DNA of 64,000 bases from an uncultured Alphaproteobacteria bacterium (GTDB taxonomy: Bacteria > Pseudomonadota > Alphaproteobacteria > HIMB59 > GCA-002718135), in NCBI GenBank assembly GCA_902525035.1, contig CABZFN010000006.1:6538-70537 (forward strand), given 5' to 3'. Shown here one piece after another: positions 1-64,000 of this stretch; position 1 is the first letter of the stretch; each line of letters starts with the position of its first letter. The notes beneath the pieces were generated by a model that was given only the letters and a program-made list of their open reading frames with translations, made no database searches and was not told the origin of the DNA. A program made the position numbers and the translations under genes.

Positions 1-1677
1 TTTTGGATTACCCATTCTTACTAATCCACCCATTGTCCCCTCACTATCGCCTGCAGATGTGTATATTAATACTGAAGCCATTGGATTACTATTATCATTT
101 GAGCAATATATTCTTTCTTGTAGTGATGCAGCACCATACCCGCATTCAAAAATTAAAGTGTTAATCATTATGTGTGAAAAAGTATGTAATAACATATATC
201 TAGCATTCGCCTTCAGAGGATCTAAAGCAATACTTCTTTCAAAATTTAAAAATTTCTCTATTCTTGATTTAATGTCACTATTATTTTCAAACTTTTGAAC
301 AAGTTCCTCTCTGAAATTAAAAAATATCCCCTCCCCACTTACTTGTATAGCTGGTAACCATGAATTTTGTGGATCTGGTTGCTCTCTCCACAAATTTTCC
401 TTAAGTTGTCTTCTAGTTAAATCAGTATCAGTATTTAATCGGGTAAAGCCATACAAAGCTTTTGTCTCGGTTAATTTTTTTACAAGAGTAATTTTTTCAA
501 AATTATTTTTAATTATATCTGAATACTGATTAATATCTAAAATATCTGTAATTATTTCTTTAAAATTATATTTTTTATTAAAAAGTTCATACTCAGGTCT
601 ACGAAAATCAATTTCATTTTTTTCTTCTTCAATTTCATCTTTTTGTTCGTTTCGTTTATAATAAACCTCTATTGCTCTTAGAATATCTTCATCAGAAAAT
701 TTTTGGTATAGTTTTTTTAAACGTGAGCTTTTTCTAAATAAATTAAGATCAATTTCTTCACCAAGATCGTTTTTAGCATCAATTAATGTTATAGTGGGTA
801 ATTCATTAAAGTAATCTAAAATAGTAGATAGTACATCATTTAATTCTTCAGGCACATATATTGATGTTTCTATTTTAGAAAAATAAATATTTGAAGATGA
901 CCTTAAAGATCCTATTATATGATTATCACAATCGCTTATTTGATCCTCACCATTCCAAATATTTTTACCGTTACAAAGATAATCATTTTCTGAGCTATCA
1001 AGAGTTTCACTAAGAATGGTTTCATATTTACTCGTTTGTTGATTTTTTTTACCAGTCAATACTCCGACTAAAGATCTATCACTAACATTGCAATTTTCAC
1101 ATCTTACAGTCATTCCCAATAGACCTTGTCTACCTTTAGAAATTAATCTAAGGTTGTTACCATCACATTGTGGTTGAGATGATCTATGAACCCATTCATT
1201 CCATGGAAAATCTTGAATATGCCCCGCATCACAAACTACTACTATTGGAACTTGGATCATGGAAACATTAAAATTATTTGATGTATTTCTTCTTTTGGAT
1301 GTGCATTCAGAGCATACTACTAAGCCTGGTTTGCTAGAGCTGACTTTTTTTAACTTACGGCAGTAATTACAAAAATGCCATCTTGGAAATCGTAAAAATG
1401 GAATCTTTAGGTAAGTATTTTTATCTTGATCTGAAAAACTACTTAAAGGAGTTCTATAATCTGGGGGATATCTAAAATGATTTACAGCCAATTGTTTTTC
1501 AAGCCTGTGCTCATTAAATTTATACTCGTGTATACCTTCAGTTAATGCTCCATTTGGTTTTTTAAACCAATGATCTAAACCTGCAGTAATAATACCTTCC
1601 CCATCTTTAGATACATAAAGTGCACCTACGCCAAACGGAGTAATTAATTGACCTCTTCTAATTGGCGTATCACCCAT
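1..1677 (-). CDS. drmB: DISARM DrmB-like DUF1998 protein, 3' end truncated by window edge (missing from ORF track)
   Basis: Manual translation from ATG at 1677, which overlaps the drmA stop: MGDTPIRRGQLITPFGVGA, FPRWHFC, C..GHIQDFPW, YGFTR, WLPA..V.GEGIF, HTFSH, CGY.AASLQERIY, GDSEGTMGGL; all are typical DrmB motifs. Confidence 0.9.
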   Translation of the reverse strand, partial: MGDTPIRRGQLITPFGVGALYVSKDGEGIITAGLDHWFKKPNGALTEGIHEYKFNEHRLEKQLAVNHFRYPPDYRTPLSSFSDQDKNTYLKIPFLRFPRWHFCNYCRKLKKVSSSKPGLVVCSECTSKRRNTSNNFNVSMIQVPIVVVCDAGHIQDFPWNEWVHRSSQPQCDGNNLRLISKGRQGLLGMTVRCENCNVSDRSLVGVLTGKKNQQTSKYETILSETLDSSENDYLCNGKNIWNGEDQISDCDNHIIGSLRSSSNIYFSKIETSIYVPEELNDVLSTILDYFNELPTITLIDAKNDLGEEIDLNLFRKSSRLKKLYQKFSDEDILRAIEVYYKRNEQKDEIEEEKNEIDFRRPEYELFNKKYNFKEIITDILDINQYSDIIKNNFEKITLVKKLTETKALYGFTRLNTDTDLTRRQLKENLWREQPDPQNSWLPAIQVSGEGIFFNFREELVQKFENNSDIKSRIEKFLNFERSIALDPLKANARYMLLHTFSHIMINTLIFECGYGAASLQERIYCSNDNSNPMASVLIYTSAGDSEGTMGGLVRMGNPK

Positions 1678-4600
1678 TATCTTCTAACTCCCTATCATTT
1701 TGAGTCATGTATTGAGTTGTGATATTCGCAATACATTCTTTATCAATATTTCTCATCGTATTAGGAGTTTCCCAAGAATAACTATCAAATTCTTTATCAA
1801 TATAAGATCCTGCTTGATACATTAATCCCTCACTACTCTCACCATATTCTTTTTTATAATTATCATGTTCCCATATTTTCCATTCATTTAAAATTTTACT
1901 AAAAATTTTTTCAAAATTTATTTTTTCATTATTATCTATATTTTCTATTCTAGATTTTATAATTTCGTAAAAATTGTTTATCAAATTTTCTGGTACTGGG
2001 GTTGGAGTCATTGTAATATTTTTATTTCCAAAAGATCTTACATATGCAACAAGTATTCCATGTAATGCCCTCTTCAAAACAGGATATGCAAATGGTGTAA
2101 CACTCATCGGTTCAACTTGAGCATATAATTTTTGATGATATGACTTAAATTTTTCAAAATGAGACTTATCTCTAGGCCTCATATATCCATAAAGTGTACA
2201 AACCATACCAGGTCTTTCTTGCCAATTTCTACCTATCCTTCCAGATACCTGAATATATGAAGATGTGGTTTTTGGTTGTCCTAAAATTGTTAATAATGAT
2301 AGTCTATCAATATCAATACCTACTTCAATTATATTAGAAGCTAAACAAATATCTATGGGATAATTCTTTTTATCTGGATCAACAGATATTTCTAACTTAT
2401 CTATTGAACCTGGTATTTTTTCACTGCTTATTCGACTTGTTAATTCAAGAACATTATTTATTGTTCTAATATTTTTATAATCATCTCCATATCTTTTCCT
2501 TAGGTCTTTAATTCTTTCTTTAATGTCAACCTGAATCAAAGTTGTTGTATTACCCAGTTCTCTTAAACTGCCAAAAAAGTTCATTAAGGTAAACCATGGG
2601 TCTTGTTCTTCCTTTTTTAATTTAGTTACTGAATATAAGAGTCTTGAATAAATCCTTACTTGTGCAGTTTGTTGAGATTTATAATTAGGAGTTAGTAAAC
2701 CTATATATTTCTTTGGGTTTTTATATTTTTCTGAGTCTTCCTCTTTTTTATAACTTGCAAAGAAATTATCGGCAATATCCAAGCCAAGAGGTGGGAATAA
2801 TCTTACTTGATTTCTATTATATAAATCTTTTACCTGCCTTTCATAACTTCTAATTGTAGCTGTTGAGCAAATAATTTTGGGTTTGATAACTTCATTGTTT
2901 CTGTTATCTGTGCACAATTCTTCAATAACAACTTCATATAAGCCACACATTGATCCTAGAGGACCAGTAATTAAATGTAATTCATCTTGTAAAATTAATG
3001 ATGGAGGTGAGTTTATTCTTTCTCCATCTTCATTTAATCCAAATAATAATTTAGATTTCGGCTCCCAAGTTAATTGTGCAAATTTATCAACTGTGCCTAT
3101 TAATATAGTAGGTCTTTTTTCATAGACATCTTCATCTACAACATAAATCGGAAGTGTAGAATTAAAAGTACAATCTCGATTTCTACATTTAAATACAACA
3201 CAATTATTATTTGAGTTCAAACCAATTACTTTTGGTGCTGATCGCTTATTGAAGTTATATTTTTTTTCTTTATTTGAAACCTGACCAATTTCTGCTGAAC
3301 ACCAAGGGCATTTAGTTATTAAGAAATTATAAACTGCCTTTTTATTATTACCTGTCATAAGCCATGTGTAATAATTAATTGCACCAGGGTTTGTATCAGT
3401 TCCCTTATTTCTGTTAGGTGTAGAAGCTTGACCTAACCAAACACCAATTGAAAATCTTTTTTCTCCAAGAACATTGATTTCTCTTTCTCTAATTTTTTCC
3501 ATTGCACAAATAAGACTTGCAGCTCTTGTGAATTGTTGAGCTGTTAAAAGTCTTAGTGTGTATCTCATTATAACCTGTACACCATCATCATCTTTGTTAA
3601 TTAATCTTCTATAAAAAGATGTAAAAGCTGATAGCGCTAAATAAGCTTCTGTTTTTCCACCACCAGTTGGAAAAAAGATTAATTCAACATCATTGCGATA
3701 TTCATCTTTAATATCAACCGATGACTTAAGGCTTGATAATAGAAATGCTATTTGAAATGGTCTCCAATTACCTTTTCGTTCACTTGTTAAATTGATATTT
3801 GGCTCTTTGTATTCATCAGGAAAATAAACAGTGTGTTTTTCATCATCCCAGTAAGCTTGTCTTTTAGGAATTGATGATCTAATTTGTTGAGTGAGTATTG
3901 CTTCATTAGTTAATTGAAATGCTTTTAATGCATTATGATCATTTTTAATAAATTCTATACCATCATTCATTCTATTTAGTGCTGTCTCACATTTCTTTAG
4001 ATTATCTTCAGCGGCTTTTTTGTATTCTTCTGCCAGTAATTTAATTTCATTTTTTCTATCATTGATCCATTCATTATAAGATGATGTAATATTAGTTAGT
4101 AGCTCTTCCCAATTTGAATTTTCTAACCCTGCTAAAATTTTCATAGGTGTTTTTAATTCTTCTTTTTTATTTTTAATTTTAATATCTGGGGTAATATTAG
4201 GAGAGTCGTAAATAGGTAAACATGTAGCTTCTATATATGCGCAGTTTTCATTTGTATTAGGCCAATTTGCAGCACAACCATGGCCAATAGCAAATGTTTT
4301 ATTATTTCTATAGATTAAATCTAAAACTTTTTCTTCTTCATCTATTAATAGTTTTTCATAATCACTTTTAGGATACGGATAAAAATTATTCTGCTCAACA
4401 GAATTAGAATCTATAATTTTTACTTTAAAGCCAGATTGAAAAAGGCACTTTTCGTTTATTGGATTGTCATTGTCAGTTTTATTAATAAGTGTTGCAGTTA
4501 TTAGCTTATACTCCCCAATAGGTCTTACAAGGAGCTTAATATCCAAGTTTAAATTATTTGAACTGTTATAATATTTTTCAAGCTTACTATAATATCTTTC

Positions 4601-5242
4601 TTTTATATTATTAATTTCGCTGGCATTAAATTCATATTTGAAAATATAATCATTTCTAACATACCAAGATTTTGAACTTTCTTTTTTTCCTTCAATGTAA
4701 ATATCTTTCTTAGAATATATCCCACATGGCCGATCAGGACTTTCTACAACAATTTTATGATTATCTTCTAATTTACAAAAAAAACTAATACCAAGACAAC
4801 TTTGAAATCTAGTATTTGCTCCTGATAAGTCAAATTCTATATCAGAGTTTTCTCCTGGAGATCCTTTTCTAGACTGTATATTATTTAATTCTTTTATAGC
4901 ATTAGCTGAAACGGGATTATGCTCGTCTTCTTCATTAGGAATTGCAAAATTATCTATTTGATCATTGTTTTTTATTTCATTATCTGAAGTTTCGTTATGA
5001 TTTACTGGATATAGGACACCACACCCATATTTATTTAAAGGCGTCTCTGAGGTTAAGATCTCTTGTTTATTAACAACATCATAATACGGATTGGAAATAT
5101 TATTTATTTCATCTTTTGAAAATTGTAAATCTTTTGATACGTCTATACCTTTCCCTTCTGGCTCCATTATTAATTCTGGACCAAAAACTTCACTTATAAG
5201 TGAGTTTAACATAAAATCTCTTGATTTACTAAAATCTACCAT
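1670..5242 (-). CDS. drmA: DISARM DrmA-like SF2 helicase
   Basis: FPTGGGKTEAY, YTLRLLTAQQF, QDELHLITGPLG, STATIR, IEVGIDIDRL, YIQVSGRIGR; directly upstream of drmB. Confidence 0.9.
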   Translation of the reverse strand: MVDFSKSRDFMLNSLISEVFGPELIMEPEGKGIDVSKDLQFSKDEINNISNPYYDVVNKQEILTSETPLNKYGCGVLYPVNHNETSDNEIKNNDQIDNFAIPNEEDEHNPVSANAIKELNNIQSRKGSPGENSDIEFDLSGANTRFQSCLGISFFCKLEDNHKIVVESPDRPCGIYSKKDIYIEGKKESSKSWYVRNDYIFKYEFNASEINNIKERYYSKLEKYYNSSNNLNLDIKLLVRPIGEYKLITATLINKTDNDNPINEKCLFQSGFKVKIIDSNSVEQNNFYPYPKSDYEKLLIDEEEKVLDLIYRNNKTFAIGHGCAANWPNTNENCAYIEATCLPIYDSPNITPDIKIKNKKEELKTPMKILAGLENSNWEELLTNITSSYNEWINDRKNEIKLLAEEYKKAAEDNLKKCETALNRMNDGIEFIKNDHNALKAFQLTNEAILTQQIRSSIPKRQAYWDDEKHTVYFPDEYKEPNINLTSERKGNWRPFQIAFLLSSLKSSVDIKDEYRNDVELIFFPTGGGKTEAYLALSAFTSFYRRLINKDDDGVQVIMRYTLRLLTAQQFTRAASLICAMEKIREREINVLGEKRFSIGVWLGQASTPNRNKGTDTNPGAINYYTWLMTGNNKKAVYNFLITKCPWCSAEIGQVSNKEKKYNFNKRSAPKVIGLNSNNNCVVFKCRNRDCTFNSTLPIYVVDEDVYEKRPTILIGTVDKFAQLTWEPKSKLLFGLNEDGERINSPPSLILQDELHLITGPLGSMCGLYEVVIEELCTDNRNNEVIKPKIICSTATIRSYERQVKDLYNRNQVRLFPPLGLDIADNFFASYKKEEDSEKYKNPKKYIGLLTPNYKSQQTAQVRIYSRLLYSVTKLKKEEQDPWFTLMNFFGSLRELGNTTTLIQVDIKERIKDLRKRYGDDYKNIRTINNVLELTSRISSEKIPGSIDKLEISVDPDKKNYPIDICLASNIIEVGIDIDRLSLLTILGQPKTTSSYIQVSGRIGRNWQERPGMVCTLYGYMRPRDKSHFEKFKSYHQKLYAQVEPMSVTPFAYPVLKRALHGILVAYVRSFGNKNITMTPTPVPENLINNFYEIIKSRIENIDNNEKINFEKIFSKILNEWKIWEHDNYKKEYGESSEGLMYQAGSYIDKEFDSYSWETPNTMRNIDKECIANITTQYMTQNDRELEDNG

Positions 5243-6985
5243 TCAAATAATATCAATTTTTTTTCTCACATCTTTATGAAACAATAATACCAATTTATCA
5301 ATACATCTTGTGATACCTGTAAATAAGATTGAACGATCTTGATGATCATCTAGTTTATTAATATCTGTAATTATAACAACTTTTTTTTCTAGTCCTTTAA
5401 ATTTTCTAATAGTTGTTTTTATACAGTCGATTTGTAATAATATATCAAGTTTGTTTGTTTTAACAAAATTAATATCTTTTAAATCTGTAAGGCAAGAAGT
5501 TTCATCTGTCATCATTGTTAAAATAACAATATCTGTTGATTTATATTCTTGGTTTAATAATTTAATTATTGTTTCCTTAAGTTTAATTAATTGGTCAATA
5601 TTATTATTGTAAGGTAAAATTTCAGGTCTTGATATTTTGTTTTCTCTTAAATATCTTTTATCATAAGGATCCTTACCAAATTTACAAAAAGCATTAGCTA
5701 TATCTATAACATCTGGAGAATTTCGACAATTTTCAATTAATGGTAAATTTGTGGGTCTATAAATTTCTATAAAATCATTAAATTCACGTCTATTTTCAAA
5801 ATTTTGAATATTTTGAAAAAAGAAATCACCAAATATATAAAAATCTGTTTCATCTATTCCTTTATTAAGAAATTTATCAATAATAGAGACATAAACATCA
5901 TTCATTATTATGTCTTGTCCCTCATCGATTATTAAATTCTGAAACATTCCTGACATAAATTTGTATTGTCCACGATCCAATCTTTCAAGTGCTCTTAGAG
6001 GAAGATTTTCAAATTTTTCTTTTGATGGCTGATCATTCCACTCTCTCTCTGCATTAATTTCAAGTAAAAGTTTATTCATCGTATAAAAATGAATTTTTCT
6101 GCCAAATTTGGCATTAATACCCAAAAAAACACTTTTATAAAAGTCACCTAACATTTTATTGTAACACAAAAATAAGACTGTTTTATTTTGTGCTGCTAAT
6201 CTTGTAGCATGCTCTATTGCAATAAGTGTTTTTCCTGTTCCAGGTGGACCCTGAATTACACATTTTTTATTCACTGCAAATAAATCAAGAACTCTTCTTT
6301 GTTGCACAGTAAAAGCTTTATCTAATTCTTCATCTAATTCACTGTCTCTAATTTTTGAATTATTTCTAAATGTAATTTTTTTCCTTAGATCTTTTAATAG
6401 CTCAATATGATTTCTATTTGGACTATCTTCACTAATTTTAATTTTATTATAATTATCTCCCCAAGCTTCTATTAAAACTTTTTCAAATAAATTCATAAAA
6501 TCATCTTGCTTAGAAGAAATTATTTGAGATGAATTTATATATTCATATCTTTTCCATGATATATTTGATTTTTGTTCTAAATCACCACTCGTAAAGACTA
6601 CAACATCCCAAAAAAGGACTTCCTTAAGTATCTGATATTTATTTTTAAAATATTCATATAAACTTATTCTATTATCTCTAGCTTGTTTAAAAGGACTTTT
6701 TTTAGTTGGTGCATCTCGTCCTAAATACCAATTGCCTGTTTCTGGTTCAAAATCTATAGATTTGTGATCCTTTACTTCAACTACTAATACGCCTTTTCCA
6801 GGTATGATAATTATAAAATCAATTTCACCCATAAATTGAGTATGATGATGATGTAATTCTTGAGAATGATAAATTATCCAATCTCTTGTGTTTTCGTATT
6901 CTTTAAATTTTTTATAAAGTTTAAATTCCCCTTTACTTTTAAAGTCTGTTTCTTTTAGATTGTTTGGAAAGAATTCAATCATCAA
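5243..6985 (-). CDS. NERD (PD-(D/E)xK) nuclease fused to SF1/UvrD-like helicase
   Basis: N-terminal GEIDF...VVEVK...SPFKQA; Walker A GPPGTGKT; IIDEGQD; ENCRNS; TIRKFKGLE; FTGITR. Confidence 0.85.
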   Translation of the reverse strand: MMIEFFPNNLKETDFKSKGEFKLYKKFKEYENTRDWIIYHSQELHHHHTQFMGEIDFIIIIPGKGVLVVEVKDHKSIDFEPETGNWYLGRDAPTKKSPFKQARDNRISLYEYFKNKYQILKEVLFWDVVVFTSGDLEQKSNISWKRYEYINSSQIISSKQDDFMNLFEKVLIEAWGDNYNKIKISEDSPNRNHIELLKDLRKKITFRNNSKIRDSELDEELDKAFTVQQRRVLDLFAVNKKCVIQGPPGTGKTLIAIEHATRLAAQNKTVLFLCYNKMLGDFYKSVFLGINAKFGRKIHFYTMNKLLLEINAEREWNDQPSKEKFENLPLRALERLDRGQYKFMSGMFQNLIIDEGQDIIMNDVYVSIIDKFLNKGIDETDFYIFGDFFFQNIQNFENRREFNDFIEIYRPTNLPLIENCRNSPDVIDIANAFCKFGKDPYDKRYLRENKISRPEILPYNNNIDQLIKLKETIIKLLNQEYKSTDIVILTMMTDETSCLTDLKDINFVKTNKLDILLQIDCIKTTIRKFKGLEKKVVIITDINKLDDHQDRSILFTGITRCIDKLVLLFHKDVRKKIDII

Positions 6986-8588
6986 TAATATCTTTTGCTT
7001 TAATAGGAGTATCAGTTTGTGATCTCCATTGAAGCTTATCTTGGTTTGAAATTTTTAATACCCTATAAACACTAATACTAGCATTTGTATCTTGTAATTT
7101 AAATTCTTGATAACCATTTTGTTCAAGTAGAGATAAGTCACTTTCTTGTATTAAATTTAATATTTTTTTTCTTACAATACTTCCAGCAGATATATGTTTC
7201 CGATTAATTTCAGACATTGCAATTATATATTTTTGAAAATTTTTATCCTTTCCAAATATTTCTTCTAAAACTATTTTAAATTCATTATCATCTCTGGGTT
7301 TGATAGCCTCTTCCCTTAACCATCCACGAAGTTTTGATCTATTTAAATTTATACCTTTGTCATTAAGTGAAGCTATAAATTTATTATCAGCCTCAGCTTT
7401 TAAAGAAGGTACTTGTATCGTATTACCAGAATAGTTATCAGTTATATGTTCTTTTAATTTATTCTTCCAAGATTTTTGTAAATCTCTATTCTTTTGAGCA
7501 TTTTTTCCCATAAGTTTATTTGCTTCTTCAAATGTAAGATCTCTATCTGCGCCAGTTCTTAATAAAATATAATCCCCAGATTGAATATCTGATACTTCTT
7601 TTGGATTAAAAGATATTTTTGTTTCAAAATTTAGAACATCTTGCGTTGTATCAATACCTTCATGATTTCTCAAAAATACAATGTATCCACCTGCCAAATT
7701 TGCTAGTCTTGTATTTAATTGTTCTTCTGAAGTTTCACCAAATTTTTTATCCATTTTTTTTTGGATATATTCTATCTCAATTTCATCTGATATATCTTCT
7801 GGAGAATCTTCAACATATTTTGTTAAATTTATTATCTCATTTTCATACTTTATTGATGTAATATTTCTATTCCATAAAGGATGTGAGAATGAAAGTGGTT
7901 CTATTTTCTTTCCACCTATAAAATCATAACAAATACCTACTAAATTTTTAGATTTTATCGAAGTATACAAATAATGGTCATACCAAGAATGGTGACCTAA
8001 AAAAATAACTACATCATAATTATTATTAGATTTTCTATATTCACTTTCTTTTAAAATTTTTAAATATTTATTATCTTCAAAAACTCTCGATATATAATCA
8101 TATGATGATTGTGATTTTAAAATTATTGCACAATTTTTTTGATAAAATTTATTTAAAACATCCTCTAGTTTTTCACTAAAAGGATTATCATCACTTTGAC
8201 TCAATTCTTTATACATATCTACAAGATTATTTGCATGAGCTTTAAATTCTGGAAAGTGTATTTCACAATTTTTAATTTGTTCTCTTAATTCAGAAAAATC
8301 ATTTAAACCGTCTAAATTAGAATAATGACTAAATGGTAAAGGGGAAACAGCGCAACGGTATCTGTAACGAAGTAAAGTTCGCATAAAATTTACCCAATAG
8401 GTTTCGTTTCGTAATTCACCAAGTCTATTTCTAAATTTATAAGTTGATAAGTAGAATTCATTAAATTTTTTATTAGTAATATTTATTTTTTCGTATTTAG
8501 TTTTTGCTTCTGTATACAGCTCATGAATTATTTCTAAATCTTGTAAATTTTCATTATCAATATTTTTATTTAGATCGAAATACTCCAT
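6975..8588 (-). CDS. Hypothetical protein, possibly like the C-terminal part of DrmE
   Basis: 537 aa ORF overlapping the next gene in the drmAB operon; family assignment rests on position and weak resemblance only. Confidence 0.5.
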   Translation of the reverse strand: MEYFDLNKNIDNENLQDLEIIHELYTEAKTKYEKINITNKKFNEFYLSTYKFRNRLGELRNETYWVNFMRTLLRYRYRCAVSPLPFSHYSNLDGLNDFSELREQIKNCEIHFPEFKAHANNLVDMYKELSQSDDNPFSEKLEDVLNKFYQKNCAIILKSQSSYDYISRVFEDNKYLKILKESEYRKSNNNYDVVIFLGHHSWYDHYLYTSIKSKNLVGICYDFIGGKKIEPLSFSHPLWNRNITSIKYENEIINLTKYVEDSPEDISDEIEIEYIQKKMDKKFGETSEEQLNTRLANLAGGYIVFLRNHEGIDTTQDVLNFETKISFNPKEVSDIQSGDYILLRTGADRDLTFEEANKLMGKNAQKNRDLQKSWKNKLKEHITDNYSGNTIQVPSLKAEADNKFIASLNDKGINLNRSKLRGWLREEAIKPRDDNEFKIVLEEIFGKDKNFQKYIIAMSEINRKHISAGSIVRKKILNLIQESDLSLLEQNGYQEFKLQDTNASISVYRVLKISNQDKLQWRSQTDTPIKAKDIIDD

Positions 8589-9512
8589 TTAATTATTCCT
8601 AAAAATCATTGATGGATAACTTAAATTTAATTCTTTTAGAGAAGAAAAATCCTCAAATTCAATATAATTTCTTTCTGCAAATTTTTTCTGAAATGACTCA
8701 AAAGAACTTAAAAAATTTGGTTCATTTGGAGATAATACAATTATTGAATTATAGTTTTGATCTTCATAACTATCTAATTTTAAAAATGAATTCGATCCCC
8801 AATAAAATTTAAATTTTACATCCTTAAGCTCTTCCTGGTCTGCTATCTTTAATGGTGATGCAAGTGTTGAAAAAAAACTTTCACCCTGATTAACATAATC
8901 TTTAATTCTAATAACATCATTGAAGTTTGTTCCACCTATTTCAAAATTTTTTATTTCTTTTTCTATTGTAGTTTTTTGTGCAATAATATGAATTTTAGAT
9001 GTTAGAGATGACTTCAGAATATCTATTTCATTTGTATCTAAAATTTTCTTCTCTAGTCCGTTGAAAGTATTCTTAATTTTTTTTCCTATCTTAAAATTAT
9101 CTTCCTGAATCATTTCTTCACTTAATACCTCAATACTTTCTATAGCTTTTTTTTCAGGTATTAGTTGAAAAGCATTCTTAATTTTAATTCGTGCAAATTT
9201 TTGATTATTGCCTAAAATATCTCTATCAACAACCTCAATAAATAGACCTTGAGTTGTTTCACCATTGATATCTCTAAATTTAATTTCTGCCCCTTCATTG
9301 ATTTCATCTAAATTTGTGACTGCTGAATTCCCTGAAGCTAAAACATTTAAATAATTTTTTACAAGACCTAGTAAAATAGCTGGGCATGAAAAATGTAACG
9401 TTGGTAAACAAATACAAAAAACAAAATTTTTATCATGGTATTTTGCCAGTTCACCTCCTATGGATGCAAGATCCATGAACCATTTAGGAAGAGTTGAATT
9501 TAAATTATTCAT
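8589..9512 (-). CDS. Hypothetical protein, first large gene of the DISARM-like operon (possibly like the N-terminal part of DrmE)
   Basis: 307 aa ORF abutting the 537 aa ORF with no gap. Confidence 0.5.
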   Translation of the reverse strand: MNNLNSTLPKWFMDLASIGGELAKYHDKNFVFCICLPTLHFSCPAILLGLVKNYLNVLASGNSAVTNLDEINEGAEIKFRDINGETTQGLFIEVVDRDILGNNQKFARIKIKNAFQLIPEKKAIESIEVLSEEMIQEDNFKIGKKIKNTFNGLEKKILDTNEIDILKSSLTSKIHIIAQKTTIEKEIKNFEIGGTNFNDVIRIKDYVNQGESFFSTLASPLKIADQEELKDVKFKFYWGSNSFLKLDSYEDQNYNSIIVLSPNEPNFLSSFESFQKKFAERNYIEFEDFSSLKELNLSYPSMIFRNN

Positions 9513-9563
9513 ATGTTTAATTTATATAATATTTTAAGTTACAGTTTATTAATTTCACTATTT

Positions 9564-9743
9564 TCATGAGCTCTTTTTATTAATTGTCTTAATAAATTCT
9601 TTAATATAATTGTTATTTGCAACAGAAAAATTCTTACCTATTTTGCTCTCATTACCTTGTTTTTTTGATTTCAAATTAGCTAGTTGTTCAAAATTTTGAG
9701 TAGTTGTAGTTTGGTATTTTTCATCTTTATTGATAATGCTCAT
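9564..9743 (-). CDS. Small hypothetical protein, 59 aa (MSIINKDEKYQ...KKSS; missing from ORF track)
   Basis: Strong RBS AAGGAG just upstream of ATG; downstream of promoter motif 9766-9792. Confidence 0.6.
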   Translation of the reverse strand: MSIINKDEKYQTTTTQNFEQLANLKSKKQGNESKIGKNFSVANNNYIKEFIKTINKKSS

Positions 9744-9765
9744 AAATCTCCTTCTTTTACAAAGT

Positions 9766-9792
9766 AGACGTTAATTAACGACAAATATTTCA
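9766..9792 (-). promoter_or_regulatory. Putative ECF promoter P1
   Basis: Minus strand TGAAATA-tttgtcgttaattaa-CGTCT (N15). Confidence 0.6.
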
Positions 9793-9800
9793 TTAAAATA

Positions 9801-10127
9801 TTAATTAATTTTATAGCTCGTTCTGGTATCCAGACTGTTTAAAAACCTATTAACAGCGTTATTTAGGCTTTTTTTCTCATAATCCAGAATTTCCTGCGTA
9901 AAAATTACTTCATCAACAAAAGAGTCTATAAGCATCCTTAGGCATCCAACTAAATCTATATTATCTTTTTGAATTCTCGCTAAAGCTCTTCCTATACAAT
10001 AAATTTTTGTTACTTCATTTGCTTTACTATCTTTTGTAAAAATTAATTTTATTTCATTATAAATTTCTTTTTCCAACTCAGATACTTCATTATATTCTTG
10101 ATCACTTAATTGATTTTCTTGTACCAT
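9801..10127 (-). CDS. Hypothetical protein
   Basis: 108 aa ORF with purine-rich GGGGAA upstream. Confidence 0.65.
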   Translation of the reverse strand: MVQENQLSDQEYNEVSELEKEIYNEIKLIFTKDSKANEVTKIYCIGRALARIQKDNIDLVGCLRMLIDSFVDEVIFTQEILDYEKKSLNNAVNRFLNSLDTRTSYKIN

Positions 10128-10190
10128 TAACTATTTCCCCTATATTAAACTATGACCTAACCATGCATGAATGTCATCTTTGTGAAAGAA

Positions 10191-10364
10191 TTATCTATTC
10201 TTCATTTTTCTTAAAGATTTTTTCTTTCTAATTTCTTCAAAAAATTCATGATAATAATAACCGTATTTTTTTTCAGCCAGTAAAGATGAGAGTTTTTGTT
10301 TTAAAGTTTGTTTTCTATTAAAAAAATTAGTATTTTCATCGCTATTTTGAAATTCAAATTGCAT
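10191..10364 (-). CDS. Small hypothetical protein (57 aa, start revised to MQFEFQ)
   Basis: GGAGG RBS before ATG at 10364; the longer ORF-track start lies inside promoter P2. Confidence 0.55.
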   Translation of the reverse strand: MQFEFQNSDENTNFFNRKQTLKQKLSSLLAEKKYGYYYHEFFEEIRKKKSLRKMKNR

Positions 10365-10389
10365 TTTATGCCTCCATTTACAAAAAAGG

Positions 10390-10416
10390 AAACGTGCCAA
10401 TTTCAAATTTATTTCA
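10390..10416 (-). promoter_or_regulatory. Putative ECF promoter P2
   Basis: Minus strand TGAAATA-aatttgaaattggca-CGTTT (N15). Confidence 0.65.
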
Positions 10417-10441
10417 TTAATAATTTGAGATTTTAATATAC

Positions 10442-10528
10442 CAAAGCCTTAGAATAAGGCTCTGATACAACTTTAACAAGGTAAAAATCTAGTAAAACTG
10501 TGAAAGGGTAAGCAGTTTTACTAGATAT
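10442..10528 (-). ncRNA. Candidate two-hairpin small RNA or leader
   Basis: Perfect 14-bp inverted repeat 10487-10500/10513-10526 and a 7-bp inverted repeat 10445-10461, starting right after promoter P3. Confidence 0.4.
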
Positions 10529-10533
10529 TAATA

Positions 10534-10560
10534 AAACGTTTAAAATAGAAATTTATTTCA
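10534..10560 (-). promoter_or_regulatory. Putative ECF promoter P3
   Basis: Minus strand TGAAATA-aatttctattttaaa-CGTTT (N15). Confidence 0.65.
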
Positions 10561-10577
10561 AAATAATTTATATTTTT

Positions 10578-10604
10578 TGAAATAAATAATAATCCTGGCC
10601 GTTT
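10578..10604 (+). promoter_or_regulatory. Putative autoregulatory ECF promoter P4
   Basis: TGAAATA-aataataatcctggc-CGTTT (N15) directly before the sigma gene. Confidence 0.6.
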
Positions 10605-10606
10605 TC

Positions 10607-11275
10607 ATGAGTAACAATGTATCAAATTATAAAAATATGATTGCTAATATTTATAAAACAAACCTTAAATATTACGCTTTTGCTCATTATCCTCGTGATG
10701 CAGAAGAATTATTAGGACAAACAGTTGAGTATTTTTTAGATAGTTATGATGTTTTTGGAAAATCTAATTATCAACAATTAGAAGCTAATATGATCATGAA
10801 GATTAAAAATTTGCGGATTGATTTAGTAAGAACTTTAAATTCTAAGTCATTAATTGCTGAAATAATTGATCCTGGAGATCTAAAGCAAATTGGAAAAAAT
10901 ATTGAAAAAGGTGCAAAATTATCAACTAATGAAATTAATGAATTAAACGCACAATTAGAAGATAAAAATCTTAAAAAAATTATTTACCGAGGTGTATCTC
11001 AGAATATTTCTGGAAGTGATGATTTTGGGCAGTCAGAAATTGATAAATCTAAACAACTTATAGATGAGGATCCTTTAAAGAGTATTAAGCTAAAACAAGC
11101 CTATGATATGGTTGATCAACTTGGCAAAAAATGCAGTGATCTTATAAGAGCACAAGTAACAAAAGAATTAAAATACAAACAAATAGCAAAAGAATTTAAC
11201 ATGAAAATGGGTACTGTAATGACTAATTTAAGTCGCTGTTGGAAAAAATTAGAAGAATTAAACAATGCAAAATAA
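10607..11275 (+). CDS. ECF-family RNA polymerase sigma factor with a long sigma2-sigma4 insertion (true start may be ATG 10637)
   Basis: Sigma2 DAEELLGQT...KNLRIDLVR; sigma4 LKYKQIAKEFNMKMGTVMTNLSRCWKKL; overlaps the anti-sigma gene. Confidence 0.85.
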   Translation: MSNNVSNYKNMIANIYKTNLKYYAFAHYPRDAEELLGQTVEYFLDSYDVFGKSNYQQLEANMIMKIKNLRIDLVRTLNSKSLIAEIIDPGDLKQIGKNIEKGAKLSTNEINELNAQLEDKNLKKIIYRGVSQNISGSDDFGQSEIDKSKQLIDEDPLKSIKLKQAYDMVDQLGKKCSDLIRAQVTKELKYKQIAKEFNMKMGTVMTNLSRCWKKLEELNNAK

Positions 11276-11975
11276 AGATATTGAAATTTTATTCCAAGGC
11301 TATTTAGATAATGAGCTTGATCAAGAAGATATAATAAAAGTTGAGGAATATTTAAATGAAAATGAGGAAGCTAAAAAGGTCTTTGAAGATTTAAAGAAAA
11401 ATCAAGAATTTTTTAAAAAAACTTTTGATGAGTTTAAAAATCTACCAGTTGATCAATATATTTATTCGTTAATAGATAATTACCCTATCAAAGAAGTTAC
11501 TAAACCAAGTGTAAGTATTTTTAAAAATATATTATCCAAGTTCTCATTTGTGAATTTTGCTGGCGGTGCTGCGATTGCAAGTGTACTTGGTTTTTTTGCA
11601 TTTAATATGCAAATTAATTCAGTTCAATATTACACAATGGCTAATAACGAAATAGACACTATAGCACTTAATCAAACGGTCAAAAAAGACATCGAAAGAG
11701 TGTTAAATCAAAATAATCAAAGTGTATCTGGAAAAATTGAAGAATTAGAAAATATTCTAAATACTGATAATTTCAAAAATATTATTCGAAAAAATATGCT
11801 AAAAAAATCAGATAAACTCTCGAATAAAGACAGTATTAATCTCAGTGCATTAAATTTTACTGTTAATCAACTTGATGACAATAATAATTGCATATTAATT
11901 GAAGTTACTGATAAAAATAATTCAATTTTAAAAACTTTTTGTAATTTAGAAAATGAATGGGAACTTATAGATTGA
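11265..11975 (+). CDS. Membrane-anchored anti-sigma factor
   Basis: N-terminal YLDNELD..D..KVEEYL anti-sigma domain lacking the HxxxCxxC zinc ligands; one TM (FAGGAAIASVLGFFAF); C-terminal domain with two Cys. Confidence 0.8.
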   Translation: MQNKDIEILFQGYLDNELDQEDIIKVEEYLNENEEAKKVFEDLKKNQEFFKKTFDEFKNLPVDQYIYSLIDNYPIKEVTKPSVSIFKNILSKFSFVNFAGGAAIASVLGFFAFNMQINSVQYYTMANNEIDTIALNQTVKKDIERVLNQNNQSVSGKIEELENILNTDNFKNIIRKNMLKKSDKLSNKDSINLSALNFTVNQLDDNNNCILIEVTDKNNSILKTFCNLENEWELID

Positions 11976-12028
11976 TTTTTTAAATTAAATCTAATTACTC
12001 TTATTGACTCCATAAATTCCCATATGTT

Positions 12029-12508
12029 TTACAGTGCTTTCCAGTCTTTAAATTCCTCTGGCTTTTCTTGTTTATCTTTGTAATTTATTTCTCCTTCGAT
12101 TTTACCACCATCATCTATCTTAATAGATCCATAGTAAATTTTCCCATTTATATTTCCTGAAGATTTAACTCCTAAAATCTCTTTTGCATTTACTTCTCCC
12201 TCTATGTAGCCTTCCACAGACATTGTTTTAGCTTTTACATTTCCAAGTATTTTTCCAGAATGATGGACATTAATTTTAATACATTCAATATCTCCTTCTA
12301 CTACACCTTGAATATTAACTTCATTTTCGGCTTTTATGTTACCTTTAATCGTAACACCCTCACCTATCATTAGTGTACTATTAGTAATTTTATCAAGTTC
12401 CTTTGAAAATTCACTTTTTTCATTTTTGTGTTCACCAATACTTATTGGCTCATAAAGTTTAGCTTCAATTTTTTCTTTGTAATTATTTTTATTCATTAGT
12501 AATGGCAT
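12029..12508 (-). CDS. Bactofilin (polymer-forming cytoskeletal protein, CcmA family)
   Basis: IGEGVTIKGNI...IQGVVEGDI...G.I.G beta-helix repeats. Confidence 0.9.
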   Translation of the reverse strand: MPLLMNKNNYKEKIEAKLYEPISIGEHKNEKSEFSKELDKITNSTLMIGEGVTIKGNIKAENEVNIQGVVEGDIECIKINVHHSGKILGNVKAKTMSVEGYIEGEVNAKEILGVKSSGNINGKIYYGSIKIDDGGKIEGEINYKDKQEKPEEFKDWKAL

Positions 12509-12588
12509 ATTGTTCCTTTGTTAGTTTGAAAACTATTATGAAATACAAAAGAGAATATAATTCGTCAGAAGTATGTTGATTTTGTGAT

Positions 12589-13158
12589 TTATATTTTTTG
12601 CGCTGAAACAATGTATCGATACGGAGTACCTGATTGAATGGCATCAAAGGGATAACATGTAACTAATAAAAGAATATTTTTTTTATTCGTCATGGAAAAA
12701 TTATTATTCTTTACATCAAGTATATAAAAATTATTTACGGTATATGAATGCCATTCATCTTTAATATCTTGTAGTCTAATAATGTCTCCAACCATTAAAT
12801 TTTTTAAAAAAGATCCATGACTATCTCTGTGCATAGAAATTATGGTAGTTTTTCCCTCATATGGAAGGAAACTTTCCTGATGAAAACCTGGGGCAAAAGA
12901 TAGTGCCTGACTAGAGGTTTTATTAAGAATAATATGTTCTGCATTCAGTTTGGGTACCTCTAATTTAAAAATTGGATAACTATCCATTTTTGACCAGGGT
13001 TTTATATTATTTTTTGTAATTAAAGATTTTTCCCATGCCTGTTTTAGAAATATTTGTGCTAGGTGAGATTTTATTTCTATTTTTAAGCCTTGATAAAGAA
13101 AATATCCTCCTCCTACTAGGAGGACAAATAGGAGAAGAATATTAATTTTTCTTTTCAA
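12589..13158 (-). CDS. Marine proteobacterial (class GN) sortase
   Basis: N-terminal TM, LAQIFLKQAW, KPWSKMD, HRDSH, LVTCYPF. Confidence 0.9.
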   Translation of the reverse strand: MKRKINILLLFVLLVGGGYFLYQGLKIEIKSHLAQIFLKQAWEKSLITKNNIKPWSKMDSYPIFKLEVPKLNAEHIILNKTSSQALSFAPGFHQESFLPYEGKTTIISMHRDSHGSFLKNLMVGDIIRLQDIKDEWHSYTVNNFYILDVKNNNFSMTNKKNILLLVTCYPFDAIQSGTPYRYIVSAQKI

Positions 13159-15246
13159 TCAAATAATTCTTTTAGAATGAAAAAGAAAAAACGAACTAAC
13201 AAACAATATAAAAGCTATTATGAAATAAAGTTTTTTGTTTGTATCAGTTTGAACAAAATGAATTTTTAAATCAGGAATTTCATCTAAATTAACTTCATTT
13301 AGATCATTTAAATACATTTGTTTCTGAGAATACTTACCTGGTATTAGCACATTGGGATCAATCCAACCTTCAGGTAAGTTTTGAGGTAATTGAAAAGAAT
13401 TTAAAGTTTCATCACTAGATCTCGAAATTTGATCGTCTACCGCAACTAAGGATGTAAAATTAGTAACTAAATTATTTTCCAGTGCTAGTTTAACTATTCT
13501 TCTTTTATAGGTTTCCACATCAAGGGCACCAATTGCATTAAGAAACATAATTCTATCAATTTTTTCCCTGGCCCAAAGTTTATTGATTTTACTACCTTCA
13601 TTTATGTCACCTTTTTTGATTTCATATAACCATTTATCTCCAGTTGATGTATTGCCGGCCAGTTTTATTGGGTAAATAAGTTCTTCTTTTTTAGTATTGC
13701 CAACTTTCATATAAAAACTAATTGGATCACCGGCAATAATGTCTGGTAATTTTACTGGAAGAAGTTCATGATCATTCTCCATAAAAACGCGTAAATTTTT
13801 AATTACAGGATGATTAATTTTAAATAATAATTCGTTTGTTTTTTCCTCAAAAGTGAAGGAATCAACATAAATAAAAGATCCACGACCACTTTTTGATAAA
13901 CCTTTTACAAGATAAGAATTAGGTGAATTGCCAATGCCTACAACGTGAAATCTTTTATTACCAATATGTTCATTAACAAGAGCTATAGCTTGAGTTTCAT
14001 ATGCAATGACTCCATCTGTCATTAATATTATTTGATGATTATTCGGTAAAGGAGTTTTTTCAAAAATAGCCTCGTATATAGGTGCTAGCATTTCTGTGCC
14101 ATTATCAGCATTAAAATTCTTCACAAATTCTAATGCAATTTGTTTGTTTAATACTGAGGCTATTTTAGGTTTAGAAAATAACTTATAGTGCTTATCATCA
14201 AAGGCGATAATATTAATATAATGATGCTCTGGAAATTGATTAATGAAATCAATCAATAATGATTGCATTTGCTCTAATGAATCACCACTCATACTTCCTG
14301 AAACATCAGCAATAATCGTAATAGCCGATTGTTTATTTAATTTTAAATCTGATTTTTTAATTTGTGGGTTTATCAAGCCATAAATATAAAGATCTCCATT
14401 AAATTCTTCATAATAAGCCTGAATATATGGTTCGGGACTGACAATTGGCTTGAAAGTTAAAATAAAATCTTTTGTCGATGGCATTGATTCATCTGCAAGA
14501 TTAATTTCATAATGTTTGTTTGATAATTTATTAATAAATAAGTCTTCATTACTGCTTGGTACAGAAATATCAAAACCAACGTTAAGATTGATTGAAATAT
14601 TATAGGGATTTACTGTGTAGTCAGTACTCTCGTTAATAGGTGAGTGTATTTCAGGATTTAATTTTAATATTTTGCTTTCGTTAATTATCTTATTATTGGA
14701 ATTTTTTTCATATCGATGTGAAATTACTGTTGGAAGTCTCAAGCTATATTCATTATTTTGAAAAGATAGAGTATCTTGATAACTAATTTCAATAATAATC
14801 ATTTCTCCTGGTTCAATATTAGCAATTTTTGTTTTAAAAATATTTGCTCTACTAGAACTCACTAATGACGTTTTTTTTCCATCATTCTTAGCTTTTTGAT
14901 AAGTTTCTTCTGCCTCCTCCTTTATTTGAATAATTCCATTAATATATCGATCACCAACTTTCATTTTTAATTGATCAACAGCTGATTTTTCAGGGAGTGG
15001 AAATAAATATACTGCCTCTGTATGCTCTTTCGTTGGATTAATAAAATATTGACGCACCAAAGTCGTACTAATTAACCCCTGAACATTAACAATAATATCA
15101 GTTTTTAATGTTGGAGCTTCGAATATTTGATTACCCTCTTTTAGTTCATGTTCTTGAATAAAAAAAAGACCGTAGGGTTGATTGATATTAGCTAGGGATG
15201 GATATGAGAAGAAGAAAAATAGTAAGAATAAATAAAAATATTTCAT
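13159..15246 (-). CDS. VIT-vWA domain marine proteobacterial sortase target protein
   Basis: Signal peptide; VIT (EAVYLFPLP); vWA MIDAS DVSGSM and TDG; LWAREKI; TSLVAVD; C-terminal FVQTDT + TM + basic tail. Confidence 0.9.
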   Translation of the reverse strand: MKYFYLFLLFFFFSYPSLANINQPYGLFFIQEHELKEGNQIFEAPTLKTDIIVNVQGLISTTLVRQYFINPTKEHTEAVYLFPLPEKSAVDQLKMKVGDRYINGIIQIKEEAEETYQKAKNDGKKTSLVSSSRANIFKTKIANIEPGEMIIIEISYQDTLSFQNNEYSLRLPTVISHRYEKNSNNKIINESKILKLNPEIHSPINESTDYTVNPYNISINLNVGFDISVPSSNEDLFINKLSNKHYEINLADESMPSTKDFILTFKPIVSPEPYIQAYYEEFNGDLYIYGLINPQIKKSDLKLNKQSAITIIADVSGSMSGDSLEQMQSLLIDFINQFPEHHYINIIAFDDKHYKLFSKPKIASVLNKQIALEFVKNFNADNGTEMLAPIYEAIFEKTPLPNNHQIILMTDGVIAYETQAIALVNEHIGNKRFHVVGIGNSPNSYLVKGLSKSGRGSFIYVDSFTFEEKTNELLFKINHPVIKNLRVFMENDHELLPVKLPDIIAGDPISFYMKVGNTKKEELIYPIKLAGNTSTGDKWLYEIKKGDINEGSKINKLWAREKIDRIMFLNAIGALDVETYKRRIVKLALENNLVTNFTSLVAVDDQISRSSDETLNSFQLPQNLPEGWIDPNVLIPGKYSQKQMYLNDLNEVNLDEIPDLKIHFVQTDTNKKLYFIIAFILFVSSFFLFHSKRII

Positions 15247-15326
15247 TCTTATTTATTGAATGCAAATTGTGATTAAATCAGGACCAAATTATGATATTTT
15301 TTTGTAATCTTAAAAATTTAATTAAT

Positions 15327-15353
15327 TGAAATAAATTCATCTGTGTTACGTTT
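15327..15353 (+). promoter_or_regulatory. Putative ECF promoter P5
   Basis: TGAAATA-aattcatctgtgtta-CGTTT (N15). Confidence 0.65.
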
Positions 15354-15389
15354 ATTTATTAGAAATATTAAAATATGAAGGAAAAATAA

Positions 15390-15596
15390 ATGAAAGATGT
15401 ATGGCTGATTATTGGTATTGCAGTTATAATAAAATTTAGTGCTTTATCTATAAGTAATTATCAAAAAAAATTTTATGCAAATTATCAATTAGAATTTGAT
15501 AAAGATATTATTAAACCTGATTGGAATAAAAATTTGGAAAAATATAGAAATAAATTTAAGAAAAATAAATACATTACTAAGAATGGAAGTAGCTAA
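15390..15596 (+). CDS. Small membrane-anchored hypothetical protein
   Basis: GAAGGA RBS, hydrophobic N-terminus, downstream of P5. Confidence 0.6.
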   Translation: MKDVWLIIGIAVIIKFSALSISNYQKKFYANYQLEFDKDIIKPDWNKNLEKYRNKFKKNKYITKNGSS

Positions 15597-16296
15597 TATT
15601 ATTATTCGATATCTTTGCAAAACTAAGAATGCCTGTGTAAAAAACACCAGTATCTAAGCAAATTCTATTATTTTTTTTAATGATCTTTTTGGACGGCGTA
15701 TGTCCATGTACAATTATCTTTTCAAAAGGTTTATCAGAATTTAAAAAAGACCTATCTCTTGTCCAAAGCATAGTCTGTTTTTTTTGTTTATTTAATGGAA
15801 TATCTGGATCAATGCCTGCATGAACAAAATAATAATCACCCCATTGATAATTTAATTTTAATTTATAAAAGAAATTTCTATGTTCTTGAGGGAGAAAATT
15901 TATAAATTTCTCATAAATTTTCTTATCAAATGATAATTCCAGATTATCATCTATGTAATTTTCCATTTTTTGACCATAACTTTGCAATGTTTCTAAACCT
16001 CCATTGCTTATCCAAAGGTATAAACTACCATTTTTTCCAGATATAAAATCAAGAAGCATTTGCTCATGATTGCCAAGCAAATAGACAACATCAAAATTAG
16101 CAGGTTTGAAATTAATAAGAGAATTTATACAATCTTTTGAATCAATTCCCCTATCTATATAATCACCTAGATATATTAATAGTTTTTTTCCTGGAGTTTT
16201 ATTTGAGTCTTCCTGAATTTTGTTTTGAATATCAAGTAATTGTTTAAGGTGGCCATGTATATCACCCACAACATAAGCAATATCATAATCATTCAT
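15577..16296 (-). CDS. Calcineurin-like metallophosphoesterase (PPP/PphA-type Ser/Thr phosphatase family)
   Basis: GDIHG, GDYIDRG, GNHE, HAG, HGHTP, LDTG. Confidence 0.92.
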   Translation of the reverse strand: MNDYDIAYVVGDIHGHLKQLLDIQNKIQEDSNKTPGKKLLIYLGDYIDRGIDSKDCINSLINFKPANFDVVYLLGNHEQMLLDFISGKNGSLYLWISNGGLETLQSYGQKMENYIDDNLELSFDKKIYEKFINFLPQEHRNFFYKLKLNYQWGDYYFVHAGIDPDIPLNKQKKQTMLWTRDRSFLNSDKPFEKIIVHGHTPSKKIIKKNNRICLDTGVFYTGILSFAKISNNNISYFHS

Positions 16297-16297
16297 T

Positions 16298-16510
16298 TTA
16301 CCAGCTTATATTACAGTCATGGCATAAAAATTGTTCCCTGCGAATTACACAGCCTCCAAGAACAAAATTTAGTTCTTTTCTATCTTTAATCGCATTTAAT
16401 TCTTCTACAGTTTCATCTGTTGGAAGGCCATAAACAATCATAGCTACTCTCTTACCATTACATTTTGGACAAATTTCACCATGTGCATATTCATCATTTA
16501 ATTTTCCCAT
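16298..16510 (-). CDS. Small zinc-ribbon protein
   Basis: CPKC...IVYGLP...LGGC...CHDC..W. Confidence 0.75.
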   Translation of the reverse strand: MGKLNDEYAHGEICPKCNGKRVAMIVYGLPTDETVEELNAIKDRKELNFVLGGCVIRREQFLCHDCNISW

Positions 16511-16512
16511 TA

Positions 16513-16740
16513 TTAATATTCTTCAAGATCCTCTATTTCAAAATCCAGGTCATGATCTGAGATTCGATATTTATAATGAGCTTCTGGATGTTTTAACCAT
16601 GTTTCAAGAGGTGTATTTTCAGCAGCACTAATCGCATTTTCACCTGCCTGAATTTCATCTGGTGCATCAATTTCAAATACTTCTTCTATTTCGTAGGTTT
16701 CAGTAACAATAGCCTTTACTGTACATTTAAATTTATTCAT
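16513..16740 (-). CDS. Small acidic hypothetical protein
   Basis: 75 aa, very Glu/Asp-rich, 2-nt gaps to both neighbours. Confidence 0.65.
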   Translation of the reverse strand: MNKFKCTVKAIVTETYEIEEVFEIDAPDEIQAGENAISAAENTPLETWLKHPEAHYKYRISDHDLDFEIEDLEEY

Positions 16741-16742
16741 TT

Positions 16743-17039
16743 TTATACCTGTGAATGTTTAAATTCTAAAAAATCAATTAATCTATTAAATCCAGAGCTA
16801 TACATACGATTTCCACGATTATTTAAATCTTTGTATTCTTTAATTGAAAAATATTTTTTTCTTAAACTTATGAGTTCAGATATTTCATTAATATCTAAAA
16901 TTGAGAGTTTTATCACCCCTCTTTTTATTAAGTCATTTGAAATTTTATTTACCACTCTTGAATATTTTTCAATAGATGACTCTGATAATCTTCTATAATT
17001 TTCCATCCATTGTCTAAATTCTGTTTCTTTATTTTTCAT
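16743..17039 (-). CDS. Small helical hypothetical protein, possibly DNA-binding
   Basis: F..WM...LSESSIEKY...RGNRMYSSGFN pattern, recalled from N-termini of some HNH/McrB-type nucleases; AGGGAA RBS. Confidence 0.6.
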   Translation of the reverse strand: MKNKETEFRQWMENYRRLSESSIEKYSRVVNKISNDLIKRGVIKLSILDINEISELISLRKKYFSIKEYKDLNNRGNRMYSSGFNRLIDFLEFKHSQV

Positions 17040-17068
17040 TTTTTTCCCTATTTGTTATTTAGAAAAGT

Positions 17069-17095
17069 AAACGGGTGATATTTGGTTTTATTTCA
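17069..17095 (-). promoter_or_regulatory. Putative ECF promoter P6
   Basis: Minus strand TGAAATA-aaaccaaatatcacc-CGTTT (N15). Confidence 0.65.
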
Positions 17096-17405
17096 TCTTC
17101 AGATTTAAAATAATTTTAAAAAAAATAATTGGAAACAAGGTAAGGATGCCCAAAAAACCTACTATTTGTAATAATATTTCCCAATCTCTTGGCTCCCCCA
17201 TAAAAAAGGCAATACATTGATCCTGAAGAGTTCCGTATTTAGAAGCATAGACATCCTCATTACTAATATTTGTGCAATTTGTTATAGCGTCATCTATTTT
17301 AGGTTGTTTAATTATATTAAGATAAAAAGAAGGTATCGATAATAATATAATACCAATAAAAAAAGGTAAAAAGTATAAGTAAAAAGATTGGGTATTGTTG
17401 TGCAT
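17088..17405 (-). CDS. Two-TM membrane protein
   Basis: Two hydrophobic segments around a loop with two Cys. Confidence 0.6.
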   Translation of the reverse strand: MHNNTQSFYLYFLPFFIGIILLSIPSFYLNIIKQPKIDDAITNCTNISNEDVYASKYGTLQDQCIAFFMGEPRDWEILLQIVGFLGILTLFPIIFFKIILNLKMK

Positions 17406-17504
17406 TCTTGATCTAATAAATTAATTATCAGTCAATAATTTGTTAAAAATAAGGTAAAAAATTGGAGATAAAAAATAAAAATTTTATAAATTTAAATTAA
17501 AATA

Positions 17505-18734
17505 TTAAGTTAATTCCTCACATTCATCTATTTCGTTGTCAAGATTGGCGTCGTAACAAACGGCATCAAAATTACCATCTTCATCATCGTCATAATAATA
17601 TCTTGCTATCTCGTCTCCATCATTATTAAAATAAAAGTCTAATCTTACGTTTGGAGTACCACTTTCATTAGTATCCATTAACATTATATCAATTTCTCCA
17701 TCTTCATCTTCATCATATGCATAGGTTTCAGCTATATTATTGCAATCAGTATCGTAATAAAATAGATCCAAAATACCATTATCATTGAAATCTTCTTCTT
17801 GAATTGGAACATCAAAATCACATTGATCTAAATTATTATTTCTTTTCTTAGTAATCCATGAGCTTTCACTTTTAGTAATCCATTCACTTTTATTTTCATC
17901 TTTATCTTTACTTAAAGTTTGATCCATATCTAAAAAATCTTGTATTTCTATTGATGCTACTGCAAAAGCTATACCTTCAGTTTCTGTATGAACAAAAGAA
18001 TTAATTCCAATAACAAACCCTTCATCACTAATTAAAGGTCCTCCTGAATTACCAGGATTAATTGGAGTTTGAGTCTGAATTAATGTTGCTTGAAGACAAT
18101 TATATGCATCATAACACCACTCATAATTTTTTCTTATTTGGCTTGTAACACCTTGAGTGTAAGTACAATTGTAACCTTCAGGATGACCTATGGCATGTAC
18201 ACTCATTCCTATTTGAACTTTATCACTATAGTCAAGTTTTGCAGGAGTAAAATTCTTTATAACATTGGTAGACCTTAATTTTAATAAAGCTAAATCTCTT
18301 TTTGGATCAATTTTTACAACATCAGCCTCATATACAGTTTGGTCGTTAATATCTTCTCCATTAACAGGACAGAATTTTAAACTCACTGATCTAACAAATT
18401 CATTCGGTTTAGTATTATCAATTTGTATATTATGATAATTGGTAACTATATGACCTTCCCTATCAACCACAAACCCCGATCCAGTAGCTGATCTAGTTTG
18501 AACTAAAACTGTCACAGGGGCTATTTTTTTATAAATTTGTGTTCCTATGGAACTTCTATTATTATCATCTAAAATTTGAATAAACTTGGTTTCTTTATTC
18601 AGGGATTTTATATCATCAACATTAATTTTTTTAACTTCATCAACCTGAGGAATATATTTCACTTCATTAGCAAAATTAAAATTATTTAAAGTAATGATTA
18701 AAAAAAATATGATGAAATAATAAATTGTTTTCAT
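17505..18734 (-). CDS. Secreted trypsin-like (S1C) serine protease with acidic DxDxDG repeats
   Basis: Signal peptide; GSGF, TNYH, DLALL, INPGNSGGPL; C-terminal DFNDNG/DEDEDG/DTNESG/DDDEDG repeats. Confidence 0.9.
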   Translation of the reverse strand: MKTIYYFIIFFLIITLNNFNFANEVKYIPQVDEVKKINVDDIKSLNKETKFIQILDDNNRSSIGTQIYKKIAPVTVLVQTRSATGSGFVVDREGHIVTNYHNIQIDNTKPNEFVRSVSLKFCPVNGEDINDQTVYEADVVKIDPKRDLALLKLRSTNVIKNFTPAKLDYSDKVQIGMSVHAIGHPEGYNCTYTQGVTSQIRKNYEWCYDAYNCLQATLIQTQTPINPGNSGGPLISDEGFVIGINSFVHTETEGIAFAVASIEIQDFLDMDQTLSKDKDENKSEWITKSESSWITKKRNNNLDQCDFDVPIQEEDFNDNGILDLFYYDTDCNNIAETYAYDEDEDGEIDIMLMDTNESGTPNVRLDFYFNNDGDEIARYYYDDDEDGNFDAVCYDANLDNEIDECEELT

Positions 18735-18827
18735 TAATTAAAAGTATTATTAAATATTTAAACATTCAATGATATTATTAATTGAATAACATTTTTATCT
18801 TAATAAAATTGAAAAAATGATTAAAAT

Positions 18828-19406
18828 TTAAAATCCCATTAATCTTAAGGCATTATCAGTTACAAGTTCAATTCTTAGACTATCATACCAACCATATTTT
18901 TTTTCTGTTTTTGAATTCCAGTCAGTACAAAAAACCCTTATCAAGTCACCATTTTCATATTCTTTTGTTTTTATAAAATAATTTCCCTCATCATTAGAAA
19001 ATGATCTATCCTCAAAAACTATATTTAATTCAATTTGTAATTCATTAACAATTTCCTCTTTTTTTATCTTACAAGAATCAATATTTTTATTTTTTGTATC
19101 GTAAAAAATCGCGCCAGCTATCTGAATTATTTTGTAATCATTATCATTTTTTAAAAAAGCCATCTGAATAGTATCGTAGCCAGTATTAGATTTAAAATCA
19201 AATTCAGGCACATTAAAATGAAGAACATCTGTGCCATAATAGTCATCGGAATTATTTAGTATGTAATCTTTTTTATAGGAATTTAATAAACTATCCCCTA
19301 AGCTAAGCCCCTCTATTTCAAAATTAGAAATATCTTCTCCAAAAACATTAGTAGATATAATTAGTGCAAATAGGACTAAAAATTTTTTCATATAAATATC
19401 AAACAT
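18828..19406 (-). CDS. Secreted paralog-family protein, copy 4
   Basis: Signal peptide + DISNFEIEGLSLGDSLL...C..KK..I...C.DW. Confidence 0.8.
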   Translation of the reverse strand: MFDIYMKKFLVLFALIISTNVFGEDISNFEIEGLSLGDSLLNSYKKDYILNNSDDYYGTDVLHFNVPEFDFKSNTGYDTIQMAFLKNDNDYKIIQIAGAIFYDTKNKNIDSCKIKKEEIVNELQIELNIVFEDRSFSNDEGNYFIKTKEYENGDLIRVFCTDWNSKTEKKYGWYDSLRIELVTDNALRLMGF

Positions 19407-19479
19407 TAATAAATAAATTTGTTATCATTTGAAATAAATTTAATATTTAATTTAAATTTAATCAATTGTATTGTTTACA

Positions 19480-20076
19480 TTAATAATCTGAGATCCAATC
19501 ATTGAATTCATTGGTTAATATTGCGACCGATATACCACTTGTCCAATTATTTTCTTGTTTTATTTTTTTGCTCCAGTCACTGCATTGTAAGGTAATATTA
19601 TCACCATTAGGGAAATCAAAATAAACATCATATTTTTTACTTTTTCCAGATGGATCTAAATTTGGTTCGTAAATAAATTCACTTTTCTTATAATTATTAA
19701 AAAGATCTTCAAATTCCATTTCAATTTCTTTTTGTAAATCAAGACAATCACTTAAAATATCAAAAGTTATCATTCCTCTTATCATAAAAATTGTATAATT
19801 TTTATCATCTAGTTTCACGAATATTGAAATCTGAGAATAAATATTAAAATTCCCTTCACGAATGTAAACTTCTCCAAATTTATTGGGATTATTTAAATAT
19901 TTATAATGTTCAGATGTTCTATTAATTTCATTAATAATTAAATCTTCTGATATGTGATCTAAAGCACTATCTCCTATACCTATACCTTCTATCATAAAAT
20001 CTGAAATATTTTCAGAAAATGCTGAATGAGAAAAAATAAAATAAAATGAAAATATAAAAATGTATATTAATTTCAT
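19480..20076 (-). CDS. Secreted paralog-family protein, copy 3
   Basis: Signal peptide + NISDFMIEGIGIGDSAL...DPSGKS...CSDW. Confidence 0.8.
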   Translation of the reverse strand: MKLIYIFIFSFYFIFSHSAFSENISDFMIEGIGIGDSALDHISEDLIINEINRTSEHYKYLNNPNKFGEVYIREGNFNIYSQISIFVKLDDKNYTIFMIRGMITFDILSDCLDLQKEIEMEFEDLFNNYKKSEFIYEPNLDPSGKSKKYDVYFDFPNGDNITLQCSDWSKKIKQENNWTSGISVAILTNEFNDWISDY

Positions 20077-20468
20077 TATTTTATATCAGGAAGTGAAAGA
20101 ATAAAATCAGTAAGAGCATCTGCAAAAGTTTCATTTGAATTATTTTTACAATAAACCTTAACGTACTCAAACATATATTCAGCACTGTATTCATTGAGTC
20201 TTTTATATTTTCCAGTCAATTCATTTATATAGAAATTCAAACCACTTAAATATCCTTGGAAAGTAGCTATGACATAATCTTTTATGGTAATAGGGTCCTC
20301 CTCAATATAGTAAGATAACAGATTATCCATTTCACTGCATGAATTAGTAACAGCGCCATACATTACATAATCATCCTCAGCTTTTAAATTAAAAGTAAAA
20401 AAAATTAATAAAAATATAAAAACTATTTTTAATAAATTATCTAAATAAAACTTTTTAATACGCTTCAT
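20076..20468 (-). CDS. Secreted small helical protein (HdeA/Rap1a-like two-Cys pattern)
   Basis: Signal peptide; SC...GYLSGLN...YCKNN. Confidence 0.6.
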   Translation of the reverse strand: MKRIKKFYLDNLLKIVFIFLLIFFTFNLKAEDDYVMYGAVTNSCSEMDNLLSYYIEEDPITIKDYVIATFQGYLSGLNFYINELTGKYKRLNEYSAEYMFEYVKVYCKNNSNETFADALTDFILSLPDIK

Positions 20469-21042
20469 AATTTATAAAATCTAAATATACATTGTTTGAG
20501 ACTGATACAGTCAGAGAATCATTAAAATTATATTGCTCTAAAGATTTTGAAGAATCTGACCATTCATTACAATAAATTCTTATGCTACCATCACTAAGAT
20601 CATAATCAGTTATGTACGCATAGTTTTTTCCATCTCCAATTTTATCATATTGATATGTATACTCATCAATTTCGATATTTTCAATATCAAGAATCTTTAG
20701 TATATCATTTTCAATATCATCTTTTTTTATTAAGCATTCTTCTAACTTATTATTAAATCTCATATAGCCAGAAAGAGATAATATAATATATTTATCATCA
20801 TTGCTGTAAACGCTAAAATTCATTTGTTCAAAATCATCATGCTCTTCTTCAATAATAGATAATTCTATAATTTTTTTACTATTTGGATATTCCGTAATTA
20901 ACCCATTATTAATTTCATCTTGTGAATAAAAATTTAATACACTATCCCCAACACTAATTCCTTTTAATTCAAAATCAGAAATGTTTTCTGCAAGAACTGA
21001 AGAGCTAAAAAAAACAATCAAAGATATTAAAATTTTTGTCAT
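20455..21042 (-). CDS. Secreted paralog-family protein, copy 2
   Basis: Signal peptide + NISDFELKGISVGDSVL...CLIKK...CNEW. Confidence 0.8.
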   Translation of the reverse strand: MTKILISLIVFFSSSVLAENISDFELKGISVGDSVLNFYSQDEINNGLITEYPNSKKIIELSIIEEEHDDFEQMNFSVYSNDDKYIILSLSGYMRFNNKLEECLIKKDDIENDILKILDIENIEIDEYTYQYDKIGDGKNYAYITDYDLSDGSIRIYCNEWSDSSKSLEQYNFNDSLTVSVSNNVYLDFINYEAY

Positions 21043-21054
21043 ATTAAGAAATTT

Positions 21055-21642
21055 TTAATTACCAGTCATCCAATCATTAATCTCTTTTGATGTAACTATT
21101 ACACTTAGTCCTTCAGTCCAATTATTTTTTTTTCTCAAATTTTCTTCCCAATTTGAGCAACTCAATTGTATTTCGTCACCATTATTAAATTTATACAATA
21201 TTTTATCTTTAGTACTTTTTCCACTAGGGTCATGTCTTGATTTAAAAAAAATTTCTTTTTTTTCTAAATTAGAAAATATTTGAGATAATTCTTTATCAAT
21301 TTGATTTCTTTTCTCAATACAACGATTTGGTTCTTCAATAAAATATAGCATCCCTCTAACTTCATATATTAAATAATTTTTATCTTTCTGGCTAACCATA
21401 AAAGATAAAGCATCATATGAACCAAAATCAAAATTATCAAATAAGTACACTTCACCAAAATCATTATTTAAAAAGGAGTATATCTCTCTTGTTCTTTTTA
21501 ATTCTATTTGAATTTCTGATTTAGACATATAATTCAATAAACTATCCCCAATACTTATTCCATTAATTTGAAAGTCAGAAATATCGTCTGCTAGACTATT
21601 TTTTGTAAACATTAATAAAAATAAAAATATAATAAACTTCAT
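21055..21642 (-). CDS. Secreted paralog-family protein, copy 1
   Basis: Signal peptide + DISDFQINGISIGDSLL...DPSGKS...CSNW. Confidence 0.8.
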   Translation of the reverse strand: MKFIIFLFLLMFTKNSLADDISDFQINGISIGDSLLNYMSKSEIQIELKRTREIYSFLNNDFGEVYLFDNFDFGSYDALSFMVSQKDKNYLIYEVRGMLYFIEEPNRCIEKRNQIDKELSQIFSNLEKKEIFFKSRHDPSGKSTKDKILYKFNNGDEIQLSCSNWEENLRKKNNWTEGLSVIVTSKEINDWMTGN

Positions 21643-21730
21643 AGTTTTTTAAAATTTTAGTGTTTTTTTTCGTGATTATAACCTCTATTATTTGACCTTT
21701 TAAGTAGAATATTTTAAAATTTTATTTTTT

Positions 21731-23713
21731 ATGTACATAATTAAAATATTAATAATTATTAATTTTTTTTTAATTTCATTCAGCGTTTCAGCTACTTCTT
21801 GGATTACAAAAAAACAAAGTGAAAATTTTGATAAAGATTCATCATGTAATAAATCTTTATCAATAACAAATTTAAATAAAAAAAGTGATTACTTCATTGA
21901 TATAGAAGATTATGAAAAAGCATTTAGTTGCTCAATAATAGCTGCAAATCAAAAAGATACATATGCTGAGGGAGCAGTTGGGTGGTTTTATCAAAATGGT
22001 TACGGTGTAGATAAAAATTTTGACAAGGCTCTTGAATATCTTAGGAGAGCTAAAAATGGCGGAAGTTCATATGCAATGAATCTTTTAGCTGAACATTATT
22101 TACAAGGCTGGGGTGTCAGTCAAAATTATTCTAAAGCTATTAGTTATTATACAAAATCAGCAAATAAAGGTGATGATTATGCCCAAGGACAATTAGGATA
22201 TCACTACTACTACGGAGAAGGAATAGAAGAAAATAGAAAATTAGCATATTATTGGTTCAAAAAATCAGCTGAACAAGGAAGTACTTATTCTGAAAGTTGG
22301 TTAGGTCATTTATATTTATTTGGTGAAGGCACAGAAGTAAATTTTGAACAAGCTTTTAAATTTTCCAAACTAGCTGCTGATAAAGGTGATGAATTTGCTC
22401 AATCAAATGTTGGATACTTATATGAATGGGGAGAAGGAGTAGAAAAAAATATTAATAAGGCAATTGAATTTTATTCAATGGCAGCCGATCAAGGAAATGA
22501 TTATTCATTAGAACGACTTGAAATATTATTAGCAGAAGATAAGGAAGAAAAAATTAGCGATAATACTTCATCAAGTCAATTTATAACAAAAAAAATTAAA
22601 GGTGATGAAGTTATAGAACTAAAAGTAGAAGACAAAATTAATGTTGCGAATGAGCCAGTAGTTCAAGCTAAGTTTATACCGATTGAAGAATTCAGTAAAA
22701 TTAAAATTAAGACAAGACTTAAACAAGATTCTAATTCAACTTCTAACACAATAGGTATTCTAGATAAAGGTGTTGAAATTTATATAATTAGCGAATTAAT
22801 TGATGAAAATATTTTAGGTAATTGGGTTAATATTGAAGCAGATATTGATGGAGAAATAGTAATAGGTTTTGTTCTAAAAGATAAAATAGAATTTAGTAAA
22901 ACAGAGCCTATTATTGATACTCAAACCACACAAAAAAATAAAACAAAATATGAAATAGAATGGGGTGAGTACTATGCAATAGTTATAGGTAATAATATTT
23001 ATGATGAAAATAAAAATTCTTTAACTAATTTAAAAACAGCTATAAATGATGCTGAAAAAATTGGTAAATTATTGAAGGATAAATATGGTTTTAAAACAGA
23101 AGTAATAAGAAATGCTACATTAGCAGATATTAATAATACAATTAAAAAATATAGATCTATATTAACTGAAAATGATAACTTATTAATATATTACGCAGGT
23201 CATGGCACAGTAGACTCATGGACTCAAGAGGGATACTGGTTACCAGTTGATGCTCAAGATAATAATGAATGGACGTGGTTTGATAATCGAAGTTTGATAA
23301 GTTTAACAAAATCTTTAAATGCAAAACATATAATTGTAATTGCAGACTCTTGTTTTTCAGGCTCTCTTTTTAGTACTGTTGATTATAGAAGTGCATTTGA
23401 AGATAACAATTCAGATTTAGAAAATGTCTTTTTCAACATGAATAGAAAAAAAACTAGGGTGGCAATTACATCAGGAAATTATGAATTTGTACCTGACTCA
23501 ATAAATAATAGTGATCACTCACCATTTGCAACTGTCTTGATTGATATTTTAAATAATAATAACGATGTTTTGCCGGCTGGTGATCTATTTAGTCAAGTTA
23601 GAACCACACTTCCTAAATTTTCCAAAAAACAGAATCCTGTTTATGGTGAATTTGATTTTGATTTACATGAAAAAACTGGAGATTTTCTGTTTGTTCCTTT
23701 AGAGATTAAATAA
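21731..23713 (+). CDS. Secreted Sel1-repeat, SH3-like and caspase-like (peptidase C14) protein
   Basis: About five Sel1 repeats (LG..Y..G.GV..N...A..Y...A..G); catalytic YYAGHG and IADSCFSG. Confidence 0.88.
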   Translation: MYIIKILIIINFFLISFSVSATSWITKKQSENFDKDSSCNKSLSITNLNKKSDYFIDIEDYEKAFSCSIIAANQKDTYAEGAVGWFYQNGYGVDKNFDKALEYLRRAKNGGSSYAMNLLAEHYLQGWGVSQNYSKAISYYTKSANKGDDYAQGQLGYHYYYGEGIEENRKLAYYWFKKSAEQGSTYSESWLGHLYLFGEGTEVNFEQAFKFSKLAADKGDEFAQSNVGYLYEWGEGVEKNINKAIEFYSMAADQGNDYSLERLEILLAEDKEEKISDNTSSSQFITKKIKGDEVIELKVEDKINVANEPVVQAKFIPIEEFSKIKIKTRLKQDSNSTSNTIGILDKGVEIYIISELIDENILGNWVNIEADIDGEIVIGFVLKDKIEFSKTEPIIDTQTTQKNKTKYEIEWGEYYAIVIGNNIYDENKNSLTNLKTAINDAEKIGKLLKDKYGFKTEVIRNATLADINNTIKKYRSILTENDNLLIYYAGHGTVDSWTQEGYWLPVDAQDNNEWTWFDNRSLISLTKSLNAKHIIVIADSCFSGSLFSTVDYRSAFEDNNSDLENVFFNMNRKKTRVAITSGNYEFVPDSINNSDHSPFATVLIDILNNNNDVLPAGDLFSQVRTTLPKFSKKQNPVYGEFDFDLHEKTGDFLFVPLEIK

Positions 23714-23716
23714 ATT

Positions 23717-24106
23717 ATGTCTAACCCTTTTATTTTAATAGCTAGAATTCGTGTAAAAGAAGGTAAGATTAAAGATTATCTCAAGATCGCAAAAGAGGCT
23801 GATAATGCTGTTAATTTAACAGAACCAGATATGCTGATCCATACATTTGATCAAGATCCAACAGATCCTTTAGAATTTACTTGGAGTGAAGTATACCGTA
23901 CGAGTGAAGCAATGGTTCATCATATCAACAACCCTCCTGTTGTAGCTTATGTAGAAAAACATCAAGAAATTGCTGATAAATTTGAAATAGAAGTTTACGG
24001 TAATATTACAGATGAAACAATCAAAGCAATTAAGGCTCTAAATGTACCCTTCAAACACTTTAAAACAACTGACGTTGGATACATTAGAAAAGAAAAATTT
24101 ATTTAA
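23717..24106 (+). CDS. Antibiotic biosynthesis monooxygenase-like (dimeric alpha/beta barrel) protein
   Basis: TEPDML.HTFDQD...WSEVY...H..NP. Confidence 0.75.
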   Translation: MSNPFILIARIRVKEGKIKDYLKIAKEADNAVNLTEPDMLIHTFDQDPTDPLEFTWSEVYRTSEAMVHHINNPPVVAYVEKHQEIADKFEIEVYGNITDETIKAIKALNVPFKHFKTTDVGYIRKEKFI

Positions 24107-24172
24107 ATTTAATCTAGTTATTATCATTTAAATTTATTAATTTATTTTAAAATTATTAATTTTGGAGGATAC

Positions 24173-24496
24173 ATGAAAAAAGGATATTGGGTAGGACAAG
24201 TAAAGGAAATTAAAAATGCAGAAATATGGGGGCAATATTTAGAAAAATTTATGAATATTGTCTCTGAGGAAGCAGAAAAAAAATCAGGAAATTTTGTATT
24301 TACTGCTGGCAGTGAACCAAAGCACTATGTTCAAAAGAATTTTGATTTGTTATTTTCTGCTGTTGTTGAATTTAATAGCGTTCAAGACGCAATAGATGGT
24401 TACAATGATCCTCGGTATCAAGAAGCTTTAGCACTTTTAGGTGAAAATAAAGAAGATGTTGTTGTGAGAAATTTAGTAATCATTGAGGCACCTTAA
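24173..24496 (+). CDS. DUF1330-like protein
   Basis: KGYWV...VVEFNSVQDA...YNDPRYQEA; GGAGG RBS. Confidence 0.8.
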   Translation: MKKGYWVGQVKEIKNAEIWGQYLEKFMNIVSEEAEKKSGNFVFTAGSEPKHYVQKNFDLLFSAVVEFNSVQDAIDGYNDPRYQEALALLGENKEDVVVRNLVIIEAP

Positions 24497-24562
24497 ATAG
24501 CTATATGTAATTAACTAAAGGCAACCATACTCAATTAAAATAAATATAAAAAAGGATGTATT

Positions 24563-24832
24563 ATGAAAATAATTATGAACGTTAAAATCAATGAAGGATA
24601 TGCGAAATGGAAAGATCTTTTTCTTAGTGTTGATGCACAAAGACAAAAATATGGAATAAAAGTTTTAGCTTATGGTCATCCGAAAGATGATGAAACTAAA
24701 ATTTATCAAGTTTTAGAAATTGAATCGATGGAAAAAATGCAGGCAGCGATGCAGGATCCAGAATTATCTAAACTAAGAACTGATGCTGGTGTTGATTTAG
24801 ATAGTCAAGAATTAGTATTTTTAGTTGAGTAG
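24563..24832 (+). CDS. Small alpha/beta barrel protein (DUF3764-like)
   Basis: Y.KW...F....R...GI......D...........RTDAGVD pattern; AAGGA RBS. Confidence 0.65.
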   Translation: MKIIMNVKINEGYAKWKDLFLSVDAQRQKYGIKVLAYGHPKDDETKIYQVLEIESMEKMQAAMQDPELSKLRTDAGVDLDSQELVFLVE

Positions 24833-24853
24833 ATTTTAAAAAAAAACTAAACT

Positions 24854-24909
24854 ATATGTATATGGGGTATAAAGCCCTCTCCATTGAGGGAGTTTTGCCC
24901 CATATATAT
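24854..24909. terminator. Long GC-rich hairpin between convergent genes (terminator or REP-like)
   Basis: ATATGTATATGGGGTA..CCCTC-loop-GAGGG..TGCCCCATATATAT. Confidence 0.55.
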
Positions 24910-24911
24910 TT

Positions 24912-25847
24912 TTATGTTCTAAGTGTAGTTTTAGCTACTACTAATTGTTCAAGTTTATTTTCTCTGAAGACAATATAAATACCGCTTGATACAATGAGAA
25001 AAATTCCAATAAATGAATATAAATCTGGAATTTCAGAAAAAATAAAATAGCCTACAATAATTGCAAATATTAGATGGATATATTCTAGGATACTACAACT
25101 TAGAGGTGAGGCTAATCTATAAGCTCCAATTAAGCAAAACAAGCCAAGACCTCCGATAATAGATATAAAAATTATTAATCCCAATGTTCGGTAATCATTA
25201 AATACCCATGGATTACTTAAAATATAAAATATAGATAAATTGAAATCATAATTATGAATTAAAATACTAATTATACTTGCGCCAATAAAGGCACCAATAT
25301 AGACATGAAATGTTTGTTGAAATAAGGAATCATTTGCAGAAGTTTTTTTTGCTAAAACCATACTCAAAGAATAAGTGCAAGCTGCAATAATTGGAAAAAA
25401 CATATAAACATTAATATTATTAAATTCTGGTTTGATGATAAGAATAGTACCGCTAAAACCAATACAAATAGAAAATAATCTATTTATTCCAAATTTTTTT
25501 TTTAATATAAAGTAAGAAAAGATAGTCATAAAAAATGGACTCACAAAAAATAAACTAGTAGCTTCTGCTAAACTAATCTGACTCAAAGAAATAAAAAACA
25601 TAGTGAAACCAAATAAGAAAGTTGAAGCTCTAAATATTGCTATATACGGATGAGCTGAACCAAAGGTAATAGGTTGTTTATTATAAGTGAGATAAGCAGC
25701 AAGTAATAAAAATCCAATAAAACCTCTAAAAACCAGTATCTGCAATAAGCTTGCGTCGAATATAGTATATTTAATTAAAACATCTTGTGTGAATATCAGA
25801 ATAACTCCTACTATGAGAATTAGCAGACCTTTATTATTATTATTCAT
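24912..25847 (-). CDS. DMT/EamA family transporter
   Basis: About 10 TM; LAEATSLFFVSPFF, ILIIKP, FIFSEIPD. Confidence 0.88.
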   Translation of the reverse strand: MNNNNKGLLILIVGVILIFTQDVLIKYTIFDASLLQILVFRGFIGFLLLAAYLTYNKQPITFGSAHPYIAIFRASTFLFGFTMFFISLSQISLAEATSLFFVSPFFMTIFSYFILKKKFGINRLFSICIGFSGTILIIKPEFNNINVYMFFPIIAACTYSLSMVLAKKTSANDSLFQQTFHVYIGAFIGASIISILIHNYDFNLSIFYILSNPWVFNDYRTLGLIIFISIIGGLGLFCLIGAYRLASPLSCSILEYIHLIFAIIVGYFIFSEIPDLYSFIGIFLIVSSGIYIVFRENKLEQLVVAKTTLRT

Positions 25848-25911
25848 TATTTTTTCTAATTATACTTTTTAAGTATTAGTTTAATAAAAAAATAATATAT
25901 AAATATTTTTA

Positions 25912-26931
25912 ATGGTTTTTTATCTTGTAACACCACTTATTTTAATACTTTCTAGCTCTTTAGGATTAATAATTAATCCCTCTTGGTCTATTTCACCCTT
26001 TATTTGGGTTTTCGTATTGGTTCCAATTATTGACCTTGTATTACCTTACTTAAGCAAAGATGATGTTGAACTAAATGAAAGTGTGTTTCACGATTTTTCT
26101 ATTTTAATCGTGCTTCCCTGTATTTTATTTTTAATTATATTTGGTTTAATTGTTGTTTCTGATTCAGCTATCACTTTATTAACTGCTGCTACTTTAGGCG
26201 CAGCTGTAGGTATGTCAGGAGGCTCTATTGGTATCACAACGGCACATGAACTTATTCATCGAAAAAATAAATTTATGCGAGGTATTGGAGTATTTTTACT
26301 AGTTTTATGTTGTTATGGGCATTTTCGTATTGAACATATTTATGGTCATCATTTAAATGTAGCCACTAAAGAAGATCCTGCTACAGCTAGAAGAGGTGAA
26401 AATTTTTATTTTTATTTTATTCGCTGTGTAATTAATAGTGTGATTTCATCTTGGAATATTGAAAAAAATATTCTTGATAAAAAAAAATTAAATTCATTTA
26501 GTTTCCAAAACAGAATGATTCATTATTTTGTATTAGAATTTTTATTTTTAGTATTCGCATATTTAATTGCTGGAATGAATGGTTTAATTTTTGTGATCTT
26601 TCATTCTCTTGTTTCAATAATATTATTGGAGTTAGTAAATTATATTCAGCATTATGGCTTAGAGAGAAAAAAAGAAAATGGAAAATATGAAAGATTTACA
26701 GATCTTCACTCATGGAATAGTCGTCACATCTCTGCTAATTGGTCGACATTTAATTTAGGTCTTCATGCAGAGCATCACCAAAGTGCTTCAAAGCCCTATC
26801 CTCTTTTATCACAAAAAGAAAAAGCGATAGAGATGCCTGCTAATTACTCCATCATGTTAATTATGGCTTTAATCCCTCCTATGTGGTTTTTTGTGATGGA
26901 TAAAAAAATTGATAAATTAAAAACAATTTAA
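25912..26931 (+). CDS. alkB: Alkane 1-monooxygenase (AlkB family)
   Basis: HELIH, EHIYGHH, DPATARRGE, NYIQHYGL, HSWNS, LHAEHH. Confidence 0.85.
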   Translation: MVFYLVTPLILILSSSLGLIINPSWSISPFIWVFVLVPIIDLVLPYLSKDDVELNESVFHDFSILIVLPCILFLIIFGLIVVSDSAITLLTAATLGAAVGMSGGSIGITTAHELIHRKNKFMRGIGVFLLVLCCYGHFRIEHIYGHHLNVATKEDPATARRGENFYFYFIRCVINSVISSWNIEKNILDKKKLNSFSFQNRMIHYFVLEFLFLVFAYLIAGMNGLIFVIFHSLVSIILLELVNYIQHYGLERKKENGKYERFTDLHSWNSRHISANWSTFNLGLHAEHHQSASKPYPLLSQKEKAIEMPANYSIMLIMALIPPMWFFVMDKKIDKLKTI

Positions 26932-26937
26932 TTTAAA

Positions 26938-27621
26938 ATGATAGTTTTTTTTTCCAAGTTGAAAGATAATCGTATTTTTCAATTTTCTGTTGTTGTAATA
27001 ATTATATTAAATGCCATTCTTATTGGTGCTACAACATATCAATTAGATCCTATTTTTTTAAATACTATTCATTTACTTGATTATGCGATCACTGTTTTCT
27101 TTGTTATTGAAATTTTAATTCGTTTTATTGGTGAAAAAGAAAAGAAAAATTTTCTAAAAGATGGGTGGAATGTTTTTGATACAATAATTGTAGCAATATC
27201 ACTTATACCAATTCCAAATAATTCTAGTTTCTTAGTTTTACGTCTTCTTCGTATATTTAGAGTTTTACGTTTAATATCTGTTATTCCTGAATTAAAAAAA
27301 ATTATTGAAGCTATTCTTGCCTCTATAAAAAGAGTATTTTTTGTTAGCCTCCTTCTTTTTATTATACTCTATATTTACGCAACAATGGGCTCAATTTTAT
27401 TCGGTGAAGATGATCCAGAAAGATGGGCTGATCTTGGTATTTCCCTTATTACTCTCTTCCAAGTTTTAACTTTATCTAGTTGGGAAAATGTTATGTTGCC
27501 TATGCAAGCAATTTATTGGTGGGCTTGGATTTATTTCTTTAGTTTTATTTCAATTTGTTCAATAACTATATTAAACTTAGTAATTGCTATACTTGTTGAT
27601 GTTGTAAACCATCAAAAATAG
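26938..27621 (+). CDS. NaChBac-like voltage-gated cation channel
   Basis: 6 TM, WNVFD, S4 RLLRIFRVLRL, pore TLFQVLTLSSWE. Confidence 0.88.
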   Translation: MIVFFSKLKDNRIFQFSVVVIIILNAILIGATTYQLDPIFLNTIHLLDYAITVFFVIEILIRFIGEKEKKNFLKDGWNVFDTIIVAISLIPIPNNSSFLVLRLLRIFRVLRLISVIPELKKIIEAILASIKRVFFVSLLLFIILYIYATMGSILFGEDDPERWADLGISLITLFQVLTLSSWENVMLPMQAIYWWAWIYFFSFISICSITILNLVIAILVDVVNHQK

Positions 27622-27662
27622 TATTGAAAGATAATATTAATATTTAATTTTTTATTTTTTTA

Positions 27663-27671
27663 TGTTAAAAT
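27663..27671 (+). promoter_or_regulatory. Extended -10 promoter element for the riboswitch-bactofilin transcript
   Basis: TG-T-TAAAAT ending 9 nt before the first aptamer. Confidence 0.45.
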
Positions 27672-27680
27672 TCTACTTAT

Positions 27681-27711
27681 AGCAGTTGTAGAAACCTGCT
27701 TTAACAAAACT
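27681..27711 (+). ncRNA. preQ1-I-like riboswitch aptamer 1
   Basis: AGCAG-UUGUAGAAAC-CUGCU-UUAACAAAACU: 5-bp P1, loop U...AG...AC, A-rich tail ending in C. Confidence 0.7.
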
Positions 27712-27713
27712 CC

Positions 27714-27744
27714 TGCAGTCGAAGAATACCTGCGTTAAAAAACA
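27714..27744 (+). ncRNA. preQ1-I-like riboswitch aptamer 2, next to the RBS
   Basis: UGCAG-UCGAAGAAUAC-CUGCG-UUAAAAAACA, then UAAGGGAGG and ATG at 27759. Confidence 0.7.
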
Positions 27745-27758
27745 TAAGGGAGGAAAGA

Positions 27759-28211
27759 ATGTTTGATAAAAAAGAAGATAATTCAAATTCAACGCCTGAT
27801 GTTTTTAGACCTGCTAAGGGATCTGCAAAAGTAGTCATTGGTCATGGTGTAGTTATTAATGGTGAAATTAAAAAAGCTGATGAAGTGCAGATTGACGGTG
27901 AAGCCGATGTTACGATGAAAACTGATAATCTTTTAGTTGGTGCTACTGGTGCTTGCAAAGGTGATATTGAAACTCATAACGCTGATATTTGGGGTGCATT
28001 TGATGGAGATATTAAAGCATCTGGTACTCTTACTATTCAAGAAGAAGGTAAAGTATCAGGTAAAATTGAGTATCAAAATTTACAAATTAAGCTTGGAGGT
28101 CAAATAAGTGGTGACATTAAACTTTCTGATAAAATTCAATCAATAAAAAAAGATACAAAACCATCAGAAGATAATAATGTTTCATTGCAAGAATCTGTGA
28201 AAAAAGAATAA
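27759..28211 (+). CDS. Bactofilin, second copy
   Basis: VIGHGVVINGEI...G.CKGDI...GAFDGDI...GKVSGKIEY..L.I..GGQISGDI. Confidence 0.88.
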   Translation: MFDKKEDNSNSTPDVFRPAKGSAKVVIGHGVVINGEIKKADEVQIDGEADVTMKTDNLLVGATGACKGDIETHNADIWGAFDGDIKASGTLTIQEEGKVSGKIEYQNLQIKLGGQISGDIKLSDKIQSIKKDTKPSEDNNVSLQESVKKE

Positions 28212-28221
28212 ACTAATAATA

Positions 28222-28626
28222 ATGAAAGAAAAATTATTTAAACCTATACATTGGATTATGTTAATCCTTATATCTCTTGATTTTATTGATACTAGTTACA
28301 GAATTACTTATGGATACTTTTCAGGTGAAGGTGTTCAACCCCCTGTTGGAGATTTTAATGTTCAACTCTCAACTTTAGATTTTATTGTAAGTATCGTATT
28401 TCAGTTAGCAATCGCTTACACAATTTATATGTTGTACAGTATGAAAAGAAGTGGTGGGTATTATTTAGTGGGATTAAATATTCTTTTTGTGATTTATGGA
28501 TTTATTTTAGGCCCATTTAGTACAGTGCCTGCTGGTGAAGTTATTCCACTAATAGCTGGCTTTATGTTCTTCTATATTATTTTAGTCATCGGCATACCTT
28601 ATTTGTATTTTGATAAATACGAATAA
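28222..28626 (+). CDS. Four-TM membrane protein, probably co-transcribed with the bactofilin
   Basis: Hydrophobic segments; 10-nt gap. Confidence 0.7.
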   Translation: MKEKLFKPIHWIMLILISLDFIDTSYRITYGYFSGEGVQPPVGDFNVQLSTLDFIVSIVFQLAIAYTIYMLYSMKRSGGYYLVGLNILFVIYGFILGPFSTVPAGEVIPLIAGFMFFYIILVIGIPYLYFDKYE

Positions 28627-28655
28627 GATTTATAAATTATTTTATTAAATATTTT

Positions 28656-28940
28656 TTACAGAAGTATATTTTTGTATTTTTTCTTGAATTGATTTAATCT
28701 ATCTCTTCCATTGAAATCCAATCTATAGGATGTAAATAAATCTTTTTTGGTACCCATATCTATTTTGGAAACACTAACAAATTTTAGATCTGTATCTTCC
28801 ACATCATCGATGTTTCTTACAAGTAGAGCTAATTTCCATTCTAATTCTTTGCTTCGAAGATTTTCAGGAATAGTATGCTCTTCATCTGATTTTTTTGTAT
28901 TTTGAGTAAAAAAGTTATTTATATTATCTAAAATTTTCAT
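28656..28940 (-). CDS. Hypothetical protein
   Basis: 94 aa ORF filling the gap. Confidence 0.55.
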   Translation of the reverse strand: MKILDNINNFFTQNTKKSDEEHTIPENLRSKELEWKLALLVRNIDDVEDTDLKFVSVSKIDMGTKKDLFTSYRLDFNGRDRLNQFKKKYKNILL

Positions 28941-29064
28941 AATAAAAATATAGGTTTTGTAATCAAAAGTTCAAATAGATTAACTTTTATCAATTAGAAC
29001 TATTTAATATTGATAACAGTGTAAGATTTTATTGAATCGTAACAAATATGTATTATTTAGTATA

Positions 29065-29111
29065 GTGAACGATTTGTCTCTATTGCGGTTCACAAGCAGC
29101 TAAAATGAGAT
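29065..29111 (+). ncRNA. SAM-II riboswitch aptamer
   Basis: P1 GUGAAC/GUUCAC, GAUUU, UAUUGC, GCUAAA, and pseudoknot pairing GUCUC/GAGAU. Confidence 0.8.
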
Positions 29112-29123
29112 ACGTATAAAATT

Positions 29124-29161
29124 ATCCTCCCATTAAGAGAAATGGTGAGGATTTTTTTTTT
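29124..29161 (+). terminator. Intrinsic terminator in the SAM-II expression platform
   Basis: ATCCTC-CCATT loop AATGG-T-GAGGAT followed by a run of T. Confidence 0.75.
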
Positions 29162-29179
29162 GAATAAATGGAGAGAATT

Positions 29180-29440
29180 ATGAACTTATGTGTTGTTACA
29201 AAAGGAACATTTACAAAAGATGATTATATGGAATTATTTAATTACTTTAAAGAAGATTTACTCAATTACACAGATGCCTTTGATATGGCATTTGTAAAAG
29301 ATGGTCATGTTATCACAATGGCAAATGTTACTGACCAAGAAAAATTTTATGCTTTATTTGAAGACCCAAAATCAAAAGAATTTGACGCAAAATTTAATAG
29401 TACAGACACTGTGTACACTTTAGAGAAACAAGAATATTAA
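29180..29440 (+). CDS. Small hypothetical protein under SAM-II control (start revised to MNLCVV)
   Basis: GGAGAG RBS before ATG at 29180. Confidence 0.7.
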
Positions 29441-30048
29441 ATACCACCTTGAGAAATTAAGAAGTCAGAAATTTTTTCTATTCCGTTATTATTTTTCATT
29501 TCACCGAAAACATAAGGTAATCCATTTCTGGCTTCCTTTACATCTTGTTCCATTCGATCGATATTAACATCAACATGAGGTGCTAAATCAACTTTATTAA
29601 CTACCAGTAAATCTGATTTTTTTATTGCCGGAGCTTTTTTTCTTGGAATATCAGCACCTTGAGCAACATCAATCATATAAATTGTTAAATCGACTAACTC
29701 TGGACTAAAAGTAGCTGCCAAATTATCACCGCCTGATTCAATAAGTATTAATTCTAAATCAGGAAATTTATTTTTCATTTCATCAACGGCTAGTAAATTA
29801 ATAGAACAATCTTCTCGGATAGCCGTATGGGGACATCCACCAGTTTCAACGCCTTTAATTCTTTCGATAGGAAGAACTTGAGCTCTCATTAAATATTCTG
29901 CATCTTCAGTTGTATAAATATCATTTGATATTACTGCCATTGAAATTCTATTTGATAAATGACGGCATAAAGCTTCTGTTAAGCTAGTTTTTCCTGTTCC
30001 TATTCCCCCACCTATACCAACTTTTAATGGACCATTAATATTGCTCAT
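29437..30048 (-). CDS. ureG: Urease accessory GTPase UreG
   Basis: GTGKT, NDIYT, ETGGCPH, ESGGDNL, NKVDL. Confidence 0.97.
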
Positions 30049-30680
30049 GTCAAATAAATCCTTGAATCTAGATTTTCATGTTTGATTGCAAAAATATCAC
30101 CAATAAAAAAACTCGTTCCAATATCTTTCAGAGTTAGTTGATCGGATCTTTCTAAAAATTTTTGTATTTGATAAATAAAATTAACATTTAATATCTGACC
30201 CTCTTTTTGTGACATAGGTATATGCTTTACACATACATTTATTAAGTTTGAAATATACGACTGAAGATAAAATTTAATTAAGTCCTCAAATTTTATATCA
30301 AAATGAAGAGCTGCTTTGCCAATACAATAAACAAAAGAGGTTTTTTCTTCCAATACTAACTCCCAACTATCTTTCATTATCTTTCGAAATGAATTACCCA
30401 TATCAATCATTTCTATATGTCTTTCTTTTGAAGAAGCACTTGCTAAAATTAAATCATTAATTTCTTCACCCATATATACAGACTTTAAAAAAATATAATC
30501 ATTTCGAAGACTGCCGTAAAATAATAATGCATCTAAATATTCTCTGACATCATCTCTATTTTTAATTTTAGCATCATCTATTAGTGCTTCCAAACCATGT
30601 GAGTATGCGTAGGAACCAACAGGAAAAGATGATGAAAACCAAATTTGTAATATTTGAAGAGGATCTTTTATTTTTTTCAT
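30045..30680 (-). CDS. ureF: Urease accessory protein UreF (start revised to MKKIKDP)
   Basis: [16 protein letters not shown]; C-terminal HE....RIYLT. Confidence 0.92.
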
Positions 30681-30681
30681 T

Positions 30682-31128
30682 TTAGTGTTTATGACTATGA
30701 GTACGTCCCATACCGTAAGCTCCACCCTCAGGTTTAAATTTTTCAAAAACTTTCTTTACATTGCCGTGTAATTTTAAAATCATATCTAAAATTACAGCAT
30801 CATCTTGAATAAGGATGCGATTTTCTTCAATTTGACAAGGTAAATGCCTGTTGCCAATATGCCAAATAATATGTTTTAAGTTATCACCTGTAATTTCAAT
30901 CAAATTTTCTTCTTTTGAAACTACTTGAATTAAATGTCCATTTTCTAATTCAAAATAATGACTTTCATCCATACTGACTGTTTCTTCTAGATTAACTAAA
31001 AATTCTGTCCCATTATCTGTTCTTAATTTTTTTCTTCGTATAAATCGTTCTTCATAAGATAAGGTAATTTCATCTAGTATATTTTTATTTGCATCTTTGT
31101 GATCTGTTATTTTAAAAGCTGTATGCAT
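30682..31128 (-). CDS. ureE: Urease accessory Ni chaperone UreE
   Basis: WHIGNRHLP, FKPEGGAYG, His tail THSHKH. Confidence 0.95.
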   Translation of the reverse strand: MHTAFKITDHKDANKNILDEITLSYEERFIRRKKLRTDNGTEFLVNLEETVSMDESHYFELENGHLIQVVSKEENLIEITGDNLKHIIWHIGNRHLPCQIEENRILIQDDAVILDMILKLHGNVKKVFEKFKPEGGAYGMGRTHSHKH

Positions 31129-31133
31129 AAATT

Positions 31134-32840
31134 TTAATACATAAAGTAACGTTGAGCTAAAGGTAATATTTTAGCAGGTTCACAGGTAATTAATTCTCCA
31201 TCTGCCTTAACTTCATAAGTTTCTGGATTAACTTCTATATTTGGACAATAATCATTTAATACCATATCTTTTTTAGAAATTTTTCTAATATTTTTAACTG
31301 GCAATAAAGATTTGCTAATTCCAGAATTTTTGAATGAATTTTTATCTAAAGAAGCTTTACTTACAAATGTTGCAGTAGATTTTTCTAATGATTTTCCAAA
31401 AGAAGAAAACATTGGTCGTGAATACACTGGTTGTGGTGTTGGAATAGAAGCATTAGGATCACCCATTTGCGAACAAGAAATACTCCCACCTTGCAAAACC
31501 ATTTCAGGTTTAACACCAAAAAAAGCTGTATCCCAAATGACAATATCTGCACGTTTATTCTTTTCAATACTGCCAATATGATCGGAAATACCATGAGCAA
31601 TGGCAGGATTAATTGTATATTTAGCTATATAACGTTTAACACGTAAATTATCATTATCACCCTGCTCTGCCTTTAATTGCCCACGTTGTACTTTCATTTT
31701 ATGAGCGGTTTGCCATGTTCTTATAATAACTTCACCAACACGACCCATTGCTTGACTATCAGATGCAATAATTGAAAATGCACCCATATCATGCAGTATA
31801 TCTTCAGCAGCAATGGTTTCTTTTCGAATTCGACTTTCAGCAAATGCAACATCTTCTGGTATAGACTTATCAAGGTGATGACAAACCATTAACATGTCTA
31901 AGTGTTCTTCGACTGTATTAACTGTATAAGGTCTTGTGGGGTTTGTTGATGAAGGAATAACATATTCTTCACCACAAACTTTTATAATATCAGGTGCATG
32001 ACCTCCTCCTGCTCCCTCTGTGTGAAAAGCGTGAATAGTTCTTCCATTAATCGCCTTAATCGTGCTTTCTACAAATCCACTTTCATTCAATGTATCAGTG
32101 TGAATCATAACTTGAATATCATGTTCATCAGCTACATTTAAACAATTATCGATAGCTGCTGGAGTTGTACCCCAATCTTCATGTAGTTTTAATGAACTTG
32201 CTCCAGCAATTACTTGTTCTTCGAGAGCTTTAGGTAATGAACTATTTCCTTTACCTGCAAAAGCTAAGTTCATTGAAAAAGCATCAGCAGATTGTATCAT
32301 TCTCTCTATGTGCCATGGTCCCGGGGTAACAGTCGTTGCTAATGTTCCATGAGCAGGACCAGTTCCTCCTCCCAGCATCGTTGTAATGCCTGAATGAAGC
32401 GCATCATCAATTTGTTGAGGACAAATAAAATGAATATGACTATCAAAGCCTCCTGCTGTGATAATTTTTCCCTCACCGGCAATAATTTCTGTTCCAGGTC
32501 CTATAATAATATTTACATTTGGTTGTGTATCTGGATTACCAGCCTTTCCAATCTCATTAATTAAGCCATCTTTAAGACCAATATCAGCTTTATAAATTCC
32601 TTTTACATCAACAATTAAAGCGTTTGTTATAACTGTATCGACCGCACCATCTTGTCGGGATACTTGAGACTGACCCATTCCATCTCGAATGACTTTTCCT
32701 CCACCAAATTTTACTTCTTCACCGTATGTTGTTAAGTCTTTTTCTACTTCAATAAAAAGTTCTGTGTCAGCAAGTCTAATTTTATCACCGGTTGTTGGAC
32801 CATACATATCAGCATAAGAATCTCTATTTATTTTTTTCAT
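31134..32840 (-). CDS. ureC: Urease subunit alpha
   Basis: [43 protein letters not shown]. Confidence 0.99.
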
Positions 32841-33148
32841 TACAATTGACCCATTACTTTCTTATTAAAACCAAATATCTTTCTATCTCCAGTTATTGGA
32901 ATTAATTCTACATCTTTTGATTGACCGGGTTCAAATCGTACAGCTGTTCCTGATGGAATGTCTAAACGCATACCATTTGATTTTACTCTATCAAATTTTA
33001 AATATTCATTAGTTTCAGCAAAATGATAATGGCTTCCAACTTGTATTGGTCGATCGCCACTATTAGAAACTTTTAACGTAATTGAATTACGATCATCATT
33101 CAAATTAATATCACTATTTTTTTTTGTTATTACTTCTCCAGGTTTCAT
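32840..33148 (-). CDS. ureB: Urease subunit beta
   Basis: [28 protein letters not shown]. Confidence 0.99.
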
Positions 33149-33450
33149 TATCTGATCGGCTTATGTACTGTTACTAATTTTGTTCCATCAGGAAATGTTG
33201 CTTCAACCTGCACTTCTGGAATCATATCTTGAATTCCATCCATACAATCTTCTTTTTTTACAACATGTGCGCCTGTTTCCATTAATTCTGATACCATTTT
33301 TCCATCTCTAGCACCTTCTATGACAAAATCTGTTATCAATGCTATGGCTTCTGGATAATTAAGCTTAACTCCTCTTTCTAAGCGCTTTCTGGCAACATTA
33401 GCTGCCATACTCACCATTAACTTATCTTTTTCCCTAGGCGTTAATTTCAT
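33148..33450 (-). CDS. ureA: Urease subunit gamma
   Basis: [31 protein letters not shown]. Confidence 0.99.
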
Positions 33451-34245
33451 TTATAAATCCCAACTTTTTGGCAGTTTACCATTTATTATATTTTTCATAA
33501 TGAAATTTAGTGTTTTTTTTAAATCATAATTATCATCTGCTAAGCACCTAATAACAATCTTATCATCAAATTTTGTCAATTCACAATAATGATTTTCTAT
33601 ATTTTTTATAGCTTTTCTTAATTCAGGTTCAAGTTGATGAATAATTTCACCAATAATCAGAATTGTTGATAATGAGGATTGACTATCAAATGTATAATTA
33701 TTTTTATAATTTTCCATCATTGCTCCTTGTATATTGATAGCCTCAAAATGTTTTAAAGAATTATTGACATTAATTTTCCATTGATCAGAAAAAGAAATAT
33801 TTTTAATTTTTTCAGACATTGCTTTTCTTCCAAAAATTGATGTTTCACAAAAAATCAAATTAGAATTATCTGATAGATTAACATTAATTTTTCTTCTTAA
33901 TTTTGAATTATCAAATAAAATTAATTCTTTTGGGAGCCAATGCAAAGTAGAATTATTTAGATTAATGTTTATTTCTACTCTAGCAGGGTCACCAATTCCT
34001 TCATAAATTTTTTCTGCAGCTTGTGTACAAATACTTAATTGAGAATTATTAATAATAGCATTAATTTCAATATTATCATTACAAGTAATTCCACCAGCCG
34101 TATTAATTAAGACTAATTCTTTATATTCATTATAATTTTTAGGATTTAAGATTTTACAACAACCACTTTGAAAAAATTTTTGAAAATTATTATTTAATAA
34201 TTCTATATCTATTTTTCCATTTGATCTTTGGAGTAATTTATCCAT
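33451..34245 (-). CDS. ureD: Urease accessory protein UreD
   Basis: LINTAGG, TQAAEKIY, WLPKELILFD, FGRKAMSE; directly upstream of ureA. Confidence 0.93.
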   Translation of the reverse strand: MDKLLQRSNGKIDIELLNNNFQKFFQSGCCKILNPKNYNEYKELVLINTAGGITCNDNIEINAIINNSQLSICTQAAEKIYEGIGDPARVEININLNNSTLHWLPKELILFDNSKLRRKINVNLSDNSNLIFCETSIFGRKAMSEKIKNISFSDQWKINVNNSLKHFEAINIQGAMMENYKNNYTFDSQSSLSTILIIGEIIHQLEPELRKAIKNIENHYCELTKFDDKIVIRCLADDNYDLKKTLNFIMKNIINGKLPKSWDL

Positions 34246-34338
34246 TATTGTTTGATTAAGTATAATCGAAACAAAATTTAAGAAAATAAAATACTTAATG
34301 TTTTAGGATTAAAAATTATTAATAAATAATAGTTAAAC

Positions 34339-35010
34339 TTAATTTTTCCTATAAATTTTAGCAACAAAAAACAAACCAAAGGATACTGAGAAACCTATTC
34401 CTATTGCATAAATTAGTGTTCCTATTCCAACAATTCCTCCTAAAAAAAATCCTATTACTACCGCAGATATTTCAAGCAGTGTTCTAATAATTGAAATTGA
34501 AAAATTAGTTTGCTTATTTAATCCAGTCATTAATCCATCTCTTGGTCCTGGTCCTAAATTTGCAGCTAAATAAAAACCACTTCCAATACCTATTATTAAA
34601 ATACCAATTAATACTTGTAAAAATTTAAATAAGAAATCTTTAGGATAAGGAAGATAGATCAATGAAAGATCTAAAATAATAGATATTAAAATTGCATTTA
34701 ATATTGTTCCAATACCTGGCTTTTGTTTAAGTGGAAACCAAAGTAACAATACTGCAACACTTACAAAAAATGTTGTAATACCTATTGTGTAACCAGTTTT
34801 AAATGCTAATCCCTGATGTAACACAAACCAAGGAGATACTCCTAAATTTGCAGTAATTAATAATGCTTCACCAATACCAAAAAGTATAAGTCCAAAAACT
34901 AAATAAAAGATTGTAATTTTTTTTGGCTTAAGATTATATTCTAATGGGGAGCTCCAATATAATTTTGGAATTTCTTTAAGCCTTAATATGTAAATAAAAA
35001 TTTTTACCAT
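34339..35010 (-). CDS. YczE/YitT-like membrane protein
   Basis: ANLGVSPW, PGIGTILN, LGPGPRDGLM, GIGTL. Confidence 0.85.
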   Translation of the reverse strand: MVKIFIYILRLKEIPKLYWSSPLEYNLKPKKITIFYLVFGLILFGIGEALLITANLGVSPWFVLHQGLAFKTGYTIGITTFFVSVAVLLLWFPLKQKPGIGTILNAILISIILDLSLIYLPYPKDFLFKFLQVLIGILIIGIGSGFYLAANLGPGPRDGLMTGLNKQTNFSISIIRTLLEISAVVIGFFLGGIVGIGTLIYAIGIGFSVSFGLFFVAKIYRKN

Positions 35011-35771
35011 CTAAGACTCATGCAGCTCAAACCTGCATCAACCTTTAGTATTTCTTGAACATTAACTTTTATAATATTAAAATTTTTAGATAAGATTTCT
35101 TCAGTTTTAATAAAACCATCTGGAATTAATAACTTATTATTTATACGAATACAGTTTGCTGCATTTTCTTCACCTGATGGTAATTCAATTAAATTATAAT
35201 TTTTTTTTAAATAATCTAATTTTGACATTTTATTACTTACTAAAATTAAATCATCATCTATTAAACTGCATTCTGACTTAAAATGCAGAATATTTTTTGG
35301 TGTGTGGCAAATTTCAACAGTTGCGCCTAGTGACACAAGTAAATTTGATAAATTTTCTGCACCCAATTTATCAGTTCTATTTGATAAACCTATAATAAAG
35401 TGATCATTGATATTTAATATATCTCCACCTTCTATTGTTCCTTTTTCAACAATTAATATTTTTTCAAAGTATTTACCTGTTTCGTTTTTAATTATTTTTG
35501 CTTCACCATTTCTTGTAGAGTCACATGGGTTTAATATAATAATATTTTTTTTGTAGATTAAGGCAGGATCTTCAACAAAAATACTGTCAGGATATTGTTC
35601 TAAACTATTTAATAAAGTTATATTTAGACCCGCTTCTTCAAGGGAAGAAATATAATTTTTATGTATTTCTAAAACTTTTTCATAACTAGGATTTAAATAC
35701 TGAGAACTCAAAGCATTTTGAATACTCTTGTTAGGCTTTCTAATAATTGCATTTGTGAATTTATATGTCAT
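35004..35771 (-). CDS. Dimethylarginine dimethylaminohydrolase / amidinotransferase family protein (start revised to MTYKF)
   Basis: PDSIFVEDPA, IEGGD, SNRT, HFKS, GLSCMSLR; the ORF-track start lies inside the tRNA. Confidence 0.88.
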   Translation of the reverse strand: MTYKFTNAIIRKPNKSIQNALSSQYLNPSYEKVLEIHKNYISSLEEAGLNITLLNSLEQYPDSIFVEDPALIYKKNIIILNPCDSTRNGEAKIIKNETGKYFEKILIVEKGTIEGGDILNINDHFIIGLSNRTDKLGAENLSNLLVSLGATVEICHTPKNILHFKSECSLIDDDLILVSNKMSKLDYLKKNYNLIELPSGEENAANCIRINNKLLIPDGFIKTEEILSKNFNIIKVNVQEILKVDAGLSCMSLRW

Positions 35772-35774
35772 ATT

Positions 35775-35851
35775 TGGCGTGCCCGGCATGATTCGAACAT
35801 GCGGCCCCCAGATTAGGAATCTGGTGCTCTATCCTACTGAGCTACGGGCAC
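35775..35851 (-). tRNA. tRNA-Arg (anticodon CCU)
   Basis: GTGCCCGTAGCTCAGTAGGATAGAGCACCAGATTCCTAATCTGG...GCATGTTCGAATCATGCCGGGCACGCCA; full cloverleaf with encoded CCA. Confidence 0.97.
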
Positions 35852-35856
35852 TTATT

Positions 35857-36030
35857 TTAATGATGATGCTTCATATGATCAACTAATTCTTTATGCTCTT
35901 CTATTAAAAGATTTAAACTTTTATTAAGATCTAAAGTATTAGACCATGACTCAATATCGAGTTTTCCTTTATCTAAGTATTTTAATATTCTCTTTATATC
36001 TTCAATATTTTTAAAATCTTTATCTGTCAT
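35857..36030 (-). CDS. Small hypothetical protein, 57 aa, ending MKHHH (missing from ORF track)
   Basis: AAGGA RBS; fills the gap between permease and tRNA. Confidence 0.6.
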   Translation of the reverse strand: MTDKDFKNIEDIKRILKYLDKGKLDIESWSNTLDLNKSLNLLIEEHKELVDHMKHHH

Positions 36031-36059
36031 TTATTTCCTTAATAATAATGTTACTTTTT

Positions 36060-36890
36060 TTATTTTACCGCTCCTTCAGTTAAACCTGATATAAAATATT
36101 TACCAATAAATACAAATAATACAATAACTGGTAAACTTGCAAGGACAGCACCAGATAATAAAAAACCCCAATCAATTTGATATTGACCAACAATTCCTGC
36201 TAAACCAACAGGTAGGGTTTTTAAATCATCACCACTTATTAGTATTGATGCAAAAAGATATTCAGTCCAAGATATAATAAAACAAAAAATTGATACACTT
36301 GCTATACCTGGCGCAGCTAAGGGAACAATAATTCTAGAAATTACAATATACCGAGAAGCTCCATCGATATAAGCGGCCTCCTCTATTTCACTTGGTATTA
36401 ACTTAAAGAATGCTTTAAGCATCCATACCGCAAATGGTGTCGCAAATAATACATTTACAATAATCAATGCAAAATAACTGTTCAGTAAATTAACTTTTGC
36501 AAATAATAAATAAATAGGAACTAGTAAAATAACTCCAGGAAATGCATAAGTTACAAGAAGTGAATATTCTACAAATTTATTTCCATAAAATTTTAGTTTA
36601 TGTAACCCATATGCAGCAGATACTGATAGAATAATTGAGATTATCATTGAAGAAAATGAGACAATTAAACTATTTTTTAAATATATAAAAAAATCAGAGT
36701 TAAATAAAATTTTATTATAATGTTCTAAGGTTAAGGATCTTGGAATAATAGTTGTAGACGTTGAAATTATTTCTTCAGGACTTTTAAAAGAAGATGTTAT
36801 GATCCAAAAAAAAGGAAAGAAAAAGACTAAAATAATAATTATTAGTGATAAACTTAAAAATATAAGTTTTATGTTATCTTCTTTAATCAT
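36060..36890 (-). CDS. Carbohydrate ABC transporter permease (MalG-like)
   Basis: EIEEAAYIDGAS, WTEYLFA. Confidence 0.93.
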   Translation of the reverse strand: MIKEDNIKLIFLSLSLIIIILVFFFPFFWIITSSFKSPEEIISTSTTIIPRSLTLEHYNKILFNSDFFIYLKNSLIVSFSSMIISIILSVSAAYGLHKLKFYGNKFVEYSLLVTYAFPGVILLVPIYLLFAKVNLLNSYFALIIVNVLFATPFAVWMLKAFFKLIPSEIEEAAYIDGASRYIVISRIIVPLAAPGIASVSIFCFIISWTEYLFASILISGDDLKTLPVGLAGIVGQYQIDWGFLLSGAVLASLPVIVLFVFIGKYFISGLTEGAVK

Positions 36891-37755
36891 CTTCTTTTGG
36901 AGCCATAGATTTAATAAAAATTATAGAAAATAATAATAGTAAAAAACTTGTTATTATCGATAAAGTTGCAGCCTGACTGATTCTAAATTTAGTAAAAGCA
37001 GTTTCGTAAATTAATAACGGTAATGTAGTAGTGGCACTTGATGGACCACCTTTTGTAATTAGCCATATAATATCAAAAATATTGAATGATAATAATGTAC
37101 CAACTAATCCCAGAACAAACAGAACACTTTTAAGATTTGGAAATGTAATAAAAAAGAATTGTTGAATGAAATTAGCTCCATCAACTTTTGAAGCATCATA
37201 CATTTCTCTATTTATGGAATTAAGTCCAGAAAGTATAATTAATGCCAAAAATGGACTCCACCTCCATGAATTGATAAGAACTAAGCTAATAAAAGCTTTA
37301 TTTGGAGAGCTAAAAAAACCAGTTGCTTCATCAAGAATTCCTAAATCAATTAAAACTGAATTAATTACACCGCTACTACTGCTTAACATTAATTTCCAAA
37401 TTACAACAACAACTACGGTAGGAATGATAAATGATAAAATAATCCAATTAGCCATAATTTTTTTACCAGGAAATTTATAATTAATCGTTAATGCAATTGT
37501 AAAAGCAAAAAATGTTTGGCAGATTGCATTTCCAATTACCCAGTAAAAACTATTCAATGATGCGTTTAAAAAATTAGATTTAACAAGTAATTTTATGTAA
37601 TTATCAATACCTACAAATTTTCCTGACGTACCTATAATTTTTACATTAAATAAACTTAATTCAAAAGCTATGTAAATTGGAACTAAAATAATAAGCGATA
37701 TCCAAATAACTAATGGAGATACAAATAACCAACCTTCAATATTACTTTTTTTCAC
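36883..37755 (-). CDS. Carbohydrate ABC transporter permease (MalF-like)
   Basis: MYDASKVDGA, FDIIWLITKGGP. Confidence 0.93.
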   Translation of the reverse strand: MKKSNIEGWLFVSPLVIWISLIILVPIYIAFELSLFNVKIIGTSGKFVGIDNYIKLLVKSNFLNASLNSFYWVIGNAICQTFFAFTIALTINYKFPGKKIMANWIILSFIIPTVVVVVIWKLMLSSSSGVINSVLIDLGILDEATGFFSSPNKAFISLVLINSWRWSPFLALIILSGLNSINREMYDASKVDGANFIQQFFFITFPNLKSVLFVLGLVGTLLSFNIFDIIWLITKGGPSSATTTLPLLIYETAFTKFRISQAATLSIITSFLLLLFSIIFIKSMAPKEDD

Positions 37756-37762
37756 AGAAATG

Positions 37763-37787
37763 TCAGCACCTCTAAAAGAGGTACTGA
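37763..37787 (-). terminator. Intercistronic hairpin after the binding-protein gene
   Basis: TCAGTACCTCT-ttt-AGAGGTGCTGA. Confidence 0.55.
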
Positions 37788-37799
37788 AAATATTATAAA

Positions 37800-39071
37800 T
37801 TACTCAATAGCTTCAGTCATTATTTCCATACCTTCACTAACTGCATCTTTTGCACTTTTGTCATCGATTAAAGTTAATTGAAGAGTTTGAGCTAATAAAT
37901 TCTGAGCTGAGATTGATGATATACTTGTAAAAGTATTACCATTCGTAAAACCAAACAGACTTCCTCTTGTTGAGTTGTCTAACATTGTTTCTACTTGCGA
38001 TTTATATTTTACAACAACCGGATCATCCCAATAAGTTGAATCTTTACTTCCAGCTTCAGTTATTGGTAAAAATAATCCAGGCTCCATGTTAATAAATCTT
38101 CCATAGTTTCCAGGTTCCATTAAAAAACTTAAAAACTTTTTAGATGCTTCCATTTTTGCTTCATCATCTGTCATAATCATTGCAGAATTAACATATGAAA
38201 CAGTTCCTGCCCTATGAGCTTTCCCGTTAGCATAAGGTATCTGTATAACGCCTAAATCACTAGCATCACCACCAGCTTGTGAGTCATATGTAGAGATAAC
38301 TGTAAACTGTAATATCATTGCACAGCCTTTACTTGCAAAGCAAGCTTCAGCTTCACCCCAAGTCCAATTTGCTGCATCGGGAGCTGAATATTGATATAAT
38401 TCTTTATAGACATCATATGCTGCTACAGTTTGAGGATTATCAAATCTTAAAGTGCCATCAGAATTATAAATTTCTTCTGCACCTGAATTAACCATGAAAC
38501 TGTAGATTGTTTGATCAGTATAAAGTTGTTTGTTACCAGGAAGACCTATTCCATAAACACCATCTTTAGTTAAAGCTTTAGCAGCTTTTTTAAGGTCGGA
38601 CCAAGTTTTTGGAGGTTCAATTCCAGCTGCTTCAAAATCACTTTTTCTATACCATAGTGAGAGTGCCATATTCCAAAGTGGTACAGCATAGGTGTGTCCA
38701 TTATATGTATATTGATCAAGTGCTTTTTGATAGAAGCCATACTTTGAATCAAGTTCAGCAACAAAATCCTCTACAGGTTGTGCCGCGCCCATTTCTGCTA
38801 GAATTGGAGTGAAATCAGGTATACCTACCAGTAATTCTGGTGCAGTCCCTGCAGCAACAGAAGCTGGAGCTTTTGCATAAATCTCCCCCCAGTTTTGGAC
38901 TTCTTGTGTAACATTTATGTCAGGATTTGCTGCATTAAATTCATCTATTAATGTTTGAATTCTATCAACTCTATGGGGAACACCTTCCATATGCCAAAAA
39001 GTAACATTAGTTACTGCAAAGGCATTAAATGAGAATAGAATTGAGATAAAAAAAAGTAATAATTTATTCAT
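37800..39071 (-). CDS. Sugar ABC transporter substrate-binding protein
   Basis: Signal peptide; FNAANPDINV, YAVP, YRKSDFEAAGIEPPKTW. Confidence 0.93.
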   Translation of the reverse strand: MNKLLLFFISILFSFNAFAVTNVTFWHMEGVPHRVDRIQTLIDEFNAANPDINVTQEVQNWGEIYAKAPASVAAGTAPELLVGIPDFTPILAEMGAAQPVEDFVAELDSKYGFYQKALDQYTYNGHTYAVPLWNMALSLWYRKSDFEAAGIEPPKTWSDLKKAAKALTKDGVYGIGLPGNKQLYTDQTIYSFMVNSGAEEIYNSDGTLRFDNPQTVAAYDVYKELYQYSAPDAANWTWGEAEACFASKGCAMILQFTVISTYDSQAGGDASDLGVIQIPYANGKAHRAGTVSYVNSAMIMTDDEAKMEASKKFLSFLMEPGNYGRFINMEPGLFLPITEAGSKDSTYWDDPVVVKYKSQVETMLDNSTRGSLFGFTNGNTFTSISSISAQNLLAQTLQLTLIDDKSAKDAVSEGMEIMTEAIE

Positions 39072-39142
39072 TTTTCCTCGCTTAATTTTTAATTTGTATC
39101 TTAATATTAATATTACAATTTTATCAACTATATTTCAGAATT

Positions 39143-40630
39143 CTACCAAATATTATTTAATGATTCTCTTAATTTTTTATATTTTTGAAATTTATTATTT
39201 AAATATTTAGAATGTTTTTTGTTAGGTGTGTAAACATGACCAATTTTTTGGTGAGCATTTATTAAATTTTTTAAATTTTTTTTATTTAAATAACTATCTA
39301 TTAAAAAAGAAATACCTAATGCTCCAAGTTCAGAATTAATTAGTATTTTTACTTTAACATTTAAAGCATTTGAAATTAATTGTGGCAAAACTTTACTTTT
39401 CGATGCTCCACCAGCGAGATAGAGATAATCTTTTTTACTAATTTTATTACCATAACAATCCTTTATAGATAATGCCAATCCTTCATAACATGAAGTCATA
39501 ATATCAAAATTAATATGATGGGGTAAAATTCCAAATATCTCAGCTTTAGAATTTAAATTTACAAATGGCGATATTGATCCACCATAATTTAAATATGGTA
39601 AAAAAATTAATGAATTTTCATTATTATCATTTTTTAAATATTTATTTTCAAAATTATTAATTATTTTAATTTTATCAGAATAATTTTTTGATTTCTTATA
39701 AAAATTATCAATGACCCAATCAATATTGGTTGTTCCTGCAACATTTATTTTAGTCTCTAACCATGTATTGTTTATAGAAGCAAAAAATAAACCCGAATTA
39801 TCTTTTGATATTTTTGAATTATTTTTTACAATAATATTATGGCATGTAGTTCCAATAATACTAATTTTTTTATTATGATTAATCCCTCCTGCTCCAAGAG
39901 TTGAAGCAATTACATCTCCACAACCTATAATGACTGGCGTACCCTCTTTCAAGTTTGTTAGTTTAGCAGCTTTTCTAGTGATATGTCCGGCTAAATCGTT
40001 TGATTTTTTTACTTCGGGGAATAATTTAAAATACTTGGTGTCTAAATTAAAAATTTTAAAAATTTTGTGCGATAATTTTTTATTTTTTATATCTCCTGGA
40101 AAAACTGCAACTTCAGTTTCATCATTAAAAATTTTATTAGTTAAATTATATCTCAACCAATCTTTACATGTTAAAATATATTTAATTTTATTTAAATTAT
40201 TTTTTTCAAATACAGATATCCATTTTAAAATTGGTATTGTGCAGCCAAATTGCACGATAGAACCAGTAAGATTGTAAACTTCATCAAAAATTTTATTATT
40301 TTTAAAAATTTTCTGACTTCTTGTGTCATTCCACAAAATAGCCTTTCTTACTGATTTGTTATTTTGATCAATTGACCAAAAACCAACCATATTTCCAGTT
40401 ATACCTATGCCTATTACTGATTGTGATTTAACTTTAGACTTATTTATTATAGTTTTTATACATTTTGTAGTTAGTAACCAAAAATCATTCATATCAACTT
40501 CAGAATTACCATTTTCATCAATGATGACAGGATTTTTAATACTGTATGAAAATACCTCTTTGAAATTTGTATTAAAAAGAACAGATTTAATTACAGAAGT
40601 ACCAGCATCGATTGTAAGATAATATTTCAA
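39143..40630 (-). CDS. FGGY-family carbohydrate kinase (xylulokinase/erythritol kinase-like)
   Basis: IDAGTSVIK, AILWNDTR, CKDW, IIGTT, FLPYL, AGGASKS; TTG start. Confidence 0.88.
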   Translation of the reverse strand: MKYYLTIDAGTSVIKSVLFNTNFKEVFSYSIKNPVIIDENGNSEVDMNDFWLLTTKCIKTIINKSKVKSQSVIGIGITGNMVGFWSIDQNNKSVRKAILWNDTRSQKIFKNNKIFDEVYNLTGSIVQFGCTIPILKWISVFEKNNLNKIKYILTCKDWLRYNLTNKIFNDETEVAVFPGDIKNKKLSHKIFKIFNLDTKYFKLFPEVKKSNDLAGHITRKAAKLTNLKEGTPVIIGCGDVIASTLGAGGINHNKKISIIGTTCHNIIVKNNSKISKDNSGLFFASINNTWLETKINVAGTTNIDWVIDNFYKKSKNYSDKIKIINNFENKYLKNDNNENSLIFLPYLNYGGSISPFVNLNSKAEIFGILPHHINFDIMTSCYEGLALSIKDCYGNKISKKDYLYLAGGASKSKVLPQLISNALNVKVKILINSELGALGISFLIDSYLNKKNLKNLINAHQKIGHVYTPNKKHSKYLNNKFQKYKKLRESLNNIW

Positions 40631-40646
40631 TTGATGTAACTAAATT

Positions 40647-40823
40647 TTAAAACCATGATATTCCTAAGCAGACTAAAGCAATTATTAGAAAAATATTCAT
40701 AATCCATTTTAATATTTTCTTTCTATTACTATGAATTTCATTTTTTGAAATATAGTAAAAAAAACAACCAATAATAAATGATATTATTCCTATAATATAT
40801 ATTATCCATTGAAAACTAGTCAT
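40647..40823 (-). CDS. Small two-TM protein, 58 aa (missing from ORF track)
   Basis: MTSFQWIIYIIGIISFIIGCFFYYISK...KWIMNIFLIIALVCLGISWF. Confidence 0.55.
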   Translation of the reverse strand: MTSFQWIIYIIGIISFIIGCFFYYISKNEIHSNRKKILKWIMNIFLIIALVCLGISWF

Positions 40824-40919
40824 TAAAACTAAATTATATATTATTTAAGAGTAAAATTTAACTAATATGAATTAGTATAGCAACAATTCTAATTAATAAT
40901 TTATTACATAAAATTATAA

Positions 40920-42695
40920 ATGAAAAAAAATTCAACTTTCTTTAATACTTCAAAATTATTACTCCCTTATTTATGGCCAAAAAATAGAAAAGATCTAAGA
41001 ACAAGAGTGATTTTAGCTGGGTTGAGCATGATATTAGCAAAAGTAGCTAGCGTTTACACCCCGTTAATTCTGGGAAATGCCGTTGATTCACTTAATGATT
41101 TAAGTAGTGGTATAAATTTATTATTATATGTTCCAATTGCCATTATCATTTCATATGGTGTGGTAAGAATAGCATCATTTGCTTTTAATGAAATAAGAGA
41201 TGCTCTATTTTCTAAAGTTTCACAAAACGCAATTAGAAGAGTAAGTTTAAAAGTGTTTAAACATTTACACTTTTTATCTTTAGATTTTCATCTATCAAGA
41301 CAAACAGGTGGGCTTAACAGATTTATTGATAGAGGAACAAAAGGAATAGACTTTTTATTACGTTACGTGTTGTTTAATGTTGTTCCAACATTTATTGAGC
41401 TAGTTCTTGTAATATTTATTTTACTTACTTTATATGGATTTGAATACGCAATTATTACTTTTATAACTATTTCTACCTACGTTATTTTAACATTTACAAT
41501 TACACAATGGAGATTGCAATTTAGAAAAGATATGAATTCAGCAGATAATGCAGCAAGCACTAAAATGATTGATAGTCTTCTAAATTTTGAAACTGTTAAA
41601 TATTTTAATAATGAAAATCATGAATTTAAAAGATTGGATGAATCCTTAGAAAAATATGAAATTGCAGCTAATAAGAATAGAACATCTTTATCTCTTTTAA
41701 ATATCAGTCAAACATTTGTAATAATGATTGGAATAACACTTATGCTAGTCTTAACAGTGTTTGGAATTCAGAATAAATCTATAACAGTTGGTGGTTTTGT
41801 TGTTATAAATGCGTATATGCTTCAACTTTATCAACCATTAAATTTTCTAGGTACAATTTACCGCGAAATAAGGCAATCATTAGTTGATATGGAAAATATG
41901 TTCAATCTTTTAAAGGAAAAAAATGATATTGTTGATAGTGGAACCGATAATTTAAAAAATAATAATGCAGAAATAGTTTTTAAAAATATCTTTTTTGGAT
42001 ATGAAAATAAAAGAACAATCATTAAAAATATTTCATTCAGTATACCAGAAGGTAAATCTTTAGCGATAGTTGGACCAACTGGTGCAGGAAAGTCAACAAT
42101 AAGTAAATTATTGTTTCGTTTTTATGATCCAGATAGTGGAGAAATATTAATTAATAAGAAGAATATTAAAAAATATAAACAAAATTCATTAAGACAAATG
42201 ATAGGTGTAGTCCCCCAGGATACAGTTTTATTCAATGACTCAATTTTTTATAACATTTCTTATGGTTTAATAGAATCAAGTGAAGAAGAAGTAATAAATG
42301 CAGCAAAAATAGCTGGTATTCATGATTTTATTCAGAGTATTCCAAACAAATACAATACAATTGTAGGTGAGAGAGGACTTAAATTATCTGGAGGAGAAAA
42401 ACAAAGAGTTGCTATAGCAAGAGCTGTTTTAAAAAATCCATCAATTCTCTTTTTTGATGAAGCAACATCAGCTTTAGATACTAATACAGAGAAGGAAATA
42501 AATAAAAATTTAAACAAAATATCTCAAGGTAAAACTACGTTAATTATAGCTCATAGACTCTCTACTGTGTCAAATGCAGATAAAATAATTGTAATAGATA
42601 AAGGAAATATTGTTGAAGAAGGAGATCATTCAAGCCTACTTAATAAAAATGGATTATACGCATTAATGTGGAATAAACAAAAACATGAGAATTAA
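40920..42695 (+). CDS. Atm1/HMT-type ABC exporter (fused permease and ATPase)
   Basis: FHLSRQTGGL, DSLLNFETVKYF, GPTGAGKST, LSGGEKQR, DEATSALD. Confidence 0.93.
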   Translation: MKKNSTFFNTSKLLLPYLWPKNRKDLRTRVILAGLSMILAKVASVYTPLILGNAVDSLNDLSSGINLLLYVPIAIIISYGVVRIASFAFNEIRDALFSKVSQNAIRRVSLKVFKHLHFLSLDFHLSRQTGGLNRFIDRGTKGIDFLLRYVLFNVVPTFIELVLVIFILLTLYGFEYAIITFITISTYVILTFTITQWRLQFRKDMNSADNAASTKMIDSLLNFETVKYFNNENHEFKRLDESLEKYEIAANKNRTSLSLLNISQTFVIMIGITLMLVLTVFGIQNKSITVGGFVVINAYMLQLYQPLNFLGTIYREIRQSLVDMENMFNLLKEKNDIVDSGTDNLKNNNAEIVFKNIFFGYENKRTIIKNISFSIPEGKSLAIVGPTGAGKSTISKLLFRFYDPDSGEILINKKNIKKYKQNSLRQMIGVVPQDTVLFNDSIFYNISYGLIESSEEEVINAAKIAGIHDFIQSIPNKYNTIVGERGLKLSGGEKQRVAIARAVLKNPSILFFDEATSALDTNTEKEINKNLNKISQGKTTLIIAHRLSTVSNADKIIVIDKGNIVEEGDHSSLLNKNGLYALMWNKQKHEN

Positions 42696-42770
42696 TAAAT
42701 AATTTTTTTATTATCTTTAATTTTTAAATAATTACTTGATGTAAAAGCTAAATATACTTAAAAAGTATTA

Positions 42771-43799
42771 ATGGCCTATAAAGCAAATAAAAAAAGATAT
42801 GAAAAACTTGAGTACAGAAGATGTGGAAATAGTGGTTTACTTTTACCTCCTATTACACTGGGTCTTTGGCATAACTTTGGTGGTAAAAAAACTATGTCGA
42901 AAGAAGCAAAGCAGATGCTTTATAAAGCATTTGATCGAGGTATAACTCATTTTGATTTAGCAAATAATTATGGTCCACCAGCAGGATCAGCAGAAGAAAA
43001 TTTTGGCAAAGTCATGAACTCTGATTTTAAAAAATATAGAGACGAAATGATAATATCAAGTAAGGCAGGCTATCATATGTGGGATGGTCCATATGGTGAA
43101 TGGGGCTCAAAAAAATACTTAACTGCTAGCCTTGATCAAAGTTTAAAAAGAATGAAGCTAGAATATGTAGATATATTTTATTCTCATCGTTTTGATCCAT
43201 TAACACCATTAGAAGAGACAGCAGATGCATTATCTCAATCAATTACAAGCGGCAAGGCGTTGTACGTAGGAATTTCATCATATAGTTCAAAACAAACAAT
43301 AAAAATGAATAAACTATTAAAAGAAAGGGGAGTTAGTTGTTTAATTCATCAACCATCCTATTCAATGATTAATAGATGGGTGGAAAAAGATTTATTATCT
43401 ACATTAAAAAAATTAGGTATAGGTTGTATTGCATTCTCTCCTCTTGCTCAAGGAATGTTATCGGCAAAATATTTAAAAAAAATACCAAAAGTATCAAGGA
43501 TTTCAGATAATTCATCACTTGATAAAAAAATGATTACAAAAAGTTATTTATTTAAAATTAAAAAGTTAACAAAAATTGCAAATAATAGAGGGCAATCTTT
43601 ACCTCAAATGGCTCTTTCATGGATACTTCGTCATCAAACCATAACATCCGCTCTAATTGGTGCGAGAACAGTTAAGCAATTAGATGAGTGTTTAGATAGT
43701 CAAAATAATCTAGTTTTTAGTAATTCAGAATTAAAAGAAATAGATAAATATGCAAAAGAAGAAAATATAAATCTTTGGTCTAGATCAAGTAAAGATTAA
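42771..43799 (+). CDS. Aldo/keto reductase (YghZ/Gpr-like)
   Basis: LGLWHNFG, THFDLANNYGPP.GSAE, YSHR.D, IHQPSYSM. Confidence 0.92.
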   Translation: MAYKANKKRYEKLEYRRCGNSGLLLPPITLGLWHNFGGKKTMSKEAKQMLYKAFDRGITHFDLANNYGPPAGSAEENFGKVMNSDFKKYRDEMIISSKAGYHMWDGPYGEWGSKKYLTASLDQSLKRMKLEYVDIFYSHRFDPLTPLEETADALSQSITSGKALYVGISSYSSKQTIKMNKLLKERGVSCLIHQPSYSMINRWVEKDLLSTLKKLGIGCIAFSPLAQGMLSAKYLKKIPKVSRISDNSSLDKKMITKSYLFKIKKLTKIANNRGQSLPQMALSWILRHQTITSALIGARTVKQLDECLDSQNNLVFSNSELKEIDKYAKEENINLWSRSSKD

Positions 43800-43842
43800 T
43801 TTTTTAATTGTAAAATAATAATTTTGAAATAAATAATAATTA

Positions 43843-45348
43843 GTGAACATTTTAAGGTATTTATTTCCAGTTTTATTAATCTTTCTTTTATTAAACTTTT
43901 TTTTTGATTTAAAATTTATCAATCATCAAACTAACAATCAAATAAAAAACTTTGTTTATAATTATATTCTTCCTCACAAACATGCGGTCTATTTGGAAAA
44001 AGAAAATAAAGAATTAAGAAAAGAACGTAACCAAATTGATAAAAGAAGAATTTTATATGAGGAAGCTTTTCAAGATTTAATGGAAGATAGGCCCTACCTT
44101 GAATATAACAGTCTTTTACTAGAAAAATTATTATCACAATTTGATCCTTATGAATTTGATATTAGTTTGATAAATAATTCTAGCAATCTTGAATATAGTT
44201 ATAATTCAGAACATAGCTTTTCAAATAACACTATTGATGTAAATATTTTTGGTCCAACATCAAATATATTTATGTATGGCATAGCAAATCAATATCCAGG
44301 AAGTGGATATTTAGAAACCCATAATGATAATTTAATTATTATTTCAGCAAGTGGGATTTTAGGATTTTCAAATATTAAAATAAATAATATTAAGAGTGAT
44401 CTTTTTTTTCAACAAATTAAAACAAATATCAGCGAATTTATTGGCATAGAGCAATTTAAAAAATCCCGGATTCATGATTTTGATTGGTTAGAAGGAGGAT
44501 GGTTTTCTGTAAAAGATATTGAAATTCACAATGATGAAATTTATGTTTCTTATACAAGAGAAGTTTCTAATAATTGTTGGAATACAAGTTTAATTTATGG
44601 AAAAATGAATTATCAATTTATTGAATTTGATAATTTTTTTACTTCTGAAGAGTGCGTACATTTTTATGATAATATTGATGAAGAATTTAATGCTCATCAA
44701 TCAGGTGGTAGAGTAATCAGTTTAGAAAATGATAAAGTATATTTTTCTACTGGTGATTTTAGAAGCAGGCACCGAACTCAAAAAATAGATAGTATGTTTG
44801 GTAAAGTTATTGAGATCGATAAAGTTTCTAAAAATTATAAAGTAATAAGTATGGGTCATAGAAACCCTCAAGGTTTATATTATAATAAAGAAGATAATTT
44901 TTTAATAGAAGCTGAGCACGGACCTCAAGGTGGGGACGAAATAAATATAATTAAACTAAATCAAAAAGAAATCCCAAATTATGGATGGGCAATTTCTAGC
45001 TATGGAGAACATTATGGTGGAGCGAATGCTTCATATAATCAGAAAACATATGAAAAATATCCACTTTACAAATCTCATTCTGATTATGGTTTTATTGAAC
45101 CAATTAAATATTTTGTTCCTTCAATTGGTATTTCACAGATTGTAGGTTTAGATAAAAAAAACCATTATGTTGTTGCCTCATTAAAAGATAGTTCACTTTA
45201 TTTTTTTGAACTAAAGGATAATAAAGAAGTAATAAATATGAAAAGAATTGAAATAGGTGAGAGAATTAGAGATATGATAAAGTATAACAATGAATTATAT
45301 TTATTTTTAGAAGATACAGCATCATTTGCACAAGTAATTTTAAAATAA
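43843..45348 (+). CDS. PQQ-dependent glucose/sorbosone dehydrogenase family protein
   Basis: QSGGR, GHRNPQGL, EHGPQGGDEIN, NYGW, ERIRD. Confidence 0.85.
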   Translation: MNILRYLFPVLLIFLLLNFFFDLKFINHQTNNQIKNFVYNYILPHKHAVYLEKENKELRKERNQIDKRRILYEEAFQDLMEDRPYLEYNSLLLEKLLSQFDPYEFDISLINNSSNLEYSYNSEHSFSNNTIDVNIFGPTSNIFMYGIANQYPGSGYLETHNDNLIIISASGILGFSNIKINNIKSDLFFQQIKTNISEFIGIEQFKKSRIHDFDWLEGGWFSVKDIEIHNDEIYVSYTREVSNNCWNTSLIYGKMNYQFIEFDNFFTSEECVHFYDNIDEEFNAHQSGGRVISLENDKVYFSTGDFRSRHRTQKIDSMFGKVIEIDKVSKNYKVISMGHRNPQGLYYNKEDNFLIEAEHGPQGGDEINIIKLNQKEIPNYGWAISSYGEHYGGANASYNQKTYEKYPLYKSHSDYGFIEPIKYFVPSIGISQIVGLDKKNHYVVASLKDSSLYFFELKDNKEVINMKRIEIGERIRDMIKYNNELYLFLEDTASFAQVILK

Positions 45349-45351
45349 TTT

Positions 45352-46314
45352 GTGTTAAAAATAAAAGATAAGTGGGTTTGGGATTTCTGGTTAGCAAATG
45401 ATGATAACAAATGGTACTGTTATTTTTTACAAGCAGATAAATCATTAAAAGATCCAGATTTACGACATAATAATGTTACTCAAGGTCTTGCTACCTCGAA
45501 AGATTTAATCAACTGGGATTATTATGGAACAGTTTTATCACCTTCAAAAAAAGAAAATTTTGATGATTACACAGTGTGGACAGGATCAATATTAAAAGAA
45601 AATCCTAAATGGCATTACTTCTATACTGGAAGAAATAAAAATGAAAAAGGTGTTAAGCAAAGAATAGGTCATGCAGTAGGCAATTCTCCCTACTCTTTTG
45701 AAAGATGTGGTAATGGGTTAGCTTTAGATTTAGATCCAAATATTTACTTGGAATTTACTGAAAATGGGTTTTGGAAAGATCAAGCTATGAGAGATCCGTG
45801 GGTAATGAAACATCCTAAAGAAAATAAATATATTATGGCCTATACAGCAAGAGCATCAATAGATGATGATCCTTACCAATGTGGAGTTATAGGGATGGCA
45901 GAATCTACTAATCTTTATGATTGGAAATCAACCAAACCACTTTTTGGAGGATTATTTAGTCAACTTGAAGTACCTCAAATATTACAAATAAATAATAAAT
46001 GGTATTGTTTATTTTGTAATCACCCTGAAGATTGGTCAGATAAATTTAAACAAAATTATAATGGCCCTATTAGACGAGGTACGCATTATTTAATATCAGA
46101 TAACTTTGATGGACCATGGGAAATTGCTCCAGGATCTTTTTTAACTTCAGAAGCCGAAGTAGAATTATATGCTGGAAGAATTTTACAAATAGAAAAAGAT
46201 TATTTTTTTATGGCTTTTTTACATGATGATAAAGATGGAAATTTTATTGGTAAGATCTCAAATCCTATATCTTTGTCTTTTAATTCTGATGGAATTATGA
46301 GTTTAAATATTTAA
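45352..46314 (+). CDS. Clan GH-J glycoside hydrolase (GH32/GH68 invertase/levansucrase-like)
   Basis: WVWDFW, WTGS, RDP, QLEVPQ. Confidence 0.85.
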   Translation: MLKIKDKWVWDFWLANDDNKWYCYFLQADKSLKDPDLRHNNVTQGLATSKDLINWDYYGTVLSPSKKENFDDYTVWTGSILKENPKWHYFYTGRNKNEKGVKQRIGHAVGNSPYSFERCGNGLALDLDPNIYLEFTENGFWKDQAMRDPWVMKHPKENKYIMAYTARASIDDDPYQCGVIGMAESTNLYDWKSTKPLFGGLFSQLEVPQILQINNKWYCLFCNHPEDWSDKFKQNYNGPIRRGTHYLISDNFDGPWEIAPGSFLTSEAEVELYAGRILQIEKDYFFMAFLHDDKDGNFIGKISNPISLSFNSDGIMSLNI

Positions 46315-47165
46315 ATATAATTTTTCCAAGAATACTCAGGTTTAAAACCTAAAATATTTTTTGCTTTTTCATTACTCAAGAGTGTTTTATTTTTTCCAAT
46401 ATCTCCTTTAATATTAATTTTTGGAAATACTTTATCTAAAAGTGATTTATTATCTTCTTCCATAACTGTATCATCAGCTGCTATAATAAAATGATCTGCA
46501 CCTTTTAATTTGCTTTCCATAGCTAATAAACAAGCTTGTGCAACATCTCTAGCATCAATATAGCCCCAAAAGTTCCATTTTCGTAAAAAAGGATTATTTT
46601 GAAATGATTTAAATTGTTTGTAATCATGTTCTTCCATTATATTGGAATAGCGAAGTCCAAATATTTTCATCTCTGGATTTCTCCTACAATATTGCCTAGC
46701 CATTTCTTCACCCATCACTTTAGAAAGTGAATAGCTTGACTCTGGTCGTGGATCATAGTTTTCATCAACAGGTACATAAGGCGGATAAGTATCAAATGGT
46801 AAACCTAAAACTGTTTCACTTGATGCCCATACAATATTATTTATTTTCATAACTTTTGAAGCTTGGAAAATATTATAAGTGCTAAGAGTATTAGCCTTAA
46901 AAGTTTTATGATTTGCTTCCAAACCGGAAGCAGGAATAGCTGCTTGATGAATTACCGCATCTATACCATTTATACGGTCATCAATTTCAGAAACTACTTC
47001 CATAGCATCACCAAAATCCTCTAAATCAACCTTTGTAAAGGGAATATCCAATTCAGGGTTATTTACAAAATCAACATTAAATACATTATAATTTTTTTCT
47101 AAAAGTAATTTAATTGTTGCTCTACCAGCTTTACCTGAGCCACCTGTTACTAATATATTTTTCAT
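46311..47165 (-). CDS. NAD-dependent epimerase/dehydratase
   Basis: VTGGSGKAG, ASSE, YSLSK. Confidence 0.9.
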   Translation of the reverse strand: MKNILVTGGSGKAGRATIKLLLEKNYNVFNVDFVNNPELDIPFTKVDLEDFGDAMEVVSEIDDRINGIDAVIHQAAIPASGLEANHKTFKANTLSTYNIFQASKVMKINNIVWASSETVLGLPFDTYPPYVPVDENYDPRPESSYSLSKVMGEEMARQYCRRNPEMKIFGLRYSNIMEEHDYKQFKSFQNNPFLRKWNFWGYIDARDVAQACLLAMESKLKGADHFIIAADDTVMEEDNKSLLDKVFPKINIKGDIGKNKTLLSNEKAKNILGFKPEYSWKNYI

Positions 47166-47235
47166 GAGCGTACTTTAATAATTATTTTTATAAGAATCAT
47201 TAGTTATTTGATAAATAGTACAAAAAGGAGATATT

Positions 47236-47661
47236 ATGGCCCAACATATACTTGAAGCTGGTGGCACCCTACCCTTTACTTTTCATGTTTTATTCATGCT
47301 TTTTATTGCTTTTGTTATTTATCAATTTTTCTTAAATAATAAATTTTATGATGAGCTTGGTTTTTCAAATGAAGAACCAAAAACAATTTTTAGAGGTGTT
47401 CTAGGTGTATTATTTTTAGCAATACTTTTGATGTCTATACTTCTAACATTTGATGTAACAGGCAATACATACGAAGAAAACCTAATTCAATACGAATTTT
47501 GGTATTCATTTTTATTGATGCTTTTTACATTTGCCACCATAAATGGAGCATTACGAGCATTTAATTTAGTCAATAATTATGGTTTTAAACCTAATATCAG
47601 AGGTTTAATATTTCCATTGGTTGGTTTAATTCTAATAGTATTAAAACTAATTACTACTTAA
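47236..47661 (+). CDS. Four-TM membrane protein
   Basis: AAGGAG RBS; hydrophobic segments. Confidence 0.7.
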   Translation: MAQHILEAGGTLPFTFHVLFMLFIAFVIYQFFLNNKFYDELGFSNEEPKTIFRGVLGVLFLAILLMSILLTFDVTGNTYEENLIQYEFWYSFLLMLFTFATINGALRAFNLVNNYGFKPNIRGLIFPLVGLILIVLKLITT

Positions 47662-47676
47662 AAATTTTAATTTTAG

Positions 47677-47705
47677 AAAAAGGCGATTTATTTAAATCGC
47701 CTTTT
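47677..47705. terminator. Bidirectional rho-independent terminator
   Basis: AAAAGGCGATTTA-tt-TAAATCGCCTTTT between convergent genes. Confidence 0.8.
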
Positions 47706-48096
47706 AATTAAAATAACTTCTCATCTTTTTTCTTGATGCAAAATGTAAAATTAATGAAACTATAAATAAAAATAAAACAAAATAGTATTCTCTATATTCA
47801 ACTTGACTGGTGTAAAAAACAAATAAACAACAAACCGTAAATGATTTTATATAAATCTCTAAAAACTGAATAGGATATAGTTTTTCTGATTGAAAAAAAA
47901 GATATCTAAAACCAAAGTAAGCAAAAGTTAGAAAAACAGCTAATCTAACTGAAGTAATTCTATGATATGGTATTTCTTGTTTTTCAACAATAGTGAATGG
48001 AAAATAAATAGTTACACCTACAATCTCTGCAATTATAAATGCAATTGCCCATAAACTTAATAAACCAATTATAAATTTAGCTAATGTTTTTACCAT
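47704..48096 (-). CDS. Membrane protein
   Basis: 130 aa, about 4 TM. Confidence 0.7.
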   Translation of the reverse strand: MVKTLAKFIIGLLSLWAIAFIIAEIVGVTIYFPFTIVEKQEIPYHRITSVRLAVFLTFAYFGFRYLFFQSEKLYPIQFLEIYIKSFTVCCLFVFYTSQVEYREYYFVLFLFIVSLILHFASRKKMRSYFN

Positions 48097-48218
48097 AATA
48101 AAATTTATGGTCTTTTTTTTACAAGGGTTTTGACCAACCTATTTAGATATTTTAACTAAAATTTAAAAAAAAATACATAAAAATTAATTTGATTGCAGAA
48201 AAATTGAGTTATTTCTTA

Positions 48219-48617
48219 TCAAAAATTATCTTTAACTGGTGAAAAATATAAAAGAATCAAAATTGCGCCACTAATCAATCCACCAATTTGATCAAGCATG
48301 CCACTAAAAGCAGTATAAATAACAGAACCACTAAAATAATTAAGAACTATGCCAGCTACAACTAAAAACAAATATAGCGGTTTTCCATAAGATATAAATC
48401 TATAAAGTAAATTTAAAGTAAATAGATATAAAAAGAATAAACTAATAGATATTATTCGAGAAAAATTTTCAAAATTAGATAATAATCCATCATTTAAATT
48501 TTCATAAAGATTTGAAATTTCAGATGGTTGATACATAGATGATATAACCATTAAAATTATAACAATAAAGTCTGCTAAAATTAAATTTTTAAAAATTTTT
48601 TCAATTTCCATTATCAT
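48219..48617 (-). CDS. Membrane protein
   Basis: 132 aa, about 4 TM. Confidence 0.7.
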   Translation of the reverse strand: MIMEIEKIFKNLILADFIVIILMVISSMYQPSEISNLYENLNDGLLSNFENFSRIISISLFFLYLFTLNLLYRFISYGKPLYLFLVVAGIVLNYFSGSVIYTAFSGMLDQIGGLISGAILILLYFSPVKDNF

Positions 48618-48714
48618 ATAGATAAGCCAGCTAATGCATAAAATAAAGCTAAATAATGATTATAATGAAGAAATGATTTTAAAGATCAAATATAGATTTA
48701 TGTTTTATATTAAT

Positions 48715-49074
48715 TTATATTGATTGAATGACATCTGAAGAATGAATAGTTACTCTTTGTTCACAATTTTTTGCAAATTCATCTAAATCATCTCTAAAAT
48801 AGCTTCCATTATTTTGAGCAAGCATAAAATGATTATCTATTCCAGCCTGGTTTTCATAAATTTCTGTTAAAATAAGAGCTATGTTTCCTGTCTCGGCTCC
48901 TTCTTTAAATTCAGGTCCAATTGACCAATTTAATACTATAAGAGCCTTATCTCCTTCTTTAGTGTGAGTTTCATTCATCCATTTAACATGATCTTCAGCT
49001 ACTCGCTTTGCAACATCTGAAAGTTCAGGTTTAAAGATCCATATAAATTGTAGTTGTTTTTTATTTTGGTACAT
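48715..49074 (-). CDS. Small alpha/beta barrel (ABM-like) hypothetical protein
   Basis: H.KWM.ETH...G.KAL...LTEIYEN.AGI..H; AAGGA RBS. Confidence 0.7.
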   Translation of the reverse strand: MYQNKKQLQFIWIFKPELSDVAKRVAEDHVKWMNETHTKEGDKALIVLNWSIGPEFKEGAETGNIALILTEIYENQAGIDNHFMLAQNNGSYFRDDLDEFAKNCEQRVTIHSSDVIQSI

Positions 49075-49113
49075 ATTTTTCCTTCTATATTTTTATAAGC
49101 TTAACAGATTTTT

Positions 49114-49953
49114 TTATTGTTGAGAATTATTTTCAAGTGTTTGAACGTGTATATCTAAGTTTTCAATCAAATTGTTTTGCCCATTATGTCCGTAGAAAAC
49201 CCCTTTTATAGGTGCAGCTTCACTTGCATCAAGGCCGCAAGATACTCTGATATATCTTTCATCAGGGCTACAACCATTTGTAGGATCAAAACCAACCCAA
49301 CCAAGATCATTTATAAAAAATTCTGCCCATGCATGTGTTGACTGAAATTCTGATGAATGTGAATTATTGTGCATGTAACCGTTAACATATCTAGCAGGTA
49401 TATTGATTGTTCTAGCAGCTGACACCATTATGTGCGCTTGATCCTGACATACACCTTTTTTTTGATTATAAGCTACCTGAGCTGTTGTTTCATTATTTGT
49501 TGAAAGAGGTTTATATTCAACTTTTTCTCTTACTAAATTCATTAAATTATGAGAAATAAGTAATTTTTCATCTTCATTGTAACCACTTTTAGCTTCTAAT
49601 GCCAAATTCTTAATATCAACATCAGGAATAGTTAAATTTGAATTTCTTAAGTAAACTGTAGGATCTAATTTATCATCGGGATTAGAATAAACACCCTTTG
49701 TATCGAAAGTTTCGACTTTACCAAGAACTGTAAACTGAATTTTTTTTACTTTTTTTAAACTAGTAAAACTTTGTATATTATTCGCTTCTCCATCTTTATA
49801 AATTGCAGACTTTTCAGCTGAGTCATGATGAACATTCCAATCTAAAATTTTTAAACCATTATATTCAGAGGGATATAATTTTGTAGATTGTATAAGGCCA
49901 GCTACAGGATTTTTATATTTATATTTAGTTGTATGCTCAATTATTATTTCCAT
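49114..49953 (-). CDS. Transglutaminase-like protein
   Basis: H.T.Y.Y N-terminal domain; GVCQDQAH, HAWAE, GFDPTN; ends SQQ. Confidence 0.92.
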   Translation of the reverse strand: MEIIIEHTTKYKYKNPVAGLIQSTKLYPSEYNGLKILDWNVHHDSAEKSAIYKDGEANNIQSFTSLKKVKKIQFTVLGKVETFDTKGVYSNPDDKLDPTVYLRNSNLTIPDVDIKNLALEAKSGYNEDEKLLISHNLMNLVREKVEYKPLSTNNETTAQVAYNQKKGVCQDQAHIMVSAARTINIPARYVNGYMHNNSHSSEFQSTHAWAEFFINDLGWVGFDPTNGCSPDERYIRVSCGLDASEAAPIKGVFYGHNGQNNLIENLDIHVQTLENNSQQ

Positions 49954-50888
49954 TAGTTAAAAAACTCCTTTTGAATATCTGAATCTACACTTGAAATTTT
50001 ATTAATAAATTGTGTAACAAATTCATGTAGCCCAAAATCAACAATTGACTCAATTTTCTCTTCTTGAATTTTAGTATTTAAATCTTTTAAAGTATTATAA
50101 ATTTTACTAACCTTCTCCGGACTACAAGTTAAATTAGTTAAGTGTTTCACAATATTTTGAATACAAAAACTAAGAGATCTTGGACAATCACTATTTAAAA
50201 CTAAAAAATCAGCAATCTTAGTTGAGGTAACATTTCCATCATAGGCCCATCGAAAAGCATTAAATGATGATAATGATCTAAGAAGGATGCTCCATTGCAT
50301 ATTGTCAATATTACCACCTATGTACTGAGGTTTAGGAAGTAAAACAAAATATTTAACATCTAATAATCTTGCTGAATTATCTGCCCTTTCAACAAATAAT
50401 CCTAAATAAAGAAAGTTATAACCGTCATTTCTTAATAAGGAACTTAAGGAACCTCTAAATAAATTAACTTGCTCTATTGTCCATTCAGTTAAGTTTGGTA
50501 GATCTGATGCATTAAAGTTATTATTTTTTAATTTTAAAATTTCCTGATAAGTTTTGTTTATTGCTAACCAAGATTCAGGTGTGAATGATGTTCTTACAAC
50601 TAATGCATTATTTCTGGCATTAAGAATACAATTATAAACTGAAGAGGGATTATCTTCATCAAAAAATAAGTAATCTTCAACTTTTTTTTGTTCAATAATA
50701 TTATATTTATTCTTGTATCCTTGTATTGCGCCTGCAGCAGCGAGAACAGATTCCCATTCATTATTATAACCATTTGGATTAGGAAATAATGACATTCTGT
50801 AACCAACATCTAAAAGTCTTGCATTAGTTTCAGCTCTCTCCATATATCTACTAATCCAGTAAAGATACTCAGCTGTTCTACTTAACAT
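49953..50888 (-). CDS. Alpha-E domain protein (DUF403)
   Basis: MLSRTAE.LYW.SRYMERAE..ARLLD; ERADN.ARLLDVKY; PRSL. Confidence 0.93.
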   Translation of the reverse strand: MLSRTAEYLYWISRYMERAETNARLLDVGYRMSLFPNPNGYNNEWESVLAAAGAIQGYKNKYNIIEQKKVEDYLFFDEDNPSSVYNCILNARNNALVVRTSFTPESWLAINKTYQEILKLKNNNFNASDLPNLTEWTIEQVNLFRGSLSSLLRNDGYNFLYLGLFVERADNSARLLDVKYFVLLPKPQYIGGNIDNMQWSILLRSLSSFNAFRWAYDGNVTSTKIADFLVLNSDCPRSLSFCIQNIVKHLTNLTCSPEKVSKIYNTLKDLNTKIQEEKIESIVDFGLHEFVTQFINKISSVDSDIQKEFFN

Positions 50889-50894
50889 TGTATC

Positions 50895-52301
50895 TCATTC
50901 CGCTAAAACCCATGTATCTTTGACTCCACCACCTTGACTTGAATTAACAACAAAAGATCCCTCATTCATTGCAACTCTTGTTAATCCTCCAGAACTTAAT
51001 TGTGCATTTTCTCCCATTAAACAAAAAGGTCTCAAATCAACTCTTCTTCCTTCAACTTGATTTTTTATCAAAGTTGGAGAGAATGATAGATCTAAGAGAG
51101 GTTGAGCAATATAACCCCGAGGATTTGCGGAAAGTTTTCTTCTAAATTCTTCAATTGAGGATTTAGAGGATTTTGGACCTATTAACATCCCGTATCCTCC
51201 TGAGCCATCAACCTCTTTTACAACAAGATTAGATAAGTTATCTAATACATAATTAAGATCATCATCCTTGTCACAACTCCATGTTTGAACATTTTCTAAT
51301 ATTGGTTGTTCTCCTAAATAAAATTTTATCATTTCTGGAACATAAATATAAATTGCTTTGTCATCTGCAATACCGGCGCCCGGAGCTGAACAAATATTTA
51401 CTCCTCCAGTTCTATACACATCCATAATTCCAGGTATTCCAATTACTGAATTTGGGTTAAAACAAAGGGGATCTAAAAAATCATCATCTATCCTTCTATA
51501 TACAACATCTACTTTTTTGGGACCATCTACGGTTTTCATGTATAGAAATTCACCCTCAACAAACAAATCAGTAGACTCTACCATTTCAATACCCATTTGA
51601 TCGGATAGAAAACTATGTTCATAATAAGCACTATTCAATGGACCAGGTGTAAGAAGAACACATACTGGCTCAGATGTGTTGCATTTTATTGGAGCTAAAC
51701 TCATTAAAGTCTGAAGTAATCTAGTTGGATAATCATCAATAGGTGTAACTCGATTTGTATGAAATAAATCAGGAAACATTCTCATCATTATTTCTCTATT
51801 TTCTAACATGTATGATACACCGCTAGGTGTTCTACAATTATCTTCTAATACAAAATACTCATTATGATTTGTTCTTACTAAATCTATACCTACTATTGGA
51901 CTATAAATTGATCTAGGTGGTGTAAAACCAAACATTGAAACTTCGTAAGATTTTTTTTTAAAAATTAATTCTTTAGGTATAATGTTGGCTTTTATTATTT
52001 CTCCTTGATTATAAATATCTGCCAAAAAAGCATTTAAAGCTTTCGCTCTTTGAATAACTCCTTTTTCTAATTTAGACCATTCGCTAAAAGTAAAAATTCT
52101 TGGAATTAAATCAAACGGTATAATTCTTTCTCTTATTGTTTCACTATTAGTTGAGAATGTAATACCTATATTTCTAAAATGAGTTTCTGCCTCAGCATTT
52201 TTTTCATTAATCATTTTAGCAGTCATTTTTTCTAACCATTCATTTATATTATTATAGTGATTTCTGATTAGACTCTCAGATTGATACATTTCATTAAACA
52301 T
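50895..52301 (-). CDS. Circularly permuted type 2 ATP-grasp protein
   Basis: ERIIPFDLIPR, LEDNCRTPSGVSY, NSAYYEH, YRRIDDDFLDP, GSGGYGM, VVNSSQGGGVKDTWV. Confidence 0.95.
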   Translation of the reverse strand: MFNEMYQSESLIRNHYNNINEWLEKMTAKMINEKNAEAETHFRNIGITFSTNSETIRERIIPFDLIPRIFTFSEWSKLEKGVIQRAKALNAFLADIYNQGEIIKANIIPKELIFKKKSYEVSMFGFTPPRSIYSPIVGIDLVRTNHNEYFVLEDNCRTPSGVSYMLENREIMMRMFPDLFHTNRVTPIDDYPTRLLQTLMSLAPIKCNTSEPVCVLLTPGPLNSAYYEHSFLSDQMGIEMVESTDLFVEGEFLYMKTVDGPKKVDVVYRRIDDDFLDPLCFNPNSVIGIPGIMDVYRTGGVNICSAPGAGIADDKAIYIYVPEMIKFYLGEQPILENVQTWSCDKDDDLNYVLDNLSNLVVKEVDGSGGYGMLIGPKSSKSSIEEFRRKLSANPRGYIAQPLLDLSFSPTLIKNQVEGRRVDLRPFCLMGENAQLSSGGLTRVAMNEGSFVVNSSQGGGVKDTWVLAE

Positions 52302-52303
52302 AT

Positions 52304-52393
52304 TTATTGCGGTGAAATGTATGAAGCGTTTATAAATCCAAACTTAATACCTATCATATTTAATAACAGTCCTTTCAATCTGTTATAATTCAT
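52304..52393 (-). CDS. Candidate leader peptide (29 aa, or 17 aa from ATG 52357) ending in Gln
   Basis: MNYNRLKGLLLNMIGIKFGFINASYISPQ; stop 2 nt before the ATP-grasp ATG; AAAGGA upstream of the second ATG. Confidence 0.4.
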   Translation of the reverse strand: MNYNRLKGLLLNMIGIKFGFINASYISPQ

Positions 52394-52420
52394 GCTTAGC
52401 TATGGATTTTAAAAAGATCC

Positions 52421-52473
52421 GCGTTCCTTCAGCTTTAGCTTACTTCCGATCTGTTATAAACAGATTGAACGAT
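52421..52473 (-). ncRNA. Glutamine riboswitch (glnA motif), aptamer 2
   Basis: AUCGUUCA-AUCUGUUuauAACAGAU-CGGAAGUA-AGCuaaaGCU-GAAGGAACGC. Confidence 0.9.
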
Positions 52474-52487
52474 TTAATAACTTGCAT

Positions 52488-52540
52488 GCGTTCCTTCAAC
52501 TTTCGTCTACTTCCGTTTTGAATTATTCAAAATGAACGAT
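52488..52540 (-). ncRNA. Glutamine riboswitch (glnA motif), aptamer 1
   Basis: AUCGUUCA-UUUUGAAUaAUUCAAAA-CGGAAGUA-GACgaaaGUU-GAAGGAACGC. Confidence 0.9.
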
Positions 52541-52655
52541 GTAAAATTAATAATAAAATTTATTTGTATTTTAAATTGATTATGAACATAATTAGATATG
52601 CAAAATTTGCATACTGAAAAAAAAGCCTAAAAATATAGGAAAGGTATTAATGAAA

Positions 52656-54608
52656 TTAATCAAGAGTTATGTTTAAAATATCAATTAAACCAACGAGGTC
52701 CATGGAATATGACAGTAAATCATTATAAGAAATTGGCATTAATGGATTTATACTAAATCTTAAATTAGATGGGTTATAAATAAAGTTAACAATTTTATCT
52801 ATATATTTTTTATCTATTGAATTTTGTAAATTAATATCACTATTTATTTCTTGTAATAAAAGATTTATTATTTCATCTTTGGTTACTCCATATATATCAT
52901 CTAAAAAAACAAAAATATTTTCTATTAATCCATAATCAGTGAACTTTATATCAAAGGAATTAAATTTAAAATCATTACTAAAATAATTTATAAGCTCATT
53001 ATCATTTAATAAATTTAAATCATTTAATGAAAGATCAGAAAATAATAACTGCGATTTAATTTGTATTGCGTCATAAAAGAATGTTTTAAAATTAAGAATA
53101 AATTCATCATTTTCATAATTTATTGAAGATTCTATATCAAAATCAAAATATAAATTATCGTATCCTAATAAATTTAAATAGATATCAAATTCAGGATTTA
53201 AATTTGAAAAATAAGTATTTTTTAAACTTAAATCTATTGATATTGGAAAAAGTAAATTATCTATTTTTGTAGTTTTGTAATTAGAAATTTCATAAAGTTG
53301 AGAGTTTAAAGTTACATTATCTTGTTTGTTTGTATACCAAAAATTTTTTGCAGAAAAATTATTTAAAGATTTGAAAATTGATAAGATAAAATCAGGATCA
53401 TTAGTATCAAAAACAGTCATATTTTTAGCACTATTGAATTCTAAATCATTTATTTTAACTAACTCACCTTTTTGTTCCGCTTCCTGATCATCAAAATAAA
53501 AATCTGTTAACAATATTTCATTAAATTTCATATTTTCAAACTTATTGAACTCAAAATTTTTCCACTCACTATATGAATCACTCTCTTTTATCTTAACGCC
53601 ATTTAATAAAATTTTATCAAAACCAATAGTATCTAAAAGATAATAAATATTTTCAAAGTTTTCAAATGTATCAGAATTAAATAAATTTGAAGAATTTAAA
53701 AATTCATAAATTAAACTTGAATTTTTAATATTTAAATTTGATACTTCAAAATACTCAATTTTATGATCAATATTATCTTCAATAAGTGTGTAATTTTTAA
53801 TTATAAATTTATCGAATAAATTTATATTTAATTCACTATTTAATTTAATTTTATTAATGGCGTAATAATCTAATTCTAAAATAGTAATTTCACCAATTTG
53901 AAATTTTGATATACCATCATCAAAAAAAATATTTTTAATGCTAAAACTATTGTCATCTATAAACTCAAATTCATCATAATTTATATCTGAATTTTCAATA
54001 AATTCTTTAATGGTTTTTTGCGACAATTCTATTTCAAAGAAATCTTCTAGGAAATTACTATTTTTATTATTTGAATATCCAATATTTTCACTTACGTACT
54101 CATCATTTTCAAATATACCTTCATATACTTCTCCATTTGCATAAGTATATTTTCCTAAGCCATGATATTTACCTTCTTTCCACTCACCCTCATAGCGATC
54201 ACCATCTAAAAATAAATATACACCGTATCCATTTTTTTTATCATACTTATATTCACCTTCATAAATATCACCATCAGAATAAGTGTAAATACCTTGACCA
54301 TGAAATTGATCATCAAGAAAGTTTCCTATGTACTTGTCCCCATCATCATATAAGTATGTTCCAAAACCATTAAATAAGTCATCTTTATATGTACCCACAT
54401 GACTATCACCGTTGTCAAACATAGTTGTACCTTGACCATTAAATAAACTATTTTTAAATTGACCTATGTATTTATAGTTTTCACTTTGCCAAGTGCCAAA
54501 TCCATTATCACAATTACCACTTATACAATTACCTAATAGATTATGAGAATAAAAAATAAACAAAAGCAATAATAAAAGCTGATTTATTTTATTTTTTGTG
54601 AAGACCAT
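52656..54608 (-). CDS. Secreted MORN-repeat protein
   Basis: Signal peptide, CISGNCDNGFG, repeated GD.Y.G.FK....G.G.Y; long unknown C-terminal domain. Confidence 0.85.
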   Translation of the reverse strand: MVFTKNKINQLLLLLLFIFYSHNLLGNCISGNCDNGFGTWQSENYKYIGQFKNSLFNGQGTTMFDNGDSHVGTYKDDLFNGFGTYLYDDGDKYIGNFLDDQFHGQGIYTYSDGDIYEGEYKYDKKNGYGVYLFLDGDRYEGEWKEGKYHGLGKYTYANGEVYEGIFENDEYVSENIGYSNNKNSNFLEDFFEIELSQKTIKEFIENSDINYDEFEFIDDNSFSIKNIFFDDGISKFQIGEITILELDYYAINKIKLNSELNINLFDKFIIKNYTLIEDNIDHKIEYFEVSNLNIKNSSLIYEFLNSSNLFNSDTFENFENIYYLLDTIGFDKILLNGVKIKESDSYSEWKNFEFNKFENMKFNEILLTDFYFDDQEAEQKGELVKINDLEFNSAKNMTVFDTNDPDFILSIFKSLNNFSAKNFWYTNKQDNVTLNSQLYEISNYKTTKIDNLLFPISIDLSLKNTYFSNLNPEFDIYLNLLGYDNLYFDFDIESSINYENDEFILNFKTFFYDAIQIKSQLLFSDLSLNDLNLLNDNELINYFSNDFKFNSFDIKFTDYGLIENIFVFLDDIYGVTKDEIINLLLQEINSDINLQNSIDKKYIDKIVNFIYNPSNLRFSINPLMPISYNDLLSYSMDLVGLIDILNITLD

Positions 54609-54755
54609 TTTTTTTAATACAGTTTCTATAAGTGTTTTTTCATTATATTAATTAAATGATAAATTAAAACATTTTATTGTTTTTAATTAATAATAAACAG
54701 CTAACAATCATAATTAAATCAATATACAACTAAGATGGAGTAAAAATTTTACTCT

Positions 54756-55466
54756 TTAGGAAAAATCTCTCAATGACTTATCAAGACATACATATGAAAA
54801 ATAACCAGTACAAATTAACCATATAATTAAAACAATTGAATCATTTATGATTAGATTTATTTCAGATTTTGTAACTAGTCTTAATGTTGTTGCTGACCAT
54901 AATAATGTGAAAAAAATAGTTAAGTTTCTATAAGATTTAACTCTTAATGGGTGTACAAATTTAATAGGAATAAAAGTTAATATTGATAAAATAATTATGA
55001 CTATCAGATTTATCCAAACATTTGAACTTAATATAAAAAAATAAAGAACAACAATATTCCAAATAGCAGGAAAACCTCTAAAATAATAATCTTCAGTTTT
55101 CATATTAACATTAATAAATGTATATAAAGAAACTCCAAATATTATAGCTGGCATTATAATCTCAAAACCATTTGGAACTAATTGAAACCAATAAATCATT
55201 AAAGCTGGATTTATTACGTAATTAACGTAATCAACTATACTATCTAATATAATACCATCTAAGTTTGGCGCTTTCTCCTCCACACCTACTCTTCTTGCTA
55301 ATGTACCATCTATTCCGTCCACAAGTAATGCCAATCCCAGCCATAAAAAAGCTCCAGTCTGATCATTATTTAATATTGATATTAATGCAAGGAATCCAAG
55401 TATAGCACCAGATCCTGTAAAAGCATGTACGCCCCAAGCAGATATTTGATCTTTATCAACTTTCAT
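54756..55466 (-). CDS. pcs: Phosphatidylcholine synthase
   Basis: AWGVHAFTGSG, DGIDGTLAR, DG..LD.IVDY, F.GFPAIWN, FVHPLRV. Confidence 0.9.
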   Translation of the reverse strand: MKVDKDQISAWGVHAFTGSGAILGFLALISILNNDQTGAFLWLGLALLVDGIDGTLARRVGVEEKAPNLDGIILDSIVDYVNYVINPALMIYWFQLVPNGFEIIMPAIIFGVSLYTFINVNMKTEDYYFRGFPAIWNIVVLYFFILSSNVWINLIVIIILSILTFIPIKFVHPLRVKSYRNLTIFFTLLWSATTLRLVTKSEINLIINDSIVLIIWLICTGYFSYVCLDKSLRDFS

Positions 55467-55562
55467 AAAAGATATCGATCTTTAGCATTAAAAATAGAGA
55501 AAATAAATTTTTTGAAAAAAATACAGAAAAATTAAGGTTTTAAGGCGATTTCAAAATTAATC

Positions 55563-55940
55563 TCATAATAAATTTATAATATCACTATCCCCTTCAGCAA
55601 AATTATAATTTTTTAATTCATTTTTTTTTACCCAAGCTGAGTCCTCGTGTTCATTTAAATTAATTTCACCTTTTATATGAGAGCATATAAAATAATGTAA
55701 TTTTACATTTATTTTGTTATCTTGGTAATTTTCTTCACCTAATTTGTTTTTAATTTTTATTTCTATATTAAGCTCTTCTTTTATCTCTCTTTTTAGTGCA
55801 TTTTCAAAAGTTTCCTCTTTTTCCACTTTTCCTCCAGGAAATTCCCAGCTTAATCCCATATGTTTATTTCTATTTCTTTGAGCAATAAAAATTTTATCAT
55901 CTTTTATTATTATTGCTGCAACAACATCGAATTTATTCAT
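55563..55940 (-). CDS. MutT/NudG-like NUDIX pyrophosphohydrolase
   Basis: WEFPGGKVEKEETFENALKREIKEEL. Confidence 0.92.
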   Translation of the reverse strand: MNKFDVVAAIIIKDDKIFIAQRNRNKHMGLSWEFPGGKVEKEETFENALKREIKEELNIEIKIKNKLGEENYQDNKINVKLHYFICSHIKGEINLNEHEDSAWVKKNELKNYNFAEGDSDIINLL

Positions 55941-57418
55941 TAAGTGGTATTATCACGGATAAACTGATTTGCTTTTTTTATTATATGATCTTTCCTCTCT
56001 GTATTCATTTTGTCATAGATATTAACCATCATATTTAAACGTGGATTAGATTGAAAAAATTTTCTATTTTTATTAATAAAACGCCAATACAATCCATCCA
56101 TAATATCATTCCAATTACCTCTCTTAAAATTCATCATCTTCATAAAATAACTTGAACCACAAATATAAGGTTTGGTACTGAATATACCTCCATCACTAAA
56201 TAATCCCATACCGTAAACATTAGGTGACATTACCCAATCAGAACTGTCAACAAACATTTCCATGAACCAATTATAAACTTCATTTGGTTTAATTTCACAT
56301 AAGTTCATTATGTTACATAAAATCATTAATCGCTCAATATGATGTGTATATCCATATTTTTGGGCATTTTTAATTGAGTGATCTAAGGGATCTAATCCAG
56401 TTGTACCATCATACCATTTATTAGTTAGAGAATTTTTATGCTTAAAGAAATTATTTTCTTCTAATTGTTGGTCATAATTTTGGTAAATTCCTCTAATAAA
56501 TTCTCTCCATCCAATAATTTGCCTAACATAACCTTCATAAGAATTGATTTTAATTTTATTTTCAACCCTTTTAATTCTCTCGATTATCAACTCTGGTGTT
56601 AGTAAACCTAAATTAATCATTGGGCTAAGCGCACTATGAAATAAAAAATTATTATTTGTGTCAACTGAATCTTCATAATCACCAAATAAATTAAATTTTT
56701 TTATAATAAAATAATCTAACCACTTTACTGCATCATCATATGTTGTAGGTAGCCAAAAATTGTCAACTTCACCTGGATGATTTTTAAAAATTTTATTTAT
56801 TTGTTGTTTTAAAACCTTTGTATGTTTTGTTTCTTTTGCAGTAATCATTTCAGGTATATTAATATTTTTAGGGAGTTTTTTTCTATTATCTTCATCAAAA
56901 CTCCATTTTCCTCCTTTAGGTTTATTATTTTCCATCAAAATATCTGTTTTAGTACGAGCAATTTTATAAAAATTTGCCATAAAAGGTTTTTTAGTTTTGC
57001 TTAAATAATTTTTAAATTCGTCTCTTGAATTCAAAAACATTGGTGATTGAATGATAGTCCATTCAATTTTGTTTTTCTTACATAAAGAACTAATTTTTTT
57101 TTCAAAAAATTTATCTTCAATTTCGAAAGAAATTAATTCTTTATAATTATTTTTTTTTATAAAAATCTCTAATTTTTTTTCGTAGGATATTTTAAAATCC
57201 TTATTTAAATCAATATAATTTACTTTAAATTTATTTTTTGTTAGTTCATCAGCATAAGATCTCATTGAAGACAAAAAAAGAATTAATTTTAATTTATGAT
57301 GTTTTTGAAAAGTACAAAGATCAAAGCTTTCACACATAAAGATAGTAGAGTCTTTATGTTTGTTTAGATATTTTTGAGGGAATAATTGGTTTCCTAGTAT
57401 TAAAAATAAACTTTTCAT
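55940..57418 (-). CDS. Bacterial cryptochrome/(6-4) photolyase family (PhrB-like)
   Basis: ILGNQLF, HKLKL..FLSSMR, GGKWSFDEDNR, RQIIGWREF, HHIERLM, KPYI. Confidence 0.92.
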   Translation of the reverse strand: MKSLFLILGNQLFPQKYLNKHKDSTIFMCESFDLCTFQKHHKLKLILFLSSMRSYADELTKNKFKVNYIDLNKDFKISYEKKLEIFIKKNNYKELISFEIEDKFFEKKISSLCKKNKIEWTIIQSPMFLNSRDEFKNYLSKTKKPFMANFYKIARTKTDILMENNKPKGGKWSFDEDNRKKLPKNINIPEMITAKETKHTKVLKQQINKIFKNHPGEVDNFWLPTTYDDAVKWLDYFIIKKFNLFGDYEDSVDTNNNFLFHSALSPMINLGLLTPELIIERIKRVENKIKINSYEGYVRQIIGWREFIRGIYQNYDQQLEENNFFKHKNSLTNKWYDGTTGLDPLDHSIKNAQKYGYTHHIERLMILCNIMNLCEIKPNEVYNWFMEMFVDSSDWVMSPNVYGMGLFSDGGIFSTKPYICGSSYFMKMMNFKRGNWNDIMDGLYWRFINKNRKFFQSNPRLNMMVNIYDKMNTERKDHIIKKANQFIRDNTT

Positions 57419-57512
57419 TAAATTCTAAATAGTAAGTTATTACAAAATTTATATGATTTATTAAAATTAATTAGTTATTTCAGACAATTTTTAACTATAA
57501 TCACTAATAATA

Positions 57513-58022
57513 ATGGTCAAATTAATAAAATTATTTGTAATTCCTTCTATAATTAGTTTTGCACTAATTTCTTGCAATACAACATCACCAAATAAAGTAA
57601 AAAAATCTGATGCACAAAAAATAACTAATATAGAATATGGAACAATAAAAACTTCTCTACCAGTTAAAATTGAAGGAGAAAGTAATTGGATTGGTGCAAC
57701 TGCTGGAGCAATGATAGGTGGCCTTTTAGCATCTCAAATATGTGGAGAAGATGAAATATTAGGAACTAAGTGCCAAGATATTGCTATAGTATATGGAAGT
57801 ATTGGAGGGGCCGCTATGGGTTCAGTGATACAAGCTAAAATTGGTAATCATGATGGCTTCCAATATATCGTAAATATTGATGAATGCGGCAATGATATTT
57901 CTAATTGCCAAAATGATCAAGAAAAGGCATTTGTGCAAGGAGATAATAATGCCCTTCTGAATGGTCAAAGAGTTGTAATTATCTACGGAGATGTAATAAG
58001 AGTTATGCCTTATGAAGAATAG
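57513..58022 (+). CDS. Glycine-zipper outer membrane lipoprotein (SlyB-like)
   Basis: Lipobox LISC; GATAGAMIGG...GSIGGAAMG. Confidence 0.8.
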   Translation: MVKLIKLFVIPSIISFALISCNTTSPNKVKKSDAQKITNIEYGTIKTSLPVKIEGESNWIGATAGAMIGGLLASQICGEDEILGTKCQDIAIVYGSIGGAAMGSVIQAKIGNHDGFQYIVNIDECGNDISNCQNDQEKAFVQGDNNALLNGQRVVIIYGDVIRVMPYEE

Positions 58023-58040
58023 TTTTAATTATAATTAGAT

Positions 58041-58124
58041 ATGAACAAAAGAAATATATATGCAGCTATTGCTATAGTTTTTATCTTTGCTGCTTTAAAT
58101 TTAACTATTTATTTTTTTTATTAA
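58041..58124 (+). CDS. Possible 27 aa single-TM microprotein
   Basis: MNKRNIYAAIAIVFIFAALNLTIYFFY fills the intergenic gap; no clear RBS. Confidence 0.35.
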   Translation: MNKRNIYAAIAIVFIFAALNLTIYFFY

Positions 58125-58127
58125 ATT

Positions 58128-58331
58128 ATGGTTATTAGAAGAAAATCTAGCATTTATAAAAAAATATATGAAGCAAATGGTCAACAAATGATGTTTGGCC
58201 ATGACAATTTAAATTTTAAAACTATTAACTTACCATCAAAACAAAGATACAAAAATTTATGCAGTAAGTTTGGATTAAAAAAATTTAAATCTTCAAGTAA
58301 AAAAAATTTTCAAATAATTAATATTAATTAA
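58128..58331 (+). CDS. Small basic hypothetical protein
   Basis: 67 aa ORF abutting the next gene. Confidence 0.5.
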   Translation: MVIRRKSSIYKKIYEANGQQMMFGHDNLNFKTINLPSKQRYKNLCSKFGLKKFKSSSKKNFQIININ

Positions 58332-59309
58332 GTGAAAAATATTGCAATTATTGGAGCTGGGATGACTGGTTTATCTCTTGCTTATAATCTTCAAGAACAT
58401 AATATTACTATTTTTGATAAATCATGGAGACCAGGAGGAAGAGTCTCTACTAGAAAGCATGATAATTATCTTTTTGATCATGGTACACATTATCTATCGA
58501 CAAATCATTCTGTAAATCAATTAAATGAAGTAATAAGTAGATATAACTTGGGACAAGTAATAGAAATAGATTTTGCAACAGATTATTTAAAAAATCAAAA
58601 GACTAGAAAAAAAATTATTATTGGTCAAAATGGAATGAATTCTATTCCAAAGTCTATTTTTGACAATATTAAAGTAAAAAATTATTTAAATTCAAAAATA
58701 ATTAAAATTTCAAAAAATAGTAATGATTTCTTCTCAGTATTTTCTGAAAAGGAAGAATTTAAAGATTTTGATTATGTTTTAATTTGTATACCTTATTTAC
58801 AATCAAAAGAACTTTCAAAAGATCTGATTGATTTTAGTCAAATTATTAACGAGCCATCTTATGACTCCATACATACTGTAATGTTAAGCTATAAAGATAA
58901 TAATAACATTAATATTAAAGCTGGATTAAATCTTCATAAAGATATTAGTTTCTTTATGAATCAAAATATCAAATTTAATGAATTATCCCATGATTGTTGG
59001 GTATTAAATATGAGTTCTGAATATACAAATAATAATATTGATGTAGATAAGACTGAATTAGAAAAATATGCTCAATCAATATTTGAAAAAACATTTAATA
59101 TAAAAAATGAGATAAGTTTTATCAAATCACACAGGTGGTTATATGCGCAAACAAAGGTGAGTTATAATAGTATATCAAAAAAGAATTGGATTAATTCCAG
59201 GGATAATAAAATATTTTTAAGTGGAGACTGGGTTCTAGGAAAAAGTCTAAGCGATGCCTGGGATGCAGGTGAAAAATTATCACATTATATTAAGATTTTA
59301 TCAGTTTGA
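58332..59309 (+). CDS. Renalase-like FAD-dependent oxidoreductase
   Basis: IIGAGMTG, DKS.RPGGRVSTR, FDHG, HRWLYA, GDW. Confidence 0.88.
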   Translation: MKNIAIIGAGMTGLSLAYNLQEHNITIFDKSWRPGGRVSTRKHDNYLFDHGTHYLSTNHSVNQLNEVISRYNLGQVIEIDFATDYLKNQKTRKKIIIGQNGMNSIPKSIFDNIKVKNYLNSKIIKISKNSNDFFSVFSEKEEFKDFDYVLICIPYLQSKELSKDLIDFSQIINEPSYDSIHTVMLSYKDNNNINIKAGLNLHKDISFFMNQNIKFNELSHDCWVLNMSSEYTNNNIDVDKTELEKYAQSIFEKTFNIKNEISFIKSHRWLYAQTKVSYNSISKKNWINSRDNKIFLSGDWVLGKSLSDAWDAGEKLSHYIKILSV

Positions 59310-59311
59310 TA

Positions 59312-60502
59312 TTAATTATTAAAATATCTTTTAATATTTTTAGCTGCTTGTCTTATTCTTTGAGTATTTTCTACTAGACCAATACGAACAAAACCTTCTC
59401 CTCCTTTTCCAAAAGCCAAACCAGGAGCTACTGCAACGTCGGCATTTATCATTAAATTTTTGGCAAACTTCATAGAACCCATTTTTTTATATTTTTTCGG
59501 TAAAGGAGCCCATACAAACATTGATGCTTCAGGCTCTGGAATTTTATCCCAACCAGCCCTTTCAAAAGATTCTATTAAAACATCTCTTCTTTTTTTATAA
59601 GTCTCCCTTATTTCTTCTACACATTTTTGAGATCCATTTAGAGCAGCAGTGGCTGCTACTTGAACAGGTGTAAAAGCACCATAGTCTACATATGATTTAA
59701 TTTTTGTTAATGCTTCAATTAAAGTTTTGTTTCCAACTGCAAAACCTATTCTCCATCCAGCCATTGCATAAGTTTTGGATAAGGTTGTAAATTCAACAGC
59801 TATGCTCTTTGCACCATTAACTTCTAATATTGATGGAGGAGGATTATTACCAAAGTAAATTTCAGAATAAGCTAAATCGGATAGAATATAAACTTGATAT
59901 TTTTTTGCAATTTTTACTAATTCTTTATAAAAATCTAAATCAACTATCTGAGCTGTTGGATTTGAGGGAAAAGAAACGATAATTACTTTTATTGAAGAGT
60001 ATTTTTTTAAATTATTAACTATATTTAATAAAAAATTATTTTTATCGAACTGTCCATTAAAAAATGTGTGCAGAGGCGTTAGTTTAGCTCCGGCAATCAT
60101 AAAACCATATGGATGAACAGGATATGATGGATCAGGACATAATATTCTATCTCCTCTTGAAGTTATAGCTTGTGCTAAATTTGCTAAACCTTCCTTTGAA
60201 CCAATTGTTACTATGATTTCACTTGATGGATTTAAATCAACATTAAATCGTTTTTTATAATATTTAGCTTGAGCTTTTCTTAATCCATTAATGCCTTTAG
60301 AAACTGAATAACGTCCAACACCTGGCTTATCTATAACTTCTTTTAGTTTCTGTCTTATATGAAGGGGTGTTGGCATATCAGGATTACCCATACCAAAATC
60401 AATAATATCCCTACCCTCTGATCTCAGTTTCATTTTTAATGAATTTATCTCCCCAAAAATATATGGGGGAAGTCTGTTAATTCTTTCAAATTTAGATTTC
60501 AC
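59312..60502 (-). CDS. PLP-dependent class I/II aminotransferase (AlaC / LL-DAP aminotransferase-like)
   Basis: DFGMGNPD, GSKEG, FPSNPT, SDLAY, LSKTY.MAGWRIG. Confidence 0.92.
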   Translation of the reverse strand: MKSKFERINRLPPYIFGEINSLKMKLRSEGRDIIDFGMGNPDMPTPLHIRQKLKEVIDKPGVGRYSVSKGINGLRKAQAKYYKKRFNVDLNPSSEIIVTIGSKEGLANLAQAITSRGDRILCPDPSYPVHPYGFMIAGAKLTPLHTFFNGQFDKNNFLLNIVNNLKKYSSIKVIIVSFPSNPTAQIVDLDFYKELVKIAKKYQVYILSDLAYSEIYFGNNPPPSILEVNGAKSIAVEFTTLSKTYAMAGWRIGFAVGNKTLIEALTKIKSYVDYGAFTPVQVAATAALNGSQKCVEEIRETYKKRRDVLIESFERAGWDKIPEPEASMFVWAPLPKKYKKMGSMKFAKNLMINADVAVAPGLAFGKGGEGFVRIGLVENTQRIRQAAKNIKRYFNN

Positions 60503-60585
60503 TTTTTAAGCAATAATTAATTATTATTAATAATACTAGTTAAAATAAAATTGATTTTTAATAATATTATTCCTATTTTTATAAT

Positions 60586-61290
60586 GTGATTAAATTATTT
60601 TACTATTTTTTACCATTTATTGCCCTCTTTCTACCAAGTTTATGGGTAAATTATATTTTAAAAAAATATAACAAAATTTTAACTGATATGCCCTTTACAG
60701 GGAGAGAACTTGGAAAAAAAATACTTGAAGAAGAAAAAATCACTAATGTATCAATTAATCCTATTCAGCAATTAGATCATTACAATCCTAAAGAAAAAAA
60801 AATACATATCGCTAAAGATAAACTTGATAAAAAAAGTATAACAAGCATTGCCGTTGTTGCTCATGAAATTGGTCATGCAATTCAAGATAAAGAAAAATAT
60901 AAACCACTTATCCTTAGACAGTCTTTAATTGAAAAAACAATGATCTTTCAGAGAATTGGTTCATTTTTATTGATTATAGGACTACCATCAATATTTGCCT
61001 TCACTAAAAGTCCATTTATCACCCTTATTGCTGCAATAATAATAATGGGATGTTTATCTACAAATGTGTTAATCCATTTGATTACTCTTCCTGTAGAATT
61101 TGATGCAAGTTTTAAGAGAGCTTTACCAATACTCAAAAAATATGTTCCCAAAGAAAATATATACCAATGTAAATCAGTTTTAAGAGCTGCAGCATTGACA
61201 TATTTAGCTCAATCTATAGTGAGCATATTTAGATTAAAAATAATACTGTTGTCTTTTATTAATATTTTTAAATCTATTATAAGAAGATAA
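60586..61290 (+). CDS. Membrane zinc metallopeptidase (YugP-like)
   Basis: DHYNP, AHEIGHAIQ, TLPVEFDAS, AAALTY. Confidence 0.9.
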   Translation: MIKLFYYFLPFIALFLPSLWVNYILKKYNKILTDMPFTGRELGKKILEEEKITNVSINPIQQLDHYNPKEKKIHIAKDKLDKKSITSIAVVAHEIGHAIQDKEKYKPLILRQSLIEKTMIFQRIGSFLLIIGLPSIFAFTKSPFITLIAAIIIMGCLSTNVLIHLITLPVEFDASFKRALPILKKYVPKENIYQCKSVLRAAALTYLAQSIVSIFRLKIILLSFINIFKSIIRR

Positions 61291-61338
61291 GATTTTTCTC
61301 TTTATATAAAAAGGAAAATTTATTAAGTTAGATAATTA

Positions 61339-63951
61339 ATGAATTTAAGTGAAAAAATATCTTTAATACTAGTAGATAAAGGTTTTTCTTTATCTCCAAA
61401 AAAAAACACTGGAGACTTAATCAATTCAGGCTCAGAATTTCACAAAAGTACTGAAGACATCAAAATTGTAGAGCAGCATGGTATTGCAGATAAAATATTT
61501 ATTCTTTTAAAAGGTGAAGCGGAATACGTAAAATATCATAATAATGTTTTTTATAAGTTAGCAACATTGAAAAATGTTGGATCACCTCTTGGTATTTCAG
61601 GGTTAAATGCACCAGGTAGATATATGTCAGATATATTTATTAAAGGTAATTCAGAATATATTTCTATCGAAATAGAAAAATTAAAAGAGTTAGAAGAGAT
61701 AGACCCTGACTATGTTAGTTTTTTTTATTCCTTTTTATTATATGAATCAATTAACTTAATCTGGTCATCGCGTAATTTAGAAAAACCCATAAAGCAAAAA
61801 AATATTAATTTAGCGGATGGTGTTAAAACTGGTGGAGATATTGTAAACACTAAAAGAATTAAGAATTCAGCATTTTTAGCTTTTCTAGATGATAATGATT
61901 TAGATGAACTGATAAATTATGCAAATATTAGGTTATTTTCTGCCGGTGAATTCGTAACTCTAGAAGGTACAAAATCTGATGGAATAAATATTTTGTTAAA
62001 AGGGAAAGTTGAAGCTTCTTTTACAAATCTAAAAGATGAACAATTAGAAAATAATTCAAGATCAATAGCTAGAACAGGAGTAGCATTATCATTATCATCA
62101 GGATTGCATCATATAGAATCACCCTACTCTTTGAAATCGACGCGAGATACAACAATTTTAAAATTTTCAAACGAATTTATTGATAATCTAATTAAAACTA
62201 ATCCAAAATTAGCTATAAAATTTTTTAAAAGACAATTATGGCAATTAGGTCGTTATATTCAAAGCTCAACTGGTTTGACAACATATCCAGCTAAAAATGA
62301 AAAAGAGTTTTTTAAATATTTACTAGAAGATAATTCTTCAAAAATACCAAGTAATTCAAAACTTTATACAATTCCCCATTTGTTAGAAAATCATTTAACT
62401 CATTCTTTAGCATTTGATACAATTTATGATTTAATTGTTAAAGGTAATGATGATGAAAAATCTATAGCTAGTCTCATGATAGATGCATTGAGTGGATTAG
62501 AGAGAAAAAATAGATTTTTTAAACAACTAAATAAAATATACAACAGAGTAGCAACTTCATATGATTCAATAAATAAACAAGCATTACAAAAATTAACAAA
62601 TTCAGATTTTACAAAAGCTTTTGATCAAGTCCCTTATGTTATTAAAGGTATTGAGAATTTACCAGATGAACCTACAAACATATTTTTTTATAATCATTTA
62701 GCAAGCATTGAAGAAAATGGTTTAGCTAATGGACATCAATTTAGTATAGATAGTCATTTTATAAGTGCAAAAATTTTATTTCCAAAATACGGTGATGGTG
62801 GTCAAAGAATTGCTCGATATTCAAGAAATACAGAATTTTGGAGATATAATTATTACGAGAATTTAGATTATATTTTTGTTCATACACCTGAGTCAGACTA
62901 TTTAAATGAAACTCAAAACCAAAAAAAGAAAAGAAAAAGTAAATTATTTATCGAAACTCAAAATATTTTTGATCAAAACAGACCTTTAGTTATTGCACCA
63001 GAAGGCACATCTGAAACTGAAGATAATTTAACTCCAAATTCCCCTGGACCTTTTAAGCCAGGAGCTTTTTTATTAGCAGATCAATTAAAACCAGAACCTC
63101 TTCTTGTTCCAATTGCATTAGCCAATTTTGATTATTCAATTTCTGATACAATTTATTCTGCAGTTATTAAAGAACCAATTAAAATAAAAGATTATGTAAA
63201 TGATATGAAAAATAAAAAAGAGTTAGAGAATTTTTTATCTAAATATAGAAAAACTTTTAAAACTTATGTTGAGGAAGCCGTTGAATTAGCAAAATCTGCG
63301 TCAAAAAATAAAATTAATAATGAAGATGTAGAAAGTAATTTAAATTTAGTTAGCCCTATTGAAGAAGAATTTGAAGCAGATGTGAGAGAATTAGAAATTA
63401 AATTACATTCAGATCAATATAAAAATAACCAAATAGTCTTATTCGGAAGTTCAACATTTAGAGATTGGGAAAATGCAAAAACAGATTTGTCATTTGATAG
63501 TTTATTAAATTTTGGATTTGGTGGATCCACTTTAGTATCATGCCGCACCTATTTTAATAGAATAGTAGTTCCAAATAATCCTGATAAGATGATTTTTTAT
63601 GCCGGTGATAATGATATAGGCAGCGGAATGAGTGCTAAAGATTTAGAAAATGAATTTTTATTATTTGCTTCTGAAGTTAATGAAAAATTACCTCATACGT
63701 TATGTTTTTTTGTATCAATAAAACCAAGTATATTCAGAAATAATTTTTTAAATACAATTTTAGAAGCAAATGAAAGGATAAAAAACAAAATTGAGAATTT
63801 TAGTCAATGGCGCTATATTGATCTTTGCTCTCCTATGCTTGATGCTGGATTTGAAAAATTTTATTCAGAAGATCCATTACACATGAATGTACTTGGTTAC
63901 AGTCTCTTAAGTAAATTAATTAGAGATGAAATCTCGAAATTTACAATTTAA
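61339..63951 (+). CDS. Fusion of two cyclic-nucleotide-binding domains, a PlsC-like acyltransferase and an SGNH/GDSL hydrolase
   Basis: ILLKGEA and ILLKGKV cNMP domains; YNHLAS...DSH, APEGT, FKPGAF; FGSST, GFGGS, YAGDND, DPLH. Confidence 0.8.
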   Translation: MNLSEKISLILVDKGFSLSPKKNTGDLINSGSEFHKSTEDIKIVEQHGIADKIFILLKGEAEYVKYHNNVFYKLATLKNVGSPLGISGLNAPGRYMSDIFIKGNSEYISIEIEKLKELEEIDPDYVSFFYSFLLYESINLIWSSRNLEKPIKQKNINLADGVKTGGDIVNTKRIKNSAFLAFLDDNDLDELINYANIRLFSAGEFVTLEGTKSDGINILLKGKVEASFTNLKDEQLENNSRSIARTGVALSLSSGLHHIESPYSLKSTRDTTILKFSNEFIDNLIKTNPKLAIKFFKRQLWQLGRYIQSSTGLTTYPAKNEKEFFKYLLEDNSSKIPSNSKLYTIPHLLENHLTHSLAFDTIYDLIVKGNDDEKSIASLMIDALSGLERKNRFFKQLNKIYNRVATSYDSINKQALQKLTNSDFTKAFDQVPYVIKGIENLPDEPTNIFFYNHLASIEENGLANGHQFSIDSHFISAKILFPKYGDGGQRIARYSRNTEFWRYNYYENLDYIFVHTPESDYLNETQNQKKKRKSKLFIETQNIFDQNRPLVIAPEGTSETEDNLTPNSPGPFKPGAFLLADQLKPEPLLVPIALANFDYSISDTIYSAVIKEPIKIKDYVNDMKNKKELENFLSKYRKTFKTYVEEAVELAKSASKNKINNEDVESNLNLVSPIEEEFEADVRELEIKLHSDQYKNNQIVLFGSSTFRDWENAKTDLSFDSLLNFGFGGSTLVSCRTYFNRIVVPNNPDKMIFYAGDNDIGSGMSAKDLENEFLLFASEVNEKLPHTLCFFVSIKPSIFRNNFLNTILEANERIKNKIENFSQWRYIDLCSPMLDAGFEKFYSEDPLHMNVLGYSLLSKLIRDEISKFTI

Positions 63952-64000
63952 ACTTGAATAAAAAATTAAATTATAATTTCTTTTCTTATTTTATCAGATT

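Follow-up and report, generated by a model that had tools for sequence, protein, structure and literature searches.

A predicted local regulon of an ECF-type sigma factor with a beta-prime-derived insert, adjoining a DISARM-like cluster

The window analyzed here, a 64,000-nucleotide stretch of DNA from an uncultured Alphaproteobacteria bacterium (GCA_902525035.1), opens with a DISARM-like cluster on the minus strand, followed by three small ORFs, a candidate hairpin RNA, and, divergently transcribed, the overlapping genes of an ECF-type sigma factor and its likely anti-sigma factor (Table 1). Six promoter-like sites, P1 to P6, are distributed around these genes.

Table 1. Features of the locus, in positions counted from the first base of the window.
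Feature	Position	Strand	Remarks
DrmB	1..1677	-	E 1.7e-71; extends 233 bases past the window
DrmA helicase	1670..5242	-	PADLOC DrmA 702 bits, E 1.7e-211
NERD nuclease-helicase	5243..6985	-	
DrmE-like protein	6975..8588	-	Pfam DrmE_C 27.2 bits (cut-off 27); no PADLOC match
307-aa gene	8589..9512	-	first of DISARM-like cluster; no family
59-aa ORF	9564..9743	-	behind P1; no family; ortholog in G053
P1, promoter-like site	9766..9792	-	predicted start 9758; intact in G053, decayed in G044
108-aa helical ORF	9801..10127	-	no family; several upstream contexts
57-aa ORF	10191..10364	-	behind P2; no family (scan included 4 additional upstream codons); ortholog in L004
P2, promoter-like site	10390..10416	-	predicted start 10381
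Likely sigma-dependent small RNA, ~90 nt	10438..10526	-	hairpins 10487-10526 and 10438-10470; first loop CU-rich
P3, promoter-like site	10534..10560	-	before hairpin RNA; predicted start 10526
P4, promoter-like site	10578..10604	+	predicted start ~10613, codon 3 of sigma gene
ECF-type sigma factor, 222 aa, divergent	10607..11275	+	sigma2 3-80, insert 83-130, linker 131-153, sigma4 154-221
Insert, residues 83-130	10853..10996	+	homologous to RNA polymerase beta-prime, E. coli ~1264-1306
Likely anti-sigma factor, 236 aa	11265..11975	+	overlaps sigma stop codon
P5, promoter-like site	15327..15353	+	before 68-aa ORF with hydrophobic N-terminus
P6, promoter-like site	17069..17095	-	before gene run 98-aa / 75-aa / 70-aa / metallophosphoesterase

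ECF sigma factors are minimal sigma factors whose linker is short and variable. The protein encoded here belongs to this group (group 4) in having sigma2 and sigma4 and lacking sigma3: no sigma3 family occurs among the matches listed for 10 members of its family (25 of 28 families), and Pfam recognizes sigma4 in 10/10 and sigma2 in 4/10 members, with the window protein itself staying just under the threshold (25.3; cut-off 25.7) and giving no sigma2 match. In the structural model, residues 2-81 superimpose on a solved ECF domain with Z 10.2 (rmsd 2.0, 77 residues) and residues 157-222 with Z 10.7 (rmsd 1.8, 66 residues). The modeled gap between the two domains, ~73 residues (helix end 80, next helix start 154), exceeds the linker of <50 residues in the original group 4 criterion, which was later relaxed (PMC8103513). 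The insert directly follows sigma2, and an acidic, disordered, finger-like linker (residues 131-153) comes next. The best PDB sequence match of the family profile was SigW, over the sigma4 region only (E 0.0011), and the best plasmid match of the window sigma factor (E 0.7) came from an S8-peptidase-linked sigma/anti-sigma pair, which hhalign matched to the family at a probability of 98.7; in our tree an S8-linked sigma factor fell outside the insert-bearing clade, at an open fork. No further locus of the window sigma factor was found in genome contigs, viral contigs, 186 genomes of the order, or 400 of the class; the 186-genome search returned weak matches only, to the core ECF sigma factor, beta-prime, and a few other ORFs.

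The 236-aa protein is likely the membrane anti-sigma factor of the adjacent sigma factor, judging from its layout: an anti-sigma-like N-terminal domain without zinc ligands (His/Cys), a hydrophobic segment at ~93-113, and a C-terminal domain with two conserved Cys. A Pfam scan of this protein gave no anti-sigma family, TPR, or CHAT match, and its atlas neighbors carry zf-HC2 or 17kDa_Anti_2 on 12-44% of members, which serves as a lead only. An ortholog, 49% identical, occupies the same place in L004, a metagenome locus whose sigma factor is 71% identical to that of the window.

A preliminary description had reported six TGAAATA-N15-CGTYT sites, with no full intergenic match beyond 7.3 kb, and had read them as a local regulon of the sigma/anti-sigma pair. 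All six were confirmed in position and strand, the assembly (1,380,078 bases, 78% complete) contains no other exact match, and a genome scan with spacers of 10-21 nt except 15 added 1 match in total. Against 0.02 matches expected, none of 100 dinucleotide shuffles of the window reached 6, a test that is by itself too favorable because the motif was defined post hoc. The sites are non-palindromic and oriented, all lie within 7.3 kb of the sigma gene, and five of the six also fit an extended form, TGAAATAAA. L004 carries five sites in the same order, with both boxes kept and different spacers in 4/5; across window and L004 the -35 element is TGAAATA in 11/11 sites and the -10 element CGTYT. As a less circular check than the shuffle test, a matrix trained on the five L004 sites only was run genome-wide; its top five hits were P2-P6 (22.0 bits; next 18.1), with P1 outside the top 40. 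The genome scan gave no convincing site beyond the island, and exact sites numbered at most 3 per genome in 186 other genomes of the order, reversed-pattern controls being similar. The island-only motif, the L004 sites, and the L004-trained matrix thus support the proposed local regulon; sigma factor and sites occur together in two independent locus types only (window-like L002/L003, and L004), and their pairing is likely.

From P1, P2, P5, and P6 to the ATG downstream there are 22, 25, 36, and 29 nt, respectively, including a purine-rich, RBS-like stretch, and P3, in the same position in L002, L003, and L004, is separated from a 14-bp hairpin by 7 nt. At +8 or +9 past the -10 box, 11/11 sites of window and L004 show a pyrimidine-purine step (probability by chance 0.45 at any one site and 0.008 at all six sites of the window), and the mapped ECF26 starts listed in Table 1 of PMC6180224 lie 7-9 nt past CGTYY. 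This +8/+9 rule was set down before we inspected contigs from seven RNA-library runs, which had been chosen using 9400-12000 as the selection region. Contigs end at 9758, 8 nt past the P1 -10 box, in 6/7 runs from 2 studies, and a single contig (run X3, 9739-10381) ends 9 nt past the P2 box. These ends are a weak hint of real starts, since assembled contigs cannot prove starts; nor do they prove strand or level, and DNA may be present. Loose ends also occur at 10126 and 10128, near the 108-aa ORF. Eleven extra letters at 9758 may be a library tail; oligo-dT mispriming was rejected as their origin, by reasoning, on grounds of wrong orientation. Contigs of the seven runs reach neither the P3 RNA nor P4 and are uninformative there either way, the predicted P5 and P6 starts fall outside the coverage of run X5 (15401-15576 and 16436-16545), and the sortase/VIT-vWA genes have no long contig among the matches listed, which says nothing about silence.

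P4 ends only 2 nt before ATG 10607, at a distance identical in L002-L004, and the preliminary description had concluded that either the sigma factor starts at 10637 or P4 is not a promoter of the full-length ORF. The second alternative is likely the right one. Codons 1-10 are under purifying selection relative to L004 (pN/pS 0.14; 4 synonymous changes on 4.7 sites) and Tyr8 is kept in distant relatives, which argues that Met1 is the real start, and helix 1 of the model begins at residue 3; Met11 is thereby ruled out as the main start. Met11 is kept in 7/8 members, and a distant homolog (P0005) is called from its position, so a short isoform may be made in addition. Around ATG 10607, then, P4 is conserved and Met1 translated, with a predicted transcription start in codon 3, from which full-length sigma factor could not be made. 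A leaderless P4 transcript was considered and rejected: a shared start at +3 past the box is unlikely, as that base is T in nine non-P4 sites of window and L004. Sigma70-like matches that might mark a housekeeping promoter for the full-length gene were at chance (8 versus 8.7 expected).

The segment downstream of P3 is likely a sigma-dependent RNA, as predicted from a fold z of -6.6 to -8.8 across four loci; compensatory change affects 2/28 pairs in the 4 sequences, and no Rfam family came at or near its gathering score. Trans targeting through the CU-rich loop was rejected: the start regions of 1386 genes pair no better with it than with 30 shuffled loops (best -17.4 versus -13.1 to -19.3), and regulon genes rank 188 or lower. 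No Hfq match was found in the genome (78% complete).

Overall, we consider it quite probable that the six sites are promoters of the insert-bearing sigma factor and that its regulon is confined to the island. Once freed from its likely membrane anti-sigma factor, the sigma factor would switch on only its own island, with transcription starting 8-9 nt past the -10 box and yielding small proteins (P1, P2, P5, P6) and likely the two-hairpin RNA (P3). P4 would likely boost the anti-sigma factor as negative feedback, and full-length sigma factor would need some other promoter.

By sequence, the cluster next to P1 has the makeup of DISARM, a drmA and drmB core together with a methyltransferase. The latter, a cytosine methyltransferase (best match MTase_II; DrmMII, E 1.3e-52), adjoins drmB in convergent orientation on the opposite strand, and the DrmA helicase also scores 872 bits with NCBIfam DrmAS, below the cut-off of 950. 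For drmC, no PLDc_2 match was found in the genome (78% complete) or in the contiguous cluster. The preliminary description held that P1 transcribes through the 59-aa ORF into this cluster, and the follow-up bears this out: the ORF ends 51 nt ahead of the 307-aa gene, the gap has no evident terminator (best fold -6.1 kcal/mol; no terminator-like site in 9400-10700), and contigs beginning at the P1 start cross the gap in 3/7 runs from 2 studies (X4, X6, X7), bearing in mind that a contig spanning two genes does not demonstrate a single transcript; those ending at 9758 that are listed for X1 and X5 stop within the 59-aa ORF without bridging the gap.

This raises the question of whether the sigma/anti-sigma pair is a dedicated switch that turns on the DISARM-like operon in response to an envelope or phage signal. 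Besides the terminator-free gap and the bridging contigs, such a switch has a tested precedent in DdvS-DdvA (PMC11506125), and one genome, G053, retains the junction of 108-aa ORF, P1, 59-aa ORF, and cluster with P1 intact. However, unrelated genes follow P1 in L004, despite its complete sigma module. A DrmA cluster occurs in 4 of the 186 other genomes, and the sigma factor was found in none of the 4: G053 (78% complete) yielded neither sigma nor anti-sigma factor, and neither did G044, G064, and G170 (50-94% complete), in which no intact site lies upstream of the cluster and, in G044, both boxes of a P1 site directly upstream have decayed. Moreover, none of the drm genes is immediately preceded by a site, and the anti-sigma factor lacks zinc ligands and a TPR-CHAT domain. 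The dedicated circuit proposed earlier is not supported and is unlikely. We conclude that the link between P1 and the defense genes is real but optional: P1 likely reads on into the cluster and would add to its transcription in strains with the junction, and elsewhere the cluster must be expressed independently of P1.

An unexpected feature of the sigma factor is the insert: its sequence and its predicted fold both indicate homology to ~45 residues of RNA polymerase beta-prime. An initial reverse search was biased, having used 8 beta-prime segments chosen by the sigma profile, and was redone with 26 unselected segments from other alphaproteobacterial families, picked independently of the sigma factor (29 loci fetched, 26 yielding the segment by pattern). 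When 2870 proteins were ranked with this profile, 9/9 insert-bearing sigma factors took places 2-10 (best E 1e-5; window sigma factor E 0.4). Aligned by hhalign, insert and beta-prime scored 37.4 (E 1.7e-8), a value that 100 column shuffles did not approach (highest 16.4), and the first PDB sequence match of the insert profile was beta-prime (E 0.0095; 177,635 sequences). Modeled alone (pLDDT 82), the insert matched RNA polymerase chains in all listed Foldseek rows, with a best TM of 0.69-0.70; the best match spans 53 columns at rmsd 1.4 A and E 0.004, and none reaches E 0.001. The top three VIA rows were likewise RNA polymerase (Z 6.4, 6.2, and 4.0; next 2.9), all below 8, the value under which the tool advises caution, and within the full-length sigma model the insert superimposes on beta-prime with Z 6.2 (rmsd 1.7 A, 51 residues). 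Identity is only ~30%, and recent capture from the genome's own rpoC was rejected, as DNA-level likeness was absent (284/500 codon shuffles score equally). In a tree of 47 rows, computed without the insert columns and without 9 sequences (8 of <150 aa and the fragment P0004), a single gain received support of 100/99, indicating from sequence that the insert was acquired once, in a small marine clade.

Sigma3 occupies the slot after sigma2 in housekeeping sigma factors. We put at about even the chances that the insert works in a sigma3-like manner, as an accessory domain whose surface touches core enzyme or spacer DNA. It is less likely to be a tolerated passenger, an old accretion kept only for folding with no role in transcription, even though three close relatives (P0011, P0012, P0014) are complete sigma factors without it, its conserved positions are mostly those also conserved in beta-prime, as folding constraints would have it, and relative to L004 it is the least constrained domain (pN/pS 0.41 versus 0.22-0.31 for sigma4 and sigma2). 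Against this, the insert is present in 8/8 full-length clade members at identities down to 37%, and its pN/pS of 0.13-0.41, well below 1 in three of three comparisons, indicates purifying selection at the sequence level; streamlined genomes tend to lose idle sequence. An integrated decoy or sensor, in which the insert would imitate a beta-prime surface, so that phage or host proteins attacking or docking on RNA polymerase there would also bind the sigma factor, free or alter it, and turn on the island and DISARM read-through, seems very doubtful. The homology itself and the location in a defense island would suit it, and the best-scoring beta-prime segments are from the host's own family (own copy, unselected, 48.8; 26 other families at most 47.0). 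However, shared AT-driven residue bias can explain that ranking, as can the fact that 8/9 family segments had been picked with the sigma profile; a decoy would be expected to stay close to the host surface, contrary to ~30% identity without DNA-level likeness; the DISARM link is not conserved; and no binder of this beta-prime surface was identified in the analysis.

That the sites are instead read by another factor, be it the core 178-aa ECF sigma factor (contig C8), an RpoH-like sigma factor, or a DNA-binding repressor, with the adjacent sigma factor a bystander, is highly improbable: the genome does hold four more sigma2-containing genes, P4 fits simple autoregulation poorly, and the intact P1 of G053, where the island sigma factor was not found, means that another sigma factor may read P1, but the sites are oriented, non-palindromic, and absent elsewhere in the genome, the region upstream of the core ECF gene has no such site, and many relatives have the core ECF (weak 179-aa matches) and none a site cluster.

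The insert indicates that polymerase modules can relocate into sigma factors, and it offers a natural experiment on which domains fit the sigma3 slot and on the role of a little-studied beta-prime surface. Strict confinement of the promoter to the island should simplify experiments in a laboratory host and makes the system a candidate orthogonal switch, and the optional P1 junction suggests that a mobile sigma cassette can land upstream of a defense cluster and later be lost.

Among known systems, Bacillus subtilis sigma-W has the consensus TGAAAC-N16-CGTA and an anti-sigma factor of the zinc type. The window sites share its geometry (TGAAAT-N16-CGT), but the sigma-W regulon is genome-wide and sigma-W has no insert. 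As described in PMC6180224, RpoE6-EcfR6 of Sinorhizobium meliloti and other ECF26 sigma factors likewise govern a small regulon whose main targets adjoin the sigma gene. Their promoters are of the GGAATA.../CGTYY type and start transcripts 7-9 nt past the box, and the anti-sigma factor joins an N-terminal domain through a single membrane helix to a periplasmic domain. A further sigma-dependent promoter lies within the sigma ORF, where it may supply the anti-sigma gene, and the locus also encodes an sRNA. The window -10 element fits, whereas its -35 is TGAAATA and not GGAATA; its divergent unit comprises the hairpin RNA and small ORFs, not a serine protease, and there is no upstream lipoprotein gene; the anti-sigma factors align over their first 32 residues only, and the RpoE6-type sigma factor aligns with a gap across the insert. 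In both the window and L004, a trypsin-like protease gene is found further off, not immediately preceded by a site.

Myxococcus xanthus DdvS-DdvA likewise joins an ECF sigma factor and a single-pass anti-sigma factor to nearby sigma-dependent promoters in a defense island; according to PMC11506125, CBASS and CRISPR operons are under the direct control of DdvS promoters, phage defense was shown, and DdvA combines a zinc domain with a 900-residue TPR-CHAT sensor. Here, in contrast, defense genes are reached only by P1 read-through, through a link that is not conserved, and the anti-sigma factor has 236 aa with no His/Cys ligands and no TPR or CHAT match. DISARM, as outlined in PMC9142583, resembles the cluster in bringing together DrmA, DrmB, a cytosine methyltransferase, and a DrmE-like gene, and its drmC is dispensable and often missing. 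The cluster differs in that no DrmC was found, in its extra NERD-helicase and 307-aa genes, and in having the methyltransferase on the opposite strand.

For the insert, the closest parallels are BBM1 and BBM2, small polymerase modules duplicated and inserted at new beta/beta-prime sites (PMC2939025, PMC1586193, bioRxiv 2022.01.17.476619); in the accessible passages of these sources, BBM1 is said to occur in unnamed "various proteins", and the located cases are all within beta or beta-prime, whereas here the beta-prime-like segment sits in a sigma factor. The top PDB match of the insert profile, 8dkc_D, contains two adjacent matching stretches, and no beta-subunit insert appears among the 50 VIA rows listed. 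We found no report in the literature of a sigma factor with such a beta-prime insert. As a circuit, a local ECF regulon is nothing unusual; the novelty is a sigma protein carrying a piece of beta-prime.

The sigma factor encoded in the island is rare, with four close homologs in 5.8 billion proteins; in a set of 1.84 billion representatives, six homologs score below E 1e-30. Its eight full-length members share an insert of 45–55 residues directly after sigma2 (residues 83–130 in the window's copy) that their nearest relatives lack. A profile of this sigma family repeatedly matched open reading frames of 1370–1395 aa, all eight of those inspected being RNA polymerase beta-prime, and the matched segment lies just before the conserved LLGITKASL motif (about 1264–1306 in E. 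coli). Because the first beta-prime loci were picked by the sigma, the test was rebuilt from independent segments, using a profile of 26 beta-prime segments from other families chosen via the genome's own rpoC. Among 2870 proteins, this profile ranked nine out of nine insert-bearing sigmas right after beta-prime and above all insert-less sigmas. Profile–profile comparison of the insert with beta-prime gave E 1.7e-8 and a score of 37.4, versus at most 16.4 in 100 column shuffles; single-sequence scores were modest (1e-5 for the best E, 0.4 for the window's copy). The best PDB sequence for the insert profile was again beta-prime. For a model of the insert folded alone and from sigma sequences only, all Foldseek matches listed were RNA polymerase chains (rmsd 1.4 Å across 53 columns; no match reached E 0.001), and RNA polymerase filled the top three rows in VIA. 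We consider it nearly certain that the insert is homologous to the beta-prime segment. The nearest solved structure to the host beta-prime was chain 7ye1_D, a Caulobacter entry; in another beta-prime chain, 8dkc_D, two adjacent stretches match the insert profile, which suggests that the module is duplicated there in tandem.

When insert columns were removed, the eight members formed one well-supported group among insert-less sigmas in the tree, which means a single gain of the insert. Purifying selection acts on the insert, and at the DNA level it does not resemble the host rpoC; the capture is therefore an old one. In larger sigmas, sigma3 occupies the insert's slot and a finger enters the active-site cleft; the low-confidence, acidic linker after the insert (7 D/E and 2 K in residues 131–156) resembles such a finger. 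Our first choice, a guess given about even chances, is that the insert is an accessory surface domain touching the core enzyme or the fixed-length spacer of the sites. That it is a passenger seems improbable and ranks second, and a decoy for polymerase-binding proteins, ranked third, is more doubtful still.

The six TGAAATA-N15-CGTYT sites (P1–P6) of the preliminary description held up, with six exact matches versus 0.02 expected and no others in the whole genome (an AT-rich assembly of 1.38 Mb, 78% complete). Genome size, GC content and the two-family order suggest that the host is a streamlined marine alphaproteobacterium of the HIMB59/AEGEAN-169 type (ranges in PMC10308909). Among 186 further genomes from the order, 76 contained the exact motif, at most three times each, with reversed-pattern controls of similar size. 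In the metagenome locus L004, where the sigma is 71% identical to the window's, five sites occur in the same order, and both boxes are retained; spacers differ in four of the five. P2–P6 were the top five genome sites for a matrix trained on L004 only; two further loci (L002 and L003) nearly duplicate the window and contribute little. At each of the 11 sites in the window and L004, a pyrimidine–purine step lies 8 or 9 nt past the −10 box, and ECF26 starts in S. meliloti were mapped 7–9 nt past CGTYY (PMC6180224). P1–P6 look like promoters of the adjacent sigma. Other sigmas of the genome include a core ECF, and relatives carry a core ECF without site clusters.

The rule for start positions was fixed before seven RNA-library runs (X1–X7) were compared. 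Beyond P1 and P2, the predicted starts are 10526 (P3), 10613 (P4), 15361 (P5), and 17060 (P6), give or take 1 nt. Contigs end at 9758, the predicted P1 start, in six of the seven runs (two of three studies); in the seventh, the contig crosses 9758 and ends at 10381, the predicted P2 start. Four runs from one sample (X1, X2, X4, and X5) have 11 extra non-templated letters, equal to 5′ poly(A) on the RNA, which leave the contig end fixed only to 9755–9758; the X7 contig starts at 9758 with zero extra letters, and that of X6 has 14. The 11 letters may reflect a library tail or, in a natural sample, reiterative initiation, which the A run at the predicted P1 start favors (PMC12709180). The P1 transcript was present in both oligo-dT libraries. 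Because the runs are assembled contigs, their ends weakly hint at starts at P1 and P2, without indicating the responsible sigma.

P3 faces an ORF-free stretch of 90 nt, in which the first hairpin starts at the predicted start and which folds far better than shuffles at four loci, with two compensatory pairs; its product is likely a small RNA. No Rfam match was found for this RNA, and a search for its target showed none; it could also be antisense to a leader of the sigma mRNA. For P4, which lies 2 nt from the ATG in the window and in L004, it had been proposed that either the sigma starts at Met11 (10637) or P4 is not a promoter for the full-length ORF. Codons 1–10 are under purifying selection, Tyr8 hardly varies across 10 relatives, and helix 1 starts at residue 3; therefore, the full-length sigma begins at Met1. 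The second option fits better: P4, whose start by shared geometry would be near 10613 (codon 3), is probably not the promoter of the full-length sigma, for which no upstream promoter stood out in our search. Its likeliest use would be to raise the overlapping putative anti-sigma as feedback, paralleling the proposal made for a promoter inside rpoE6 (PMC6180224).

Coordinates of features in the island and at related loci
Feature	Sequence	Position	Remarks
DISARM-like cluster	window		307-aa gene, DrmE-like, NERD-helicase, DrmA, DrmB, convergent methyltransferase
Integrase-like and Sir2-like genes (named by eye from translation), Cas4-like nuclease	L095	1126–4424	outside the window; on the flanks of the DISARM-like cluster
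Contigs X4, X6	window	9448–9758	P1 start into 307-aa gene
Contig X7	window	9400–9758	same; extends past the compared stretch
108-aa gene	window	9801–10127	
108-aa gene	L058	8332–8658	
108-aa gene	L059	10096–10422	
Class GN sortase (above cut-off), VIT-vWA marine sortase target (under cut-off), bactofilin	window	12589–15246 and 12029–12508	between sigma pair and P5; none preceded by a motif site
P6 gene run	window	15577–17039	98-aa protein (weak integrase-SAM-like matches), 75-aa protein, 70-aa Cys-motif protein, calcineurin-like phosphoesterase
Trypsin-like protease with acidic repeats, four similar ~195-aa secreted proteins in tandem, Sel1-repeat caspase-domain protein	window	17505–23713	related protease near sigma module in L004
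Small secreted aromatic-rich peptide	L004	1300–1518	72 aa, internal repeat, behind a motif site
Small secreted aromatic-rich peptide	L058	7902–8090	
Small secreted aromatic-rich peptide	L059	10664–10852	
Beta-prime stretches matching insert profile	8dkc_D	1253–1326	

The island holds the DISARM-like cluster, the sigma pair, and small ORFs, and was described earlier as a sigma regulon pointing into the defense operon. Part of this claim stands: no terminator-like structure was found in the 51-nt gap before the 307-aa gene that opens the cluster, and contigs bridge from P1 into that gene in three of seven runs (two studies). Read-through from P1 into the cluster, hinted at by these contigs, is reasonably probable; that P1 meaningfully induces defense is unlikely. 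The sigma pair as a dedicated defense circuit fits the relatives poorly. In L004, P1 is followed by a different 61-aa ORF, a secreted 72-aa ORF, and a protease. DrmA was found in five of 187 genomes, and the sigma in a single one of the 187, the window's. Genome G053 keeps the order 108-aa gene, P1, 59-aa ORF, and cluster, but has other genes at the sigma's place; in G044, the cluster directly adjoins the 108-aa gene, and both P1 boxes are changed; and no site precedes the cluster in G064 or G170. The anti-sigma was not found in these four genomes (50%–94% complete; search without positive control). The 108-aa gene, with 10 homologs and no family, lies downstream of three or more distinct sequences and adjoins the cluster in three genomes. 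The secreted aromatic-rich peptides of G053 and G044 are 62 aa long, and their ribosome-binding regions and that of L004 are alike.

Local ECF regulons are common. Searches of mainly open-access literature, a set without the paper that defines the polymerase modules, yielded neither a published link between an ECF sigma and DISARM nor any description of a sigma factor that contains a beta-prime segment. Divergent sigmas escape the filters of the ECF census (PMC7826278). An ECF-run defense island has a precedent in DdvS-DdvA (PMC11506125), and movement of polymerase modules has been described within beta and beta-prime (PMC2939025, PMC1586193, bioRxiv 2022.01.17.476619).

Follow-up and report, generated by a model that had tools for sequence, protein, structure and literature searches.

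PreQ1 riboswitches are described as regulators of queuosine metabolism and uptake (PMC3766115), and the review passages at hand link them to queuosine genes only. In a small-genome, low-GC (29% GC) marine alphaproteobacterium, a leader resembling two class I preQ1 (preQ1-I) aptamers precedes a gene for a bactofilin and has been kept for long on this cytoskeletal gene. Moreover, neither synthesis nor maturation of preQ1 seems possible in the hosts. The locus raises the question whether the two elements are genuine aptamers, which ligand they would sense and how they would act on the bactofilin gene. In the open-licence literature we found no paper tying a preQ1 riboswitch to bactofilin, and searches combining bactofilin, DUF583, COG1664 or CcmA with riboswitches gave nothing on this pairing among the matches listed. 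The supplement of McCown 2014 reportedly lists gene contexts and might include it. Here we analyse the window, i.e. the whole stretch of 64,000 nucleotides covered by a first-pass annotation, together with relatives of the leader in other genomes.

The tandem leader and its pockets

Two back-to-back stem-loop-tail units upstream of the bactofilin gene had been reported in the first-pass annotation, and their coordinates were confirmed in the window sequence (Table 1). Both units have a 5-bp P1 stem closed by G5-C16, an AC before the 3' strand of P1 and all of G5, U6, G11, A14, C15, C16, A29 and C30. The closing pair, the AC, U6, G11, A29, C30 and an A-rich tail are shared with the preQ1-I type II references, the Thermoanaerobacter tengcongensis queT-type leader and the Bacillus subtilis queC leader (RF00522). 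Type II aptamers are defined by AC before the 3' strand of P1, with C15 as the specificity base, and type I aptamers by UC and two ligands per pocket (PMC11625349); UC is absent from both units. In the type II pocket, U6 and A29 read the ligand edge and G11-C30 forms the ceiling pair (PMC7641330). We assign the units to type II because of the AC before P1. The type III trait, a Shine-Dalgarno (SD) sequence AAGG fully paired within the pseudoknot, is absent, as the SD core begins 3-7 nt past C30.

Unit 1 has, as had been claimed, exactly the spacing of a reference class I aptamer, that of Thermoanaerobacter (PMC8494917), with identity at 10/10 positions of the 10-nt tail and 7/10 of the loop; unit 2 has the tail length of the B. 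subtilis aptamer. The annotation had also recorded a single U for C in the loop of unit 1. The U is present, but the unit differs at two loop C's (positions 7 and 9) and at position 12.

Table 1. Positions of the leader elements and genes in the window
Feature	Position	Strand	Remarks
Candidate extended -10 promoter element	27663..27671	+	Consensus match, 9 nt upstream of unit 1
Unit 1, preQ1-I type II-like aptamer	27681..27710	+	Model R1 24 bits, E 1e-4; 5-bp stem 27681-85/27696-700, 10-nt loop, tail end C27710
Unit 1 contact bases	G5 27685, U6 27686, G11 27691, A14 27694	+	Roles as in PMC7641330
Unit 1 contact bases, 3' part	C15 27695, C16 27696, A29 27709, C30 27710	+
Unit 1 variant pair A4-U17	27684/27697	+
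Unit-1 tail end and linker CUCCU	27710..27714	+	Pseudoknot P2 strand, predicted anti-Shine-Dalgarno
Unit 2, second aptamer, tail as long as in B. subtilis	27714..27743	+	Every contact base present; stem 27714-18/27730-34 with U.G at its end, loop of 11 nt, tail shorter by one base than in unit 1
Shine-Dalgarno GGGAGG	27748..27753	+	4 nt 3' of unit-2 C30
Bactofilin, 150 aa, constant downstream gene	27759..28211	+	ATG at 27759; PF04519 E 5.6e-21
134-aa membrane protein	28222..28626	+	10 nt past the bactofilin stop; accessory

The Rfam PreQ1 covariance model (RF00522) matched neither unit at its gathering cut-off of 39 bits: unit 2 scored only 13.9 bits (E 2.5) and unit 1 was unlisted. Over 5 genomes none of its matches was above cut-off, and the best ones inspected (10/10) lay in coding sequence. 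Folding z-scores of the leader were unremarkable (-0.04 to -0.72). A descriptor drawn from the units had no match in the 1.38-Mb genome apart from the two units themselves, and a stricter one gave 1 match in the genome versus 0 in 40 Markov genomes; both descriptors are biased toward the units from which they were written, and conservation is the stronger test. Because of the Rfam score, the lack of G4-C17 and the different gene context, we do not file the leader as a plain preQ1-I member, and its ligand binding is a prediction.

The extended -10 consensus of the first-pass annotation is present, but a sigma-70 scan did not list it among its predictions. In 45 of 60 orthologous loci a permissive TG-n-TA-nnn-[T/A] pattern lies at most 32 nt from the first unit or start, a count without a null. 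In 4 marine metatranscriptome runs, both leader and gene are covered by RNA contigs, one of which (27695-27866) spans the two; no more than 9-11% of the words were present in the runs, and the contigs carry no start, strand or level information. Upstream, a gene for a short voltage-gated ion channel (PF00520; 26938-27621) ends 59 nt before unit 1 and is syntenic in many relatives. Elsewhere in the window, two tandem glutamine riboswitch aptamers lie on the minus strand (52418-52540; Rfam, 65.7 and 64.8 bits), and an Rfam 5_ureB_sRNA match (32402-32691, 110.6 bits) is antisense to the 5' part of a ureC-like ORF in a urease cluster. The latter match may reflect coding conservation.

Conservation and relatives of the leader

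The genus sample comprised 105 genomes, 53-96% complete, 63 of them with the bactofilin orthologue. A pattern that left the inner stem free gave 53 matches in 52 of the 105 genomes (reversed-pattern control: 6), and all 53 lie 15-61 nt upstream of the orthologous bactofilin and before no other gene. At least one unit is present in 55 of 60 loci, i.e. the leader is conserved before orthologous bactofilins; all loci are from one genus and kin are not independent. Two units were found in 23 of these loci, a single SD-adjacent unit in 24, and a distant unit with a remnant in 8, where the sole intact unit lies 42-48 nt from the start and the remnant follows. The five loci without a scored unit include one cut by a contig end, one G5.U16 variant recognised by eye and three with none, the proteins of which are 60-70% identical. 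Two of these motif-less loci (L221 and L222, genomes G061 and G081) carry TG-n-TATAAA 5-6 nt before the bactofilin ATG and no SD, which suggests that their mRNAs are leaderless and that aptamer and SD are gained or lost as one cassette. At L054 (G067:C23:2250-2696), a bactofilin orthologue with an internal stop, either a pseudogene or a sequence error, stands behind an intact tandem leader.

Over 78 units, A14 is kept in 78, U6 in 76, C30 in 74, C15 in 72 and G11 in 68; G5, C16 and the A-run are requirements of the finder. In distant pairs the eight pocket positions, three of them required by the finder, are 0.96 identical, and flanks and third codon positions 0.44. Among 30 distinct units selected for intact pockets, P1 is 94.7% paired, with C3-G18 replaced by U-A in 6/30 and two-sided change in 2/5 pairs. 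P2 is 65% paired by sequence; G11-C30 is kept in 30/30 and the 9-32 pair is broken in 20/30. Within the order, a model built from the bactofilin-leader units matched 49 of 151 genomes, every one of them in the genus, with 0/71 in the sister family and 0/10 in other genera; its two off-target matches were partial. Eight paralogous bactofilin loci have no unit. The second bactofilin of the window (12029-12508, minus strand) lacks such a leader, as had been noted, and a whole-window scan with model R1, described below, misses it.

The two positions differ in their upkeep. All pocket features are kept in 27 of 31 distant (5') units versus 12 of 23 3' units, and unit 2 is degenerate in 11 of 23 tandems. 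Two of the 24 single units carry C15U (L215:1003-1037 and L216:965-999), which may mean loss of function or an altered ligand. In 21 of the 24 singles A1 stands opposite A20, a mismatch that combines the 5' end of unit 1 with the 3' end of unit 2. The two-unit form is probably the ancestral one and the singles collapse products; this order follows from the A1.A20 signature and not from the protein tree, a quick version that is largely unresolved.

A unit-derived pattern was further run on 28 of 64 parts of a species-genome collection and gave 120 matches. All five stem pairs are formed in 46 of them, namely 9 bactofilin leaders, probably from the same genomes as the genus set and not independent of it, and 37 other elements. 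Downstream of the 37 stand 16 queC, 12 yhhQ (two truncated and below cut-off), 3 queF, 2 queD and 2 queT genes and 2 genes of no family, i.e. 35 of 37 precede queuosine genes. Retrieval by a unit-derived pattern accounts for part of the likeness of these elements to the units, but not for their gene context. Model R1, for which queuosine-gene switches alone were used (27 of the 37 elements), found unit 1 (Table 1), with only 8.8 bits (E 0.65) for unit 2, and matched 50 of the 105 genus genomes once each, 46 times at the bactofilin leader. In reverse, the model from bactofilin-leader units matched 6 of 8 queuosine-gene loci tried. Off-target model matches, in 6 genomes, were partial and no leaders. 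In a class-wide sample of 401 alphaproteobacterial genomes, 3 pattern matches fell outside the genus versus 9 control matches; viral contigs gave 3 matches, all with at most three stem pairs, and no bactofilin relative.

The 16 queC-linked elements are of type II, have an 11-nt loop and stand directly upstream of the gene, mostly in Rhodobacteraceae (L085, L094, L096, L103, L109, L129, L131, L135, L159, L160, L165, L179, L185, L189, L191 and L195). Tandem type II-like units precede yhhQ in Chloroflexota (L098, L114, L169 and L200), the second units having 9-nt loops as judged by eye. Like the bactofilin leader, these tandems consist of two units joined by a 2-3 nt link and followed by an SD; unlike it, they have G4-C17, a perfect 4-bp P2 in unit 1, no anti-SD and a transporter gene downstream. 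Table 3 of PMC9481103 lists preQ1-I as not occurring in tandem.

Contact bases, conservation before orthologues and models that find each other's loci all agree with the tandem class I preQ1-type aptamers before bactofilin that had been proposed. On sequence grounds, we read both units as a variant form of the class I type II preQ1 aptamer, real and under selection, and two units with a type II pocket probably form a working switch for a ligand with a guanine face. A decaying relic of a captured cassette of riboswitch and SD, or else a protein site or palindrome in the DNA, in each case free of small-molecule control, would accord with scores below the Rfam cut-off, the two C15U loci, the many degenerate second units and the three divergent orthologues lacking the motif, two of them apparently leaderless. 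We judge it very unlikely, as unpaired pocket bases stay constant where flanks and third codon positions have reached saturation, the loop varies between 9 and 11 nt and conservation is asymmetric, both being traits of the RNA family, and the stem covaries.

The downstream protein is a bactofilin, as had been annotated, with a PF04519 score (75.1 bits) far above the cut-off of 27.9. Its N-terminus MFDKK resembles MFSKKKK, the membrane-targeting consensus of bactofilins (PMC12448750). By analogy with its family it is presumed to polymerise at the membrane and to affect cell shape. The 134-aa protein matches no Pfam or NCBIfam family, and only clusters of unnamed look-alikes score at least 0.9; homologue counts were 17 and 23. 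The four membrane segments ascribed to it correspond to four hydrophobic stretches, but the first is weak. Its gene is probably co-transcribed with bactofilin. It is present in 35 of the 55 motif loci, no deep branch of a quick protein tree has it, and we therefore regard bactofilin as the constant target.

Earlier, the 134-aa protein was suggested to be a precursor transporter so far unrecognised. This reading, which would make it the true switch target, draws on a membrane protein of no family, encoded 10 nt downstream and probably on the same transcript. It is highly improbable: 20 of the 55 motif loci, with 980-1500 nt of sequence available downstream, lack the gene, as do all deep branches, the switch occupies the SD of bactofilin itself, and a transporter gene, yhhQ, already stands beside tgt.

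The candidate ligand

Among the 105 genus genomes, tgt was found in 91 and yhhQ in 89, and queA, queF and queC in 0/105 each, with matches in the controls; queH was found in 0/5 genomes. By gene content, tgt and yhhQ without queC, queF and queA are the pattern of queuine salvage. A search for Q_salvage (PF10343) matched no control genome and so carries no weight. In the genome of the window (L032:1498-3720, G000:C3), yhhQ begins 8 nt past rpmB, overlaps tgt and has no leader; the aptamer motif is absent at the genus's own yhhQ-tgt locus. The sister family has the same rpmB-yhhQ-tgt order and lacks queA in 5/5 genomes. This arrangement without queA likely stands for direct queuine salvage in a free-living lineage.

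The pocket of the tRNA-modifying enzyme TGT carries GGSLG in 17/17 loci, one residue shorter than GGLAVG of Zymomonas. The motif fits the published GG[LS][AS]G at 4/5 positions, and the enzyme keeps the bacterial DEC cysteine. GGLAVG has been associated with preQ1 use and GG[LS][AS]G with queuine use by TGT, the GGSLG pocket of Anaplasma was modelled with room for queuine at 4.0 A from it, and Bartonella, which has tgt only, prefers preQ1 (PMC11570991). Direct queuine salvage by YhhQ/QPTR and TGT in Chlamydia and Anaplasma uses the same gene set and GGSLG; here, in contrast, the lineage is free-living and marine, and the account of that route in PMC11570991, as far as it was available, describes no riboswitch. 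Gene inventory and GGSLG pocket together point to likely queuine import and lack of preQ1 synthesis.

The first-pass annotation had proposed preQ1 or queuosine status as a possible cue. Plain preQ1 is doubtful, since queC, queF and queA are missing from all 105 genomes; queuosine status or another guanine-like ligand are possible cues. Since no preQ1-making genes were found in the genus, the aptamer likely senses an imported related base, e.g. queuine. If the leader is a working switch, its ligand is probably a 7-deazaguanine; from gene content, queuine would be the most likely one, with preQ1 as a possibility. Our literature search found no paper on queuine binding by this aptamer class. Queuosine-read NAU codons are not enriched in the bactofilin gene (50th percentile of 1311 ORFs); bactofilin as a 'Q-gene' rich in NAU was rejected, its content being average.

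The loop U's were considered as a ligand switch and rejected: U7 occurs in 2/37 and U9 in 5/37 of the other fully paired elements, and both occur in the published B. subtilis aptamer (PMC8494917). Loop C-to-U exchanges, offered earlier as a sign of a new ligand, are thus found in ordinary preQ1 switches. A different position sets the bactofilin leaders apart. A4-U17 is present in 78/78 units versus G4-C17 in 37/37 of the other fully paired elements, and the consensus G4-C17 pair is absent from the bactofilin-leader units. As far as the aligned elements tell, A4-U17 is the sole fixed difference from queuosine-gene switches. When metagenomes were scanned for A4-U17 elements with a base other than G at position 2, which left out G2 elements by design, 28 matches were obtained, none with 5/5 stem pairs. 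A4-U17 is a single inherited change and may be drift in a 29% GC genome, although the neighbouring G2-C19 is almost invariant.

An odd gene association together with a fixed change near the pocket is the usual mark of a variant riboswitch. The leader could then be a preQ1-I derivative for a different guanine-faced metabolite or for a signal of cell-envelope growth, and A4-U17 was seen in no other lineage examined. All direct contact bases are unchanged, however, and we think this quite unlikely. The variant pair adjoins the exit of the ligand side chain; amine-substituted preQ1 binds type II aptamers about 50-fold weaker, and the substituent lies beside G4/G5 (PMC8494917).

Guanine or a close purine might also be the ligand of the same fold on the same target, so that purine supply would be reported to the cytoskeleton. 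Type II aptamers bind preQ1 best, then preQ0 and then guanine (PMC11625349), the 105 genomes have no preQ1 synthesis genes, the motif is absent at yhhQ-tgt, A4 could weaken side-chain recognition, and purine status would be an easier link to growth and shape. Against this, the base in contact with the aminomethyl group, G5, is retained, though it is also the pocket floor and a finder requirement. The genus-wide retention of yhhQ and tgt leads one to expect a 7-deazaguanine pool, and guanine deaminase was not above cut-off in 5 genomes, a weak point. On balance a purine ligand is rather unlikely, with guanine as the chief competitor of a 7-deazaguanine.

Possible direction of the proposed switch and its meaning

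The folding program used cannot model pseudoknots; bound shapes were imposed as constraints, which favour opening, and the following values are to be read accordingly. Without ligand, the predicted ensemble has 27710-27714, the tail end and linker of unit 1, paired with the SD (27748-27752). The probability of an unpaired SD is 0.06 in the free leader, 0.27 with unit 1 fixed, 0.01 with unit 2 fixed and 0.89 with both, and holding both units in the bound shape costs 6.6 kcal/mol. An SD as closed as that of bactofilin was found for 13% of 82 baseline genes and also in 12 of 30 queuosine-gene leaders. Linker-SD pairing above 0.5 is predicted for 9 of 15 CUCCU leaders, but for just 1 of 14 other leaders with two parts and for none of 13 singles. 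All 31 5' units have C or U at position 32, which pairs with loop position 9 in just 1/31 of them, versus 20/23 3' units and 20/24 singles. The complementarity of the unit-1 tail to GGAG follows partly from the loop GYAG. In the B. subtilis switch, too, the tail alternates between pseudoknot and expression platform (PMC11625349), as is predicted here for the tail of unit 1.

The leader could, whatever its ligand, be an ordinary OFF switch, in which the bound pseudoknot beside the SD blocks initiation and the second copy sharpens the response. The preQ1-I switches covered in the review PMC11625349 are OFF switches. GGAG or GGGG begins 3-7 nt past C30 in all 47 SD-proximal units. This is within the reported range, in which repression persists with the aptamer as far as 10 nt from the SD and steric blocking weakens past 10-15 nt (PMC10018353). 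The type I switch of Carnobacterium antarcticum in the same report likewise controls translation from an aptamer a few bases before the SD, but it has UC and two ligands per pocket, is OFF and was studied with engineered spacers. In the window, unit 2 lies four bases from the SD and could repress on its own when bound. In the 24 loci with only the SD-proximal unit, binding is predicted to open nothing (median 0.51 to 0.45).

Other observations speak against repression. The SD of the window is predicted closed without ligand, it is the SD-proximal unit that decays (11/23) while the distant one stays intact (27/31), and 8 loci keep only a unit at 42-48 nt, past the reach of steric blocking as given in PMC10018353. 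We regard the OFF reading as a real possibility, though short of probable. In the clade of the window, strand switching with ON output is weakly favoured by the closed free SD, the position-32 pyrimidine, the better-kept distant unit and the range of steric blocking, and from the folding models ON would be slightly more probable than OFF.

In the ON mechanism we propose, YhhQ would import a 7-deazaguanine base, most likely queuine. The base would pair with C15, and U6 and A29 would read it between G5-C16 and G11-C30. Binding would draw the unit-1 tail CUCC into the pseudoknot and off GGAG. Unit 2 would be folded too, and its CCU strand could then not occupy the SD either, so that both pockets would be needed. 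Release of the SD would switch bactofilin translation on. We give a two-unit, preQ1-type ON switch of bactofilin translation for an imported 7-deazaguanine, queuine being favoured, nearly an even chance. The fullest version, a queuine-sensing two-pocket ON switch that arose from a captured preQ1-I aptamer, was retuned at A4-U17, was duplicated and ties cell shape to a tRNA micronutrient, is unlikely as a whole. We know of no link between queuine and cell shape.

Compared with preQ1-I type II switches, the bactofilin leader differs by A4-U17, its tandem arrangement, an SD outside the pseudoknot and the bactofilin gene itself, and moreover by a host without queC, queF and queA, a predicted ON output and scores below the Rfam cut-off. 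Natural controls exist in the single and tandem forms, the C15U variants and the motif-less orthologues, and the RNA is small, about 30 nt per unit. The leader would be new either way, as the first queuine sensor, as a re-use of the preQ1-I fold for guanine or as a metabolite-controlled bactofilin. If the queuine ON reading is true, a tRNA micronutrient derived from neighbouring organisms would serve these marine bacteria as an environmental cue for their membrane cytoskeleton.
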